Positions 1-64,000 of a stretch of DNA of 64,000 nt are shown piece by piece. The notes under the pieces are model-generated. The model did no database searches and was not told the DNA's origin. It saw only the letters and a program-made list of their open reading frames with translations. Source of the DNA: Gammaproteobacteria bacterium (GTDB taxonomy: Bacteria > Pseudomonadota > Gammaproteobacteria > S012-40). Positions within the stretch are counted from its first letter, which is position 1. Every line of letters begins with the position of its first letter. The position numbers and the translations under genes were made by a program. The stretch is from contig JAOUHV010000005.1 in NCBI GenBank assembly GCA_029884425.1, positions 15,791 to 79,790 on the forward strand. Reading direction: 5' to 3'.

Positions 1-1081
1 GGCTGCAACGCAGTTGTGTGCCGGCGGACCGGCGCCGGGAATGGCGGATTCATGCTCGGGCGACAGCGGTGGGCCGTTGTTGCTGAATTATCCGCAGACA
101 CCGGTGTTGGCCGGCCTGGTGAGTTATGGGAGCGGGTGTTCGTCGGGTTTTCCAGGCGTTTACACCCGGGTGAGTGCCTACGCGGATTGGATTAACAGTT
201 ACGTTCAGGGAGTACGTGGCGTACAGGCTAATCACTCAATGGTTGATTTTTCCTACCAGGGGGTGGGCGAAAATGGCCTGCAAACGATCACCATCGTTAA
301 CCACAGCAATGGCCTGCGCAGTCTCGTCAACTCCAACGCTGTCAACAACAATTCGAACTACGTGACTCTGCAGTCCATCGGCTGCGATGCACTAGCCTCC
401 GGGGGCAGTTGCACGGTCAGGTTGAACCTGTACGTGTCGCCCAGTAGTAATCTGGAACAAACCATCGGTGTTGATTATCAGTTGCTGTTTGATAACGGTG
501 AAACGATAAATTTGCACGTTGGGGCGCATTTGCTGGCGTACAACATGGAGTTTAGCAATACGCTCGGGCTGAGTGATCCCGTCTACACCGGCAGTAACGC
601 GTCACGTGTCGGGGCTGGCTGGCAGCGGGTATATGACGACCAGGTAAAGCAATACGTGCTTTCCAGTGGCACGGTATTCGACAACGAGGAATCGGTGCTG
701 ATGACGCGGTTTGCAGGTACGGGATATCTTAGTTTTGACTGGAAAACATCGTCGGAACTGAGCTATGACGGTTTACTGTTAAAGGTGAACGGGCAGATCG
801 TTGCTAGTCTGAGTGGTGAGGCCGACATTTGGGATCGACGCACAGTCGGATTGACTGCCAGTAGCAACCGGGTGGAATGGGTCTATCACAAGAACGGGGG
901 AAATCAGGCCGGGTTTGACAAAGGCTGGTTGAAAAACGTGACCTGGAAGCCTGGCCCGGTGACCAGCGAGCCCAACGCTAAGGGTGGCCGATCGGCGCTG
1001 GATGCAGGGATGGTGATAGGGCTCCTGGTGCTGGCAGCCGCCCGCTTACGCCGACGCCAGGAACCCCATCAAACTCGTTAG
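1..1081 (+). CDS. Trypsin-like (S1) serine protease, C-terminal fragment; the gene starts upstream of the window. It has an extra ~280-aa C-terminal domain and ends in a hydrophobic helix plus RRRQ tail.
   Basis: The ORF opens with the catalytic-serine motif GDSGGPL and ...ADWIN, which marks the end of the S1 domain. C-terminus: [18 protein letters not shown]. Confidence 0.7.
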
Positions 1082-1359
1082 TGCATGGCTCTGGCCAGCA
1101 ACTCGTAGGCTGGCTGACGGCGCTCGTGCCAGCAAACCATTTTGCGCACACTGGGATGGGTTTGGTCGCGGCTGGAGTGCAAACAAATGTGGAATCCCAG
1201 TTCTATTTCCCGCTCGGCGCCAAACAGTTGCGGGTATTCGGCCTGTAACATCTGGTAGTGTTCGTGGCTGATGTCCAGCACATTGGCGGGTTCGCCGTGG
1301 ACCTTTTCGAAATGAAAGAACGCTCTGAGTATGTGTTCCAACATGGCTTTGCCCCTCAT
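1078..1359 (-). CDS. Hypothetical protein, 93 aa
   Basis: Intact ORF with no recognisable motif. Confidence 0.35.
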
Positions 1360-1705
1360 CTTTCGGCATAAAAAAGCGGTCTGTTTTGCCGTCTGTCCAC
1401 GCCTTGCAGCAGGGTGGATTTGTCGTACTCGCTTACTGTGGATTTAGCATATATTGGGCCGTTTTTTTTTATAACCACAATATGTAGTTGTTATCGGTGT
1501 TGAACAGGGATTCTTTAGTCGCCGCTGATGACGGGTCGAAAGTATTGTTTCTTGGCGTTTCAATACCTTACGCGTTGCTGAAAATGAGGGGTTGTGCAAG
1601 TGCTTATTTTTTTCTCATATCCCCTTGTTAATATCGGTTTTATTGCCGTGGGTGGTTATATAAGCTCCTGCGCCTGCTGTGGTCAGACGATAGACAAAAA
1701 CAATA

Positions 1706-2101
1706 ATGATCTCCCATCAAATCTTTCCCGAAGTCGAACTGGTGTCGGTTCGCCTTGAAGACAGTGTTGAATTTGCTGACGTAAAGCGTTCGTTGGCGGT
1801 ATTGGCGCGCAGTGACGAATATCGGCAGGGCTATGCCGTCATTGTGGATTTGCGCGACGCAAAACTGGGGTTTCACCCCCGAGACATGAAAAAACTGGTG
1901 TCGTGGAACCGCAGGCTGGGTCTGGCGGTGGGCAGTTGGGTGTTTTTGGTGCATACCCCACTGGAAACGGCGCTGGCTAAAACGTATCAGGCCAACGCCC
2001 GTGCGCTGCACACGGTGGAAGTGTTTTATACTGTGCGGGCAATATCGCAGTTTCTGGGGCGAAACGTCAGTGCCTACATTGCCGGCGGCGAGCTGGTCTA
2101 G
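1706..2101 (+). CDS. Hypothetical protein, 131 aa, possibly STAS/anti-sigma-antagonist-like fold
   Basis: ORF with alternating beta/alpha pattern (VIVDLRD...). The resemblance to STAS is weak. Confidence 0.3.
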   Translation: MISHQIFPEVELVSVRLEDSVEFADVKRSLAVLARSDEYRQGYAVIVDLRDAKLGFHPRDMKKLVSWNRRLGLAVGSWVFLVHTPLETALAKTYQANARALHTVEVFYTVRAISQFLGRNVSAYIAGGELV

Positions 2102-2667
2102 TGACGCTGGCCAGAACCTTTCACCGGTGTGGCCGAGGTGGTTTTACCCAGGCTGTCCAGCGCCTGGCGGCTGCCGGTATCCAGCCATAATTCCAGTGCG
2201 GCCAGCGGGTTGAGATTGGGCTGGTTTTGTCCCAGTTTGCGCACTGCCTGCAGCACATCCATCATCGGCACGAATTCTTCGCACAGCACCTGATACATGT
2301 CCGCCAGTTGCGCGTGATGTTCTTCTGACAATACCCCGTAGGCGCTGCGTCCCAGATTGACGTAATAGCTGACTTTCACCCGGCGGCGTTCGGCAATTTG
2401 CGGGAACAGGCCAGAGAACAGCAGACAGTGATCACCCACTTCGCGCAGGTTTTCCTTGCGTCGTTCGCCGTGGGCGAGAAAACTTTCCAGATAATCGGTG
2501 GCGAGAATGCGTGATCCCATTTCCGGGCGCTGCAAAAAACGCATCAGCAGGAACACCAGATAGCTTTCACTTTCCTGATGCAGATGCTGTTCGCATAAGG
2601 CTTCGGCTTCATGCACCAGCGAATGCCAGCCAGCGGTGGCGGTGGGTTCGACGACGATACTGCGCAT
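2098..2667 (-). CDS. Hypothetical protein, 189 aa
   Basis: Intact ORF, divergent from glyQ, no recognisable motif. Confidence 0.35.
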   Translation of the reverse strand: MRSIVVEPTATAGWHSLVHEAEALCEQHLHQESESYLVFLLMRFLQRPEMGSRILATDYLESFLAHGERRKENLREVGDHCLLFSGLFPQIAERRRVKVSYYVNLGRSAYGVLSEEHHAQLADMYQVLCEEFVPMMDVLQAVRKLGQNQPNLNPLAALELWLDTGSRQALDSLGKTTSATPVKGSGQRH

Positions 2668-2868
2668 AAGTAATCTTTCCCTTTGATCCTAAAAACAAAA
2701 TCGACCGGGATCGAGGTGGCCTTTAGCGTGGTACCCAACAAAAAAACGTATTTTGCTGACCAATTCCACTGCCAAGCGCATCACACTCGGCCACAAGGCG
2801 CTGATTCACGGACACAATCAAGGTATACTGTCGCCCATTTTTCTTCTGGGACACGCAAAGTTTCTTCC

Positions 2869-3783
2869 ATGACCAGTAAAACATTCGACCTGTCGACCTT
2901 TCAGGGCCTGATCTTTGCCCTGCAGGACTATTGGGCCCAACAGGGCTGCGTTATCACTCAACCGTTTGATATGGAAGTGGGTGCCGGTACGTTCCATCCC
3001 GCGACCTTTCTGCGTGCCATTGGCCCCGAGCCCTGGAGTGCTGCCTACGTGCAGCCTTCGCGTCGTCCCACTGACGGTCGTTATGGCGAAAACCCCAACC
3101 GTCTGCAGCACTATTACCAGTTCCAGGTGGTGATCAAACCGTCACCGAAAAATATTCAGGAGCTGTACCTGGGGTCATTGAAACACCTGGGCTTTGATCC
3201 GCTGGAGCACGACATTCGCTTCGTCGAAGACGACTGGGAAAGCCCTACCCTGGGTGCCTGGGGTCTGGGCTGGGAAGTGTGGCTCAACGGCATGGAAGTG
3301 ACGCAGTTTACTTACTTCCAGCAGGTGGGCGGTCTGGACTGCAAACCCGTGACTGGCGAGATCACCTACGGTCTGGAACGTCTGGCCATGTACCTGCAGG
3401 GCGTGCAGAGCGTTTACGATCTGGTTTGGGCCAAAGGCCCGCTGGGCACTGTCACCTACGGCGACGTGTTCCACCAGAACGAAGTGGAAATGTCCACTTA
3501 CAACTTTGAGCATGCCGACGTGCCGTCGCTGTTTTCCTGGTTTGACACCTGCGAAGCGCAGAGCCAGAAGCTGATCGAAGCCGGTCTGCCGCTGCCTGCT
3601 TACGAAATGGTGTTGAAAGCCTCGCACACCTTTAACCTGCTGGATGCGCGCCGCGCTATCTCGGTCACCGAGCGCGCCCGCTTCATCGGCCGCGTTCGTG
3701 CCCTGGCCCGCGCCGTGGCCCAGGCGTATTACGACAACCGTGAAAAACTCGGTTTCCCCATGGTGCAAGGAGGTCAGAAATAA
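2869..3783 (+). CDS. glyQ: Glycine--tRNA ligase alpha subunit
   Basis: [27 protein letters not shown]... matches GlyQ along its full length. The internal ATG at 2869 gives the canonical ~304 aa; the 2683 start in the ORF track is an upstream extension. Confidence 0.95.
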
Positions 3784-5873
3784 TGGCTGATGTACGCGAC
3801 TTCCTGGTTGAGCTGGGAACAGAAGAGCTGCCGCCCAAGGCGTTGGAAAAACTGTCCGATGCCTTTGCCGACGGCATCGTCGAAGGGCTGAAAAAAGCCG
3901 AACTGAAACATGGCGAAGTAATTACTTACGCCGCGCCAAGACGTTTGGCGGTAATGATCAAAGGTCTGCAAAGCAAGCAGGCGGACAAAGTTTCCGAACG
4001 TCGTGGTCCGGCGGTGCAGTCGGCCTACAAGGAAGACGGCTGCCCCACGCCAGCGACCGAAGGTTTTGCCCGTTCCTGCGGCACCACCGTCGAGGCGCTG
4101 GAAGTGCTGAAAACCGACAAGGGCGAATGGCTGGTGTTCAAACAGTCCGTCCAGGGGCAGGCGACTGCCGCGTTGTTGCCGGCGATGGTCGAAGAATCGC
4201 TGCACAAACTGCCCATCCCCAAGCGCATGCGCTGGGGCAGTGTTGATCATCAGTTCGTGCGTCCGGCGCATTGGCTGGTGATGTTGCTGGGCAAGGATGT
4301 GATCGAGTGCGAGATCCTCGGCTGCAAGGCCGGGCGCGAGACCTTGGGTCATCGCTTCCATCACCCGGCGGCGCTGACCGTGGCCGAGCCGGCAGCGTAC
4401 GAAACCCTGCTGGAAACCGAAGGCCATGTATTGGCCTCGTTTGAACGTCGTCAGGCGGCGATCAAGGCGCAGGTAGAGGAAGTGGCGTTGAAGGCTGGCG
4501 GTACTGCTGTCATTGATCCGGCGCTGCTGGACGAGGTGACTGGTCTGGTGGAATGGCCGCATGCGCTGATGGGCAACTTTGAACAAGCCTTCCTGCAGAT
4601 TCCGGCCGAGGCGCTGGTGTCGGCGATGAAGGGCCACCAGAAATATTTCCATCTGCTGGACAAGTCCGGCAAGCTGCTGCCCCATTTCATCACCGTCGCC
4701 AACATCGACAGCAAAAACATCACCTCGGTGCAAAAGGGCAACGAGCGCGTCATTCGTCCGCGTCTGTCCGACGCCGGTTTCTTCTGGAACCAAGACCGCA
4801 AAAAGCCGCTGGCAGCACGCCGCGAGCAGCTCAAATCGGTAGTATTCCAGAAAGACCTGGGCACCGTGTTTGAAAAAACCGAACGTATTGCCGCACTGTC
4901 AGGCTTCATCGCCGGGCAGGCCGGTGGCAACAAGGCCGAAGCCATCCGTGCCGGTGAATTGGCCAAGTGCGACCTGATGAGCGAAATGGTCGGCGAGTTC
5001 CCCGAACTGCAGGGCATTATGGGGCAGTACTACGCCCGTCACGATGGCGAGGCAGAGGCCGTGGCCGCCGCGATGAACGAACAATACATGCCGCGTTTTG
5101 CAGGCGATGAGCTGCCTCGTGGTGTGGCCGGTCAGGCGGTGGCGATTGCCGACAAGATCGATACCCTGGTGGGTATTTTCGGTATTGGTCAGCCGCCCAC
5201 CGGCTCCAAGGACCCGTTTGCGCTGCGTCGTGCGGCGATTGGCGTGCTGCGCATTATCATCGAGCGCGGTCTGAGCCAACTGGATCTGCAGGCGTTGGTC
5301 AACGAGGGTGTGGCTCGCTACAAGGCGGCGGGCAAATCGTTTGATGCCGGACTGGGCAAGCAGGTGTTCGACTTTATGCTGGAGCGTCTACGCGTTTATT
5401 ACAGCGACATCAACATTGGCGGCGATGTCTACGAGGCGGTATTGGCCACCCAGCCAACCCGTCCCTACGATTTTGACCAGCGGGTGCGCGCGGTTAACGC
5501 CTTCCGTCAGTTGCCACAGGCCGAAGCGCTGGCTGCGGCCAACAAGCGCGCCAGCAACATTCTGCGCCAGGCGGCGGAAAAGGGCATCACCGTGCCCGCC
5601 AGCGTGGACACGGCATTGCTGCAGGATGCCGCCGAACAGGCATTGTTCAAGGGCATCGTCAATGTCAGTGAGGCGGTGAAGCCCGCCATGGCGGCGTTTG
5701 ATTACACCAGCGCGCTGCAACAGATGGCGGTGCTGCGTGAACCGGTCGACGCCTTCTTTGATCAGGTCATGGTCATGGCGGATGACAGCAAAGTGCGGGA
5801 CAATCGTTTGGCGTTGCTGGGCAAACTGACATCACTGTTCACCGGTTGTGCGGACATCGCGCGGTTGCAGTAA
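3783..5873 (+). CDS. glyS: Glycine--tRNA ligase beta subunit
   Basis: 696 aa. Its ATG overlaps the glyQ stop (taATG); this is the classic glyQS operon. Confidence 0.95.
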   Translation: MADVRDFLVELGTEELPPKALEKLSDAFADGIVEGLKKAELKHGEVITYAAPRRLAVMIKGLQSKQADKVSERRGPAVQSAYKEDGCPTPATEGFARSCGTTVEALEVLKTDKGEWLVFKQSVQGQATAALLPAMVEESLHKLPIPKRMRWGSVDHQFVRPAHWLVMLLGKDVIECEILGCKAGRETLGHRFHHPAALTVAEPAAYETLLETEGHVLASFERRQAAIKAQVEEVALKAGGTAVIDPALLDEVTGLVEWPHALMGNFEQAFLQIPAEALVSAMKGHQKYFHLLDKSGKLLPHFITVANIDSKNITSVQKGNERVIRPRLSDAGFFWNQDRKKPLAARREQLKSVVFQKDLGTVFEKTERIAALSGFIAGQAGGNKAEAIRAGELAKCDLMSEMVGEFPELQGIMGQYYARHDGEAEAVAAAMNEQYMPRFAGDELPRGVAGQAVAIADKIDTLVGIFGIGQPPTGSKDPFALRRAAIGVLRIIIERGLSQLDLQALVNEGVARYKAAGKSFDAGLGKQVFDFMLERLRVYYSDINIGGDVYEAVLATQPTRPYDFDQRVRAVNAFRQLPQAEALAAANKRASNILRQAAEKGITVPASVDTALLQDAAEQALFKGIVNVSEAVKPAMAAFDYTSALQQMAVLREPVDAFFDQVMVMADDSKVRDNRLALLGKLTSLFTGCADIARLQ

Positions 5874-5987
5874 GTCATTGTAGGCCGGGAGCTTTTCCCG
5901 GCCAAAATCCCTAATAAAATCCTGCCACTGGCCGCTAAACCTGTGTGAAACCGAATACTTGCGCGGGCATTTGGATTTTGTAGAAAA

Positions 5988-7619
5988 ATGAAGCTATTCA
6001 ACAGGATGCTGCTTGCTTTTGGGCTGCTGGCGATGACCGCTGTCCAGGCGGACAACTTTGCCTACGTGGCCAGCGGTACCAACACCAAACAGCCCAAGCC
6101 GGAGCTGTCGATCGTCAATACCACCACTGGCAAACTGGTGGGTACGTTGGTGATGCCAAATGAGGCCGGTGCAGTGGCGACCTTGCCCAACAGCAAGGGC
6201 AATCGGGTGTATGTGGTAGCCTCCAGTCAGAACGGTAGCACCTACATCCACACCATCGACGCCAATCTGAACGAAGTCACCGATACAACCATCTTCAGTG
6301 TTTACAACCCCAATGACGGTTCGGGCATCCGCATCGATACCGCCGCGCTGTCGCCGGATGATCGCTGGCTGTTTCTGGCGACCAATCCCAATACGTCTAC
6401 CACCGCTGGTGCTTCGTTGTATCTGGTCGATTTGAAAAATCACGGCGATCGTTTTCCGGTTTTCACCATTGGTGGTGGCAGTACCGCCCAGGCGATGGCG
6501 GTGAGTCCGGATGGTCATTTTGTGGCTATTGTGCGTTCCAATTACTGGGAAGGCGGGCCTATTGTGCCTAGCGAGCAGAACAAGGCGCAGTTTGTGTCGG
6601 TGGTGACCTTGCTGGATTTGCAACGCGTTACCGCCATCATTGATGCGGCCAAGGCACGGGAGCCAGCCGAACTGGAGTCCGGGGTTGCCGAAGACAAAAC
6701 CACCCTGGCGTTTATCAAGGCGAATGCGATTGCCGGTGATACGGTGTTTACGATTCCAGCACCGATGGATTTGACCCGGGAAAATGCGTCGGCGGGGCTG
6801 GTGTTCTCACCGGATCCCACCGATCCTGATAACAAGCCCTTGCGGTTATTTGTGGCTAATTCCTGGGCTGATACGGTGAGTATGCTGCAAATCGGCGCTG
6901 CGGATTCACAGGCCTGGCTGGCAGATAATCCCTCCTACGATCCCAACATTCAGGCGCTGTATAACGAGTTTCCCAGTCAATATACGTTACAGCAGGCAGC
7001 GGCTCCCATCCCGTTTCCCAAGGACAGCGCGCCCTATGGCCTGGCGATGACACCGGATAATAAAACCCTGTACGTCACCTTGTCGCGGCGCTGGGACATG
7101 GAATGGAATACCAGCACCATTCCGTTTGACGGTGACATCATGCTCGCTGATGTGACTGACACTCTCACTCCGGGTGCGCCGAAAAAGCTGGCAGGCGTGT
7201 ATCTCTGGGCGCCGAAATACACCAGTTTTCATCCGCGGGCGATCAGCGTACTGGATGCCGGGTTAGGCAACGGCGCGGTAAATTTGGTGTTCATCAAACA
7301 GGTGGTGGGCAGTACCACGGACGACAAAAGTCAGGAAGACGGGTATTACGTGAGCACTGTTTTGGCCCGGTATGACGAATTGCGCGGCCAGACCTCGTAT
7401 GCCGAGGTGACCCCTAATGTGAAGGTGAATTCCAGCCAAAAGGCGCCCATTTTTTTTAATGGCGACTTTGTTGGTGAAGACTGCGAGAGCTGCCCCAAAG
7501 GCCCTGAGGATGACCGGCGTCGTCGGCTGAATCCACCCACGGCAGTTGATCCATGGTGGCTGTTGCTGGTCGGCGCAACGCTGTGGGCAACACGTCGTAT
7601 CTATCGGATCAGACACTGA
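5988..7619 (+). CDS. Secreted beta-propeller (YVTN/lactonase-like) repeat protein with a Cys-rich segment and a C-terminal hydrophobic helix plus Arg-rich tail
   Basis: Signal peptide MKLFNRMLLAFGLLAMTAVQA, then repeated blade-like segments. C-terminus: ...CESCPKGPEDDRRRRLNPPTAVDPWWLLLVGATLWATRRIYRIRH. Confidence 0.55.
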   Translation: MKLFNRMLLAFGLLAMTAVQADNFAYVASGTNTKQPKPELSIVNTTTGKLVGTLVMPNEAGAVATLPNSKGNRVYVVASSQNGSTYIHTIDANLNEVTDTTIFSVYNPNDGSGIRIDTAALSPDDRWLFLATNPNTSTTAGASLYLVDLKNHGDRFPVFTIGGGSTAQAMAVSPDGHFVAIVRSNYWEGGPIVPSEQNKAQFVSVVTLLDLQRVTAIIDAAKAREPAELESGVAEDKTTLAFIKANAIAGDTVFTIPAPMDLTRENASAGLVFSPDPTDPDNKPLRLFVANSWADTVSMLQIGAADSQAWLADNPSYDPNIQALYNEFPSQYTLQQAAAPIPFPKDSAPYGLAMTPDNKTLYVTLSRRWDMEWNTSTIPFDGDIMLADVTDTLTPGAPKKLAGVYLWAPKYTSFHPRAISVLDAGLGNGAVNLVFIKQVVGSTTDDKSQEDGYYVSTVLARYDELRGQTSYAEVTPNVKVNSSQKAPIFFNGDFVGEDCESCPKGPEDDRRRRLNPPTAVDPWWLLLVGATLWATRRIYRIRH

Positions 7620-7680
7620 TATTTGGCGACCAGCCACATCTCACGTATCATAGCCACGTTTTTTCAACAGATACGTAGTT

Positions 7681-8232
7681 ATGAAACTGATCATTCTCGA
7701 CCGAGACGGCGTCATCAACGAAGACTCCGATCATTTCATCAAAACCCCCGATGAGTGGATTCCTCTGCCTGGCAGTCTGGCGGCCATTGCCCGCCTGAAC
7801 CGTGCTGGCTACACCGTGGCGGTAGCCACCAACCAGAGCGGCATTGCCCGTGGTTTGTTTACGGTGGAAACGCTTCAGGCCATGCACGCGAAATTCCGTG
7901 CCTTGCTGGCGGCGGAAGGGGGCAAGGTGGATGCGATTTATTACTGTGACCATGGTCCCGCTGAGGATTGCAATTGTCGCAAACCGTTGCCGGGCATGTA
8001 TCTGCAAGCAGCGGCAGATTTTGACGCGGACTTGCGCGACGTGCCGGTGATTGGTGACTCATTCCGCGATCTGGAAGCAGCGCTGGCGGTCAATGCCCGT
8101 CCCATTGCGGTCAAGACCGGCAAGGGTGAGCGCACGCTGGAATCGCACGCGGCGGTGCTCAAAGAAAAAAATATTCCCGTGTATGACAATCTGGCGTCCG
8201 CGGTGGATGCCTTGCTCGCAGGAGAAGTCTAA
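7681..8232 (+). CDS. gmhB: D-glycero-D-manno-heptose 1,7-bisphosphate phosphatase (HAD family)
   Basis: HAD motif I (DRDGVIN) and the CDH...CNC zinc motif typical of GmhB/histidinol-phosphatase-like enzymes. The synteny glyQS-gmhB-plsC matches Pseudomonas. Confidence 0.85.
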   Translation: MKLIILDRDGVINEDSDHFIKTPDEWIPLPGSLAAIARLNRAGYTVAVATNQSGIARGLFTVETLQAMHAKFRALLAAEGGKVDAIYYCDHGPAEDCNCRKPLPGMYLQAAADFDADLRDVPVIGDSFRDLEAALAVNARPIAVKTGKGERTLESHAAVLKEKNIPVYDNLASAVDALLAGEV

Positions 8233-8234
8233 AC

Positions 8235-8993
8235 ATGTTGTGGATTCGCTCGGCCATTTATTTCGGCTTCATGGTGTTGTCAGCCATCGTGTTTGGCGTG
8301 CTCGCAGTGTTTGCCCGGGTGATGCCGTTTAACAAGCGCGCCGGCTTCATCGGCCTGTTCGCCCGCTCCAATATCTGGTTTTTGCAGTTGGTCTGCGGGC
8401 TGAAGTTCGAGGTCGAAGGCCGGGAGAACATCCCCAAGCAAGGCTTCATCTGCATGGCCAAGCACCAGTCCACTTGGGAAACCTACGCCTTTCAGCAGAT
8501 TTTGCCGCCGATCACCTGGATTTTGAAGCGCGAGCTGTTGCGCGTGCCGTTTTTCGGCTGGGGTCTGGCGTCGCTGGAGCCCATCGCCATTGAGCGTGGC
8601 AGCGGCAAGAAGGCCATTATGCAAATCATCAAGGAAGGCACCGATCGGCTGCAAAAAGGCCGCATGGTGCTGATTTTCCCTGAGGGTACCCGCATTGCGC
8701 CGGGCAAGCGCGGTGAATACAAAATTGGCGGCGGTATGCTGGCGGCCAAGTCCGGTTTTCCGGTGTTGCCCATCGCCCACAATGCCGGTGAATACTGGGC
8801 GCGGCACAGTTTTGTGAAAAAGCCCGGTGTGATCAAGATGGTTATCGGTAAGCCTATTGAAACCCAAGGCAAAAAAGCCGACGAAATCATGCGTGAAGTG
8901 GAAAGCTTCATCGAGGGTGAAATGGCGCGCATCACCACTCTCCGCGAACATCAGCATGGCGATCGTCCGCTGCAGACGGCTCCTCAAGCCTGA
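8235..8993 (+). CDS. plsC: 1-acyl-sn-glycerol-3-phosphate acyltransferase family protein
   Basis: N-terminal TM, acyltransferase motif KHQSTWE and motif III FPEGTR. Confidence 0.8.
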   Translation: MLWIRSAIYFGFMVLSAIVFGVLAVFARVMPFNKRAGFIGLFARSNIWFLQLVCGLKFEVEGRENIPKQGFICMAKHQSTWETYAFQQILPPITWILKRELLRVPFFGWGLASLEPIAIERGSGKKAIMQIIKEGTDRLQKGRMVLIFPEGTRIAPGKRGEYKIGGGMLAAKSGFPVLPIAHNAGEYWARHSFVKKPGVIKMVIGKPIETQGKKADEIMREVESFIEGEMARITTLREHQHGDRPLQTAPQA

Positions 8994-9102
8994 GTGGGCC
9001 GACAAACTGGCTGAAAATGCTGCAGAACCGTATAATGACGCCACTTTTGCGCCGCTTTGGATCGGCGCTCCGAATTTTTAGTACTCCACATAGGAAAGTT
9101 CA

Positions 9103-10107
9103 ATGGATAACACCAACACCTTGAAGCAGTTCCTGACCAATGCCATGCGCAATGGTGAGAAGAACATCGATGCGGACCTGATTGGTCTGATCGAAAATGT
9201 GATGTCAGCCTGCCGCCAGATCCACGCTGCCGTTAACCATGGCGCACTGTACGGCGTATTGGGCAGTGCCGAGAGCGAGAACGTTCAGGGCGAAACCCAG
9301 AAGAAGCTGGACGTGATGTCCAACGACATGTTCATCAAGAGCACCCAGTGGGGCGGTCAGCTGGCGGGTATGGCGTCTGAAGAAGAAGACGATGTCTACA
9401 GCATCCCTTCCCAGTACCCACGCGGCAAGTACCTGATGTACTTCGATCCACTCGACGGTTCTTCCAACATCGACGTGAACATCACCGTGGGTTCAATTTT
9501 CTCCATCACCAAGTGCCCAGAAGGCGTCACCAACCCCAAACTGGCTGACTACCTGATCCCGGGCAGCAAGCAGGTGTGTGCCGGTTTCGTTCTGTACGGC
9601 CCATCCACCATGCTGGTGCTGACCACCGGTAACGGCGTTAACGGTTTCACGCTGGACCCAGCCACTGGCGAATTCCTGCTGACCCACGCCAAGATGACTA
9701 TCCCTGCGGATACTGCCGAGTTTGCCATCAACATGGCCAACCAGCGTTTCTGGGAAGAACCCGTACAGCGTTACGTTGACGAGTGCATCAAGGGTAAATC
9801 CGGCAGCCGTGACAAAAACTTCAACATGCGTTGGGTGGCTTCCATGGTGGGCGACGTGTTCCGCATCCTGACTCGCGGCGGTATCTTCCTCTACCCATTC
9901 GACACCAAAGACAAGGCCAAGCCAGGCAAGCTGCGTCTGATGTATGAGGCCAATCCCATGGCGTTCATCGTTGAGCAGGCCGGTGGCGTGTGTTCTACCG
10001 GTCGTGAGCGTACTCTGGATATCAATCCAAAGGAAATTCACCAGCGCGTGCCGGTTATCCTGGGCTCCAAAAACGAAGTTGAGCGCGTGGTTTCCTACCA
10101 CAAGTAA
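9103..10107 (+). CDS. fbp: Fructose-1,6-bisphosphatase class 1
   Basis: [14 protein letters not shown] and a full-length FBPase I match. Confidence 0.95.
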
Positions 10108-10126
10108 TTCGTTTTACGATTCCGCG

Positions 10127-10156
10127 AAAAACCCGGCCAAGCGCCGGGTTTTTTGC
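10127..10156 (+). terminator. Rho-independent terminator after fbp
   Basis: cccggc-caagc-gccggg stem followed by a T7 run. Confidence 0.7.
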
Positions 10157-10226
10157 TTTGTACGTATGCCGCGTTCGTTGAGTTTTATTTGCTTGCGCCG
10201 CTAACAAACAGAGTGATTCTGGGGCG

Positions 10227-10901
10227 GTGCAGGCAGTGGATCGACTACAGATATGGGTAAAATTTTTAATGATTGGTGTGCTGGCGTACTTCGCCACCTC
10301 GCTGATTTTGTTTGCCAATGAAGCCCGCCAATTCAGACAGGCCATCGATAATCTGGTGGTACAAATCGGTGAGGCAGGCAAAACCCTGGACGTGCCACAA
10401 ATTCTTGAACGCGTGGACACGGTTGCGCAGCAGATCGAACAGACCCGCGAAATGGTGCCGGAGATACTCGCCGAGGTAGAAAAGACCCGTGATGCCATTC
10501 CGCCGGTGCTCAAGCAAATTGAACTGACGCGCCGCGCGATCCCGTCGATTCTGGATGAAAGCGCAAAAATCCGCGAAGAAATTCCGCCAATTCTGCACGA
10601 GGTGGCGCAGGCCCGTGAGCTGGTGCCGCAGGTACTGCAGGAATCCGCCGCTATCCGCGCAGATGTGCCGACCATTTTGGATAAAAGCGAGCAGCTGATT
10701 TCCAAGGCGCAGCAAGTGTCGTCCGACATGGGGACAGGCGTGGTGAAAGGAACAGTCAAAGGCGTGGTCACCGCCCCAATCACCATCATTGAAACCGGAC
10801 TGGAAACACTGGGTTCGGGGATTGATGCAGTCAGTTCCCAGACCAGTAAAATTCTGGACATAAAGTCCAGCGAGCCATCAAAGCCATCTGCCGTGGAATA
10901 A
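10227..10901 (+). CDS. Membrane-anchored protein with six to seven tandem 14-residue repeats ([IV]PxILxExxxxRxx)
   Basis: N-terminal TM (IGVLAYFATSLILF). Repeats: VPEILAEVEKTRDA / IPPVLKQIELTRRA / IPSILDESAKIREE / IPPILHEVAQAREL / VPQVLQESAAIRAD / VPTILDKSEQLI. These correspond to 42-nt DNA repeats at ~10392-10707. Confidence 0.55.
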   Translation: MQAVDRLQIWVKFLMIGVLAYFATSLILFANEARQFRQAIDNLVVQIGEAGKTLDVPQILERVDTVAQQIEQTREMVPEILAEVEKTRDAIPPVLKQIELTRRAIPSILDESAKIREEIPPILHEVAQARELVPQVLQESAAIRADVPTILDKSEQLISKAQQVSSDMGTGVVKGTVKGVVTAPITIIETGLETLGSGIDAVSSQTSKILDIKSSEPSKPSAVE

Positions 10902-10916
10902 TTCGTTAGCGTTGCT

Positions 10917-11956
10917 TTAGTTCAGTGCCGCCAAATACTGTTGGCTTTGTTGTTCGAACGAAAATTTTGCATAGTCCCGCATGGCTTTCGCTTTATTCGC
11001 CAACAGCTCAGGATGGGTAGCCAGGTCATGCAGTTGCTGTGGCAACTGTTGCTTGTCCAATGCAAATGCGCTGTGCTGAAAATCTTCAAAGGCCATGAAG
11101 GCGGGTTCAACTAGCATCGGAATGTGATAGGCGAATGCAAGATTAAATGCGCCAGATATGCCGGACTGAAGATAGCGCGGGTTGTCGCCCAGGCAGGGCA
11201 TAATCAAGTCGCATTGCTGAATGTACTGATGAAATTCAGTGTCGGAGACAAACTGGCGAAACACAATGAAGTTGTCGCGCAATTCACCTAGGCGAGCCTC
11301 GAAATCTTCACCGTCGCCATGAGCGTGACGACTGTTGCCCAGCAAAATAAATTTAATGTGTTTATCTGGCAAAGAGGAAAGCATGGCCAGCAGTTCCAGG
11401 TAGGCGCGGCGTTTGTATTCAAGTTGGCCGGGAATGCATATCCAGAATTCATTGGCTGGTTTGTGCAATTTTTGTTGTGGGTAGTTTGGGAAAAAAATGG
11501 GATAAAACGATTGCAGCTTGATGTCGTCAATGGGGTTGTTTTGCACGAGATAATCATTGAGTGCGAAAACGCGCCGAGCTTTTTTTGCCAGGGCGTGCCA
11601 GGTGCTTTTTTTAGTTTGTTAACTTCGTGACTGATTGCGCAAATGTGTAGATTTTTGCACAGCAGCATGAAAATTTGCACCATGCGGCCAGCAAAGGTGT
11701 TAACGATCACGCGCTGAATGTTGTGTTGCTTCAGGTATTTTTTCAAGCGCAGCACGGCAATAAATTGCGCAGCCCAGGATGAAGCATCGTGCAGGCGGTA
11801 AGTGTGCAATGGAATGCCGAGCTCGGCTTCGCGCTGCAGGTGACAGTCGGGAGCGACGAAGTGAATTTGATAATCAGCGTTGTGGAGAATTTTTGCTTGT
11901 GCGTACAGACATTCAAAATGGCCGTTACTAAATTCGATCGGGGCGATATTTTTCAT
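10917..11956 (-). pseudogene. Glycosyltransferase (GT-B-like), disrupted by a frameshift in an A7 homopolymer on the coding strand
   Basis: Two overlapping minus-strand ORFs (11288..11956 and 10917..11546) join into one ~345-aa protein (...ISHEVNKLKKAPGTPWQ|KKARRVFALNDYLVQNNPIDDI...). The shift is at the T7 run 11580-11586. This could be a sequencing error or a slipped-strand site. Confidence 0.55.
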
Positions 11957-12012
11957 TGGATCAGTATGGAGTCATTATTGAAAGTTACCCTAACAAAAAA
12001 GCGTAGCTGTTG

Positions 12013-12052
12013 GCAAAAATAAAAAGGCCCTGATCATCAATCAGGGCCTTCT
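12013..12052 (-). terminator. Terminator downstream of groL (hairpin plus U-run on the minus strand)
   Basis: aaggccctgat...atcagggcctt inverted repeat flanked by A/T runs. Confidence 0.65.
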
Positions 12053-12079
12053 GTTAGGCGAGAGAAGCCTGGGGGCAGA

Positions 12080-13726
<1,647 letters not shown>

Positions 13727-13756
13727 TTATTTTCCTTTTTAATCTGTAGTTTGTGG

Positions 13757-14044
13757 TTATTCGATTACAGCGACGACGTCGTCTTCGCGCATAACCAGCA
13801 GTTCTTCGCCATTGATTTTTACTTCGGTGCCGGCGTATTTGCCAAACATCACCTTGTCGCCAACTTTGACGTCCATGGGGCGTACGTCGCCGCTTTCCAG
13901 AATGCGGCCTTTACCTGCGGCGATGACTTTGCCTTGTGAGGGTTTTTCAGCAGCAGAGCCTGGCAGAACGATGCCACCGGGAGAGGTGCGCTCTTCTTCA
14001 ACACGGCGAACCACGATGCGATCGTGTAGAGGACGAATGTTCAT
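13757..14044 (-). CDS. groS: Co-chaperonin GroES
   Basis: [14 protein letters not shown]... (96 aa). The ATG at 14044 has a GGAG RBS; the ORF-track extension back to 14107 is not used. Confidence 0.97.
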
Positions 14045-14100
14045 AGATATCAATCTCCTGAATTGAATGGTTATTTCATTGAAAACTGGCGGCCTTGCAA

Positions 14101-14127
14101 TTAGCACTCGGGCTTGTTGAGTGCTAA
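14101..14127 (-). promoter_or_regulatory. CIRCE operator (HrcA binding site) in the groES leader
   Basis: Perfect TTAGCACTC-N9-GAGTGCTAA inverted repeat, 57 nt upstream of the groS start. Confidence 0.85.
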
Positions 14128-14170
14128 TGATAGGGGCGAAATCGTCGCAGTCAAGGCCAATGCTCCGCAG

Positions 14171-14199
14171 ATATGGGGATGCTGGCCGGGTTTTTCAAG
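14171..14199 (-). promoter_or_regulatory. Sigma32 (RpoH) heat-shock promoter of groESL
   Basis: On the minus strand: CTTGAAA - 14 nt - CCCCATAT. Consensus is CTTGAAA/CCCCATnT. Confidence 0.7.
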
Positions 14200-14209
14200 G
14201 ACCAGCAGG

Positions 14210-14659
14210 TTAATCTTCGCGACGATATTCGCCTTCGAGGGTGTTGGATTTGTGGGGTGAGGTAGGTCCCTGGTGGTTGCGATAGTGGACGTGGCTGGTA
14301 CGGATCACGTTGGCGTGACGCAGCATGCCCATTACCAGGCGGCGGCGAAAGACGGGTAGCAGTAGCAAAAAACCGAGAGTGTCGGTGAAAAAACCGGGAA
14401 TGATCAGCAATACACCGGCGATGACCAGGATGACGCCTTCGACCATTTCCAGGGCGGGGATTTCGCCGCGTTGCAGGGTGGTCTGCACTCTGGCCAAGGT
14501 GGACAGGCCCTGCTGGCGCAGCAAAAACGTGCCCGGCACGGCGGTGAGGATCACCAGGCCGATGGTAGACCATGCGCCGATTGCGCTACCTACTTGAATG
14601 AACAGGTAAATTTCAATAATGGGAACGGCGATAAGCAGCAACAGCAGTATACGGAGCAT
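14210..14659 (-). CDS. fxsA: FxsA family inner-membrane protein
   Basis: MLRILLLLLIAVPIIEIYLFIQVG... is the typical FxsA N-terminus. Adjacent to groESL, as in E. coli. Confidence 0.7.
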   Translation of the reverse strand: MLRILLLLLIAVPIIEIYLFIQVGSAIGAWSTIGLVILTAVPGTFLLRQQGLSTLARVQTTLQRGEIPALEMVEGVILVIAGVLLIIPGFFTDTLGFLLLLPVFRRRLVMGMLRHANVIRTSHVHYRNHQGPTSPHKSNTLEGEYRRED

Positions 14660-14769
14660 GATTTTCTCGAGGCTTGGTTGACGCACAAGCACCCACTATA
14701 AGGAAAAAGTTGGTTCACCGAAACCTTGAGGGGTAGAATCGTGCGTTTTTCATCGCCCGGGAGGGGGAC

Positions 14770-15102
14770 ATGAACGAACCGAGGGAGTTTTGTCTGGTGC
14801 TCAGTACCTGCCCGGACGAGGCCACGGCCAAGCGCCTGGCGGGGAGTTTGTTGGCAAAAAGACTGGCGGCATGTGTCAATATAGTGCCTGGGCTGCGCTC
14901 AATGTACCTGTGGAAGGGTGAGCTGCGGGACGATGCAGAAGTGCTGATGCTGATCAAAACGCGCGTGGACCACTATGATCGACTGGAAGCAGAGCTGCGT
15001 GCCGAACATCCCTATGAACTTCCCGAAATCGTGGCTGTCCCATTTGAGCATGGTTTAACGGGCTATTTTTCCTGGATTAATGACGTCGTAAAAAATAAAT
15101 GA
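14770..15102 (+). CDS. cutA: Divalent-cation tolerance protein CutA
   Basis: 110 aa with CutA1 fold motifs. Immediately upstream of and overlapping dsbD, as in E. coli cutA-dsbD. Confidence 0.85.
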   Translation: MNEPREFCLVLSTCPDEATAKRLAGSLLAKRLAACVNIVPGLRSMYLWKGELRDDAEVLMLIKTRVDHYDRLEAELRAEHPYELPEIVAVPFEHGLTGYFSWINDVVKNK

Positions 15103-17327
15103 AAAGAATAATTTTGCTGTTTTCCCTGTTACTGTCGGCTTTTTCTGTCGTTGCTGCCCAGCAACCGCTCAAGCCTGAAGATGCGTTTAAGTTGCGAGCA
15201 TATGCCAAGGACGCGCACACGATCACGGCAGAGTGGACCATCGCCGAAGGCTATTACCTCTATAAAGAAAAATTCAAATTTTCCACCCAGACTCCAGGCT
15301 ATGAACTGGATGTTGCGGCGGCAGTATTTCCCAAGGGCAAGATCAAGCAGGACGAATACTTCGGCCAGGTCGAGTCGTTCCGCAACAAGATCAGCATCGA
15401 TATTCCGTTGAGTCGGGCAGTGGATGCGCCAGAAGAGCTGGTGCTGGATACGGTGTCGCAAGGCTGTGCGGATTTGGGTTTATGTTATCCACCGCAGAAA
15501 GTTTCTGTCAGCTTGTTTATGCCGCCGCTGGAAGACGGCAGTTTTTCGGCATCGCCCGCGCAATCCGGGGCTGCGGGTAATTCGCTGTTGGGCAAACTTG
15601 GGCAATCACTGGGATTGGGTAAGGCCGCTGGCGGTAACGGCAGTTTTCTGGAGCCAGCCCAGGCATTTGCGCTGAGTACCGAAGTGACCAACGGTAATGT
15701 TATTACGGTCTCCTGGGATATTGCCGACGGCTATTACCTCTACAAAGACCGCATGGCATTTTCGCTGATGTCGGCGGATGGTGTGTCCTTGGCTGCGCCG
15801 GTGTTTTCCAGTGGCGCGAAGCTCAAACACGACGAATATTTTGGCGAAATGTCGGTGTACTACCATCAGGCGGTGGTGACACTGCCGTTGGAGCGCAGCA
15901 ATTTTGATCCCACCGATGTGCAGCTAAAAGTGAGTTACCAAGGCTGTGCCGAAGCGGGCTTTTGTTATCCGCCACAAACAGACACGTTGGGTTTGAGTCT
16001 GCCTAAGGGCAGCGCCAGCGCCTCGGGTATTGCCGCAGGTGCGGTGAGTGAATCTGACAGCATTGCGGCCAGTCTGGCGGGCGATAGTCTGGGCTGGATT
16101 ATTCTGAGTTTTTTCGGCTTTGGCCTGCTGTTGGCGTTTACCCCGTGTGTGTTTCCGATGGTGCCGATTTTGTCGAGCATCATCGTTGGCCAGGGTGAGA
16201 GTCTGACCACCCGCAAGGCATTTACCATGTCGCTGGTGTATGTGCTGGCGATGGCGGCGACCTATACGGTGGCCGGGGTATTTGCCGGAATGGTGGGCGA
16301 GAATTTACAGGCCGCGTTCCAAAATCCGTGGGTGTTGTCGGTATTTGCGCTGATTTTCGTCGCGCTGTCGCTGTCGATGTTTGGATTTTACGAGCTGCAA
16401 TTGCCGACATCCTGGCAAACCAAGCTGACCAGTATGAGCAACAGCCAAAAAGGCGGAACGCTGATCGGTGTTGGCATCATGGGCTTTTTGTCGGCGCTGA
16501 TAGTCGGGCCTTGTGTTGCTGCGCCGCTGGCCGGCGCGTTGATCTACATCGGCCAGACCGGTGATGCGGTGTTGGGCGGTACGGCGCTGTTTGCGATGAG
16601 CCTGGGCATGGGCGCGCCGCTGTTGGTGATTGGCACATCGGCGGGCAAGCTGTTGCCCCGCGCCGGTGTTTGGATGGAAAAGGTCAAGGCCGTGTTTGGT
16701 CTGATTCTGATCGGTGTGGCGATCTGGATGTTGGAGCGCATACTGTCAGTGCAGATCAGCATGCTGTTGTGGGCGGCGCTGGCGATCGGTTCGGGTATTT
16801 ACTTCGGTGCGATCCGTCGCGCAGCGGTGGGCAAAATCAGCAAAACCATCGGTTGGTTGTTGCTGGTCTATGGCGTGGCGCTGGCGGGAGCCGCGGTAAA
16901 AGGCGGCAACAATGTGCTTAATCCGCTGGAACCTTTTTTGTCAGCATCTGACGATCGTCCTCTGGTATTCAAGCGAATTAAGTCGCTGCAGGATCTGCGC
17001 GATGAGATTACCCAGGCTAATCGTGACGGCCGGCCTGTGATGCTGGATTTTTACGCGGATTGGTGTGTGTCCTGTATTGAAATGGAACACAAAACTTTTG
17101 CCAAAGCGCCGGTACAGGCGGCATTGCAACCGGGCGTGATGTTGCAGGCCGATGTGACTGCCAATGACGATATCGACAAGGAGTTGATGAAAGAATTCGG
17201 CATTATCGGCCCACCGGCGATTTTGTTCTTCGATCGCCAGGGCAACGAGCTGCGCGAGCTGCGCGTGGTGGGCTTCAAGCAGCCGGACGAGTTTCAGGCG
17301 ATTGTTAACCAGGCATTCGCACCCTAA
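15099..17327 (+). CDS. dsbD: Thiol:disulfide interchange protein DsbD with a tandemly duplicated N-terminal alpha domain
   Basis: TM core with CVFPMVP...CVAAPL cysteines and a C-terminal thioredoxin domain (WCVSC). There are two Ig-like alpha domains, each with a Cys pair (CADLGLCYPPQ and CAEAGFCYPPQ). 742 aa versus ~565 aa in E. coli. Confidence 0.9.
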   Translation: MKRIILLFSLLLSAFSVVAAQQPLKPEDAFKLRAYAKDAHTITAEWTIAEGYYLYKEKFKFSTQTPGYELDVAAAVFPKGKIKQDEYFGQVESFRNKISIDIPLSRAVDAPEELVLDTVSQGCADLGLCYPPQKVSVSLFMPPLEDGSFSASPAQSGAAGNSLLGKLGQSLGLGKAAGGNGSFLEPAQAFALSTEVTNGNVITVSWDIADGYYLYKDRMAFSLMSADGVSLAAPVFSSGAKLKHDEYFGEMSVYYHQAVVTLPLERSNFDPTDVQLKVSYQGCAEAGFCYPPQTDTLGLSLPKGSASASGIAAGAVSESDSIAASLAGDSLGWIILSFFGFGLLLAFTPCVFPMVPILSSIIVGQGESLTTRKAFTMSLVYVLAMAATYTVAGVFAGMVGENLQAAFQNPWVLSVFALIFVALSLSMFGFYELQLPTSWQTKLTSMSNSQKGGTLIGVGIMGFLSALIVGPCVAAPLAGALIYIGQTGDAVLGGTALFAMSLGMGAPLLVIGTSAGKLLPRAGVWMEKVKAVFGLILIGVAIWMLERILSVQISMLLWAALAIGSGIYFGAIRRAAVGKISKTIGWLLLVYGVALAGAAVKGGNNVLNPLEPFLSASDDRPLVFKRIKSLQDLRDEITQANRDGRPVMLDFYADWCVSCIEMEHKTFAKAPVQAALQPGVMLQADVTANDDIDKELMKEFGIIGPPAILFFDRQGNELRELRVVGFKQPDEFQAIVNQAFAP

Positions 17328-17340
17328 AAAAGGCAAGTAA

Positions 17341-17889
17341 ATGACAATGAAGTGGCTTAAAACGGCACTGATCGTGGCGTCCATGGGGCTGGCGTTTTGG
17401 CTGGGCATGGCTATTACCCAGCGCAGCGTACCGGTGGATGCCGAGGCAGAGGCTAGGGCGAATGCAATGATCCATGAATTGCGCCCGGGGTTTTTGTTGC
17501 CTGATCTGCATGGCCAGTTGTTTGATGCCAGGCAGTGGGACGGTAAAGTGCTGGTGGTAAATTTTTGGGCTACCTGGTGTCCGCCGTGCCGTCGCGAAAT
17601 GCCGGATTTTGTCGAGTTGCAGCACGCGTATGCCAGTCAGGGCGTGCAATTTGTTGGGATCGCACTGGATGAGCCCGGTGCAGTGCAGCAGTTTGTGCAG
17701 GAAATGAATGTGAACTACCCCTTGCTGTTGGGAGGGGTGAAGGCCACGCAGGTATCCGAAGCCTACGGCAACAGCGACGGTGTGCTACCCTATACGGCAA
17801 TTGTTGATCGACAGGGGCGTATTGCCTATATTCATCGCGGCTTTTTTCCTGGCGACCAAGCAAAGAAGGTCATCCTCTCCCTGCTGTAA
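17341..17889 (+). CDS. Membrane-anchored TlpA/ResA-like thioredoxin-family thiol:disulfide oxidoreductase
   Basis: N-terminal TM and a WATWCPPC active site. Confidence 0.8.
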   Translation: MTMKWLKTALIVASMGLAFWLGMAITQRSVPVDAEAEARANAMIHELRPGFLLPDLHGQLFDARQWDGKVLVVNFWATWCPPCRREMPDFVELQHAYASQGVQFVGIALDEPGAVQQFVQEMNVNYPLLLGGVKATQVSEAYGNSDGVLPYTAIVDRQGRIAYIHRGFFPGDQAKKVILSLL

Positions 17890-18039
17890 ACTTCAGCGAA
17901 GTGCGCCGAACGGGTGGCAACTTTCGGGAATTATCTGGACAAACCCCGCAGCGATGTTGCAGAATTCCTCAAAATTCATGCGCGTTGACTCTTCGCGAGG
18001 GGCCGCGCGCGTTTAATAACACGGTTGAATTCACTCAGC

Positions 18040-18477
18040 ATGGCTAAAATACTGATCCTAAACGGTCCCAATCTCAATTTGTTGGGAACACGGGAGCCAA
18101 AGCACTATGGCAAGCAGGGTCTGGATCAGATCAATGGCGCGCTAAAGCAGCTGGCAACCGATGCTGGCCATGAGTTCGATACGCTGCAAAGCAATGCAGA
18201 ACACGAACTGATCGATCGGATTCATCGTGCCCGAGGAGAGATCGATTTTATTATTTTCAATCCCGCCGCGTTCACCCACACCAGTGTGGCGTTGCGCGAT
18301 GCGCTGTCGGCGGTGGAGATACCGTTTATTGAAGTGCACTTGTCCAATGTGCACGCCAGAGAGGCGTTTCGACGTCATTCGTATTTTTCTGATATTGCAG
18401 TCGGTGTGATTAGTGGTTTGGGTCCGGTCGGTTACGAACTGGCACTGCAGGCCGCGATTAAGCACCTAAAAAACTAA
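18040..18477 (+). CDS. aroQ: 3-dehydroquinate dehydratase type II
   Basis: [20 protein letters not shown]... aroQ-accB-accC order is conserved. Confidence 0.9.
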
Positions 18478-18485
18478 CCGAGGAA

Positions 18486-18950
18486 ATGTTGACTACGATG
18501 GACATTCGTAAGATTAAAAAACTGATCGAACTGCTGGAAGAATCCGGTGTAGCGGAAATCGAGATTCACGAAGGTGAAGAGTCTGTGCGCATCAGTCGCA
18601 ACGGGGCCAACAGCGGGATGATGGTTCCGATGGCGGCTCCTCAAATGATGGCTGCGCCACAGCCAGCTGCTGCACCGGCTGCGGCTGCTCCTGCGGCAGC
18701 GCCAGCTGCGCCATCGGGTCACGCGGTTAAATCACCGATGGTGGGTACGTTCTACCGTGCACCATCGCCCGGCGCGAAATCGTTTGTTGAAGTAGGTCAA
18801 TCGGTTTCTGTGGGCGACACCTTGTGCATTATCGAAGCGATGAAGATTCTGAACCAAATCGAGTCAGATAAAGCTGGCGTGGTTAAGGCTGCGTTGGTGG
18901 AGAACGGTGATCCGGTCGAATACGGCCAGCCCATGTTCATCATCGAATAA
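18486..18950 (+). CDS. accB: Biotin carboxyl carrier protein of acetyl-CoA carboxylase
   Basis: Ala/Pro-rich linker and biotinyl-lysine motif [10 protein letters not shown]. Confidence 0.93.
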
Positions 18951-18985
18951 GTGTCAACGGCAACAACAAACATTGAGTTGTAAGC

Positions 18986-20335
18986 ATGATTAATAAAATT
19001 GTCATCGCCAATCGCGGCGAGATCGCCCTGCGCGTGCTGCGTGCCTGCCGTGAGATGGGCATTAAAACGGTTGCCGTGCATTCGGAGGCCGACCGCGAAC
19101 TCAAGCACGTTCGTCTGGCTGACGAAAGCGTCTGTATCGGTCCTGCACCGTCTTCTGAAAGTTACCTGAATGTACCTGCGCTGATCAGCGCGGCGGAAGT
19201 AACAGATGCAGAAGCCATTCATCCTGGTTACGGATTCTTGTCAGAAAATGCTGACTTTGCCGAGCGTGTGGAAAGCAGTGGCTTTATTTTCATCGGTCCG
19301 CGTCCAGAGACCATTCGCCTGATGGGCGACAAAGTGTCTGCCATCAACGCGATGAAAAAATCAGGTGTACCCTGTGTGCCGGGTTCGGGTGGTCCGCTGG
19401 GAGATGATCCCGACGAAAATATCCGCATCGCTCGTGACATCGGTTATCCGGTCATTATCAAGGCCGCCGGTGGCGGTGGTGGTCGCGGTATGCGCGTGGT
19501 GCGTTCCGAGGCTGCATTGCTGAATGCGATTTCGTTGACCAAAACCGAAGCGCGTACCGCTTTCGGTAACGACATGGTGTACATGGAGAAATTCCTGGAA
19601 AATCCACGTCACGTGGAAATTCAGGTATTGGCCGACACACACGGCAATGCGATTCATTTGGGTGAGCGCGATTGCTCCATGCAGCGTCGTCACCAAAAAG
19701 TGGTTGAAGAAGCGCCAGCGCCCGGCATTACCGCTGAAGTGCGCGCCAGAATTGGTGAGCGCTGCGCGGAAGCCTGCCGCAAGATCGGTTATCGTGGTGC
19801 GGGTACGTTTGAATTCCTCTACGAAAATGGCGAGTTCTATTTCATCGAAATGAACACTCGTCTGCAGGTAGAGCATCCAGTGACCGAGCTGATCACGGGC
19901 GTGGATCTGGTGAAAGAGCAAATTCGCATCGCCTCTGGCGAAAAGCTCAGCTACACCCAGGATCAAATCAAGCCGCGTGGTCATGCAATCGAATGTCGGA
20001 TTAATGCCGAAGATGCGCGTACTTTTATGCCATCGCCTGGTCGCATTACCCAGTATCACGCGCCGGGTGGTCCTGGTATCCGCGTTGATTCGCACATTTA
20101 CAATGGCTACATGGTGCCGCCGTATTACGATTCCATGATCGGCAAGCTGATTGCCTATGGTGACACGCGCGAAATCGCGGTAGCGCGCATGCGCACGGCG
20201 TTGAGTGAAATCGTGATTGAAGGCATCAAGACCAATATCGCGCTGCATGAAGACATTATGCGCGACTTGGGTTTTCAGGCCGGTGGAACCAATATCCACT
20301 ACCTGGAAAAGAAGCTGGAAATTAATAATCACTAA
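18986..20335 (+). CDS. accC: Biotin carboxylase
   Basis: 449 aa ATP-grasp protein; [23 protein letters not shown]... Confidence 0.97.
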
Positions 20336-20422
20336 CGTCATTTGCCACTTTGCGGCGCGAGAGCCCCTGCGCTTTCGCGTCGCGATGTTTCAATGGTCAA
20401 GTCAGCAGGGGTAGTTTGCCAC

Positions 20423-21304
20423 ATGGCGTGGAAACAACTGCAATTCCATACAAGCACCGATAAGGCCGGACGCCTGTCCGATTTGCTGACCAAGTACGGT
20501 GCGTCTGCGGTAACGTTTGTCGATGATGGTAATGAACCAGTGCTTGAGCCTGGTCCCGGCGAAGTGCCGCTTTGGGATCAGACTTGTGTGGTTGGTTTGT
20601 TTGAAGATGACGTTGATCTGGACGATGTCCTGCAAAAATTATCTGCCAAACTGGCGCCTGCACCACTCCCTGTTTACGAAATTTCTGATTTGCCGGACCA
20701 GGATTGGGAACGCGCATGGTTGGCAGATTTTAAGCCCATGCAGTTTGGTCAACGTCTGTGGATTGTGCCGACCGCTTACGATGCCCAGGATGAAAATGCG
20801 GTGAATATTCGCTTGGATCCGGGCTTGGCGTTTGGTACCGGTACCCATCCGACCACAGCGTTGTGTTTGACCTGGCTGGACGGTCACGATGTTCAGGGCA
20901 GGTCAGTGCTGGATTTCGGGTGTGGCTCAGGTATTCTTGCCATTGCTGCCGCCAAATTAGGCGCAAAAAAGGTCAGCGGTGTGGATATTGATCCGCAGGC
21001 GGTGACGGCGACGCGTGATAATGCCAGACTCAATGACGTAACTGCGATTGAAGTGTCGCTCAGCAGTGATTATCGCGGTGGGCTGGTCGATATCTTGCTT
21101 GCAAATATTCTGGCAAATCCATTGAAAATGCTGGCGGCGGAATTTGCGCAGCGCGTCAAACCTGGCGGTGATTTGGTGATGTCAGGCATACTGGCGGAAC
21201 AAGCGGCTGAAGTGGCTGCTGCCTATGTCCCCTGGTTTGACATGGATGCGCCGCAACAGCAAGACGACTGGGTGTTGCTGCATGGCAGGCGCCGCACAGA
21301 ATAA
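20423..21304 (+). CDS. prmA: Ribosomal protein L11 methyltransferase
   Basis: MAWKQLQFHTS... aligns to the E. coli PrmA N-terminus. SAM motif VLDFGCGSGILAIAA. Start is the internal ATG at 20423. Confidence 0.9.
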   Translation: MAWKQLQFHTSTDKAGRLSDLLTKYGASAVTFVDDGNEPVLEPGPGEVPLWDQTCVVGLFEDDVDLDDVLQKLSAKLAPAPLPVYEISDLPDQDWERAWLADFKPMQFGQRLWIVPTAYDAQDENAVNIRLDPGLAFGTGTHPTTALCLTWLDGHDVQGRSVLDFGCGSGILAIAAAKLGAKKVSGVDIDPQAVTATRDNARLNDVTAIEVSLSSDYRGGLVDILLANILANPLKMLAAEFAQRVKPGGDLVMSGILAEQAAEVAAAYVPWFDMDAPQQQDDWVLLHGRRRTE

Positions 21305-21333
21305 TGACAACGTAGACGGGTAATCAAAAAAGC

Positions 21334-22575
21334 ATGTTCACCAAGTGCAGTCATTGCAAGACCACATTCCGCATTCATCCCGAGCAGTTAAAACTGGCGG
21401 CGGGCAAGGTTCGTTGTGGCAATTGCCGTGAAGTTTTCAATGCGCTGGATAACTTGGTGGAAGACGTACCTCCGCAAGCTGCGTCACGTCCGGCAGATGT
21501 ATCGCCGCCGGAAACCGCAGATGAATTAATGGGCGCGCTGGATGACATCGCAGCCAATACTGAATCTGATGATCTGCTCAACCTGCTAGATGATCCTGCA
21601 CTGAGTGCGGCAGGTGAAGATGTTTTGGCGCAGAACAGCAATATTTTGTCCCGTCCCAATGAAATGCTTGATCAGTTTGATCTGGGTCAGGACGGCGATG
21701 CAGATAACTTGCTCGGTGAATTGGAACAATTTGGCGAAGAGCTGGATCAGTCACCAGCCAGAGTTGCGGAAGATCGATCCGCCGCCAGTGATGCCAACTT
21801 GTTTGATGAGCTGGAGCAGTTTCAGGAAGAACGTCGCCCCGACGATTTTGATCTGGATTCGCAAAAGAACAAAAAGGCGGATGATGTTTTTGATATCGGG
21901 GGTGACCTGGATACCAAGGACGATATCGTGTCACGCTTTGATCTGGCTGAAGAGCCGGTGGCGCAAGATCGATCGTTCGCTGAGGAGCCGGTCGCCAAGG
22001 TCGAGCCTGCAGAGAAAAAATCAGCGAAGGCCGAGGCGCGCAAAAAAGCTGCCCGGCAGAAATTTGTTAGTCAGGAGCTCGAAGGCGGTTCTGTCGTCAG
22101 CAAATCTGTGTGGAGCGCGGTAATCGTGCTGCTGATTGTATTGCTGCTGGGGCAGGTGCTGTACTTCAAGCGTGCCGATCTGATCAAGTATCCGGCATTA
22201 GCACCAGCGCTGGAAGCCATGTGCGGTGTGTTGGTGGCGCATGTGCCGTGTGACTTGCCCTTGCCGAAAAAACTGGATGCGATCGTGATGGAAGAGCGCG
22301 AGGTGCGTTCTCACCCCAATACCCCACGGGCGTTATTGATCAGTGCCAAAATTGTTAACAAAGCCGACTTTGAGCAATCCTACCCGTTGTTGGAGCTGAC
22401 CTTTTCAGACTTGAATCAGAAGCTTATTGCGCGCCGGACTTTCCAGCCCAAGGATTATCTGGGTAAAGAGGTCGAGCCAAATGAGCGTATGCCAATCAAC
22501 GTGCCGGTGCGGGTTTTACTGGAAATTGTTGATCCTGGCGCAGATGCAGTAAATTTCGAATTTAATTATCGTTGA
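21334..22575 (+). CDS. Zinc-ribbon (MJ0042-type) / DUF3426-like membrane protein
   Basis: N-terminal CxxC...CxxC zinc ribbon (MFTKCSHCKTTFRI...CGNCREVF), an acidic low-complexity region, one TM and a C-terminal domain. Sits between prmA and dusB, as does the equivalent hypothetical in Pseudomonas. Confidence 0.6.
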   Translation: MFTKCSHCKTTFRIHPEQLKLAAGKVRCGNCREVFNALDNLVEDVPPQAASRPADVSPPETADELMGALDDIAANTESDDLLNLLDDPALSAAGEDVLAQNSNILSRPNEMLDQFDLGQDGDADNLLGELEQFGEELDQSPARVAEDRSAASDANLFDELEQFQEERRPDDFDLDSQKNKKADDVFDIGGDLDTKDDIVSRFDLAEEPVAQDRSFAEEPVAKVEPAEKKSAKAEARKKAARQKFVSQELEGGSVVSKSVWSAVIVLLIVLLLGQVLYFKRADLIKYPALAPALEAMCGVLVAHVPCDLPLPKKLDAIVMEEREVRSHPNTPRALLISAKIVNKADFEQSYPLLELTFSDLNQKLIARRTFQPKDYLGKEVEPNERMPINVPVRVLLEIVDPGADAVNFEFNYR

Positions 22576-22715
22576 TAACTTCTTAATTTATAAGCAGTCT
22601 ATAAAAAAGACAGTTCTCCCTTTAGAATATTTTTTAATCATCCGCAAGGCTTTTCCGGCGACGAATTTGCCGGTATTATGAGCACCCTTTTTCGGACCCT
22701 ACTCGGTTTCCCTCT

Positions 22716-23702
22716 ATGCGTATTGGCCCGTACACCCTTTCCGGTCGCCTGATTCTGGCGCCGATGGCAGGCGTGACGGATCGCCCTTTCCGGCAGATGT
22801 GCAAGCGTCTGGGAGCGGCGATGGCGGTGTCAGAGATGGTGACCTCGGATGAGCGCCTGTGGGACACCCAAAAGAGTCGCCTGCGACGCGACCACGCGGG
22901 AGAGGTTGAGCCAATTTCGGTACAGATACTGGGTACCGATCCGGAAAAGATGGCGCAGGCAGCGCGGTTGAATGTGGCCAATGGTGCTCAGATCATCGAC
23001 ATCAACATGGGCTGCCCGGCAAAAAAGGTTTGTAGCGTTGCGGCGGGTTCGGCCCTGATGCGCGACGAGCCCCTGGTGGGGCGAATTCTTTCTTCGGTAG
23101 TGTCCGCAGTGGACGTACCGGTAACTCTTAAAATCCGTACGGGCTGGAGTCCGAGCGAGCGCAATGCGGTTAGGATTGCGCGGATTGCCCAGGAGGCAGG
23201 CATTGCCGCCCTGGCTGTCCATGGTCGGACTCGCGCGTGCGGCTATAAGGGGGAAGCGGAATACGACACGATTGCGGCCGTGAAGGCGCAAGTGTCGATT
23301 CCAATCATCGCCAATGGCGATATAGGTCATCCTGAGAAAGCCCAGCAGGTGCTGGCTTTGACCGGAGCAGATGCGTTGATGATTGGTCGTGCGGCGCAGG
23401 GAAGGCCATGGATATTCAGGGAGATCAATCATTTCCTGCAGACAGGTGAGTTATTGCCTGAGCCGGACGTGCATGAAGTGGGTTCTTTGTTACTGGAACA
23501 CGTGGAGAACTTGCATGCTTTCTATGGAGAGTACATGGGAGTTCGGATTGCACGTAAGCATATTGCTTGGTTTAGCGCGGCTCAGCCCAATGCGGCAGAG
23601 TTTCGCAGTCAGGTGGTACGCGAAGAGTCAGCGCAAAAACAGTTGGAATTGATCAGGCAGTTTTTCATGCGCAAAGAATTGAACAAAGGTGTAGCAGCAT
23701 GA
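22716..23702 (+). CDS. dusB: tRNA-dihydrouridine synthase B
   Basis: MRIGPYTLSGRLILAPMAGVTDRPFR... Confidence 0.93.
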   Translation: MRIGPYTLSGRLILAPMAGVTDRPFRQMCKRLGAAMAVSEMVTSDERLWDTQKSRLRRDHAGEVEPISVQILGTDPEKMAQAARLNVANGAQIIDINMGCPAKKVCSVAAGSALMRDEPLVGRILSSVVSAVDVPVTLKIRTGWSPSERNAVRIARIAQEAGIAALAVHGRTRACGYKGEAEYDTIAAVKAQVSIPIIANGDIGHPEKAQQVLALTGADALMIGRAAQGRPWIFREINHFLQTGELLPEPDVHEVGSLLLEHVENLHAFYGEYMGVRIARKHIAWFSAAQPNAAEFRSQVVREESAQKQLELIRQFFMRKELNKGVAA

Positions 23703-23992
23703 CAATGTTATTTGGGGGCAGTGCCGTGGAAACAGCGGAAAATATCAGAGCGTCAGAGTCAACCGGCAGAATCCGTCACAGTGTTACGGATGTGTTGGAA
23801 GCGTATTTTGCAGATCTGAATGGCTATCAGGGCGCCGAAGGCGTTTACCAGATGGTGTTGCGTGAAGTCGAACGCCCCATGCTGGAAGTGGTATTGAAGC
23901 ATACGCGTGGCAATCAAACCAAAGCTGCCGAGCTGTTGGGAATCAACCGCGGCACACTGCGCAAGAAACTGCGTGAGCACGGCCTGGATTAA
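23699..23992 (+). CDS. fis: DNA-binding protein Fis
   Basis: C-terminal HTH RGNQTKAAELLGINRGTLRKKL. Overlaps the dusB stop (dusB-fis operon). Confidence 0.9.
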   Translation: MTMLFGGSAVETAENIRASESTGRIRHSVTDVLEAYFADLNGYQGAEGVYQMVLREVERPMLEVVLKHTRGNQTKAAELLGINRGTLRKKLREHGLD

Positions 23993-24031
23993 TCCAGGCC
24001 TTTTTTTCTAAGCAAACAAACAGAGAGCAAC

Positions 24032-25588
24032 ATGGCTGTGATCAAACGAGCGCTGATCAGTGTGTCCGACAAGCAGGGCGTACTGGCGTTTTCCCGCTCC
24101 CTGCAGGCGATGGGCGTGGAGATTCTTTCCACTGGCGGAACCGCCAAGCTACTGGCCGCCGAAGGCGTGCCGGTCACTGAAGTTTCCGATTACACCGGTT
24201 TTCCCGAAATGATGGATGGTCGCGTCAAAACCCTGCACCCCAAGGTGCATGGTGGCATTTTGGGTCGTCGCGGCACGGATGACGCGGTGATGCAGGCCAA
24301 CGGTATCAACGCCATCGATCTGGTGGTGGTGAACCTCTATCCTTTCGAGCAGACCGTTGCGCGTGCCGATTGCGATTTGCCCATGGCAATTGAGAACATC
24401 GATATCGGTGGTCCAACCATGGTTCGCGCGGCAGCAAAGAACCACAAAGACGTGGCTATCGTGGTTAATCCCGCCGATTACGACGCGGTGGTTGCCGAGA
24501 TGAAAGCCAATGGCGGCGCCCTGAGCATGGCGACCCGCTTTGATCTGGCAGTGAAGGCGTTTGAGCATACGGCTCACTACGACGGCGCCATTGCCAATTA
24601 TCTGGGGCGTTTGGTGGGCGAGCAGGAGCAAACCTTCCCGCGCACTTTCAATCGCCAGTTCGTCAAGGCGCAGGAAATGCGCTACGGCGAAAATCCGCAT
24701 CAGGCGGCGGCGTTCTACGTCGAAGCCAATCAGGCGGAGCCATCAGTTTCAACTGCCAAGCAACTGCAAGGCAAGGAACTATCGTTTAACAACATCGCCG
24801 ACACCGATGCGGCGCTGGAATGCGTCAAACAGTTCGACGGCGCGCCAGCGTGCGTGATTGTCAAACACGCCAACCCCTGTGGTGTGGCGGTGGCTGGCAG
24901 CCTGTTGGAAGCCTACGACAAAGCCTACAAAACCGATCCCGAATCGGCGTTTGGCGGCATTATCGCTTTCAACCAGACATTGGATGCGGCCACGGCCAAA
25001 GCCATTGTTGAGCGCCAGTTTGTCGAGGTGATCATCGCCCCTGACGTGAGTGAAGAAGCCAAGCAAGTGGTGGCTGCCAAGCAGAACGTGCGTCTGCTGG
25101 CCTGCGGCCAGTGGGCCAAGGCCGCTGGGCGTTTGGATTTCAAACGTGTCACTGGCGGTTTGTTGGTGCAGGATGCCGATCTGGCCTTGTACAACGAGCT
25201 GAAGGTGGTCAGTAAGCGCCAGCCGACCGAACAGGAAATGGCAGACCTGCTGTTTGCCTGGAAAGTAGCGAAGTTCGTCAAATCCAACGCCATTGTCTAC
25301 GCTAAGGGCGACATGACCATCGGCGTCGGCGCTGGCCAGATGAGTCGCGTAAACTCCGCCCGTATTGCCGGCATCAAGGCCGAACATGCAGGATTGGAAG
25401 TGCCGGGCTCGGCGATGGCTTCCGATGCGTTCTTCCCGTTTCGCGACGGCATCGACGCGGCGGCCAAGGCCGGCATCAAGGCGGTGATTCAGCCAGGTGG
25501 CTCCATGCGTGACCAGGAGGTCGTCGACGCGGCCAACGAACACGGTATTGCCATGGTGTTTACCGGTATGCGTCACTTCCGCCATTAA
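24032..25588 (+). CDS. purH: Bifunctional AICAR transformylase / IMP cyclohydrolase
   Basis: 518 aa; MGS-like N-domain (VSDKQGV...) and AICARFT domain. Confidence 0.97.
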
Positions 25589-25613
25589 CACTGGCGATTG
25601 CCTTCAGCGTTAA

Positions 25614-25644
25614 CAAAAAAGCCCGGTAATGCCGGGCTTTTTTA
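25614..25644. terminator. Bidirectional rho-independent terminator
   Basis: aaaaaa-gcccgg-taatg-ccgggc-tttttt, a symmetrical hairpin. Confidence 0.75.
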
Positions 25645-26088
25645 ATGATGGGTCAGGGAGCGAATCTGTTCGGGAAACTCTCGTCGCGCCCGGCCTTCGT
25701 TGATTTGCAGCAGGGCCGTTAGGGCCATTTGCGAAGTGATCTGTTCTTCGTGGGAGGCCAGCTTGGAAAGCAGCGACCAGACGGTCTCATCGCCCATATA
25801 CCCCAAAATTCGTATGCCTTCATGGCGAGTGTTGTCGCTGCTGTGGATCAGCATTCCCGCCGCATAGCGGTGAACCTCTACCCGATAGGCCAACACGGCC
25901 AGGCCTATGCGCTCTTCCGGGGTGGCGCTGGCAAAAGCCTGATTCCATATCTCAATGAAGTACTTGGCGTGGCTTTTCTTAAGCGCAGGAATGGGGTTGG
26001 GAAGGGTGGTTTTTGCCTTCTCGATCAACGGGCGCCAAGTGGCCTCGCATTCAGTCTGAACTTTTTGTGGGCGAAACAGATCCAGCAT
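25642..26088 (-). CDS. Hypothetical protein, 148 aa
   Basis: Intact ORF, no clear motif. Confidence 0.3.
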   Translation of the reverse strand: MLDLFRPQKVQTECEATWRPLIEKAKTTLPNPIPALKKSHAKYFIEIWNQAFASATPEERIGLAVLAYRVEVHRYAAGMLIHSSDNTRHEGIRILGYMGDETVWSLLSKLASHEEQITSQMALTALLQINEGRARREFPEQIRSLTHH

Positions 26089-26301
26089 AAGTAGTTATCG
26101 ATTAGGGGGTTGTTGGTGTTTTTGCGACAACATACGGTGGCCGCACATTGATTAACGGCAGTTTTACCCACATGTTTAGTGGGCGCACAGAAAAGCTGTG
26201 GTTGGTGTTAAGTTTGAGCCAATACGGCCCAGGCAAGATGTTCAGAGCAAGGACGTTACATTACTCAGTGACCCTCTGAGAGAACGCAAGGCGGTGGAGG
26301 C

Positions 26302-27492
26302 ATGATGGACTACCAAACTTTGCTGGCAGTGTTAATTGGCGTGTACTGTCTTCAGGCGATGGCGCTGATTATCACCTGGTACCAAAGTCGGAATGAGGAC
26401 GGTACTCGCGAGTGGGCTGCGGGCGGGGTTTGCATGGCCGCAGGGGCGCTGGTGGTGTTGATTGCCAGCACGATTGCTCACGGCGAAGAAATCGGCCAGC
26501 GAATGGTGCCAGTGACCAGTGCCGGCATTGCGCTGATTGCAACCGGCTGGCTGTTTCTGTGGGCGGGGATACGCCGATTTGTTAATCACCTGGATTTTTC
26601 TTCACATTATCTGGGTCTATTTTTTGTCTTGTTCTATATCTTATTGTTACAACAGCAGTTTTTTACCCTGCCCCTCGGTTGGATTGTGTTCTGTCTGGCG
26701 ACAGTGGTGGCGATTGCCAGTAGCCTGATTTTGGCTGAACTCATGGTGAGCCGCGAGCGTGCAAGTTTGATCAGCCAGTTTATGATGCTGTGCTTTGGTT
26801 TGACGGCACTGCTGTGGGGCGGTCGGGCCGCGTTGGCGTTGCTGGACATGGCGCGGCCACTGGGGACCTTGTTTGATGGCTTGCTGATGTATCAGGCGGT
26901 GTTGGTGACGGTGGCGGTGACCTTGGGGATGATCCTGATGACCACCGAGCGGGTACAAAAGCATCTGCGTGAACAGGCCTCCATTGATTCCCTGACAGGT
27001 TTGTACAATCGTCGCGCATTTCATGATGTAAGTCGGGCAGTGATTGCTGCCGCCGAACGCGATAAACAGCCGGTGGCCTTGGCGCTGCTGGATCTGGATC
27101 ACTTCAAATCCATCAATGATACTTTTGGTCACGGCGTGGGTGACAAGGTGCTGATGCGCTTTGCCAATTTGGCCGAGCTGACTTTTCGTGACCAGGACAT
27201 CCTGGCTCGCTTCGGCGGCGAGGAATTTGTGGTATTGTTGTCCGGTGCGGACGCCGATCAGGCAATGCGCGCATTGCAGCGCCTCCGCCAACGTCTGGAA
27301 ACTGAGTGCATCGAATACCAAGGGGTTTGTGTGCCCAGTACCGTGAGCATAGGCGTGAGTTGTCGGCGTCGCGGAAAAATTGATTTGCATGCCATGCTGG
27401 AAGAAGCGGACAAGGCGTTGTACGACGCCAAGCGCGCCGGTCGTAACCAGGTCATTATGTATCACCTGGGGGATGCGGTGCCGGCAATATAG
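26302..27492 (+). CDS. Membrane-bound diguanylate cyclase (GGDEF) with a polytopic N-terminal sensor domain
   Basis: ~6 TM helices, then a GGDEF domain with active site GGEEF and I-site RDQD. Confidence 0.85.
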   Translation: MMDYQTLLAVLIGVYCLQAMALIITWYQSRNEDGTREWAAGGVCMAAGALVVLIASTIAHGEEIGQRMVPVTSAGIALIATGWLFLWAGIRRFVNHLDFSSHYLGLFFVLFYILLLQQQFFTLPLGWIVFCLATVVAIASSLILAELMVSRERASLISQFMMLCFGLTALLWGGRAALALLDMARPLGTLFDGLLMYQAVLVTVAVTLGMILMTTERVQKHLREQASIDSLTGLYNRRAFHDVSRAVIAAAERDKQPVALALLDLDHFKSINDTFGHGVGDKVLMRFANLAELTFRDQDILARFGGEEFVVLLSGADADQAMRALQRLRQRLETECIEYQGVCVPSTVSIGVSCRRRGKIDLHAMLEEADKALYDAKRAGRNQVIMYHLGDAVPAI

Positions 27493-27526
27493 CGGCATGT
27501 GCCAAATGTAGCGAAGTAAGGTTGAT

Positions 27527-28090
27527 ATGAAAGCGAACGAAATAAAAAAAGGCATGGTGATACAGGTGGATGGCCAGAATATTCTGGTGCGCTCAGTGAT
27601 GGTGCAGTCACCATCATCTCGCAGTGGCAATACCTTGTACAAAACCGTTGGCCAAAACGTGGTGACACGCGCCAAGTTCGAGCGCAGTTTCAAAGGTGAC
27701 GAACTGGTTGATGCGGTGGACTTTCAGCGTCGTGCGATTCAGTTGCTGTTCCGTGATGCGGACGGCTGCACGTTTATGGACGTGGAAACCTACGAACAAT
27801 TCGTGGTGCCAGAAAGTTTGATCGAAGACGAACTGGCTTTTATCACCGATGGCTTGGAAGGTCTGTACGCGTTGATCGCAGACGAACGCGTGCTGGGCGT
27901 AGCCCTGCCAGCGACCGTGGTGCTGGAAGTGGTTGAGTGCTCGCCCGGCATTAAAGGTGCGTCGGCTTCTGCGCGCACCAAACCGGCTACACTGAGCACC
28001 GGTTTGGTGGTTCAGGTGCCTGAATATCTTGAGTCGGGCGAAATGGTGAAGGTAAATACCGAAACGCGCGAGTTTGTTTCGCGCGCTTAA
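27527..28090 (+). CDS. yeiP: Elongation factor P-like protein (YeiP/EfpL paralog)
   Basis: 187 aa with KOW-like N-domain and OB domains; MKANEIKKGMVIQVDGQ... Confidence 0.85.
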   Translation: MKANEIKKGMVIQVDGQNILVRSVMVQSPSSRSGNTLYKTVGQNVVTRAKFERSFKGDELVDAVDFQRRAIQLLFRDADGCTFMDVETYEQFVVPESLIEDELAFITDGLEGLYALIADERVLGVALPATVVLEVVECSPGIKGASASARTKPATLSTGLVVQVPEYLESGEMVKVNTETREFVSRA

Positions 28091-28229
28091 GGAGCGTGCA
28101 GACAGGGCCATGTAGTGGTTGGCGTTGGTTTGCTTCAGCGACAGGTTAAGATAAAAAGCCAAGCACAGTAATGGTGCTTGGCTTTTTTGTTGGGGACAAA
28201 TCGCTATACTGGCAGAGGGATACTGGTGG

Positions 28230-29654
28230 ATGCACATGCAAAAAAATCATTCTGAGGTAATTGTTATCGGCTCTGGTCCAGGCGGTTATCGCGCAGCGGT
28301 ACTGCTCGCGCTGCAAGGAAAAAATGTTGCTATTGTTGAACGTCAGCAATGGGGAGGATGCTGCCTGAATCGCGGTTGCGTACCTAAAAAAGCATGGCAC
28401 CACACCGCCAAATTGATTCAGGCCAGCAAAAGATTTGCTGAGCGTGGATTGCACGGGACAATGCAAGTGAATTTTCTGCAGGCGTGGCAGCATCAGCAGC
28501 GAGTTGTAAAACAGGTGCGCGACAGCTATGAAAATTATTTACAGCGCCTGGGAGTGAAGCGCTACGTTGGTCATGGCCGCTTGCTGGATGCACACACGGT
28601 ACAGGTCGAGCATGATACTGATCCGCAGCTGTTGAGTGCCGATTTTATTATTCTGGCAACGGGATCGACGGCGAATTATCCCGAGCCATATTCGCTGCAG
28701 CAAAACAAGGTTATCGGAACTGATGAATTATTTGACCAGCCACCACCCGGTGGTGAGCGGGTAGCGATAATCGGCAGCGGTGTCGTCGCCACCGAGTTCG
28801 CATTTATTCTTCAGCAATTGGGTAAGAACGTGTTTTGGTACGCGCGTCGTTCGCCATTGTCCAATACGGAATTTAGTCAACAGGCCAAACGGTTATTGCA
28901 CGAGGCATTGCAAAAATCCGCTGTGACTGAAACCAATTTGCAATTGCCAGTAAATCTGAAAATAAATCCCAATGACGTGACCTTGCAGTTTGCTGACGCC
29001 AGTGAACAAGCGGTGGATTGGGTGCTGGTTGCGACTGGGCGTACACCGGCAACATCTCAGCTAGGATTGGAAAAAACAGCAGTGCAAGTGGATGGGGCGG
29101 GGTTTGTTGTGCGCAATGATTTTTTGCAAACTGCGCAGGAAAATATTTATGCCATTGGCGACTGTACCTCGCCCATTATGACGGCCAATCAAGCGCTGGC
29201 CGATGCCACGGTGGTTACAAGTAATATCCTGTACGGCAATCATAGGCAGCAATCTCCGCAATGGGTGCCGCAATTGATTTATTCGGCGCTGGAGTTGGCC
29301 AAGGTCGGTATGAATGAAGATCAGGCTGAAGACGCAGGCTACGAGCCTGCAGTGGGATTCTCCTCGTTTGACAGCTCACCTCGGGCTTTGGGACAAGATG
29401 ATGCCGAAGGGTTTGTGCGCATGTTGGCGGATATGGATAGTGGAGAATTTCTTGGTGCAGAAATTGTTGGTTCAGAGGCGGGCGAGTTGATACACAAACT
29501 GCTCAATGCAGAACTCCAGGAAACTATTTTGCGAGACCTGGCGGCTTCGCCCGTTAATCATCCTTCACGCTCGGAAGAAATTACTAACGCGGTGGAAACC
29601 ATGGCAGCCAAATGGGGATTGGCCGAGAAAATTCTGGCACCCGTCGATAAGTGA
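28230..29654 (+). CDS. Class I FAD-dependent pyridine nucleotide-disulfide oxidoreductase (dihydrolipoamide dehydrogenase / glutathione reductase family)
   Basis: FAD fold VIVIGSGPGG, redox CxxxxC (GGCCLNRGCVPKK), NAD fold VAIIGSGVVATE, and a C-terminal His-Pro interface motif (HPSRSEE). Confidence 0.8.
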   Translation: MHMQKNHSEVIVIGSGPGGYRAAVLLALQGKNVAIVERQQWGGCCLNRGCVPKKAWHHTAKLIQASKRFAERGLHGTMQVNFLQAWQHQQRVVKQVRDSYENYLQRLGVKRYVGHGRLLDAHTVQVEHDTDPQLLSADFIILATGSTANYPEPYSLQQNKVIGTDELFDQPPPGGERVAIIGSGVVATEFAFILQQLGKNVFWYARRSPLSNTEFSQQAKRLLHEALQKSAVTETNLQLPVNLKINPNDVTLQFADASEQAVDWVLVATGRTPATSQLGLEKTAVQVDGAGFVVRNDFLQTAQENIYAIGDCTSPIMTANQALADATVVTSNILYGNHRQQSPQWVPQLIYSALELAKVGMNEDQAEDAGYEPAVGFSSFDSSPRALGQDDAEGFVRMLADMDSGEFLGAEIVGSEAGELIHKLLNAELQETILRDLAASPVNHPSRSEEITNAVETMAAKWGLAEKILAPVDK

Positions 29655-29677
29655 CGGGTGCCAAACTCATTTGATGA

Positions 29678-30328
29678 TTAATGAATGTTGCGCCAGACTT
29701 TGCGTTTTAGCAGGTACAGCATGAATGATAGCAATAACAAGTACGCCATCACGTAATAGCCCATTTGGCGACGCTGATCAGCATGCGGGTCAGCAGCCCA
29801 TTCCAAGAATCGTGCGACTTGCTGGGCTTTATGTTCAATTTGCTTGCGTTCTTCTGGTTCGGTATAGACTGTGTAATTGAGCACATCGGGCATGCGCAAT
29901 CCAGGGAAAGCGTGATTGTCGATATGTCCTGGCTCTTTGGCATGATAGCTGGTGAGCAAGGAATAAATGTAGTCAGCCCCGCCCTTGCGAGCTTTGGCCA
30001 TCAGCGATAAATCCGGTGGGATCATGCCGAAATGATGTTCTTGGGCAGCGGGAGCCATACTGGCTTTGATCGTATCGCTCATTTTTCTGTCACCCCGCAA
30101 GGCATCCACTTGCTCCTGGCTATAACCGATTTGCAGTAAATTGCTGTACTTGATGTATTTCAGGTCATGGCACAGTGTACATACCTGCATGGCGATATGA
30201 GCCCCCTGACGAACTGTATCAGGGGACTGGTCTAGCTCAATTTTTTTTAACGCTACGCTTTCATTGGCGATGGCATTTCCACTACAGACGAGCAAAGAAA
30301 CGAGCAAAATGATAGAGCGGCGGTTCAT
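29678..30328 (-). CDS. petC: Cytochrome c1 of the ubiquinol-cytochrome c reductase complex
   Basis: Signal peptide, heme-binding CTLCH, C-terminal TM anchor. ATGA overlap with the petB stop. Confidence 0.85.
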
Positions 30329-31560
30329 TGCTTTTTGCTCCTCTGGGCGCGTTGTTTTTCTTCTTCGGCGATCAAATCCAGTACCGGTTGTGGCAGACCT
30401 CTGCGCATTAGCCACCGTTCCTCGGTTTTGGATAAGAATGGCAGCAAACAAAACAGCGCAAAATAAACAAAGGTTGCGACTTGGCCAATGGCAATCAAGT
30501 TTCCTTCTGGAGGCATAATGCCGACGTAGCTGAGTACCAGTATGTCAATGCAGAAAATATAAAACAAAGCGCGATAGGCAGGACGATAGCGAGCACCGCC
30601 TGGTATTTTTGAACGATCAAGATATGGCATGGCGGCGAAGATGACGACGGATAATCCCATAGCGACAACTCCACCTAGCAAGTCAGGAATGGCGCGCAAA
30701 ATGGCGTAGAACGGCAGGAAATACCATTCGGGTACGATGTGCGCGGGGGTTTGCATCGGATTCGCAGGAATGTAATTGTCTGCTTCGATGAATGTGTTTG
30801 GGCTGAAGAAAACAAAGTAACAATACACCAACAAAAACAGCGCTAAGCCATACAAGTCTTTGATGGTGTAGTAGGGATGAAATGGAATATTATCCTTGGC
30901 AGCTAAATTGATTCCTGATGGATTGCTGCTCCGCACCATGTGCAGTGCCACCATGTGGATGACAACGGCAGCGACGATGATAAATGGAAACAGGTAATGC
31001 AGTGCAAAAAATCTGGTTAAGGTCGCATCACCCACCGAGAAATCACCGCGTAGCCAGATAACTATCTGGTCGCCGATGATGGGGGTTGCTCCAAATAAAT
31101 TGGTGATGACTTGCGCGCCCCAATAAGACATTTGTCCCCACGGTAACAGGTAACCCATGAACGCCGTGGCCATCAACAGTAGCAGCAATCCTTGACCTGT
31201 CCACCACATCAGCTCTCTGGGGGCGCGATACGAGCCGTAGTACAAAGTACGCGCCATGTGGATGTAGATGACGATGAAAAAGAATGATGCGCCGGTGGAA
31301 TGCATGTAGCGAATCAGCCAGCCATAATTCACATCACGCATGATGTGTTCAACTGACTGGAAGGCTGTTGCTGCGTCGGCTTTGTAGTGCATCGCGAGAA
31401 AAATGCCGGTGATCAATTGTATGACCAGTACAAAAGCAGCCAGAGAGCCGAAATTCCACCAATAGCTGAGATTGCGAGGAACGGGATACTCGGTTAATTC
31501 ATGTTTGATAAAAAATGTGAGCGGAAAGCGCTGATCTATCCACTGAATCAGTTTGTTCAT
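30325..31560 (-). CDS. petB: Cytochrome b of the bc1 complex
   Basis: 411 aa; conserved heme-ligand His, PEWY motif. Confidence 0.95.
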
Positions 31561-31572
31561 CTGGGCACCTCC

Positions 31573-32106
31573 CTATGCCTTATCTTTGCCGATGAGAATT
31601 CGACTTTCATTGACGAAAAAATAAGGCGGTTTTGTCAGATTGGCGGGTGCTGGTCCTGATAAAATACGGCCGCTGTTATCGTATACACTGCCATGACAGG
31701 GACACATCCAGCCTTCCTCACGTCGACCTGGAACGCAGCCAAGATGGGTGCAAATGCCGACGACGACCAGCCACTGCGGAACGGCGACACGCGTAGCATC
31801 ATCTTGCGGGTCTTTACCTCCCTGTGATTGACGAACTTCGTCAATTTGCTTGTCGGTTCGATGCAGAACAAACACGGGCTTACCTTGCCATTCAACAGTA
31901 CGAACTTCCCCGGGGCGAATACCGCGTAAATCCACTTCGGTGGTGGCTTTGGAAAGCACATCGGTACTTGGATTCATGCTGGCGATAAATGGCCAGCTCG
32001 CTGCAGCCAAACCGCAGCCGGCTACCACCGTGGTGGCAGTTTCCAAAAAATGACGCCGGTCATGATCGTCAGGTGCGTCATTTTTCTCTGAGATATCATG
32101 GGCCAT
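31573..32106 (-). CDS. petA: Rieske [2Fe-2S] subunit of the bc1 complex
   Basis: CTHLGC...CPCHGS boxes and Tat-type signal (RRHFL). Confidence 0.93.
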
Positions 32107-32130
32107 GAGTGATTCTCCGGACGGATAGAT

Positions 32131-32430
32131 CTATGGACGTTTTAGTTGGCTGAAATAACTGGCCACTTGCTCAATGTCTGCATCGGTAAGGCTGGCAGCC
32201 ATGGCATTCATGGTGGGATTGTTGCGGTGGTTAGAGCGATAGTCTTTGATGGCCTTAATTAAATATTGTTTTTTTTGCCCTGCCAGATTTGGTATTTCAT
32301 CAGAGATGCTGATGCCTTGTTCGCCATGACAGCCGGCACATAGCACTACTGTTTCTGGTGCGACATTGTTTTCAGCAATAGCTCCCGAACTTAGCAGTAA
32401 CAAAACCGGCGTGATCCAATACTTCATCAT
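32131..32430 (-). CDS. Monoheme class I cytochrome c
   Basis: Signal peptide, CAGCHG heme motif, Met ligand region. Confidence 0.8.
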   Translation of the reverse strand: MMKYWITPVLLLLSSGAIAENNVAPETVVLCAGCHGEQGISISDEIPNLAGQKKQYLIKAIKDYRSNHRNNPTMNAMAASLTDADIEQVASYFSQLKRP

Positions 32431-32536
32431 GTGTTTCCTCTCCCGGTAACGTGGTGGTGAAAGCAGAGTCCATTACAGTGTAGTTGTCGTTGCTGCTAGG
32501 TTCGAGTTTTTACAACGTAACTAGAGATATCGACAT

Positions 32537-32710
32537 CTATGGGTGTTTGCTGGCTCCTAACTTTTGTGTAAAGCGTTTGACACCCTCCCAGCCAGCGAGC
32601 ACCGCAATCAACAACCCTATACCAAGTATGGGAGTCTTAATCACACTGACAATGCCGCCAAAAACAACGCCAAGAACAGGGATGATGATTTCAAAAGCAC
32701 GCTTGGACAT
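32537..32710 (-). CDS. Small (57 aa) two-TM membrane protein; absent from the ORF track because it is under 60 aa
   Basis: ATG preceded by GAGGA RBS; MSKRAFEIIIPVLGVVFGGIVSVIKTPILGIGLLIAVLAGW... Confidence 0.4.
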   Translation of the reverse strand: MSKRAFEIIIPVLGVVFGGIVSVIKTPILGIGLLIAVLAGWEGVKRFTQKLGASKHP

Positions 32711-32935
32711 AAATTTCCTCGATTATTCAGATACTGCTTGGGACTCATGTATCGGTAAATCCAGCCAAAGATAAAATTTTCTGCAGTAAACAATTGTTAA
32801 TTTCCCAGCGCTTGCCCAGATTGATGGATGAGATAGGTGTGTGCGTGCAGTTTTTTTGTTTGCGGGGCAGCGGCTTAAGTATTGCTACCAACAGGTCGAG
32901 ATACTGGAAAATTACCGGTATTTAATGAGTTGCCC

Positions 32936-34408
32936 ATGGTTCGTATTCTCCTGCTGCTGATGTTGCCGATCTCTGCCCTGGCATGGGACAGCATCGAGCA
33001 GTTGCCCATACCGGAAAGTCGGGCGATGGTGCCCCAGGAGCGTGGCACCTTCAATCAAGCGGTGACCGCAATGATGAGTGGCGACGATGCCACCGCACGC
33101 CAGTTGCTGGCGCCGATGGCGGCTTCCGGGATTACCGATGCGCAATTGTCGCTGGCTACCTTGTTATCGCGCTCGCAGGTAGAGGACGATCAAAAGGAAT
33201 CGGTTAAATGGTTCTATTTTTCCGCAAACGCTGGTGTGTGGCGTTCTCAGTTGGAAATGGCCAAAGCGTATCGGACAGGACGATATGTCGCCCAGGACAG
33301 ATTAAAAGCCTACAAATGGTTGGTGCGTGCTTTGCCCTTGGGGGGCATTGATGTTCTGCAGCAAATGGACGGGCTGGGCAAAGAGCTGTACGCAACCGCA
33401 ACGGCAGAGTTGGATAATGGCAAGACGGCGCGGGCAGTGGAAATACTGACGCCATTGGCAGAATCAGGAATGTTGCCAGCGCAAGAAAAACTGGCAGAAC
33501 TTTATGCCCAACCTCCCACCACTCAGGATAGGCGGCAAAAAATGCGGCTGTGGCTGGATAAGGCTGCCGCTCAAGGTTCACAGTCGGCGCAATATGCACT
33601 GGCGAACATGATTCTGACGATGCCAAGCACCGATGTTACAGAAAAAAATTACGCTATTTCGTTACTGGAAAAATCCGCCGCGCCCGGCAAGGCTGAAGCC
33701 CAATACCAGTTGGGGCGAATGTACATGACTGGCGATGGAGTGGCGAAAAACACCGAGAAAGGACTGTATTACTACCGAATTGCGGCTGAACAAGGTCATC
33801 GTGAGGCCCAGTACGCGTTAGGTGTGCGCTACACCTTGGGCGAGGGCGTTGCCAACGACGATTTCGAAGCCCACCGCTGGTTTAAGCAGGCTGCCAATGA
33901 AGGTCATGCCAAGGCGCAGTACAACCTTGCACTTAGCTATAAGCATGGGCTGGGAACGGCAGTACAGCCAGAAAAGGCGGACTACTGGTTTAAGAAAGCC
34001 GCAGCAGAAGGTCTGACGCGCGGTAACGATAGCAAGAAGGCAAAAAATTCAGATTTGACCAAGTTGCCGGCCGATGCCGGTAAAGGCACAAAAAAAAACT
34101 GGGTAGAGCAGGTGAACGGCGCTAAGTGGTTTGCTGCATTGCCCAAACAAGGTTTCACCATTCAGGTGGTGACAGGCAATGAAGCGGAAGCAATAAGGGC
34201 ATTCATTCAAAACAATAAGTTGGCTGAAAATAAATATTTTCACTACGTCCAGCATAGTGGCACCAATAGCCGTCATGTGGTGCAGTGGGGTTATTTCAGT
34301 AGCTACGAAGAAGCCAAAAAAGCGGCAATACAAATTTCCAAAGGTTATACCCAATTTAAGCCTTGGATCAGATCGGTCGACAGTGTCAAAAAGAGTCTGC
34401 ATAGCTAG
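32936..34408 (+). CDS. Secreted Sel1-like repeat (SLR) protein with a C-terminal SPOR (peptidoglycan-binding) domain; first gene of the stator/FliG-like operon
   Basis: Signal peptide MVRILLLLMLPISALA, multiple Sel1 repeats (AQYALGVRYTLGEGV, AQYNLALSYKHGLG...), C-terminal SPOR-like FTIQVVTGNEAEAIRAF...WGYFSSYEEAKKA. 19-nt gap to the motA-like gene. Confidence 0.7.
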   Translation: MVRILLLLMLPISALAWDSIEQLPIPESRAMVPQERGTFNQAVTAMMSGDDATARQLLAPMAASGITDAQLSLATLLSRSQVEDDQKESVKWFYFSANAGVWRSQLEMAKAYRTGRYVAQDRLKAYKWLVRALPLGGIDVLQQMDGLGKELYATATAELDNGKTARAVEILTPLAESGMLPAQEKLAELYAQPPTTQDRRQKMRLWLDKAAAQGSQSAQYALANMILTMPSTDVTEKNYAISLLEKSAAPGKAEAQYQLGRMYMTGDGVAKNTEKGLYYYRIAAEQGHREAQYALGVRYTLGEGVANDDFEAHRWFKQAANEGHAKAQYNLALSYKHGLGTAVQPEKADYWFKKAAAEGLTRGNDSKKAKNSDLTKLPADAGKGTKKNWVEQVNGAKWFAALPKQGFTIQVVTGNEAEAIRAFIQNNKLAENKYFHYVQHSGTNSRHVVQWGYFSSYEEAKKAAIQISKGYTQFKPWIRSVDSVKKSLHS

Positions 34409-34427
34409 GCAGAGGGAGAGATAGCTC

Positions 34428-35252
34428 GTGTTTATATCGTGGGACACCTTATTTGGAATGTTGGCAGGGTTCGGCCTGTTTGCCTTTGCCATTGTTTCAT
34501 CGACAGACAACGCAATGATTTTCTGGAGCGTGGCCAGCCTGGCGATGGTTATCGGTGGTACGTTTGCCTCGATCATTATTTCCTATCACTCGCGTTATGT
34601 GTTCAAAACATTTAAGGCGCTATTCGCGATGATGGTGCCCATGCAGGTTTCGCCAACAACATTGCTTGGTGATGTTAGGTTGCTGCTGGAGTGGAGTCAG
34701 GAAGTCAGACAAAACGGCACAGCGGTGTTGGATGACAAACTGGAAAATGCAAGCAACAAGATGGATGGCTTCACCAAATATGGTTTGCTATTGCTGACGA
34801 CGGGCTACAAGGGCGATGAGCTGCGTGAATTACTGGAAGAATTCAAAGAAACCATCTTTGAACGTGCACAAGTTCAGGTAGGCGTGCTGAAAACCATGGC
34901 GGCCTATGCGCCGGCATTTGGCATGATTGGTACGCTGGTTGGTTTGATCATTATGCTGGACAACTTGAAAGGGGATGTCAGCGGCTTGGGACAGGGGTTG
35001 GCACTGGCATTGATTACGACGTTATACGGTGTATTGGCAGCTAATCTGGTGTTTAAACCGGCGGCATTAAAAACCGACCAGAAAAACAATACTGCAAGAT
35101 TTAGAAATACATTAATGATCGAGGGTTTTGTGATGCTAAGTACCAAGACCGAGCCACTTAAGATGCAAGATAAATTGAATAGCTTTCTCGATCCCGAGTT
35201 GCATTTTGACATGCTCACTCCTGATGCCGGTAAAAAAGGGAAAAAGAAATAG
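34428..35252 (+). CDS. MotA/PomA-family stator protein (4-TM proton channel subunit), non-flagellar context
   Basis: Topology TM1-TM2, a ~110-aa charged cytoplasmic loop, then TM3-TM4 with PAFGMIGTLVGLI and ITTLYGVLAANL motifs. This matches MotA/PomA rather than the 3-TM TolQ/ExbB layout. Confidence 0.8.
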   Translation: MFISWDTLFGMLAGFGLFAFAIVSSTDNAMIFWSVASLAMVIGGTFASIIISYHSRYVFKTFKALFAMMVPMQVSPTTLLGDVRLLLEWSQEVRQNGTAVLDDKLENASNKMDGFTKYGLLLLTTGYKGDELRELLEEFKETIFERAQVQVGVLKTMAAYAPAFGMIGTLVGLIIMLDNLKGDVSGLGQGLALALITTLYGVLAANLVFKPAALKTDQKNNTARFRNTLMIEGFVMLSTKTEPLKMQDKLNSFLDPELHFDMLTPDAGKKGKKK

Positions 35253-35258
35253 CATCCT

Positions 35259-35975
35259 ATGTCGATTAAAAAACTGGGGCGTAGGCGCCGTGAACGCATG
35301 GAAAACAAGGATGAGGGTGAAGACTGGTTGCTTACCTATAGCGATACGGTCACGCTGATTATGACCTTCTTTGTGCTGATGCTGTCTGTGTCTACCATCG
35401 ATCAGGCAAAGTTCGATGCGGTTACCGAGGCGGTGAAAGAGCATGGTCTTTCCGGGAATGGCAAATATGTATCACCTTTTGAGGTTTTAAAAGAAAAAAT
35501 GGATCAGGTGACGACCAACTATCATCTGCAAAAAGACATGACGGTGGTACGAGAACCTAAGGGTTTGACTATCGAGTTGTCATCTTCAGCGCTGTATGAA
35601 GTAGGTAGTGCTGATATACAAGAAGAAGCCAAAAATGCCTTGAATGCTGTTGCTGAGGCCATCAAGAATTTTGAGTATCCACGCTATCGGATAGAAGTGG
35701 AAGGTCATACCGATGACGTGGCGATAAGTACACAGCGGTATCCATCCAATTGGGAATTGTCGGTACATCGTGCGACTAATGTGGTTCGTTATTTGACGCA
35801 GGAGGGCGTTCCACAAAGCAAGATGAAGGCTACAGGATATGCCGACACCAGACCTAAAGTGCCAAATTTGGACGACAACGGTGAACCAATTGCAGAAAAT
35901 CGGGCAATTAACCGAAGAATAGTTATACATGTGGAGCGTGACGACAACCCAGTCACCAAAGGGGATAAGAAGTGA
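35259..35975 (+). CDS. MotB/PomB-family stator protein with a C-terminal OmpA-like peptidoglycan-binding domain
   Basis: Basic N-terminus, single TM with the conserved Asp (LLTYSDTVTLIMTFFVLM), OmpA-like domain (NWELSVHRATNVVRYL...NRRIVI). Confidence 0.8.
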   Translation: MSIKKLGRRRRERMENKDEGEDWLLTYSDTVTLIMTFFVLMLSVSTIDQAKFDAVTEAVKEHGLSGNGKYVSPFEVLKEKMDQVTTNYHLQKDMTVVREPKGLTIELSSSALYEVGSADIQEEAKNALNAVAEAIKNFEYPRYRIEVEGHTDDVAISTQRYPSNWELSVHRATNVVRYLTQEGVPQSKMKATGYADTRPKVPNLDDNGEPIAENRAINRRIVIHVERDDNPVTKGDKK

Positions 35976-37090
35976 GTACGCAAACAACATATCACCAACG
36001 ACCGAATATGGTGCTGATGCTGATGATTGGTTTCGTTCTGCAAATGACCGTTTTTGGTGAGGTGCTGGCTGCTGAGACCGAAATCAAGCAGATCCGCTAC
36101 GGTGCACACAAGTCGGAAAATATGGCCTATGCCGATGAGTTAATGAAATTTAGTGAAATGCTGAATTCTGAGCAAATACTGTCGATGGCCGAATTGAATA
36201 AGATGGATTTCGCGGTTCGCTCGGTGGCGTTTTATCGCATTGGTGATCGACAGAATAAGTTGTTTGATCGTCATTTTTACGAAACGATCGAGCAGAAGAT
36301 GATTAACAAATTCACAGGTTTGAATCGTTTCTCCATACATGAATGTTTTGAATGTAAGACGACGCGGGTGTTGCTCAAGGAAAAGCAATTTTCAGTGCTT
36401 CGCCAATTGGATTCTAACGAGAGTCTAAAAGAGCTGGGTGAAAAAATAGGAGTAGATCACTTTATTCTGTGGGATGCCTACATGCACAAAGACAGCCCTA
36501 TGCTCAATATTCGTGTTGTGAGTGCGGCGAGTGGACAGGTTCGCTGGAGTCGGCAATATCAGGGTGAGCAGCAATTGCAAGAACTCAATTGGGAGTTTTA
36601 TACCTCGGTTTGGGGTGTTGAGGCGGTACGTCAAGCCAAAACAACGGCGAACTATGATTCTGTGGTTACGCCCATCATCGCGGTGGGTTTTCGTCGATTG
36701 GCAGAGTCGACGATTTCCAAGCGCTTATTCTACGGATATGGAGCTGAAGCTTTTTTTAACACCGAGGGACGCGCCGAAATTGATATATATGGTTTTGATG
36801 TTAACGGCCGCGTAGCGATTGAGTTGGATCCATCCCTGGGGATGGAAGATAAAACCTACGGTAACTGGTTGGCTTATTTTTCAGTGGGACAGGCATTTTT
36901 GTTGAATACGCCGACCCTGGTGATGCGTTCAGGTATCGAAATGCGGATCAATAAAAAGAGTTTTATCGATTTGGGAACGGTGACAATAAAAGAGAAAGAA
37001 TTTGAAGTGCGTGCCAATAGTAAATATGTCAGCAAGGCAACCATTGGCGGCACAAATTATGATCTAACCATTGGCTACCGATTTCAATGA
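35972..37090 (+). CDS. Secreted protein of unknown function, 372 aa, with a beta-rich C-terminal half
   Basis: Signal peptide; C-terminus ...NYDLTIGYRFQ is beta-strand-like. Translationally coupled to its neighbours by 4-nt overlaps. Confidence 0.45.
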   Translation: MSTQTTYHQRPNMVLMLMIGFVLQMTVFGEVLAAETEIKQIRYGAHKSENMAYADELMKFSEMLNSEQILSMAELNKMDFAVRSVAFYRIGDRQNKLFDRHFYETIEQKMINKFTGLNRFSIHECFECKTTRVLLKEKQFSVLRQLDSNESLKELGEKIGVDHFILWDAYMHKDSPMLNIRVVSAASGQVRWSRQYQGEQQLQELNWEFYTSVWGVEAVRQAKTTANYDSVVTPIIAVGFRRLAESTISKRLFYGYGAEAFFNTEGRAEIDIYGFDVNGRVAIELDPSLGMEDKTYGNWLAYFSVGQAFLLNTPTLVMRSGIEMRINKKSFIDLGTVTIKEKEFEVRANSKYVSKATIGGTNYDLTIGYRFQ

Positions 37091-37698
37091 GGATAGCAAT
37101 GATGAACAGAAAAAAATGGATAATTGGGCTGGCACTTCTGATGATATTGTCCGCATGCGGTACAACCGAAGAGCGACTGGATGCTGCTGAAAGTCAGGTA
37201 GCGGAATCATCGTCAGAAGAAGATTTGCCCGTGACACCCGAAGGAACGGCATTGACCAAGCAGCCAGGTATGATCAAGATTGAGCGGCACACACCAGGTT
37301 ACACCATCAGTATGATGCTGGATGCCACTGACGACAATGTATATTTTGTGATGGACTTGCCACCTGAGGAGCTGCAAAAGAATCAGGAGCCAGAGAATTC
37401 AAAGCAAACACCACAAAATAAGGCGTCCCAGTCGGTGCAAGACAATGGTTCTGGTGGTGCCAACAAACATGTCCTTTATGCCCAGACCTATTTTTTTGAA
37501 AAAAAATATGATCGCGCCATGAACGAAATAGATCGTTCGCTGGAAAAAGATCCAAACAATGCGGTGGCATATTCATTGAAAGGGTCGATCCACTATAAGC
37601 GTGGTGAAAAATCTAAAGCAGTACAGGCGTGGGAAAAGTCCCTGGAAATTGATCCAAACCAGGATAACGTCAAAAAAATGCTAAATAATCTGAAATAG
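37087..37698 (+). CDS. Outer-membrane TPR-repeat lipoprotein
   Basis: Lipobox LLMILSAC followed by G at +2; two C-terminal TPR repeats (YAQTYFFEKKYDRAMNEIDRSLEKDPNNAVAYSLKGSIHYKRGE...). Confidence 0.65.
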   Translation: MRIAMMNRKKWIIGLALLMILSACGTTEERLDAAESQVAESSSEEDLPVTPEGTALTKQPGMIKIERHTPGYTISMMLDATDDNVYFVMDLPPEELQKNQEPENSKQTPQNKASQSVQDNGSGGANKHVLYAQTYFFEKKYDRAMNEIDRSLEKDPNNAVAYSLKGSIHYKRGEKSKAVQAWEKSLEIDPNQDNVKKMLNNLK

Positions 37699-37712
37699 TT
37701 GGGTACGACACA

Positions 37713-39875
37713 ATGGCGTATTCGGTGAAGATAAGACTGGGTTCAATGCGGTGGCTGTTGCTGGGAATGATCGGCATGGTGTGGATGCCTGTGGCACAGC
37801 CGGAGGAAGAAACCCAGCGTGTTGCCGTAAGCCAGGTTGAGCAATCGCGATTTGACCGGGATCTTGAAGCCCGTTTAAGTCGAGACATTAAGGCATATTT
37901 GGATCACGATTTCTTTATCGTTCAAGCAAAATCTCTGCTGGAAAAATTAAACGCCTATGAAACCAGTAAGCAAAAAATAACCGTTCCGGTAGAACCATCG
38001 GCGCAGCAAGCCAAAGCGCAGCAGCAACAGGATGCAGCACGACAGGAGTTGCTGAATCAAATGGAGTTGGAAACAGAAGACGGCATTAATGCGCAAAATG
38101 CAGAGCAAGCCGAAGATGTGAGCGATCTTGCCTTGCCAGGCTTGCCAGTTTCAGAACAAACATTTGCACAGCAAACCAATGCGCAACAGAAACAACGTCA
38201 GGCTCAGAAACAGCCAATGATGTCGGCGCCGGTTCCACAAATGACCCCTGCATTTGAAACGCGTGAAGAAACCAAAAAAGAGTTGAAGGACTCGCGCATT
38301 GATATCAAACAATTGTCCGTCAAAGTGGTGTTGGATAATCATGTAACACCCGAGCAGGAAACGTTTATTCGCAATCTGGTAATTGAAAAAGCCAATGTGA
38401 ATTTTATCCGTGGCGATGAGTTACGGCTGGTCAGAACAAATTTTCCGGGTGCGACGGTGCTTGATCCCAAGCCTGTTGAAGAAAAGGCAGAAGATAAAGA
38501 AGAAAAATCAGTTGAGCCGGAAAAACCGCTGCCAACGGAGGCGGAGAAAGATGCACAACAGCGCGCACTGGCGTGGCTGGAACAATATTGGCCATATCTC
38601 GCAGCAATCTTAGCGCTGGTGTTGTTGTGGTTGATGTTGCGGCGCAACAATAAAGCTCAGACTAATGCCCCATCGGCTCAAACCACACCGGTGAGTGATT
38701 CCAAAGATAAGCTGGATGCATTTATCGAAAAATTGAGCTTTGCTCAGGATAATGTGGCCGACCAGAAATTGCGTGCACTACGCGAAGAGCTGGTGAGTAT
38801 GACGGTGACTGAGCGAAACCTGTTTACCGGGCAAATGGTGGATTGGTTGAATGCCGGCGGTCAGGAGGATGTGGCGCGTGTCGCGGCGGTAGTGAATCTC
38901 GTCGGTCCCGGCTTAATGGTAGGTTTGCTCAAGGGACAGATCGACGGCGAGAAATTAATGGGCCTGTTGGCCATGGCTGAGGAGTTGGCGCGGGATAATT
39001 CGCCATCTGAGTTGATGGAAAAAGTTGAACAGGCCTATCAAACCCTGGCACGTCGGCGCTTGCAGGAAAATATTACTGAGGAACATAAAATTCGGCCGTT
39101 CGATTTCCTTGAGCGCTTGAATGATGATCAAATTCTGTATTTGTTAAATGACGAGCGTATGCCTGTGCGTGCGTTGGTTTATTCGCAATTGCCAGCGGAG
39201 CGTGCAGCTGGATTGCTCAAGCGCATTGGTGGTGATGATCGTGCCGCCTTGGCCATGGAAATCAGTCGTTTTTCGCATTTGCCGGCAGCATCGTTCCGCG
39301 ATATCGCAAATCGTTTGGCGCGCAAGGCAGTGGATGTGCCCAGCTTTGCCAATATTGCGGTGGATGGCGTGGATGTGCTTATCGGCATGCTGGATCATCT
39401 CGATAGTTCTGAGGAAACAGCATTGTTGCTCAACGTCCGTCAGACCAATCCCGATTTGTACTATCGCATCAAGCAGGTGTACATCAGCTTTAATGATCTG
39501 GTGAGCTTGCCTACATTGGCGCTGAAGAATTTGATTCGCGAAGTCAGTCGCGAGGATTTGGCGATGGCTTTGCACGATGTTGACGATACTTTCCGTGATA
39601 CGATTCTGGCTTCTATGCTTGAGCGGCCGCGTGCCATGCTGGTTGCTGCGATCCGGGACTTGAAGGATGTGAATCCGCTGGCAGTGAATGAAGCCAAGCG
39701 CAAGGTAGCGCGCCGCGCCCGCTCCATGCTCAAAGCCGGTGAATTTAAATTGCCGTCGCCAGAAGCCAAAACCGCACAATCGACGCCTAAGCCCAAAGCG
39801 GCAACGGCTGAGGCTCCGTCAGGCAAGCCCGCGCCGCCTGCACCTCCTCCCCCGCAAGCGCCACCATCCAAATAA
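37713..39875 (+). CDS. Two-TM inner-membrane protein with a FliF-RBM3-like periplasmic segment and a cytoplasmic full-length FliG-like (N/M/C) module: a candidate minimal FliF-FliG-fusion-like rotor protein
   Basis: TM1 at ~aa 13-27; periplasmic aa 28-292 with a Gln/Ala-rich region and IDIKQLSVKVVLDNH...RGDELRLVRTNFPG (compare FliF IERLSVAVVVNY...RGDTLNVVNSPF); TM2 LAAILALVLLWLML; FliG_M-like IRPFDFLERLNDDQILYLLNDERMPVRALVYSQLPAERAAGLL; FliG_C-like FNDLVSLPTLALKNLIREVSREDLAMALHDVDDTFRDTILASMLERPRAMLVAAIRDL...; Pro-rich tail. Confidence 0.6.
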   Translation: MAYSVKIRLGSMRWLLLGMIGMVWMPVAQPEEETQRVAVSQVEQSRFDRDLEARLSRDIKAYLDHDFFIVQAKSLLEKLNAYETSKQKITVPVEPSAQQAKAQQQQDAARQELLNQMELETEDGINAQNAEQAEDVSDLALPGLPVSEQTFAQQTNAQQKQRQAQKQPMMSAPVPQMTPAFETREETKKELKDSRIDIKQLSVKVVLDNHVTPEQETFIRNLVIEKANVNFIRGDELRLVRTNFPGATVLDPKPVEEKAEDKEEKSVEPEKPLPTEAEKDAQQRALAWLEQYWPYLAAILALVLLWLMLRRNNKAQTNAPSAQTTPVSDSKDKLDAFIEKLSFAQDNVADQKLRALREELVSMTVTERNLFTGQMVDWLNAGGQEDVARVAAVVNLVGPGLMVGLLKGQIDGEKLMGLLAMAEELARDNSPSELMEKVEQAYQTLARRRLQENITEEHKIRPFDFLERLNDDQILYLLNDERMPVRALVYSQLPAERAAGLLKRIGGDDRAALAMEISRFSHLPAASFRDIANRLARKAVDVPSFANIAVDGVDVLIGMLDHLDSSEETALLLNVRQTNPDLYYRIKQVYISFNDLVSLPTLALKNLIREVSREDLAMALHDVDDTFRDTILASMLERPRAMLVAAIRDLKDVNPLAVNEAKRKVARRARSMLKAGEFKLPSPEAKTAQSTPKPKAATAEAPSGKPAPPAPPPPQAPPSK

Positions 39876-39880
39876 CCGCA

Positions 39881-39909
39881 AAGAGAGCTATTGGCTCTCT
39901 TTGTTTTTG
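39881..39909 (+). terminator. Rho-independent terminator ending the stator/FliG-like operon
   Basis: aagagagc-tattg-gctctctt hairpin plus a T-run. Confidence 0.7.
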
Positions 39910-40241
39910 GGCGAATAAAATCTTTTGATATCACGCAGATAAAAGCGCTTTGCTAAAAAGCGGGCAATAGTGGCAAATGCGTCACAAAATATACTCTGCC
40001 GAAAGCGTAGGATAACCCATTGTATTTATAGAAAAAAAATTTCTCCGTAGATCAAATATTAATTTTGTCACACATATTAAGCTTTGTATTACAAAAGTTG
40101 TTGAAAAAACGGTCGATGCAGTATTAAGGCCCGCTTTCTGCAGATGTAACTGTTGGACTGAACAAGGATTTGGCAATTTTGTCTGTCTGAATGTTGCACA
40201 TTAACGGCGCTGAACCCAGGACGGTGACTCGTACTCTGTGA

Positions 40242-41480
40242 TTGTTAATTGGACTGTCTATGTCAAAAGCTAGCAAACCTGTGATCCATAGGTTGCGGTG
40301 CTGCGTTTTAGTGGCATTGCTGGCTTTGCCGTTGCTCAGTTGGGCGGAGGACCGGGTGATGTCAGTCTATACGATGGGAGCTGTGACCATCCTGCCAAGT
40401 GTAGGCCTGGAATACCGGCATGACGATAATATTTTTTCCGCCAACCAGGGTCAGAAGGCATCTGATGTAGGTGTAGCAAATTCGAGCATTGCCGCCAAAA
40501 TCAGCAATGATATTAGCGAGGGCGCGCTGTTGTACTCGGTAGAGAAAGGCACTTATCAAAGCAGCCCCGAGGATGACTATCTGGATCAGCGAGCAGGACT
40601 TGGTTTTCATCATGCGTTTCGGCGATGGGCCATCATTGATCTCGCGTTAGGGCAAGATCAGTTGCACGAAGCGCGTGGGCAAGGTTACAGCCAGGGTAAA
40701 GCTGATTTACTGCCAGCGCCGGATTTATATGTCACAGATACGGCGAATTTCCTGTTTCGGCTGGGGACGCGGCGATCACAAGGTATGTTTGAATCGCAAT
40801 TGGCGGGAACTTCGCTGCGCTATACCACACGTGAGGCACAAACCGCGGGCCGGAATAACGATTACATTTCCGGACGACTGACCTACCATTTTAATCTTTC
40901 CAGCAAAACCAGTTTGCTCGCAGAAACGCGTTATGGGCAGTACGACTACATCAACGAAACCTCGCTCATTCGTCGTGACAGCAGTGAGCAGCACTATTAT
41001 CTCGGGTTGTCGTGGGAGCTCAGTAGTCTTAGTCGAGGTTCCATCAGAGTCGGACAGCAAAAAAAGATATTTGTTGATCAGGCATTGATGGCGGATAGCA
41101 GCAATAGTTGGGAAATGAAGCTGTTCTGGAAGCCAACACCACTGGCGAGCATCAAATTCGGTACGTCTGCAAAAAATCAGGAAAGTGTGGGAATGGGCAG
41201 TCATGTTTACAGTGAGGCTGGATTTTTCGCGATCAAAAACTCACTGACCAAGCGGTTGGGCATGGATATGAGTACGCAAATCACCAAGAACAGCTATCGC
41301 CCAAGCGGACGCAACGAGCTGTTGGGAGCAGTTGCAGCCAAAGTGATTTATAGCTCGAATCGCTGGATACATCTAGATTTCGGCATAGATCATGAACAAC
41401 GTAGAAGTGACCAGGCGATGATGAATTATCGCCGAAGCATCGTCAGCATGGGGATTCGAATCAGTCCGAAAGATGATTAA
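40242..41480 (+). CDS. Outer-membrane beta-barrel protein, putative partner of the short Wza-like exporter
   Basis: Signal peptide, alternating amphipathic beta-strand pattern throughout. 8-nt overlap with the downstream Wza-like gene. Confidence 0.5.
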   Translation: MLIGLSMSKASKPVIHRLRCCVLVALLALPLLSWAEDRVMSVYTMGAVTILPSVGLEYRHDDNIFSANQGQKASDVGVANSSIAAKISNDISEGALLYSVEKGTYQSSPEDDYLDQRAGLGFHHAFRRWAIIDLALGQDQLHEARGQGYSQGKADLLPAPDLYVTDTANFLFRLGTRRSQGMFESQLAGTSLRYTTREAQTAGRNNDYISGRLTYHFNLSSKTSLLAETRYGQYDYINETSLIRRDSSEQHYYLGLSWELSSLSRGSIRVGQQKKIFVDQALMADSSNSWEMKLFWKPTPLASIKFGTSAKNQESVGMGSHVYSEAGFFAIKNSLTKRLGMDMSTQITKNSYRPSGRNELLGAVAAKVIYSSNRWIHLDFGIDHEQRRSDQAMMNYRRSIVSMGIRISPKDD

Positions 41481-42225
41481 GCCAAACGTAGCACGGATAT
41501 GGATTGGGATATGGCTGTGCTTGCTGGTGGCAAGTGCTGGTGCGTTTGATCGCGCCTACACATTGGGTACCGGTGATGTAGTGTCTATTCAGGTATTTGG
41601 TGAACCGGAATTAAGCCTGCAATTGCGCATTGATGACAGTGGAAATATTGCCTATCCCCTGTTGGGAGAGTTACCCATCGCTGGTCAGACATTGAATGGA
41701 CTGGAACAAATTTTGATTACTCGCCTTAAAGGTGGCTATCTGATCGATCCCAAAGTCAGTGTGTCGGTGATCGAATATCGGCAGTTTTTCATAAATGGCG
41801 AAGTCAGCAAGCCCGGAGGGTATCCATACATTCCCGGTTTGACTTTGCGCAAGGCGATTGCTCTTGCCGGCGGCATGACTGAATTGGCGTCGGTTGATCG
41901 TATTACCTTGATTCGTGAACACGATGTATCACGCACCGAAGTTTCAGTAGATATGGAAGCCAAGGTATTGGCTGGCGATATCATTACGGTTAAAGAATAT
42001 AAAAAAATATTTATTCATGGCGAAGTAAGGAAACCGGGAAGCTATGGTTATAGCCCTGACTTGACCGTGAGAAAAGCGATCGCGTTGGCTGGCGGTTTAA
42101 CTGAGCGAGGTTCGGAAGGCAAGGTGACATTGCAGCCGGACAACGGAACAGGAAAGCGCGTCGAATTGCTGGACGAAAAAGTGACCCCCGGGGATTTAAT
42201 AACCGTTGGTGAACGGTTTTTTTGA
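41473..42225 (+). CDS. Short Wza-like periplasmic polysaccharide export protein (Poly_export plus SLBB domains, no C-terminal OM helix)
   Basis: 250 aa with signal peptide, a PES motif region and duplicated SLBB (ITLIREHD.../KVTLQPDNG...). Lacks the Wza D4 helix. Confidence 0.85.
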   Translation: MIKPNVARIWIGIWLCLLVASAGAFDRAYTLGTGDVVSIQVFGEPELSLQLRIDDSGNIAYPLLGELPIAGQTLNGLEQILITRLKGGYLIDPKVSVSVIEYRQFFINGEVSKPGGYPYIPGLTLRKAIALAGGMTELASVDRITLIREHDVSRTEVSVDMEAKVLAGDIITVKEYKKIFIHGEVRKPGSYGYSPDLTVRKAIALAGGLTERGSEGKVTLQPDNGTGKRVELLDEKVTPGDLITVGERFF

Positions 42226-42234
42226 GGGATGTAG

Positions 42235-44391
42235 GTGAAAAAACAGGATCATGCACGGCAGGAGCAGCCTGACGACGAGATCGACCTGCGCGAATATTGG
42301 CGAGTAATTAATCGACGCAAGTGGTCGATATTGGCGTTCGCCGGTAGTGTTTCACTGATTACCACGTTGGTGGTCTATTCTTTATCCCCGATATATCAGG
42401 CGACAGCGACTGTATTGATCGAATCGCCACAAAAAAATGCGACCAGTTTGGAGGAGGTTTATGGACTGGAACGAGTCGGCAATGAGTTTTTCAAAACCCA
42501 AGTCGAGATACTGAAATCCCGCGAATTGGTTGATCGAGTTGTCGGTGAACTAGGGCTGTTGGAGAATCCTGAATTTTCCATGAAAAACAATAATGGATAT
42601 CGGGAGAAGTTAGCATCTATTCTTCCATTTCTCCATCAGCCAGAGAAGGAATTAACAGTTGAAGAGCGGAAAAATGAGATTGTTCGTAGCATCTCGAGTA
42701 GTTTGAATGTTTCTGATATTCGCGGTACCCAGCTTGCCAAAGTTAGTTTTGAAAGCCATGACCCGGTGATGGCAGCCAAAGTAGCTAATAAATTTGTCGA
42801 TGCCTACATTGAGTACAATTTTGATATTCGTCTGGCAGCCCGAGACAAGTCATTGGCATGGTTAAATGAACGGTTGGGGCCGCTTAAAAATTCGTTGTCT
42901 GAGTCAGAAAAAAAGCTGCAGCAATATCGTGAACAGCAAGGGTTGGTGGATGTCGAGGGTGTCAGGAGTCTGGTAGCCAAAGAATTGAATGAAATCACCG
43001 TGGATTTTGTTGAAGCCAGGACAAAGCGGGCGCAGCTGGAAAACGTGCTTCAACAAATTGGAAATGGTGATGAATGGATCAACAATCCGACGATACTAAA
43101 TCACCCTGCGATGCAGAAATTGATTGGTCAGCGGGCCGATGCAGAGCAGCAGTTGTCCGAATTGGGGAAAAGGTATGGGGCAAAGCATCCGAAAATGGTT
43201 GCGGCACAGAACCAGCTTCTGGCCGTTCAGAAAAATATGCAGCAGCAGCTTTCAGGTGTGGTTGAAAGCATTAAAAAGGATTACCTGATAGCAAAAAATA
43301 ATGAAAATTCGCTACAAAAAAACATGGATAAAGTAAAGGAAGAAGTCCAGGATATAAATCGCAAGGAGCATCAGCTTAATGAGCTTGTGCGAGAGGTGGA
43401 TGCCAATCGCAAAGTATATGAGTCATTTTTAACCCGGTTTCAGCAAACGGGAGCACTTGGAAGTTATGATCAGGTGAATATTCGTTTGGCTGAAGCTGCG
43501 GCCGTCCCTATTTCTCCATCAAAGCCTAACAAAAAACTTATTATCGCACTGTCATTTATGGCAAGTATTATGTTGGCTGTTATGGCTGCTTTCTTTCTTG
43601 AGTTTATCAATAACGGTGTTCGCCGGATTGAAGATGTTGAAAATAAATTGTCGCAGCGATTGCTGGGTATTGTTCCCCAGGTTGCGGTTGATGATGAAAG
43701 CAGACTAAAACCAGAGAGCATATTTTCGGATGAAAATCTTCGTTCTATGGCGGAGTCAATGCGTGCCGTGAGAACGGCCATGTGTCGTTCAGGTGCGGAA
43801 AAATCCAAAATTATTTTGGTCACATCCTCTTTGCCTGGCGAGGGGAAGACGACGGTGTCATGCGCGCTTTCCTATGCATTCGCGCAGATTGAAAGGGTGC
43901 TGTTGATTGATGCGGATATGCGGAAGCCATCGGTTAGTAAACTATTTTCCATTCCGCATAAGCATAGGGGCTTGAGCAATCTGATTGTTGGTGAGCCCAA
44001 TGTTAGGGATTGTTTTTTAGTGCAGCCAAATGCCAATCTGACGGTTGTTCCATCTGGGGTTGTTCCTGCAAATCCATCGGAGCTTCTATCTAGCGATCGG
44101 TTTGCTATGATGCTGAAAAAATTGGCGAAACATTACGATCGAATAATTATTGACTCACCACCGATTCATGCAGTCAGTGATGCACTGATTATTTCTCGTC
44201 TGGTGGATGAGGTGGTGTATGTCGTTAAATCGGATGCGACGCCCTTGCCGGTTGTGAAGGAAGGTATTGCCCGTTTGCAGCAGGCGGATGTCAAAATGGC
44301 CGGGGTTGTTCTGAATCATTTTAACGTACGAGAGGCTGATTACTATCAGTACTACTATGGCAGTTACGACTACACTACAGCAAAGAGCTAG
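42235..44391 (+). CDS. Wzc-like polysaccharide co-polymerase / BY-family tyrosine autokinase
   Basis: Wzz-like N-domain with two TMs and a coiled-coil periplasmic region, Walker A SSLPGEGKTT, Walker A'/B, C-terminal Tyr cluster YYQYYYGSYDY. Confidence 0.88.
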   Translation: MKKQDHARQEQPDDEIDLREYWRVINRRKWSILAFAGSVSLITTLVVYSLSPIYQATATVLIESPQKNATSLEEVYGLERVGNEFFKTQVEILKSRELVDRVVGELGLLENPEFSMKNNNGYREKLASILPFLHQPEKELTVEERKNEIVRSISSSLNVSDIRGTQLAKVSFESHDPVMAAKVANKFVDAYIEYNFDIRLAARDKSLAWLNERLGPLKNSLSESEKKLQQYREQQGLVDVEGVRSLVAKELNEITVDFVEARTKRAQLENVLQQIGNGDEWINNPTILNHPAMQKLIGQRADAEQQLSELGKRYGAKHPKMVAAQNQLLAVQKNMQQQLSGVVESIKKDYLIAKNNENSLQKNMDKVKEEVQDINRKEHQLNELVREVDANRKVYESFLTRFQQTGALGSYDQVNIRLAEAAAVPISPSKPNKKLIIALSFMASIMLAVMAAFFLEFINNGVRRIEDVENKLSQRLLGIVPQVAVDDESRLKPESIFSDENLRSMAESMRAVRTAMCRSGAEKSKIILVTSSLPGEGKTTVSCALSYAFAQIERVLLIDADMRKPSVSKLFSIPHKHRGLSNLIVGEPNVRDCFLVQPNANLTVVPSGVVPANPSELLSSDRFAMMLKKLAKHYDRIIIDSPPIHAVSDALIISRLVDEVVYVVKSDATPLPVVKEGIARLQQADVKMAGVVLNHFNVREADYYQYYYGSYDYTTAKS

Positions 44392-44397
44392 GCGATT

Positions 44398-45090
44398 GTG
44401 TTTGTAGGAAAGATGAAAAAAATCGTAATTGTATTTGTCATGGTTTTCATCGCATATGTTGTCGTTCAGGCGAGTCGAATATTTTTAAGCAGTGCCAATG
44501 CATCCAGTGTTTACGCCCAGATTGCTTATTTGGAGTCCAAGCCATCGGTAGATGGCTTTCAGTGGCAAACTTTGGCGGAGAAGCTAAGTTTTTCACGTTG
44601 GCTGAATGGGGATAGCCCAGATTATCGTGATGTAGAGCAAATGCTTCTGCTGCGGTCGGGTGAAGTGCGGCCTGGAAGTGTCCTGGAGCAATATCGATTA
44701 CTGCTCAGGCAGCGGCCTTCGTGGCCCTATGCATGGTTAAATCTTCTGGTAGCCAAAGGTCACGCCAAAGAGTTTGATGAAGAATACCATCACGCCTGGG
44801 CGCGGCTGGCGGTGTTGGCACCGTGGGTCAAAAAAGTGAATGCCGCACTTCTGGTGGAAGGTTTGCGTGATTGGGATGAATTGGACGACGCTACCCGTGC
44901 ATTGGTAGTCGATGTTGTCGCAAACGGCTTGTCTATGCATCCCTCAATTGTCGACGTACAGTTGAAAGAATATCAACGGAGGTTCCAGCTTTGTGCGGAA
45001 CTGGAGGTAAATCAACGCGCCGTGCTGTCATGCACTGACGATGCATCATTCGATGCCGTTTTATCAACAGGCGACGAAGCGCATGAGTAG
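44398..45090 (+). CDS. Hypothetical membrane-anchored protein, 230 aa
   Basis: N-terminal TM; no recognisable motif. Confidence 0.35.
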   Translation: MFVGKMKKIVIVFVMVFIAYVVVQASRIFLSSANASSVYAQIAYLESKPSVDGFQWQTLAEKLSFSRWLNGDSPDYRDVEQMLLLRSGEVRPGSVLEQYRLLLRQRPSWPYAWLNLLVAKGHAKEFDEEYHHAWARLAVLAPWVKKVNAALLVEGLRDWDELDDATRALVVDVVANGLSMHPSIVDVQLKEYQRRFQLCAELEVNQRAVLSCTDDASFDAVLSTGDEAHE

Positions 45091-46564
45091 TCCTTATTTC
45101 TCTCATGAACGATGTGGTGTTGAGAAAGCGATTTTTACATTGCTGCTGGTCGTTTTGTTTATTGCGCCATGGCCACTGGGAAGTAATCGGGATTGGGCAT
45201 GGCCGGTGATTTCTGTCTTGCTGGCGATTGCCGCCTTGCTCTATGTTTGTTTTTACGGTATTTGCTTCACGGCCAGTGCGGCGCTGCGACAGGCGCGCTG
45301 GGCTGTTGCTTGTTTTTTGTTGCTCATTATCTGGCAAGTGCTGCAATCGTTGCCATTACCTACTGCTTGGATAAATGCTCTGTCGACTGGTGCGGCACAA
45401 CTTTATTTGGCAACAGATGCGCGACTGGAAAATGTGCCGTTATCGCTTGACGCTTATGCGACGTCGCTGGCTTGGATGAAGACGCTGACTTATGTGCTGA
45501 TGTTTGTGTTGTTGTTGCAACTGACAACCAATCGAACTCGTCTTCAATGGTTGTTTGGGGTGGTGGTGATCAGTGGCTTGTTGCAGGCGTGTTATGGCAG
45601 TTTAATGGCGTTGACCGGCGCGTCTCAGGGTGTCTTTATTCAAAATAATGATGTTTCATCAGCCACAGGCAGTTTTGTGAATCGCAATCATTTTGCGGGG
45701 TTCCTAGGTTTGTGTCTGGCAATGGGCACGGGCTTGTTGGTGGCAAAATTATCAACGACACCGGCAACAAATTTGCGCCAGTTTGCGCGCCAATCCCTTG
45801 TTACATTGCTGGGTGAAAAGGCGCGTCTACGCCTAGCGCTGGCGATGATGGTGATTGCATTGGTGCTGAGTCACTCCCGAATGGGGAATAGCGCATTTTT
45901 TATCAGTTTGTTGCTGACGAGTGTGCTGGCGTTGGTAGTGCTGTGGTGGCGACGCAAGCGCAATGGCAATCGGCGACATCATCGTCACTGGCGACCGGTG
46001 ATATGGCTAGTGACCAGTTTGATGGTGATTGACATTGCGATTGTTGGTGCATGGTTTGGGGTCGATCGAGTGGTTGAGCGCTTGCAAAATACCTCCATGC
46101 AGACTGAGTCCAGGGATGAGGTTAATCAGTACGGAATGGCGGTGCTGGAGGATTATTGGCTCACTGGGGTGGGCGGCGGAGCCTATTACGTGGTGTTACC
46201 AGGCTATCAAGATGAGAAATTCACTGGATTTTATGACCAAGCTCACAATGATTACCTGCAGTTTGCCATAGAACTGGGGGTGCCGGCCGCTATAGTTTTG
46301 GCAATGGTGGTGTTTTTGGCGCTGGCGGCGGCTTTGAAGGCGCTGTTGTTGCGCCGTTCCACGTTTTATTTTGGGGTGGCATTTGCAGGATTTATGGCTG
46401 TTTCGGGTTTATTGATGCACTCATTTGTCGATTTCAATTTGCAGATTCCTGCCAATGCGCTTTATTTTGTGACTGCGTTGGCGTTGTGTTTTATCGCTGA
46501 AACACTGGAGTCGAAGCGCTACCATCGTGGCGATGTGCCCACCCATGGAGAGCATTCATCATGA
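45083..46564 (+). CDS. O-antigen ligase / Wzy_C-family polytopic membrane protein (polymerase or ligase-like)
   Basis: ~10 TMs, FVNRNHFAGFLGLCLA and SHSRMG loop motifs typical of the Wzy_C family. An alternative upstream ATG lies at 45041. Confidence 0.65.
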   Translation: MSSPYFSHERCGVEKAIFTLLLVVLFIAPWPLGSNRDWAWPVISVLLAIAALLYVCFYGICFTASAALRQARWAVACFLLLIIWQVLQSLPLPTAWINALSTGAAQLYLATDARLENVPLSLDAYATSLAWMKTLTYVLMFVLLLQLTTNRTRLQWLFGVVVISGLLQACYGSLMALTGASQGVFIQNNDVSSATGSFVNRNHFAGFLGLCLAMGTGLLVAKLSTTPATNLRQFARQSLVTLLGEKARLRLALAMMVIALVLSHSRMGNSAFFISLLLTSVLALVVLWWRRKRNGNRRHHRHWRPVIWLVTSLMVIDIAIVGAWFGVDRVVERLQNTSMQTESRDEVNQYGMAVLEDYWLTGVGGGAYYVVLPGYQDEKFTGFYDQAHNDYLQFAIELGVPAAIVLAMVVFLALAAALKALLLRRSTFYFGVAFAGFMAVSGLLMHSFVDFNLQIPANALYFVTALALCFIAETLESKRYHRGDVPTHGEHSS

Positions 46565-47160
46565 AAAAATATCTGGTTGTGCTGATTTTGTTTGGCTGGT
46601 TGTTGGGTGCGCCAGTTCATGCCGGTGTGGCAGAGGATATTCGTGCTGGGGTGTCGTACAAAACGGCAATTGCCAAAGGTTTGCGGGCGGGTGAAACTAT
46701 TGAACAGGTGTTGCGACAAGCGTTATTTGCTGCCCCCAAGCAAAAAGCGGCGGTGCTTGCAGCTGCATTAAATACTGCGCCGAAGATGGCTGATCGTATT
46801 GTGCGTGCCGCTATTGGCATGGGTATCCATGCGGGCGATATGGTGAAACTGGCGGTGCGGGTTTTGCCAAAGCAATCTGAGCTGATTGTTGCGGCGGCGG
46901 TTGATGTTGCTCCAGCGAAATTGTCGCAAATATTAAAAGGCGCAGTGGCGGGTGGAATGTCGCAAGCTTCTGCAGTGGAAGCGGCAATAAAGCAAATGGG
47001 TAATTTGGCGATGGAGGGTCCGATGACTGCGGCATTGCGAAATAACAAAGCACTGGACGCAGTAGAGCCCGAGCTGGAAGAAGACGCCGTTGCGATGCCG
47101 GTAATGATTGTTATTCCGCCCAGCCGTGGTGGTGATGCGGATGTGGTTAGTTTTAACTAG
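46561..47160 (+). CDS. Secreted Ala-rich protein with internal ~33-aa repeats
   Basis: Signal peptide MKKYLVVLILFGWLLGAPVHA; repeats AAPKQKAAVLAAALNTAPKMADRIVRAAIGMG / VLPKQSELIVAAAVDVAPAKLSQILKGAVAGG. Confidence 0.4.
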   Translation: MKKYLVVLILFGWLLGAPVHAGVAEDIRAGVSYKTAIAKGLRAGETIEQVLRQALFAAPKQKAAVLAAALNTAPKMADRIVRAAIGMGIHAGDMVKLAVRVLPKQSELIVAAAVDVAPAKLSQILKGAVAGGMSQASAVEAAIKQMGNLAMEGPMTAALRNNKALDAVEPELEEDAVAMPVMIVIPPSRGGDADVVSFN

Positions 47161-47165
47161 GTTCG

Positions 47166-47912
47166 TCAGTGCGGTTTGGATTCGCTGATGAACGGTTGTG
47201 GGTTGCCTTGAATGCGCTGGATGCGTTTAGCCCTTTCTCTTTCCCAATCGCTGACAGGATCTGCACTGTTCCATTCATTAAATAATTGGCGTTGCTGATT
47301 ATTGATTGGCAGTCCATACGTTTTTTCAAAATAAAAATAGGTTCTGGCAATATCTCCCCGCAACGCGGGCGCAGGCTCGGTAATTTTTGCACGACTATTG
47401 ACTTCAAAATCGCAGGCGCCGTAGCGGCGTTCTTCGCCTTCAATTATGCCAAATGGGAAATTGCCCCGCTCGCTGTTGAGTTCGCCCACTGCAGGAACGA
47501 GATTGTATAAATCGCTGACCATGGCGTTGAACATCGGGTCGACTTTGCTGCAGCAATTTCGACCATTGAGCCATTTGCCATTGTTCTTCTGGCATTGGGA
47601 AAACTCGCGTGGATTTTTCCAGCACTGTCGCGTGTGACCAAAATCATAGGCGGGGACGACGTGTTCCCATTCGACATGCTGGCCGCGGCGCGGGTCTTTG
47701 GCGGCCTTGTAGCCGCACTTTTCAGCGGACACATTTTTCTTCGCATCAAAATCACAGCCGCAATAAAAGGTAGTGCGGCGATCGGCGTAAATTCCTTCAG
47801 CGAGTTTTTTTGCCTCCTGAAAGGAGCCAATGGCATGCGGCAGGGGAGGCTCTTGGTGCGAGCTGCAACCCATCAATAGAAACAGGCATATACAGGCGTA
47901 AAACGATTTCAT
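47166..47912 (-). CDS. endA: Periplasmic/extracellular endonuclease I family DNase
   Basis: Lipoprotein-type signal (LLMGCSS); TFYCGC... and EWEHVVP motifs of the EndA/Vvn family. Confidence 0.85.
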   Translation of the reverse strand: MKSFYACICLFLLMGCSSHQEPPLPHAIGSFQEAKKLAEGIYADRRTTFYCGCDFDAKKNVSAEKCGYKAAKDPRRGQHVEWEHVVPAYDFGHTRQCWKNPREFSQCQKNNGKWLNGRNCCSKVDPMFNAMVSDLYNLVPAVGELNSERGNFPFGIIEGEERRYGACDFEVNSRAKITEPAPALRGDIARTYFYFEKTYGLPINNQQRQLFNEWNSADPVSDWERERAKRIQRIQGNPQPFISESKPH

Positions 47913-48058
47913 GGGACATCCAGGCCGTTGGTGGATGGGATTGTAACGTCTTGAGCCGGGCGAAAACAGGCTCTGTGGCGCTTTGGCTAGGAAAAATAGC
48001 GGTCTAACGATACAATCAATCTGGATTGAGTCACCATTGGAGTCGGTTGGTTGGAGAG

Positions 48059-48514
48059 ATGAGAGCGCTTATATTTGTTACGGTTATTGCTATTGCCGCC
48101 TTTATCATCATACAGAGCATTAAAACGCCGCCGGAAAGCATGATGAGTGAGAAGGATAAGATTGAGCGATTCCTGACCGATTACACCTTCAATACGCCTG
48201 CAGAAATTACCGTGTTGCATGACCAGGAATCGTTGGATCAGGATACCCGAATGCGGGTCAGAACCCTGTTGTTGAAGAGTAACGAGGAATATCTGCCGAT
48301 GTCGCCGCGGATTTCGGATCAGGCGGACCGGGTGTTGGGCGCGCTTAAATCCACGGTTTCTGGCTATGACTTTGGTGTGCCGGTGGAGGGTGGTGCCAGC
48401 TACTTTCAGTGGCTATCGCCAACCTCAGAATGGAAAGTGTCATCACTCCAGACCGACAAAGGTCATTTTTCGCTGTGGGAACGGCGCGCTGATGTGTATC
48501 AGTTGACCAATTGA
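48059..48514 (+). CDS. Hypothetical membrane-anchored protein
   Basis: N-terminal TM (MRALIFVTVIAIAAFIII); no motif. Confidence 0.3.
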   Translation: MRALIFVTVIAIAAFIIIQSIKTPPESMMSEKDKIERFLTDYTFNTPAEITVLHDQESLDQDTRMRVRTLLLKSNEEYLPMSPRISDQADRVLGALKSTVSGYDFGVPVEGGASYFQWLSPTSEWKVSSLQTDKGHFSLWERRADVYQLTN

Positions 48515-48662
48515 TTTGTTGTCAGCGCGTCGCTGACAATGGCGCAGATGCCGTTTTTTCGGTGTCTGCGTTGACTTGATGAGCAATTAAGTTTGCGTTA
48601 AGCCCCTACCAAGCACAATCAGGCAACAAAAATATCTTGCCGCTGTTCCGGCGTGAACTGTT

Positions 48663-49256
48663 GTGTGGCTGAGTAGGGAGATGAGGCGCATGAAACAGAT
48701 CATACCGTGGCTGTGGTTACTCGTATTGTTCCCCATCGTCGTGTTGACGATATCCAATCCAATAAAAATTCTATTGCCCCAGCTGGCTGGCGTGAAATGT
48801 GTCGAGACCTGGCTTTGCGTGGAAGATCTTGCTCAGGCGGATAAAGCTCGGCAGTTGTATTTGCGGGCATTGGGGCGAGTGGAAAATAAATTATCCGCAT
48901 TTCAGAACAAGCCTTTGCTGGTTTTTTGTACAAGCCAGTCGTGTTTTTCCAGTTTTGGTTTTAAAAATGAGGCCGGGCAATCCATCGGTAGCATGGGTGC
49001 GGTGATTGCACCGCGAGGCTGGCTGCTGCATTTTGTGGAGCATGAGCTTATTCATCAATGGCAGGCGCAGCAGTTTGGGGTGGCGGCGACCTGGGCGGCA
49101 CCCCGGTGGTTGTCCGAGGGAATGGCTTATTCCATGAGTGGTGATCCCCGACACCAATTGGTGGCGCCGTATCAAGGCTATCGCGAGATATTCGAAGCAA
49201 AGTTTAGCCATTTGTCCAAAGATGTATTGCTGTTGATGTTGCGAGCGTCGTTTTAA
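48663..49256 (+). CDS. Hypothetical protein with an HExxH motif, possibly a metallopeptidase-like fold
   Basis: N-terminal TM/signal; VEHELIHQWQ. Confidence 0.35.
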   Translation: MWLSREMRRMKQIIPWLWLLVLFPIVVLTISNPIKILLPQLAGVKCVETWLCVEDLAQADKARQLYLRALGRVENKLSAFQNKPLLVFCTSQSCFSSFGFKNEAGQSIGSMGAVIAPRGWLLHFVEHELIHQWQAQQFGVAATWAAPRWLSEGMAYSMSGDPRHQLVAPYQGYREIFEAKFSHLSKDVLLLMLRASF

Positions 49257-49361
49257 TTAGCAGCACTTTTTTGCAAAAGAATGGGTGTTGCAGTTGTCAC
49301 ATTCTTGTAGTGAAACTATGATCATATTGGCCTTGTTTAAAGGCGTATACAAAATCAATAG

Positions 49362-50711
49362 ATGAGAAAACCTATGAGTTCCGAAGTTGTTTCCGGTGAG
49401 GGTCTTGTTCCAGGCCGTACTTTGCTAGGTGTTGCGGAACACAGTCAGCGTTATGGTTTACAAAACGAGTTGCATGTGGGTGCAGTTGAGTTGTTGAGTG
49501 CCCCAGTGCAAATTTCGCATTTGGCATTGTTGTGTCACAGTGGTCGCGCGGATGACGAGCGAAAATTAATTGCTGAGTTGTGCGAGCGTTTTGGCGTGTC
49601 GCCACCAACAGCGCAAAACTCGCATTTTAATGCGCAGTTAGGCATGTTCAAATTTAATTGGGAAAGACATACCGAGTATTCCACCTATACCTTTTTTCAT
49701 GCGGCGCCGTTTGATGTGCCGTTTGCCGAGCCGCCGATAAAATTGGTGCCCAAGGATTGGCTCGCCAAATTGCCAGGTGAAATTATTGTGGCGGTAAACA
49801 TTGCGATGGAAGACCGGAAGCGTCCTCGCCGTACGCTGGAGGAGTTGGCAGCGGTATTTGCCTCGAATACTGTCATCGGGGCGGAGGTGGCAGCGGGTAG
49901 TGCGGTGGTGTGGACGGATAACCAGATTCACCGGGATGGATTCGGGCGGATATTGATCCATGATGTGGATTTGAAAAAACGCCAGGCAGGACGATTGGTG
50001 CAGCGTCTGCTGGAAATCGAAACGTACCGTATGCTGGCGATGTTGCCTGTGCCGTTGATGCGCAGTTATATTCCGTTGTTGCCTACATTCGACCAGCGTC
50101 TTGCGCAGTTGACGGGGGATAATATCCGGGTGGGCTGCATTGAGGATGAGCAGCGACAATTGAATCAATTAATGGGGCTGGCGGCAGAAATAGAAAGTAT
50201 TTTTGCCAAGACGCATCAACGGTTTAATGCCTCATCCATGTACTACGAAATTGTTCGGCTGCGAATTTCCCAGTTGCGCGAGAAACGCATACAGGGTTTG
50301 CAGATGTTCGAGGAATTCATGGAACAGCGATTGTCTTCCGCCATGGGGACGTGCAAGCTGGTGAACCAAAAGCTGGAGACCTTATCAACCCGGGTTGAGC
50401 GAGCCTCGTCATTGTTGCGCGCGCAGATAGAAATTTCGATGGAAAAGCAAAGTCGCGATTTGTTGCGTTCGATGGATGAGCGGGCGCGGATGCAATTGCG
50501 TTTGCAAGAAGCTGTTGAAGGTTTGTCCATTGTGGTCCTCAGCTACTATTTGCTGGGATTGGTAACCTATGGATTGAAAGCGATCAAAGCCAGCGGATTT
50601 TATTTGGATGTCGAGGTGGCAACCGGCGTGGCGATTCCTGTTGTGGTGGGCGTTGTGTACATGTCAGTCAGTCGGTTTCGTCGCCGTGCCCACAAACGCA
50701 GCACTGAATAA
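49362..50711 (+). CDS. DUF3422-like membrane-anchored protein: large cytoplasmic coiled-coil domain plus two C-terminal TMs
   Basis: 449 aa; the C-terminal hydrophobic pair LSIVVLSYYLLGLVTYGL / VATGVAIPVVVGVVYM. Confidence 0.45.
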   Translation: MRKPMSSEVVSGEGLVPGRTLLGVAEHSQRYGLQNELHVGAVELLSAPVQISHLALLCHSGRADDERKLIAELCERFGVSPPTAQNSHFNAQLGMFKFNWERHTEYSTYTFFHAAPFDVPFAEPPIKLVPKDWLAKLPGEIIVAVNIAMEDRKRPRRTLEELAAVFASNTVIGAEVAAGSAVVWTDNQIHRDGFGRILIHDVDLKKRQAGRLVQRLLEIETYRMLAMLPVPLMRSYIPLLPTFDQRLAQLTGDNIRVGCIEDEQRQLNQLMGLAAEIESIFAKTHQRFNASSMYYEIVRLRISQLREKRIQGLQMFEEFMEQRLSSAMGTCKLVNQKLETLSTRVERASSLLRAQIEISMEKQSRDLLRSMDERARMQLRLQEAVEGLSIVVLSYYLLGLVTYGLKAIKASGFYLDVEVATGVAIPVVVGVVYMSVSRFRRRAHKRSTE

Positions 50712-50767
50712 GATTCGATTTGTCTGTTGCAGAGAAGGCGCAGTGAGATACTGCGCCTTTTATTTTT

Positions 50768-51859
50768 CTAGGGGCTGACTTTCCACAGAGCCGTCATGCC
50801 GGCGGTAATGTGGTCAGTGACATGGCAGTGAAACATCCATTCTTCGGCGGCATTGTCGGCAATCATGTCGACGGTTTTCATGCTGGTGGGTAGTAGTTCG
50901 ACGACATCGGTACGGCGGCCATTTTCCAGTACGGTCTCACCATGCCAGTGGGCGGTGTGTAGATCGACTTCGGTTCCCATGCCCAACAAATACCAGCGGA
51001 CCTTCTCGTTCTTCTTCGCCTCCAGGCCAGGTAGATTGGCAAAAATATAACCGTTGATGGCGTGCTTAAGATTGGACTCTTCCTTTTGTTCGTCGCTTAA
51101 TTCGACAAACTCGCCGCCGCCTGCCATGCGGTGCATGTCGCGCTCGCTGTGGTGGCGCTCGTGCATGCCATTTTTGGTGGTGGCAATGGGCACGGCTTCG
51201 CGGCCATTTTCGTCGAAGATCATGAACATGGTGGTGAACTCGCGATCAACATCTTTGGGGCGGGGATCGGATTCGCTGCGAGTCATGCCTTTTTTGGTGA
51301 TAACGATGGAGCCGATCAGACCATCATAAATTTCGGTGACCGAATCCACATGCGAATGGTAGGCCCAGACGATGGAGGACGGGTCGCTCGGGCCGGGGGC
51401 TGAACCGCTGTCAGCAGTCCAGGTGTAGGTGTATTTTTCCCCTGGTTTCACTGCGGAGCCGGGCTCACCATGCATGCCAGCACCTTCGTTATTTTTGTCG
51501 TAATGAACGCCGTGAGGATGAATGCTCAGGGGTTTATCGGCTTTGTTGTAAAAGTGGACTTTGATGGTGTCACCCTCTTCGGCGCGAATTTGTGGGCCGA
51601 GCATGCCCATCCAGGCAGGTTGCTCTACCGGCTGGCTGAAGCTGGCATCGGAATATTGCAGGTAACGATATTTTTTGTAGGTGGTTTGATAACCCCAAAT
51701 ACCCATGCCCATCTCGGGATGCATTTGGTTTTCGCCACTGGGGGCGTAGTCCCAGTCGACTTTTTCGGCGCTGATCCAGTATTCGCGGGTTGCGGCGCTG
51801 GCGCTGGTTGTTACGCAGGAGAGCAAAAGGCAGGCGCAAAGTAGCAGTTTTGACTTCAT
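50768..51859 (-). CDS. Two-domain multicopper oxidase
   Basis: Signal peptide; four copper-binding boxes HPHGVHY, WAYHSHVD, HTAHWHGE, HCHVTDHITAGM. Confidence 0.8.
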   Translation of the reverse strand: MKSKLLLCACLLLSCVTTSASAATREYWISAEKVDWDYAPSGENQMHPEMGMGIWGYQTTYKKYRYLQYSDASFSQPVEQPAWMGMLGPQIRAEEGDTIKVHFYNKADKPLSIHPHGVHYDKNNEGAGMHGEPGSAVKPGEKYTYTWTADSGSAPGPSDPSSIVWAYHSHVDSVTEIYDGLIGSIVITKKGMTRSESDPRPKDVDREFTTMFMIFDENGREAVPIATTKNGMHERHHSERDMHRMAGGGEFVELSDEQKEESNLKHAINGYIFANLPGLEAKKNEKVRWYLLGMGTEVDLHTAHWHGETVLENGRRTDVVELLPTSMKTVDMIADNAAEEWMFHCHVTDHITAGMTALWKVSP

Positions 51860-51994
51860 TGGTGAATTTCCAGGCTATGTCTCAATAATGGCCGGGATTA
51901 TGCCTTTGGCGGAATATAAACGCAAATGATTCTCATTAACTATGGAAGACAAAAAAAACAGCGCCCTGAGGCGCTGCTGAAGGGGGTAAGGCGA

Positions 51995-52387
51995 TTATTG
52001 CAGTGAGCTGAGTTCGATTTTGTCCTGGCGGCTGGGGGCGTGGTTGAGGTCGTGAACAATTCTCGCCAGGGTGCGAACATCGGTGCCGGCGTTTTTGTCG
52101 CTGATGATTTGCTGCAGTCTGGTTTTGTCCTGATTGGTGGCACTATGCTGCAGATTGATAATGGCCTGGGCGACGGAGCGCTCGGCCGGTGTATTGCTGG
52201 TGCCATCGACAATCTTTTGCAGCGTTTGTTTTTCTTGGGTAGAAGGGAAGTGATTGACGTTCATCAGAATTTTGGCCATGGCCTGGACGGCTGGCGAGGT
52301 TTGTTTGGCTTGTTCGCTAGCCATGACATCGCTGAGAAGATACATCGATGTGACGACGGCTACACACAGGCTGAATAGTGACTTCAT
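51995..52387 (-). CDS. Small secreted protein with three ~30-aa repeats
   Basis: Signal peptide; repeats ...AMAKILMNVNHFPSTQEKQTLQKIV / AQAIINLQHSATNQDKTRLQQII / LARIVHDLNHAPSRQDKIELSSL. Confidence 0.4.
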   Translation of the reverse strand: MKSLFSLCVAVVTSMYLLSDVMASEQAKQTSPAVQAMAKILMNVNHFPSTQEKQTLQKIVDGTSNTPAERSVAQAIINLQHSATNQDKTRLQQIISDKNAGTDVRTLARIVHDLNHAPSRQDKIELSSLQ

Positions 52388-52516
52388 GCGGACCCTCCAA
52401 TAGTTGTGCTGAAGACTGTTGTAACTATAGGCGAAATATTAGTTGAGCATAAAGGTTTGTTGCTGCTGCTCAAACCGCTTAAAATTAGGGGATTGGGCTT
52501 AGGTGCGAGGTGAAAT

Positions 52517-53044
52517 ATGGAAAGTTGTTTGGTAGTGACGGCCTTAGGGCGGGATCGTCCGGGAATAGTGAAATCGTTGACCAAGGCGTTGACTCGTCAT
52601 CAGGCCAATATTTCCGAAAGCCGCATGACGGTGCTCGGTGGGGAATTTGCGGTGATGATGCTGGTCGCGGCGTCAGATGCGGCAATTGCCAGTCTGGAGC
52701 AGGAACGCCCCGCGCTGGAGAGCGAACTGGGCTTGAACATTCACATGAAGCGCACGTTGCCCAGGCCGTTGGCATCCGGGGTGGTGCCCTATGTGGTGAC
52801 CGTGGTGGCGATGGATCATCCGGGTATTGTGCATGATGTGACCGACTTTTTTGCAGCCAAGGGGCTGAATATCGAAAGTCTGGAAACCACCAATTATGCG
52901 GCAGCGCATACCGGGACGCTGATGTTTTCGCTGAGTATGGTGGTGGCCGTGCCCAGCGCCATCAAGGCGTCGCAATTGCGCAGCCAATTTGTTGATTTCT
53001 GTGACGATCTAAATCTTGACGCGACTCTGGAATTGCACGATTAG
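52517..53044 (+). CDS. gcvR: Glycine cleavage system transcriptional repressor (tandem ACT domains)
   Basis: Two ACT-like halves (VVTALGRDRPGIV... / VVTVVAMDHPGIV...). Confidence 0.8.
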   Translation: MESCLVVTALGRDRPGIVKSLTKALTRHQANISESRMTVLGGEFAVMMLVAASDAAIASLEQERPALESELGLNIHMKRTLPRPLASGVVPYVVTVVAMDHPGIVHDVTDFFAAKGLNIESLETTNYAAAHTGTLMFSLSMVVAVPSAIKASQLRSQFVDFCDDLNLDATLELHD

Positions 53045-53053
53045 GAGTGAAGT

Positions 53054-53305
53054 ATGCCAACCTATGATTACAAATGCGAAGCCTCCGGTCAGGTGGTGGA
53101 AGTAAAGCACCGGATGAGCGAAACGGTGGAAACATGGGGACAGTTGTGTGAGCTGGCGGGAATTTCTCCTGGCGAGACGCCACTGACCGCGCCAGTAAAG
53201 CGTTTACCCACTGGCGGCAATATTGTGAAATCGGGTGGTGGGGAGTCTGTGCCGCCGTGTCAGATTGGCGGCGGTTGTCCGGGCGGAGGCTGCGGTAGCT
53301 TCTAG
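53054..53305 (+). CDS. FmdB-family zinc-ribbon putative regulatory protein
   Basis: MPTYDYKC... N-terminus and C-terminal CQIGGGCPGGGCG. The first knuckle has a single Cys, so it is degenerate. Confidence 0.55.
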   Translation: MPTYDYKCEASGQVVEVKHRMSETVETWGQLCELAGISPGETPLTAPVKRLPTGGNIVKSGGGESVPPCQIGGGCPGGGCGSF

Positions 53306-53308
53306 CAG

Positions 53309-54067
53309 ATGTCCGGCCCTCTTTTCGATCATTTGGCGCAACGGTTTGCCAGCAATATCTACGACAGCCCCAAGGGTTGGATTCGGCTGCAGCTATTGCT
53401 CGAGGATCTGGCGTCGCTGCCGGGCTACGAGCAGGGAGGCTGGTCGGTGCTGGATGGCGGCTGTGGTCAGGGCAATGCTGCCGAGTTTTTGCTGGCGCGG
53501 GGGCATACGCTGGATCTGTGCGATATCTCCGAACCGATGCTGGAGGTGGCGCGTCAGCGGTTGCAGGATTATTCAGCGGATCGGGTGAGATTTCATTGTT
53601 TGCCCGTGGAGCAGTTGGCTTCGCAGTTGCCGGGGCCATACGACTTGATTTGTCTGCATGCGGTGCTGGAGTGGTTGCCGGATCCCAGGGCGGGTTTGAC
53701 GGCGGCACTGTCGTTGCTCAAGCCCGGCGGTCATTTGTCCCTGCTGTTCTACAATCGGGATGCGCTGGAATATCGGCACTTGCTGCACGGCAATTTTAAT
53801 CGCCTGAAGCGGCCGCTGGAGGGGTTTGGCGGCACGCTGACGCCGATCAATCCGTTGATTCCGCAGGAAGTGGAGCAATGGGTGTCCCAGGCGGGCCTGG
53901 AGATCAAGGTTCGTACTGGTATGCGGGTGTTTTTTGATTACATGCAGCCTGCGATCCGCAAGGAGCGTTCGTTTGAAGACGTGTTTGCCATGGAGCGCCA
54001 ATACAGCCGTCGACAGCCGTTTCTATATCTAGCGCGTTATATCCATTTGCTGTGTGAAAAGCGCTAA
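53309..54067 (+). CDS. cmoM: tRNA cmo5U34 methyltransferase (SmtA/CmoM)
   Basis: Full-length match to E. coli CmoM (FASNIYDSPKG..., LDGGCGQG, LHAVLEWLPDP, LSLLFYN). Confidence 0.85.
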   Translation: MSGPLFDHLAQRFASNIYDSPKGWIRLQLLLEDLASLPGYEQGGWSVLDGGCGQGNAAEFLLARGHTLDLCDISEPMLEVARQRLQDYSADRVRFHCLPVEQLASQLPGPYDLICLHAVLEWLPDPRAGLTAALSLLKPGGHLSLLFYNRDALEYRHLLHGNFNRLKRPLEGFGGTLTPINPLIPQEVEQWVSQAGLEIKVRTGMRVFFDYMQPAIRKERSFEDVFAMERQYSRRQPFLYLARYIHLLCEKR

Positions 54068-54072
54068 CCGAA

Positions 54073-54561
54073 TCAGCGCCCGGCCATTTTGTCCTTGATG
54101 CGGTTGAACATTTTCTCGGTATCTTTGTCTACTATCTGAACTTTTTTGTTGGAGAGTTCTTTTTCCACATCCATCATCTTGTCGATTTCAGTGATGACGA
54201 TGCGTGATAGGTGAGAACCATTGAATTCGGTTCGCTGACACTTCTTTTTAATTTCCTGGATGATCTGGAGGAAGATTCCGTGTTCTTCTGACAATAGCTG
54301 GTGCTTGTCCTGAAGTCGCTTGTGATCGACCTTCAATTTGGCCAATTCGCGGCGCTCGCTTTGTAGTTCCATGACTTTGTCCATTTCCAGCTTGAGCAGG
54401 CGTTTCTGGTTGAGGACTTCGTGTTCCTGCTGCTGGACGCGCATTTCGGCGTCTTCGATTTTCCGTTTTATTGACATGGTGTTGTATTCGGCAGTGATCC
54501 ACACGCCCAGGAACAGCAGGATGAAGAATATACCGATGATGACGAGTGAGTTCAGTTCCAT
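54073..54561 (-). CDS. Membrane-anchored coiled-coil protein of unknown function
   Basis: N-terminal TM then a heptad-rich charged region. Confidence 0.4.
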   Translation of the reverse strand: MELNSLVIIGIFFILLFLGVWITAEYNTMSIKRKIEDAEMRVQQQEHEVLNQKRLLKLEMDKVMELQSERRELAKLKVDHKRLQDKHQLLSEEHGIFLQIIQEIKKKCQRTEFNGSHLSRIVITEIDKMMDVEKELSNKKVQIVDKDTEKMFNRIKDKMAGR

Positions 54562-54768
54562 GAGTATTGTTTTCTGAGGTTGGTCCCAAGGTTATCGATG
54601 AAACTGGCTTGAAGCTTTACCTGTGAATGCCAAATTGTGACCAATTAGTCGATGATTTTTACGGAAATGCGTTCGTCCAGGCCGGCGAGGGCGTGGCTGA
54701 AAGCCTGAGGTTTTTGCCGTATAATGGCCGGCATGGGTGTGGATATCTAAAAACTCTTTGTTTTCAAA

Positions 54769-54990
54769 TTGATAGGAGTGTTTATGCGGGATATGTTGCG
54801 GTTTTTGGGGTATGGCATCAGTTCGCTGGCGGTGATTTTTTTGCTGATTTACGTGAGCTCCAGTGAGTCGGGCGCCGGTGGCGGCGGGTTGCTGTTGGCT
54901 CTGTTTTTGGTGGTAGTCGTGCCGGTTGTGCTGGGGATTGCGCTGGTCAATCGCGCCAAGCGCAAGGAAGCTGCACAGGAGAGACGCTAA
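54769..54990 (+). CDS. Small two-TM membrane protein (start uncertain: 54769 or 54784)
   Basis: Hydrophobic helices LGYGISSLAVIFLLIYV / LLLALFLVVVVPVVLGIALV. Confidence 0.3.
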   Translation: MIGVFMRDMLRFLGYGISSLAVIFLLIYVSSSESGAGGGGLLLALFLVVVVPVVLGIALVNRAKRKEAAQERR

Positions 54991-55279
54991 GCCTTTTCCC
55001 GAAAAGGCATGGTTGAGGCCGTCATTTTTTTGGCAAATTTGTAAATTTATATCTTATAAAAAAACTCTATAAAGCGATTGATTGCGATTATGGGTTGCTA
55101 GGTTCTTGATCGCAAATGGTGATTTTTTGTTCGATACGGTTTTGTCGCGATTTTGCCGGCTTTTGTGGTGCTGGCATAGTCGATGCACCGTCCATTTTGA
55201 GGCTTAAGCAGTTTGTTTTTTAGCCGAATTGCTTAGTGAAGGGGCTCCCCTTTCGACTTTTACGTTAAGGAGGCTTGAA

Positions 55280-55438
55280 ATGGATATGGTGGGTTATATG
55301 GCGGAGATTGTGTTGGTGTCTTTCTTGGTGGGTGGAGTGGTTGGCGCAGTGATTACGGCGCATCTGTTGGTGAAGCCACGCCAAGTTAGTGCGACCGAAT
55401 CAGAAGCTGTTCCTGTTAAGGTGAAGGCCAAGCGTTAG
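55280..55438 (+). CDS. Small (52 aa) single-TM membrane protein
   Basis: AAGGAGG RBS 7 nt upstream of the ATG; MDMVGYMAEIVLVSFLVGGVVGAVITAHLL... Confidence 0.35.
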   Translation: MDMVGYMAEIVLVSFLVGGVVGAVITAHLLVKPRQVSATESEAVPVKVKAKR

Positions 55439-55439
55439 T

Positions 55440-55634
55440 TCAGGTGTCGTTGCTCTGTGGAGGAGCGTGCTGATCCAGATTCGGGGTTTCGTTGGTCGGT
55501 ATTTTGTAACTTTCGTCTGCCCAGGCGCCCAGGTCAATAAGCTTGCAGCGTTGGCTGCAGAATGGTCGCCACTTGGATTGATTATTCCAGGCAACATCCT
55601 GTCCGCAATGAGGGCACTGAACAATGGTGGTCAT
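55440..55634 (-). CDS. yacG: DNA gyrase inhibitor YacG (zinc finger)
   Basis: CPHCGQ...[17 protein letters not shown]. Confidence 0.85.
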
Positions 55635-57136
55635 AGCGAACAGCTACTTAGCAGAAATTGAACGTCTTTTTTTAGTGCAGTGGGGCGACTGGTGCCGTTA
55701 GGTTTTAGGAAGTGAATAGTAAAACGGTGCTGGCCCCCACTGATTTCTGCGCACAATTCTTCTTGTTCTTTTATCTCTACGCGAATCATGTTGTATGTTG
55801 ATCCTGGGTCAAGAGTGGCCTGATAAAAGCCGTTTTTGGCGGTCAACTCTTGTGGAATAGAGCTTTCTCTCAGAATTCGCAGTAGCAACTGTGTGCCGGT
55901 TTGAAGTGGTAAAAACTCGGCAAGCCACTGATCAATATCATTGAGACGGGTCTGACGCGGTGAATTCAGCCAGTGTGCAAAGCAGGGCACGTCCAGCGAG
56001 GTGGCTCCACCGGGAACGTTCTCTTTTTGTTTGAGCTGATTGATAAGATCATTTTTGCGAAAAATTTCACCTGGCTTGCCGGCCTGCGCGCGCAATGCAG
56101 AAGCTGTTTGGCGCAACTCATCACGTATCGCGCTGAGTTTTGATGCATCAATATTTTTGTGTTGCGTGTAGCGACCGAATAGCGCGTAAAAGCGGTCGCA
56201 GTCTTTGATCATTTCAGTTTTGGTGTCCGGCCGCTGATGAAATACCTGCTGAATGCTGAGTAATACGCGGATGGCGTTACGTGAACTCCAAATGCAATCA
56301 TCGCGGCGGTAGTGGTCGAGTTCAGCAAACAGGGCCTCCAGGCGCAGAAATGTGCGCAGGCGTTCTTGTAACGGAACTTCGAAAACATTGGCACTGGGCT
56401 TGTTATCTTCTGGCGTCATAGTGGTATTCGCGAATTGCGTAAGCCACGCGGGCGTTGCTTCTGGTTGGGTAGGCAGGACGCTGGTGTCGGATTTCTGTTT
56501 ATCTCCAAAGCTGGATGCACGAGCGGAAGTGCCTTTATGTTGGGCGAGTAGCCGGTATTTCTTGTCCAGTCTGTCTACCGCGTTATAGAGAGAGTCGATA
56601 TCGCCAATATTATGAATGACATCGTCGGCAAACGAAAGGCGGGTTTTACGCGTGGCTTGTGTCGCAATGATGGCTTGTATTTCTTGGCGCGAACAGCTGT
56701 CGCGCAGTGATGCGCGGCAAATCTGTTGTTCTTCGGCGGAATCAATGACCAGAACGCGGTCAACGGTTTGATGTTGTCCGGATTCGACCAGTAGTGGAAT
56801 CATGAAAACGCAGTAGGGCGCCTGCATGGTGCTGGTTCTTTCCTGCATTTCGCGCTGGATTAGCGGATGCAGGATATCTTCGAGCGTCTTGCGCAACTCG
56901 GGGTTGGCAAATGCCAGTTCGCGTAACCGCTTGCGATCGATGTGCCGCTCGGGATCCAGAATGTCATGGCCGGCGCGAACAATGATTTGCTGATAACCAG
57001 CCTGGCCAGGTTCGCACAGATCTCTGGCTACCTGGTCAGCGTCAATCACTGGAATGCCCAGTGCCTGGAAACGGGCGCCGGCGGCGCTTTTACCGCTGCC
57101 AATTCCTCCGGTTAGACCGACGATCAGCATAATCAA
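55631..57136 (-). CDS. coaE: Dephospho-CoA kinase (CoaE) fused in frame to cell-division protein ZapD: apparent coaE-zapD fusion
   Basis: N-terminal ~200 aa are CoaE ([11 protein letters not shown]-loop...); a ~40-aa linker follows; the C-terminal ~250 aa are ZapD ([23 protein letters not shown]... compare E. coli ZapD [23 protein letters not shown]). No stop codon separates them. Confidence 0.75.
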
Positions 57137-57991
57137 TTCGCTCCGTGCAGCATGTTTGTGTAGGCGCGCGTCATGTCATCCCCCCAGAGTAGCGCAATGA
57201 ACCCGGCTGAAGCAAGGTAGGGGCCAAAAGGGATTGGACGATCCTTGTCGTGCTGTTTGAAGGCGATCAGTGATAATCCTACCAGCGTCCCGCACAGTGA
57301 CGAGAGCAATATGATCTGAGGTAACATTTGCCAGCCTAGCCAGGCCCCGAGCAGGGCGAGTAATTTAAAATCGCCATGTCCCATGCCTACTTTGCCGGTT
57401 ATCAGTCGGTGCAGATGAAATACACTCCACAGCAGCCCATAACCCGCAACTGCGCCCATAATACTATCGATGCTGTTGGTAAAGAGTGATTGTGTGCTCA
57501 AAATTAACCCAAGCCAGAGGAAAGGCAGGGTGATGGCATCGGGGAGTAACAGTTGGTTCAGGTCAATGAAGGTCAGGCAAATCAATGCCCAGGTGAGCAA
57601 CAGTGCAGCCAGTCCCTGAGCGCTCAGTCCAAAGTGGTATGACTAGTGTGGTGAGTGACGCGCTGAGCAGTTCGATCAGTGGGTAGCGTGCGGGGATGGA
57701 GTGAGCGCAATGGCGGCACTTTCCCCGTTGCAACAGAAAAGACAGCAGCGGAATGTTTTCGGTGATTCCAAGGGGGTGCTTGCACGCTGGACAATGTGAT
57801 GCGGGTAGTGCCAGGGATAGTTGTGCAGTCTCGGATGTGGGCGAAACAGCGTCGTCTTGTGCCTGAATCAACATAAGAGGGAGGCGATAAATGACTACGT
57901 TAAGGAAGCTGCCAATGATTAATCCGAGGACGGCAGCAGTGCCCAACAGCAGGCTGGGATGGAGATTGAGGGTTGTGCTTAGTTCGTCCAT
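57133..57991 (-). pseudogene. pilD: Prepilin peptidase PilD, split by a frameshift near 57625-57640
   Basis: ORF 57563..57991 holds the N-terminal half (GSFLNVVIYRLP, CPACK...CRHC Zn site); ORF 57133..57600 holds the C-terminal half (GLAALLLTWALICLTFIDL..., GMGHGDFKLLALLGAWLGW). A single-nucleotide indel joins the frames. pilB/pilC are absent upstream. Confidence 0.7.
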
Positions 57992-58172
57992 GGGGTGTGT
58001 TTAGTGAACACGTCTCCAGATGTGTGGCCTTAACAATTGACTGAAAAGCATACAGTTTTAGACGAAGTTTGCAAAGACCTACAAACAGAGCGGCTAAATG
58101 GCGATTTCAGTGCGATACGCCCGGTAGCGACGGAAAACGTCACTGGCTTGAGCGTTCTGTGATCATTTTTGG

Positions 58173-58400
58173 TTATTTGGGGGCGTGTTCTCGGCAGTAA
58201 AAACGATTACCGTGCTTTTGCACGGCGACGTGCTCGGGTAGGTGGGCTCCACACTGAGTGCAGCGGACCATTTTTTGTTGGTCTTGCTGTGGCGGTATGT
58301 TCTGTTGGTTTTGAGCTTGATTCTTGCGCAGGTAATTTTTGATCATGAACCAAGCGATCCAGACCAAGAGGCCAATAGCGAGTATGCGCAACAAAGTCAT
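58173..58400 (-). CDS. Small membrane protein with a C-terminal Cys/His zinc-ribbon-like motif
   Basis: TM LLRILAIGLLVWIAWFMI, then CTQCGAH...YCREH. Confidence 0.4.
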   Translation of the reverse strand: MTLLRILAIGLLVWIAWFMIKNYLRKNQAQNQQNIPPQQDQQKMVRCTQCGAHLPEHVAVQKHGNRFYCREHAPK

Positions 58401-58429
58401 AATAGTTTCCGTGTTAAATAATGCGGGGC

Positions 58430-58506
<77 letters not shown>

Positions 58507-58512
58507 TCGTGC

Positions 58513-59526
58513 TTAATGGTTCCGGTTTACTGCGAATTCTGCTAGCGAAATCAATGCCGTTTTATAGGGCGACGGCGGGATCAAATCAAGCTGCGAGGTG
58601 GCCAACAGGGCTTCTTGCTGCGCAGCCTTGATCGTGTAGTCGATGGCCTTGGTGTCGTGAATGGCCTGAATGACGGCATCGATATGGTCGCGACCGCCCT
58701 GCTCAATGGCATTGCGAATCAGGGTGCGCTGCTGCTCATTGCCAACGCGCATGGCATAAATCAGTGGCAGGGTGGGTTTGCCTTCGGCAAGGTCATCACC
58801 GACGTTTTTGCCCATTTCCTCGCTGCTGGAGGTGTAATCCAGTGCGTCATCAATCAGTTGGAAGGCGGTGCCCAGGTGCATGCCGTAGCTGGCCATGGCG
58901 CGGATTTCGCGTTCACTGCGCTGTGCCAGGATTGCGCCCAGCTGCGATGCTGCTTCAAACAGCTTGGCGGTTTTGTAGCGGATGACTTCCAGGTAGCGTT
59001 CTTCGGTGGTGTCGGGCTCATTGCAGTTCATGAGCTGCATGACCTCGCCTTCGGCGATGACATTGGTGGCGTCTGACAAAACGGCCATAATGCGCATGGA
59101 GTTGGCTTCTACCATCATCTGGAAGGCGCGAGAATAGAGGAAATCGCCTACCAGTACGCTGGCGGCGTTGCCAAACAGGGCGTTGGCAGTCTCGTTGCCC
59201 CGGCGCATGTCGGACTCGTCGACCACGTCATCGTGCAGCAGGGTCGCGGTATGGATGAATTCCACCACGGCTGCCAGCAGGGTATGATGGCTACCTTGGT
59301 AGCCAAAGGCGCGAGCGCTCAGTAGCAGGAGCTTGGGGCGTAGCCGTTTGCCGCCGCTGCTGATGATGTAATGGCCTAGTTGGTTCACCAATGCAACGTC
59401 TGATTGCAGCCGGGTACGGATGTGTTTATCCACCGCCTGGGTGTCGGTGGCGATTAGCGAGTTGATCTCCGAAACGCTCATGTGCTCGACTTCGGAAGAA
59501 CGTTGTTTAACCGTATCTAGATGCAT
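58513..59526 (-). CDS. ispB: Octaprenyl-diphosphate synthase
   Basis: Polyprenyl synthase motifs LLHDDVVDESDMRRG and a second DDxxD. Confidence 0.93.
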   Translation of the reverse strand: MHLDTVKQRSSEVEHMSVSEINSLIATDTQAVDKHIRTRLQSDVALVNQLGHYIISSGGKRLRPKLLLLSARAFGYQGSHHTLLAAVVEFIHTATLLHDDVVDESDMRRGNETANALFGNAASVLVGDFLYSRAFQMMVEANSMRIMAVLSDATNVIAEGEVMQLMNCNEPDTTEERYLEVIRYKTAKLFEAASQLGAILAQRSEREIRAMASYGMHLGTAFQLIDDALDYTSSSEEMGKNVGDDLAEGKPTLPLIYAMRVGNEQQRTLIRNAIEQGGRDHIDAVIQAIHDTKAIDYTIKAAQQEALLATSQLDLIPPSPYKTALISLAEFAVNRNH

Positions 59527-59620
59527 TGGGACACAAACTGTTAAAAAGCCTTAGAAAATAGTCGAGCGATTATATAGAATACGGGCTGGTCGTTAAAACG
59601 ATATTTTTTGATCAGGCCGA

Positions 59621-59649
59621 TTGACGGCAAAAGCCTTAATTTGTACAAT
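59621..59649 (+). promoter_or_regulatory. Sigma70-type promoter for rplU-rpmA-obg
   Basis: TTGACG - 17 nt - TACAAT, ~45 nt upstream of the rplU ATG. Confidence 0.55.
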
Positions 59650-59693
59650 TGCGCCCCTTTCATTGACCTGATGTCAAGTGGAGTAAACGAATA

Positions 59694-60005
59694 ATGTATG
59701 CGGTTATCAAAACCGGTGGTAAGCAATATCGCGTCACCGAAGGACAAACCATCCGTGTTGAGAAGTTGGAAACCGAAAAGGGTTCTACTATCGACCTGAA
59801 CGAAGTTCTGATGGTTGCTGATGGCGAAGCCATCAAAATTGGTACCCCATTTGTTGCCGGCAGCAAGGTTTCTGCCGAAGTGACTGCTCACGGCCGTGCG
59901 GACAAGATTACTATCATCAAGTTCCGTCGCAGAAAGCATCACCGTAAACAGATGGGTCATCGTCAGTATTTTACTGAATTGAAGATCACTGGTATCAGCG
60001 CTTAA
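59694..60005 (+). CDS. rplU: 50S ribosomal protein L21
   Basis: [14 protein letters not shown]... Confidence 0.97.
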
Positions 60006-60042
60006 GGCGTACCGGTATCCGAGAAACAAGAGGCTGTAAGAA

Positions 60043-60300
60043 ATGGCACATAAGAAAGCAGGCGGCAGTACACGTAACGGTCGCGATTCGGAATCCAAGC
60101 GCCTTGGTATCAAGCGCTTTGGCGGTCAGGAAGTATTAGCAGGTAACATCCTGGTGCGTCAGCGCGGTACCAAATTCCATCCTGGAAGCAATGTGGGTCG
60201 TGGTAAAGATGATACTTTGTTTGCAACTGCGGATGGCCGCGTTGTATTCGAGGTAAAAGGCCCTAAGAACCGCAAGTTCGTTAGCGTCGTATCCGCATAA
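60043..60300 (+). CDS. rpmA: 50S ribosomal protein L27
   Basis: [22 protein letters not shown]... Confidence 0.97.
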
Positions 60301-60366
60301 GTTTCAGGTTGCTTCTGCAATCTCGTGGATTTCCGCGTGGGTTGCTAGAGGGATGCTGACACAGTG

Positions 60367-60392
60367 AAAAGGTCCCTGAAGGGGCCTTTTTG
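60367..60392 (+). terminator. Rho-independent attenuator/terminator after rpmA
   Basis: aaggtccc-tgaa-ggggcctt hairpin (one G-U pair) plus TTTTT. Confidence 0.55.
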
Positions 60393-60420
60393 CGTTCTGG
60401 CTGTAAAATTACGTGGCTGA

Positions 60421-62614
<2,194 letters not shown>

Positions 62615-62657
62615 GTATTGGTGTGTGGCCACTTCCGTTGGGGGTGGCTGCAGGCAA

Positions 62658-62690
62658 TAAAAAAGCCGCTTTTCAGCGGCTTTTTTATAT
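62658..62690. terminator. Bidirectional terminator between proB and rpsT
   Basis: aaaagccgct-tttc-agcggctttt perfect palindrome with A/T runs on both sides. Confidence 0.75.
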
Positions 62691-62710
62691 AAAAACGTGC
62701 AAATCTGCAA

Positions 62711-62971
62711 TTACATTGCGCGAATGCTGTCGTTCAGACGGGATTTGTAACGAGCAGCGGTATTCTTGTGCAGAATGCCTCTGTTAGTCATGCTATCCAG
62801 TACTGGTGCAGCTGCGGCAAAGGCAGCCTGAGCGGCTTCTTTGTTGCCAGTGGCGATGGCAGCACGCACTTTTTTCACGAAGGTACGCATCTTAGAGCGT
62901 TGGCCGACGTTACGCTGACGACGGTCCTCGGCTTGACGAGCACGTTTTTTGGCTTGTGGAGAGTTAGCCAA
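62711..62971 (-). CDS. rpsT: 30S ribosomal protein S20
   Basis: MANSPQAKKRARQAEDRRQRN... Confidence 0.95.
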   Translation of the reverse strand: MANSPQAKKRARQAEDRRQRNVGQRSKMRTFVKKVRAAIATGNKEAAQAAFAAAAPVLDSMTNRGILHKNTAARYKSRLNDSIRAM

Positions 62972-63160
62972 GGTCTTTCTCCCGTTAAATTCTGTTCCAA
63001 AGAGCGCGGCATTATGCGGATAAGTTGAGCTTTTGTCAATTGTCGGCAGGAGCGAATTGTTAAGAAGTCGGCCAATCTGGCGATTATGGTGGATAAAACA
63101 GTCGCTTAGCTTTGGTGTAAACTAGCGGTGAGACGGTGTTGAAGGCTGAAGGAGAAGGGT

Positions 63161-64000
63161 TCTGACCGGGAAATTATTAAAATCGACCGCCGTGGTGAGT
63201 GCCATGACCATGGTGTCGCGGGTGTTGGGTTTTTTGCGTGATATCGTGGTGGCGCGGATGTTTGGCGCGGATGCGACCACGGATGCGTTCTTTCTGGCAT
63301 TCAAAATCCCGAATTTTCTCCGCCGTTTGACGGCAGAAGGTGCATTTTCACAGGCATTTGTCCCGGTTTTTACCGAATACAAGGAACAGCGCAGCGAGGC
63401 TGAGCTCAAGGAGTTGCTGGACCGGGTGGCGGGCGCCTTTGGTTTGGTGCTGTTGCTCATTACGCTGATTGGGGTGGTGGCAGCACCGCTGCTGATCATG
63501 GCGTTTGGGCCAGGATTCCTGGAGGACGAGCATAAGTACGGCCTGGCCGTCGACATGCTGCGAATAACCTTTCCCTACATTTTGTTTATTTCGCTGGTGG
63601 CGTTTGCGGGCGCGATTTTGAATAGTTTTGGCAAATTTGCGGTGCCGGCACTTTCACCGGTGTTGCTGAATTTGTGTTTGATCGCTGCCGCCATTTGGCT
63701 GTCGCCGATGATGGATGAGCCTGTCTACGCTTTGGCCTGGGGGGTGTTTGTCGCAGGGGTGGCGCAGTTACTGTTCCAATTGCCGTTTTTGATGAAAATT
63801 GGCTTGTTGCCCCGGCCTCGCTGGGGCGCAGCGCACGAAGGGGTGCGGCGGATTGGTCGTTTGATGTTGCCGGCGATTTTTGGCTCATCGGTGGTGCAAA
63901 TCAACCTGTTGCTGGATACGGTGATTGCCTCGTTTTTGGTGACGGGCAGTATTTCCTGGTTGTACTACTCCGACCGTTTGGTGGAGTTTCCGTTGGGTGT
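63161..64000 (+). CDS. murJ: Lipid II flippase MurJ (MviN), N-terminal part; continues beyond the window. Start codon uncertain (CTG/TTG near 63161 after a GAAGGAG RBS).
   Basis: ...LLKSTAVVSAMTMVSRVLGFLRDIVVARMFGADATTDAFFLAFKIPNFLRRLTAEGAFSQAFVPV... matches the E. coli MurJ N-terminus. Confidence 0.85.

Follow-up and report, generated by a model that had tools for sequence, protein, structure and literature searches.

What is encoded by the gene cluster that directly follows a MotAB/FliG-like operon, and do the two work together? We addressed these questions in a 64,000-nt window, the whole stretch of DNA analysed here. The sequence-only reading had seen a polysaccharide-export cluster of five genes, in which a Wzc-type kinase accompanies a short Wza homologue and a separate integral barrel. 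This assignment is upheld by domain content and by the match to a published system (PMC9601211, PMC9603273, PMC12819527), and the ORF positions were all confirmed where it had placed them, but the genes number six.

We consider that positions 40260‒47160 (+) form a six-gene operon for the polysaccharide polymerisation and export half of a Wzx/Wzy-type pathway, with a composite outer-membrane (OM) translocon, transcribed separately from the upstream cassette. The pathway would make an exopolysaccharide or capsule, the export operon would be self-contained, and its position beside the cassette would be a lineage-specific feature of gene order and not a conserved functional coupling. We put the probability of this explanation as a whole at about 0.8. 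The features are as follows.

32882‒39875 (+): neighbouring motor-like cassette, outside the export operon (Pfam, structure, synteny)
39879‒39908 (+): intrinsic-terminator-like hairpin and T-run directly 3′ of the FliG-like stop codon, CAAAGAGAGCTATTGGCTCTCTTTG
39909‒40259 (+): AT-rich spacer, probable promoter and 5′ leader of the export operon (base composition)
40260‒41480 (+): 18-stranded outer-membrane β-barrel, BBP2_2 (PF10082, signal peptide, AF2 model)
41473‒42225 (+): Class-3 / D1-D2-D2 OPX protein, 250 aa (Poly_export and two SLBB)
42235‒44391 (+): PCP-2a polysaccharide co-polymerase with C-terminal BY-kinase, Wzc type (Wzz, GNVR, AAA_31)
44398‒45090 (+): N-terminally anchored accessory protein, distantly VpsP-like (weak NF038257)
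45083‒46564 (+): Wzy_C-family polytopic membrane protein (PF04932)
46561‒47160 (+): secreted Ala-rich repeat protein, the last gene of the operon (signal peptide, repeats)

Outer-membrane barrel and short OPX protein

The genes of the export operon overlap or sit at most 9 nt apart. The barrel ORF (40242‒41480) opens with TTG 40242 and matches BBP2_2 in Pfam (E = 4e-24). Its true start is most likely ATG 40260, as in contig L040 from a close relative, which gives 406 aa with a signal peptide (MSKASKPV...LLSWA/ED); the public annotation P0027, of 373 aa, lacks the signal peptide. The barrel had been described as a 412-aa protein coupled to the OPX gene. That length is not retained, whereas the coupling is, since the barrel stop overlaps the OPX start by 8 nt (ATGATTAA). 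The AF2 model (pLDDT 80.5) has 18 strands, and the barrel-OPX pairing is kept in four loci (the window, L040, L110 and L112). The barrel is predicted to be the porin partner of the short OPX.

[quoted passage not shown] It aligns solely to residues 63‒290 of E. coli Wza, and the Wza_C (D4) helix has no counterpart, in agreement with the earlier description of a Wza-like 250-aa protein without an OM-spanning helix. The best solved relative is the Class-3 protein WzaB of M. xanthus (9n9a, E = 3e-20). The C-terminus (...GERFF) aligns with that of WzaB (...PESFF), whose FF motif was experimentally shown to bind the porin WzpB (PMC12819527), and the RFF ending is conserved in L040 and L112. The missing lipidation counts against the assignment, as WzaB requires it for oligomerisation, although about 30% of Class-3 OPX proteins are SPI-secreted.

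Kinase, accessory, Wzy_C and Ala-rich proteins

The third ORF combines Wzz, GNVR and a P-loop kinase domain (AAA_31) in Pfam, matches TIGR01005 and TIGR01007 in NCBIfam, and has two TM segments. The Walker A motif and Tyr-rich tail that had been noticed are present in the translation, and the set of kinase motifs is complete: Walker A GEGKTT, A′ VLLIDADMR, B IIIDSPP and a C-terminus, YYQYYYGSYDY, with seven Tyr residues. The remaining three proteins had been read as an anchored protein of unknown type, a Wzy_C/ligase-like protein and a secreted Ala-rich protein, and the domain, TM and signal-peptide predictions agree. The anchored protein (one TM segment) has no Pfam match and resembles VpsP in NCBIfam (NF038257, E = 7e-7) at 29 bits against a cut-off of 125. 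A partial homologue (38% identity) lies at the equivalent position in L040, and a search of 5.8 billion proteins returned no homologue beyond it.

The next ORF (45041‒46564) matches Wzy_C (E = 1e-17) with 11 predicted TM (hydrophobic) segments. Its probable start is ATG 45083, which gives an 8-nt overlap with the stop of the gene before it (ATGAGTAG). Its product may be either a Wzy-type polymerase or a WaaL-like ligase, which sequence does not distinguish. The Ala-rich gene overlaps it by 4 nt (ATGA) and encodes a signal peptide, 20% Ala and four repeats of P-x7-(I/V)(A/V)AA(I/V/L).

Comparison with known translocons

The cluster belongs to the known composite OPX/β-barrel translocon type (EpsX/EpsY, WzpB/WzaB/WzcB, VpsM/VpsN). 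In common with EpsY/EpsX and WzaB/WzpB/WzcB (BPS pathway) of M. xanthus, its short OPX (Poly_export and SLBB) has no OM-spanning helix and ends in Phe-Phe (PMC12819527), the neighbouring gene encodes an 18-stranded OM barrel, and the partner is a PCP-2a/BY-kinase. It differs in that the OPX has a D1D2D2 architecture, with two SLBB domains, and an SPI signal peptide instead of a lipobox, the Arg106-Arg107 PCP contact of WzaB is not conserved, and the barrel, compared with EpsX and WzpB, is a BBP2_2 family member. The myxobacterial loci also include GTs, Wzx and Wzy, though split.

E. coli Wza-Wzb-Wzc (group 1 capsule / colanic acid) is alike in the PCP-2a with Walker A/A′/B and a Tyr-rich tail and in the D1 and SLBB domains of the OPX. 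Here, however, the D4 helix and lipidation are missing, no Wzb is present in the window, and a separate barrel would be the OM pore. In V. cholerae, the vps-II genes of vpsL-Q run vpsM-vpsN-vpsO-vpsP (barrel, short OPX, BY-kinase PCP, small anchored protein), an order that matches the first four genes here. VpsN/VpsM is likewise a recognised short-OPX/barrel couple, and the fourth protein here is weakly VpsP-like, but neither an adjacent VpsL-type PGT nor a vps-I-like GT/Wzx cluster was seen in the window.

While gene content, domain architecture, barrel fold, FF tail, operon structure and comparative distribution come from the data, the following mechanism is inferred as regards substrate, polymerase role, complex assembly and the place of the biosynthetic genes. 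Und-PP-linked repeat units would be made and flipped by genes elsewhere in the genome and polymerised by the Wzy_C protein. The Wzc-type PCP-2a would control this step, and its cycles of Tyr-cluster autophosphorylation may gate assembly. The polymer would cross the periplasm via a ring of the short, non-lipidated OPX, whose Phe-Phe tail would dock onto the 18-stranded BBP2_2 barrel as the OM pore. The anchored protein resembling VpsP and the secreted Ala-rich protein may be conserved accessories, and the operon would be transcribed apart from the upstream MotAB/FliG-like cassette.

Absence of biosynthesis genes from the window

Nearly all ORFs of the window from 150 aa upwards were scanned with Pfam; this gave just housekeeping genes and no GT, Wzx or sugar-nucleotide gene, in line with the earlier statement that the cluster lacks such genes. 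None was found across a further 7.5 kb rightward on the source contig either, nor was an initiating phosphoglycosyl transferase in the window or that 7.5 kb, and the LMW-PTP (Wzb) signature is absent from all frames of the window. The "frameshifted GT at ~11 kb" reduces to a sub-threshold match to the GT4 N-domain alone (E = 0.004) at 11288‒11956 (-); the other half has no match. With none of these genes seen in the window or the adjoining 7.5 kb, completeness of the pathway is an assumption.

The absence of GTs near the module is unremarkable, because such OPX/barrel pairs often have just a PCP nearby. A survey lists 453 short OPX/barrel couples, VpsN/VpsM of V. cholerae among them, and 287 couples unassigned to a pathway have a PCP alone nearby (PMC9601211). 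The polysaccharide pathways of M. xanthus are themselves scattered, with insertions between their parts that measure from 18 kb to over 1 Mb (PMC9603273).

The same 287 couples, and the lack of GTs near the module in both the window and L112, also fit an operon that has no biosynthesis locus of its own. Such an operon would re-route Und-PP units of another glycan, e.g. LPS O-antigen, into a high-molecular-weight surface polymer. The documented example is the seven-gene gfcABCDE-etp-etk operon of E. coli, which is export-only: it comprises a BY-kinase, an OPX and the OM barrel GfcD, lacks GTs and a flippase, and builds capsule from the strain's O-antigen units, made elsewhere (PMC8592465). However, the presence of a Wzy_C-family protein in the operon here points to dedicated polymerisation or ligation, and homologues of GfcA-D, Etp and YjbH are missing. 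In addition, the two OPX proteins differ in class (3 here, 1 for GfcE). Relatives of this barrel can also belong to dedicated loci: a distant one, on contig L111, adjoins a UDP-glucose dehydrogenase and a Bac_transf PGT. We therefore regard the export-only explanation as unlikely, though the most serious competitor of a dedicated pathway.

Junction with the motor-like cassette

TTG 40242 lies 366 bp, and the likely ATG 40260 lies 384 bp, beyond the FliG-like stop (39875). The spacer has 39% GC against 52% for the window and begins with a hairpin of 14 bp followed by UUUUU (dG -17.9 kcal/mol, z -3.9; none of 200 shuffles folds equally well); an operon terminator and an AT-rich region had been noted there before. 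This hairpin marks the end of the motor-like operon. In L040, a different hairpin and U-tract at the equivalent position form an analogous terminator, and the spacer is partly conserved there, including the ACAAAAGTTG block. Since a terminator hairpin and a 384-bp spacer of 39% GC separate the operons, and L040 has an analogous terminator, the two are probably transcribed separately. Neither a sigma-70 consensus site nor a match to an Rfam family was found in the spacer.

Distribution and the proposed motor link

The earlier hypothesis drew a functional link between motor and export genes from their adjacency. In its explicit form, the MotAB/FliF-FliG-like rotor-stator cassette would drive the export machine with ion-motive force, for example by rotating, gating or moving the Wzc/OPX/barrel complex or the extruded polymer, in analogy to the Agl-Nfs spore-coat system. 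In Myxococcus, the Agl-Nfs / Agl-Glt machinery sets the precedent that an ion-driven stator-type motor can act on surface polysaccharide (PMC3858216). However, Agl is a TolQR/ExbBD-type motor without a FliG or FliF-like rotor, and its link to Nfs/Exo comes from genetics and imaging, whereas the link proposed here comes from gene adjacency and is not backed by conserved synteny.

The neighbourhood in other genomes, which had been proposed as a check, speaks in most respects against the link. Besides the window, the two clusters are neighbours just in L040 and L110, relatives with 63‒70% FliG-like identity. Neither the relatives that come next in similarity nor about 100 further cassette loci (at most 47% FliG-like identity), which represent roughly 16 independent contexts, show this arrangement; a distant co-location with other polysaccharide genes occurs in the Fibrobacterota contig L038. 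In favour of coupling, the adjacency is same-strand in each of the three close-clade contigs with downstream sequence (the window, L040 and L110), with barrel identity of just 42‒53%, and the co-location in L038 is independent. Two of 16 contexts also exceed the ~0.1‒0.2 expected if ~1% of 20-kb neighbourhoods hold an OPX gene, a background roughly estimated from 4257 OPX proteins in 6607 genomes (PMC9601211). GC is alike in both units (48.3‒48.4%).

On the other hand, the cassette appears autonomous: about 100 loci lack OPX, Wzc, GT and PGT genes, and their neighbours are variable, mostly housekeeping or signalling genes. Since close barrel homologues were found in the window's clade only, the 41‒47% clade runs the cassette without the export module. 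Conversely, the export module occurs without the cassette in L111 and in the unrelated contig L112, where the six-component set includes a Wzy_C homologue (29% identity) and a protein matching the Ala-rich one with repeats at equal positions (59, 74, ...). Even within the close clade, terminators stand at the junction in the window and L040, and in L110 two unrelated genes, TauE and AF_1016, intervene between the FliG-like gene and the barrel. In L038, GT2, GT4, OPX and Wzi-like barrel genes 0.2‒9 kb upstream of the cassette are unrelated to those of the window; the OPX gene there lies on the other strand, with an Fe-ADH gene in between. If the background is set more generously, at ~3% for a polysaccharide locus of any kind, 2 of 16 does not stand out (P ~0.09, our own estimate), and no shared promoter motif was found above chance. 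Because the clusters adjoin in the organism's closest relatives only, the functional link is unsupported, and we consider coupling improbable.

It is less probable still that the cluster is a non-functional leftover of a formerly complete EPS locus. The missing GT, Wzx and Wzb, the possible degraded GT4 at ~11 kb and the L110 barrel, seemingly frameshifted near its C-terminus, would fit such decay, but the six ORFs are intact and tightly coupled and keep their catalytic and docking motifs. In L040 the cluster is intact, with full-length orthologues at 53‒79% identity, which implies purifying selection, and the GT-less set recurs in L112. Least credible are a PEP-CTERM/exosortase (XrtA/XrtB) EPS system, proposed by the best NCBIfam names (EpsL, EpsE, EpsF and EpsG of exosortase-associated loci) but at scores far under the curated cut-offs (EpsL 38 bits vs 275, EpsE 143 vs 263) and with no exosortase gene among the scanned window ORFs, and a plain diffusion porin unconnected with polysaccharide export, since the fold resembles the sugar porins ScrY and LamB but the barrel belongs to BBP2_2, not a general porin family, and its gene overlaps the OPX gene in a pairing conserved in four loci.

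The neighbouring cassette

The cassette encodes a Sel1/SPOR protein, MotA, MotB, a 372-aa secreted protein, a TPR lipoprotein and a 720-aa FliF(RBM3/collar)-TM-FliG fusion. Its five-gene core is conserved in most loci long enough to show it, and its hosts include Ectothiorhodospiraceae-like MAGs, Thalassolituus, Oleispira, Bermanella, Oceanobacter and other lineages. MotA and MotB resemble the flagellar stator, with a plug, an OmpA domain and the channel Asp. The 720-aa protein is a natural fusion and a member of a large uncharacterised family: its C-terminal ~350 aa match full-length FliG (Foldseek 8umx_B, E = 1e-10) and its periplasmic N-domain matches the RBM3/collar of FliF (E = 1e-5 to 5e-4). 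Unlike in the flagellar rotor, the FliF-like and FliG-like parts share a single polypeptide, the neighbourhood has no further flagellar genes, and a TPR lipoprotein and a ~370-aa secreted protein accompany them. In a phmmer alignment to T. maritima FliG, the FliG-like part has Ala-Ala at the putative D288/D289 pair, which we take to be so numbered in E. coli.

Organization of the two gene blocks

Two gene blocks lie on the + strand at 32.9–47.2 kb of the window, a motor-like block and, downstream of it, the export operon.

Gene blocks and their components
32882-39875, +: motor-like block, with (Pfam) a Sel1/SPOR protein, MotA, MotB, a 372-aa secreted protein, a TPR lipoprotein and a 720-aa protein with FliG_M and FliG_C
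34428-39875, +: cassette within this block, comprising MotA, MotB, the secreted protein (~370 aa), the TPR lipoprotein and the gene for the 720-aa FliG-like protein (37713-39875)
[quoted passage not shown]
40260-47160, +: export operon, genes 4-6, a 230-aa N-terminally anchored, VpsP-like protein, a Wzy_C protein and a 199-aa secreted protein of 20% Ala

MotB of the first block has plug and OmpA domains. The sequence-only reading had described the export cluster as five genes; the cluster is present, and the Pfam and NCBIfam matches and ORF positions raise the count to six. With small corrections of this kind, the observation is confirmed. The genes of the export operon are tightly packed. The barrel and OPX genes overlap by 8 nt, gaps of 9 nt and 6 nt follow, the VpsP-like and Wzy_C genes overlap, and the Wzy_C gene shares a 4-nt ATGA overlap with the last gene. 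The last stop is 5 bp from an endonuclease I gene in convergent orientation.

Directly 3' of the FliG-like stop codon is a 14-bp hairpin followed by a U-run (ΔG −17.9 kcal/mol, z −3.9; 0 of 200 shuffles fold as well), and the spacer between the operons has 39% GC against 52% for the window. In L040, a comparison contig from the close clade of the window, the FliG-like gene is likewise followed directly by a terminator hairpin, which differs in sequence. The terminator and the long AT-rich spacer argue for the cassette and the export operon being separate transcription units. No consensus site was found when the spacer was scanned for a sigma-70 promoter, and an Rfam E-value scan of 39800-40350 found no riboswitch or other family; over the whole window, the sole Rfam match at the gathering threshold is a tRNA at 58433-58506. 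The regions upstream of the two operons share few 9-10-mers, approximately the number expected by chance.

Structural bases for a proposed composite polysaccharide translocon

The OPX protein matches PF02563 (Poly_export, PES; E 3e-22) and, in two stretches, PF10531 (SLBB; E 7e-26) in Pfam. At 250 aa, it falls within the length limit of the short class (≤280 aa), and it has no Pfam match to Wza_C or GfcC. Its alignment with E. coli Wza is limited to residues 63-290 of 359, and the protein ends directly after the second SLBB domain, with no counterpart of the OM-spanning D4 helix of Wza. The best solved relative is 9n9a, the Class-3 OPX protein WzaB of M. xanthus (E 3e-20). The C-terminus of the window's protein, ...PGDLITVGERFF, aligns with that of WzaB, ...PGDIVFVPESFF, so that ...GERFF stands against ...PESFF and both proteins end in a Phe-Phe tail. 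The RFF ending is kept in the orthologues of L040 and of L112, an unrelated contig. In WzaB, the Phe203-Phe204 tail is needed for binding to the WzpB porin and for secretion, as determined by microscale thermophoresis and complementation (PMC12819527).

The OPX protein has no lipobox; the likely SPI cleavage site is AGA|F, and the signal peptide of the L040 orthologue has no Cys. Oligomerisation of WzaB needs N-terminal lipidation, which is not universal in Class 3. Since about 30% of Class-3 OPX proteins are SPI-secreted (PMC9603273), the absence of lipidation does not exclude membership of this class. The domain content, length and C-terminal tail place the protein in all respects except lipidation as a predicted Class-3 OPX (Saidi 2022), or D1D2D2 OPX (Schwabe 2022), protein. 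The Phe-Phe docking tail of WzaB would thereby extend to distant OPX proteins of the D1D2D2 type that are not lipidated and have BBP2_2 barrels as partners.

The barrel ORF begins at TTG 40242. A start at ATG 40260 yields 406 aa, the length of the L040 orthologue, with a canonical signal peptide (…LLSWA|ED). The public annotation (P0027, 373 aa; 40242-40376 region) starts inside the mature protein and has no signal peptide. The AF2 model (pLDDT 80.5) has 18 strands, a number shared with EpsX, ExoB, WzpB and AlgE (PMC9601211). If the start is ATG 40260, the protein has the signal peptide and 18-stranded integral OM barrel of the EpsX/WzpB/VpsM-type porins. OPX partners are recognised as barrels of at least 16 strands encoded within five genes of the OPX gene, and this barrel gene is immediately upstream. 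Fold searches with the model did not separate polysaccharide porins (AlgE, PgaA) from other large barrels; a plain porin unrelated to polysaccharide export was considered and rejected. The sequence-only reading had proposed a short Wza without the OM helix that works with a separate barrel, and the missing D4 helix and the overlapping upstream gene for an 18-stranded barrel support this.

The third protein has transmembrane segments at 32-50 and 435-453 that flank a periplasmic Wzz/GNVR domain (PF02706, PF13807). It carries a Walker A motif GEGKTT, an A' motif VLLIDADMR at 555 and a B motif IIIDSPP at 637, and ends in a cluster of seven Tyr residues (YYQYYYGSYDY, 703-713). It scores 175 bits against the cut-off of 108 for the BY-kinase family TIGR01007. 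By its transmembrane and kinase motifs, this protein is predicted to be a PCP-2a/BY-kinase of the Wzc type, as had been proposed from the Walker motif and Tyr tail. The Wzb phosphatase motif CxGNxCR(S/T) is absent from every frame of the window.

The remaining proteins are less readily named. The Wzy_C protein has 11 hydrophobic segments; PF04932 covers both Wzy polymerases and WaaL ligases, and there is no NCBIfam assignment. The 230-aa anchored protein matches the VpsP family weakly, a homologue search of a 5.8-billion-protein database returned itself alone, and composition-corrected BLAST against its positional counterpart in L112 was not significant; no relatedness was found. The last gene (46561-47160, +) encodes an Ala-rich protein with no Pfam or NCBIfam family and with four P-x7-(I/V)(A/V)AA(I/V/L) repeats. 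The Ala-rich protein of L112 (771-1544) also has four repeats of this type, and in both proteins they start at residues 59 and 74. While composition-corrected BLAST detected no similarity between the two, the comparison of repeat motifs suggests that they are related. Modules with BBP2_2 and a short OPX may have the Ala-rich repeat protein as a conserved accessory.

Taken as a set, these components would form a composite short-OPX/β-barrel/PCP-2a translocon, a type reported in 2022 and analysed in detail in 2026. The export operon mirrors the gene order barrel-OPX-kinase-small protein of vpsM-N-O-P in V. cholerae, in which VpsN and VpsM are a recognised short-OPX/barrel couple (PMC9601211). 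The structural interpretation of the sequence-only reading is right and agrees with the published composite translocon, by which it is already explained. The cluster alone would be a further example of the recently defined third OM polysaccharide route, in which a short periplasmic OPX protein works with a dedicated barrel. The XrtA/XrtB PEP-CTERM exosortase EPS system was also considered. The best-named NCBIfam matches are to exosortase-linked Eps proteins (EpsL, EpsE, EpsF and EpsG), but since all lie far below their curated cut-offs and the window has no exosortase gene, we did not file the export operon as an exosortase EPS system.

Biosynthetic genes around the export operon

No initiating PGT, GT or Wzx gene was found by Pfam among almost all window ORFs of at least 150 aa or in the 7.5 kb rightward of the window on the source contig. 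The window ORFs identified have housekeeping functions only, among them glyQS, groEL, dsbD, accC, prmA, dusB, purH, a GGDEF protein, efp, petABC, endonuclease I, DUF3422, a multicopper oxidase, coaE-zapD, pilD, ispB, obg and proB. The adjoining 7.5 kb hold murJ, ribF, ileS and lspA. At 10917-11956 (-) are two overlapping ORFs, of which only the upstream one matches the GT4 N-domain, at a sub-threshold E of 0.004. This region has 47% GC, the lowest of the first 30 kb. The Pfam scans thus uphold the earlier statement that GT and Wzx genes are missing near the cluster, and reduce the "frameshifted GT" proposed at ~11 kb to a sub-threshold GT4 match.

Among the ORFs of the window, the one at 55631-57136 (-) carries both CoaE (dephospho-CoA kinase) and ZapD in a single frame (501 aa here, 499 aa in the public gene call) and looks like a fusion of two normally adjacent genes.

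The absence of biosynthetic genes is not unusual for this class, since 287 of 453 short OPX/barrel couples have only a PCP nearby and could not be assigned to a pathway (PMC9601211), stretches of 18 kb to >1 Mb divide the pathways of M. xanthus (PMC9603273), and the group 4 capsule operon of E. coli is export-only, its O-antigen units being made elsewhere (PMC8592465). The high-GC, unrelated contig L112 encodes an Ala-rich protein, a BBP2_2 barrel, an OPX protein ending in RFF, Wzc, an anchored protein and Wzy_C; neither a GT nor any motor gene lies in its 12.8 kb. Since L112 has the same component set, we consider the six genes to be a recurring, self-contained polymerisation and export module. 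That the operon is the decayed remnant of an EPS locus was considered and rejected. The comparison defines a recurring GT-less six-gene module, including the previously unnoted Ala-rich P-x7-AAAV repeat protein.

Adjacency of the export operon and the motor-like cassette

The sequence-only reading had raised a functional link between the cassette and the export cluster, by analogy with the Agl/Nfs-type motors of Myxococcus, with their adjacency as its evidence and comparative genomics as its check. A word-indexed search with the FliG-like protein gave 26 relatives, and the profile built from them retrieved 39 genome and 69 metagenome loci, with flanks of up to 10 kb on both sides. We used tblastn and phmmer to compare all window proteins with these loci, and the queries also included GT2, GT4, OPX, Wzi-like, PGT, Ugd and Wzc sequences from other loci. 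Most loci that are long enough contain a five-gene core (unk372, TPR lipoprotein, FliG-like protein, MotA and MotB), the order of which varies between clades. Export genes adjoin the cassette in only three loci.

Loci with export genes beside the cassette (identity, FliG-like protein against that of the window)
L040, 70% identical: layout as in the window, with a 354-bp spacer
L110, 1-5136, 63% identical: FliG-like gene separated from the barrel gene by TauE and AF_1016 genes
L038, 83-9416, Fibrobacterota SAG AM-315-M03: GT2, methyltransferase, GT4, 418-aa OPX (-), Wzi-like barrel and Fe-ADH (-) immediately upstream of the cassette

In the L110 barrel, the last ~45 codons are in another frame, through a frameshift or an assembly error. 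L038 is the sole co-location of the cassette with polysaccharide genes outside the clade of the window. Next in identity, L113 (47%) and L001-3 and L042-48 (41-43%) have the gene order of the window, followed by unrelated downstream genes, such as HipA, a two-component pair, a GGDEF protein and Nramp. Close homologues of the window's barrel are found in its own clade only, so that the cassette of the 41-47% clade operates without this export module. The Oceanospirillales loci have common housekeeping neighbours, including fumarase, SodB, Maf and PhoX, and no export genes were found in the other Fibrobacterota-like loci or in five contexts from more distant family members. The neighbourhood is thus confined to the clade of 63% or more identity and L038, and is absent from ~100 other loci (~14 other contexts).

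When grouped by shared flanks, the loci fall into ~16 independent contexts, in two of which an OPX gene lies within 10 kb. Based on a survey of 4257 OPX proteins in 6607 genomes (PMC9601211), we roughly estimate that ~1% of 20-kb neighbourhoods have an OPX gene. In a post hoc test, two of 16 contexts is somewhat more than expected from this 1% background, and is unremarkable, likewise post hoc, against a 3% background for any polysaccharide locus.

Neither the comparative genomics nor the anatomy of the junction supports the functional link, and the answer to the motor-coupling hypothesis is negative. We conclude that the adjacency is probably a lineage-specific gene order, and a functional link between the cassette and the export operon seems very unlikely. 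A more specific version supposes that the cassette, as a non-flagellar rotor-stator unit, was recruited beside an export machine in this gammaproteobacterial lineage and, independently, in one Fibrobacterota lineage, and mechanically assists it; we give this little credence. If it were true, the cassette might act on the Wzc/OPX/barrel complex, or on the polymer as it emerges, by rotating or translocating it, and polymer secretion, or secretion-driven surface movement, would depend on the ion-motive force. Nothing relevant came from literature searches on FliG paralogues or on a FliG-like/MotAB system with ties to exopolysaccharide. On the present data, polysaccharide export is not a general partner of the cassette.

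The FliF-FliG fusion cassette

While the value of the export-cluster findings is modest, the neighbour is more consequential: a widespread, apparently undescribed five-gene cassette with a natural FliF-FliG fusion and its own MotAB stator. In Foldseek searches with the AF2 model of the 720-aa protein (pLDDT 72), the cytoplasmic ~350 aa match full-length FliG (8umx_B, E 1e-10), and the periplasmic N-domain matches the RBM3/β-collar of FliF (6sd1, 7bk0 and others; E 1e-5 to 5e-4, target-normalised TM ~0.45-0.48). The modelled N-domain has a disordered loop flanked by two long β-hairpins, and one TM helix lies between the periplasmic and cytoplasmic parts. Since the two parts match the FliF collar and FliG, respectively, we regard the protein as a natural FliF-FliG fusion. 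In the phmmer alignment with T. maritima FliG, the fusion has Ala-Ala at the pair corresponding to D288/D289 in E. coli numbering. The cassette encodes its own MotA and MotB, with the channel Asp conserved, and no other flagellar genes are near it.

An exhaustive HMMER search for the fusion family gave 47 cluster representatives at E≤1e-30, a number that rises to 484 at E≤1e-10, where some ordinary FliG proteins are included. Among the best 150 matches, most have 550-780 aa and are aligned over the whole stretch between the collar region and the end of FliG_C. The five-gene cassette recurs in most of the ~110 fetched loci, and a literature search for a description of it found none. In the distant locus L115 (36% identity; 3575-12971 of a 13-kb contig), a TraF_2/PorP_SprF-like barrel and two large proteins take the place of MotAB after the unk354, TPR and fusion genes, possibly a variant cassette.

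Genes for c-di-GMP turnover lie near the cassette in several lineages, which could be chance. Within the window, a GGDEF protein (26302-27492) is encoded 6 kb upstream of the cassette; L045 has a PAS-GGDEF gene (11261-13180) directly downstream of it, and L037 (5125-6210) and L105 have a GAF and HD_5 (HD-GYP-like) gene directly upstream. Sel1-repeat proteins recur beside both cassettes and export-type units: the Sel1/SPOR protein (32882-34408) heads the cassette in the window and the 41-47% clade, L119 encodes a Sel1 protein (12340-13746) after the fusion, and L111 a Sel1/Cds6_C protein (11227-12471) after a BBP2_2 barrel.
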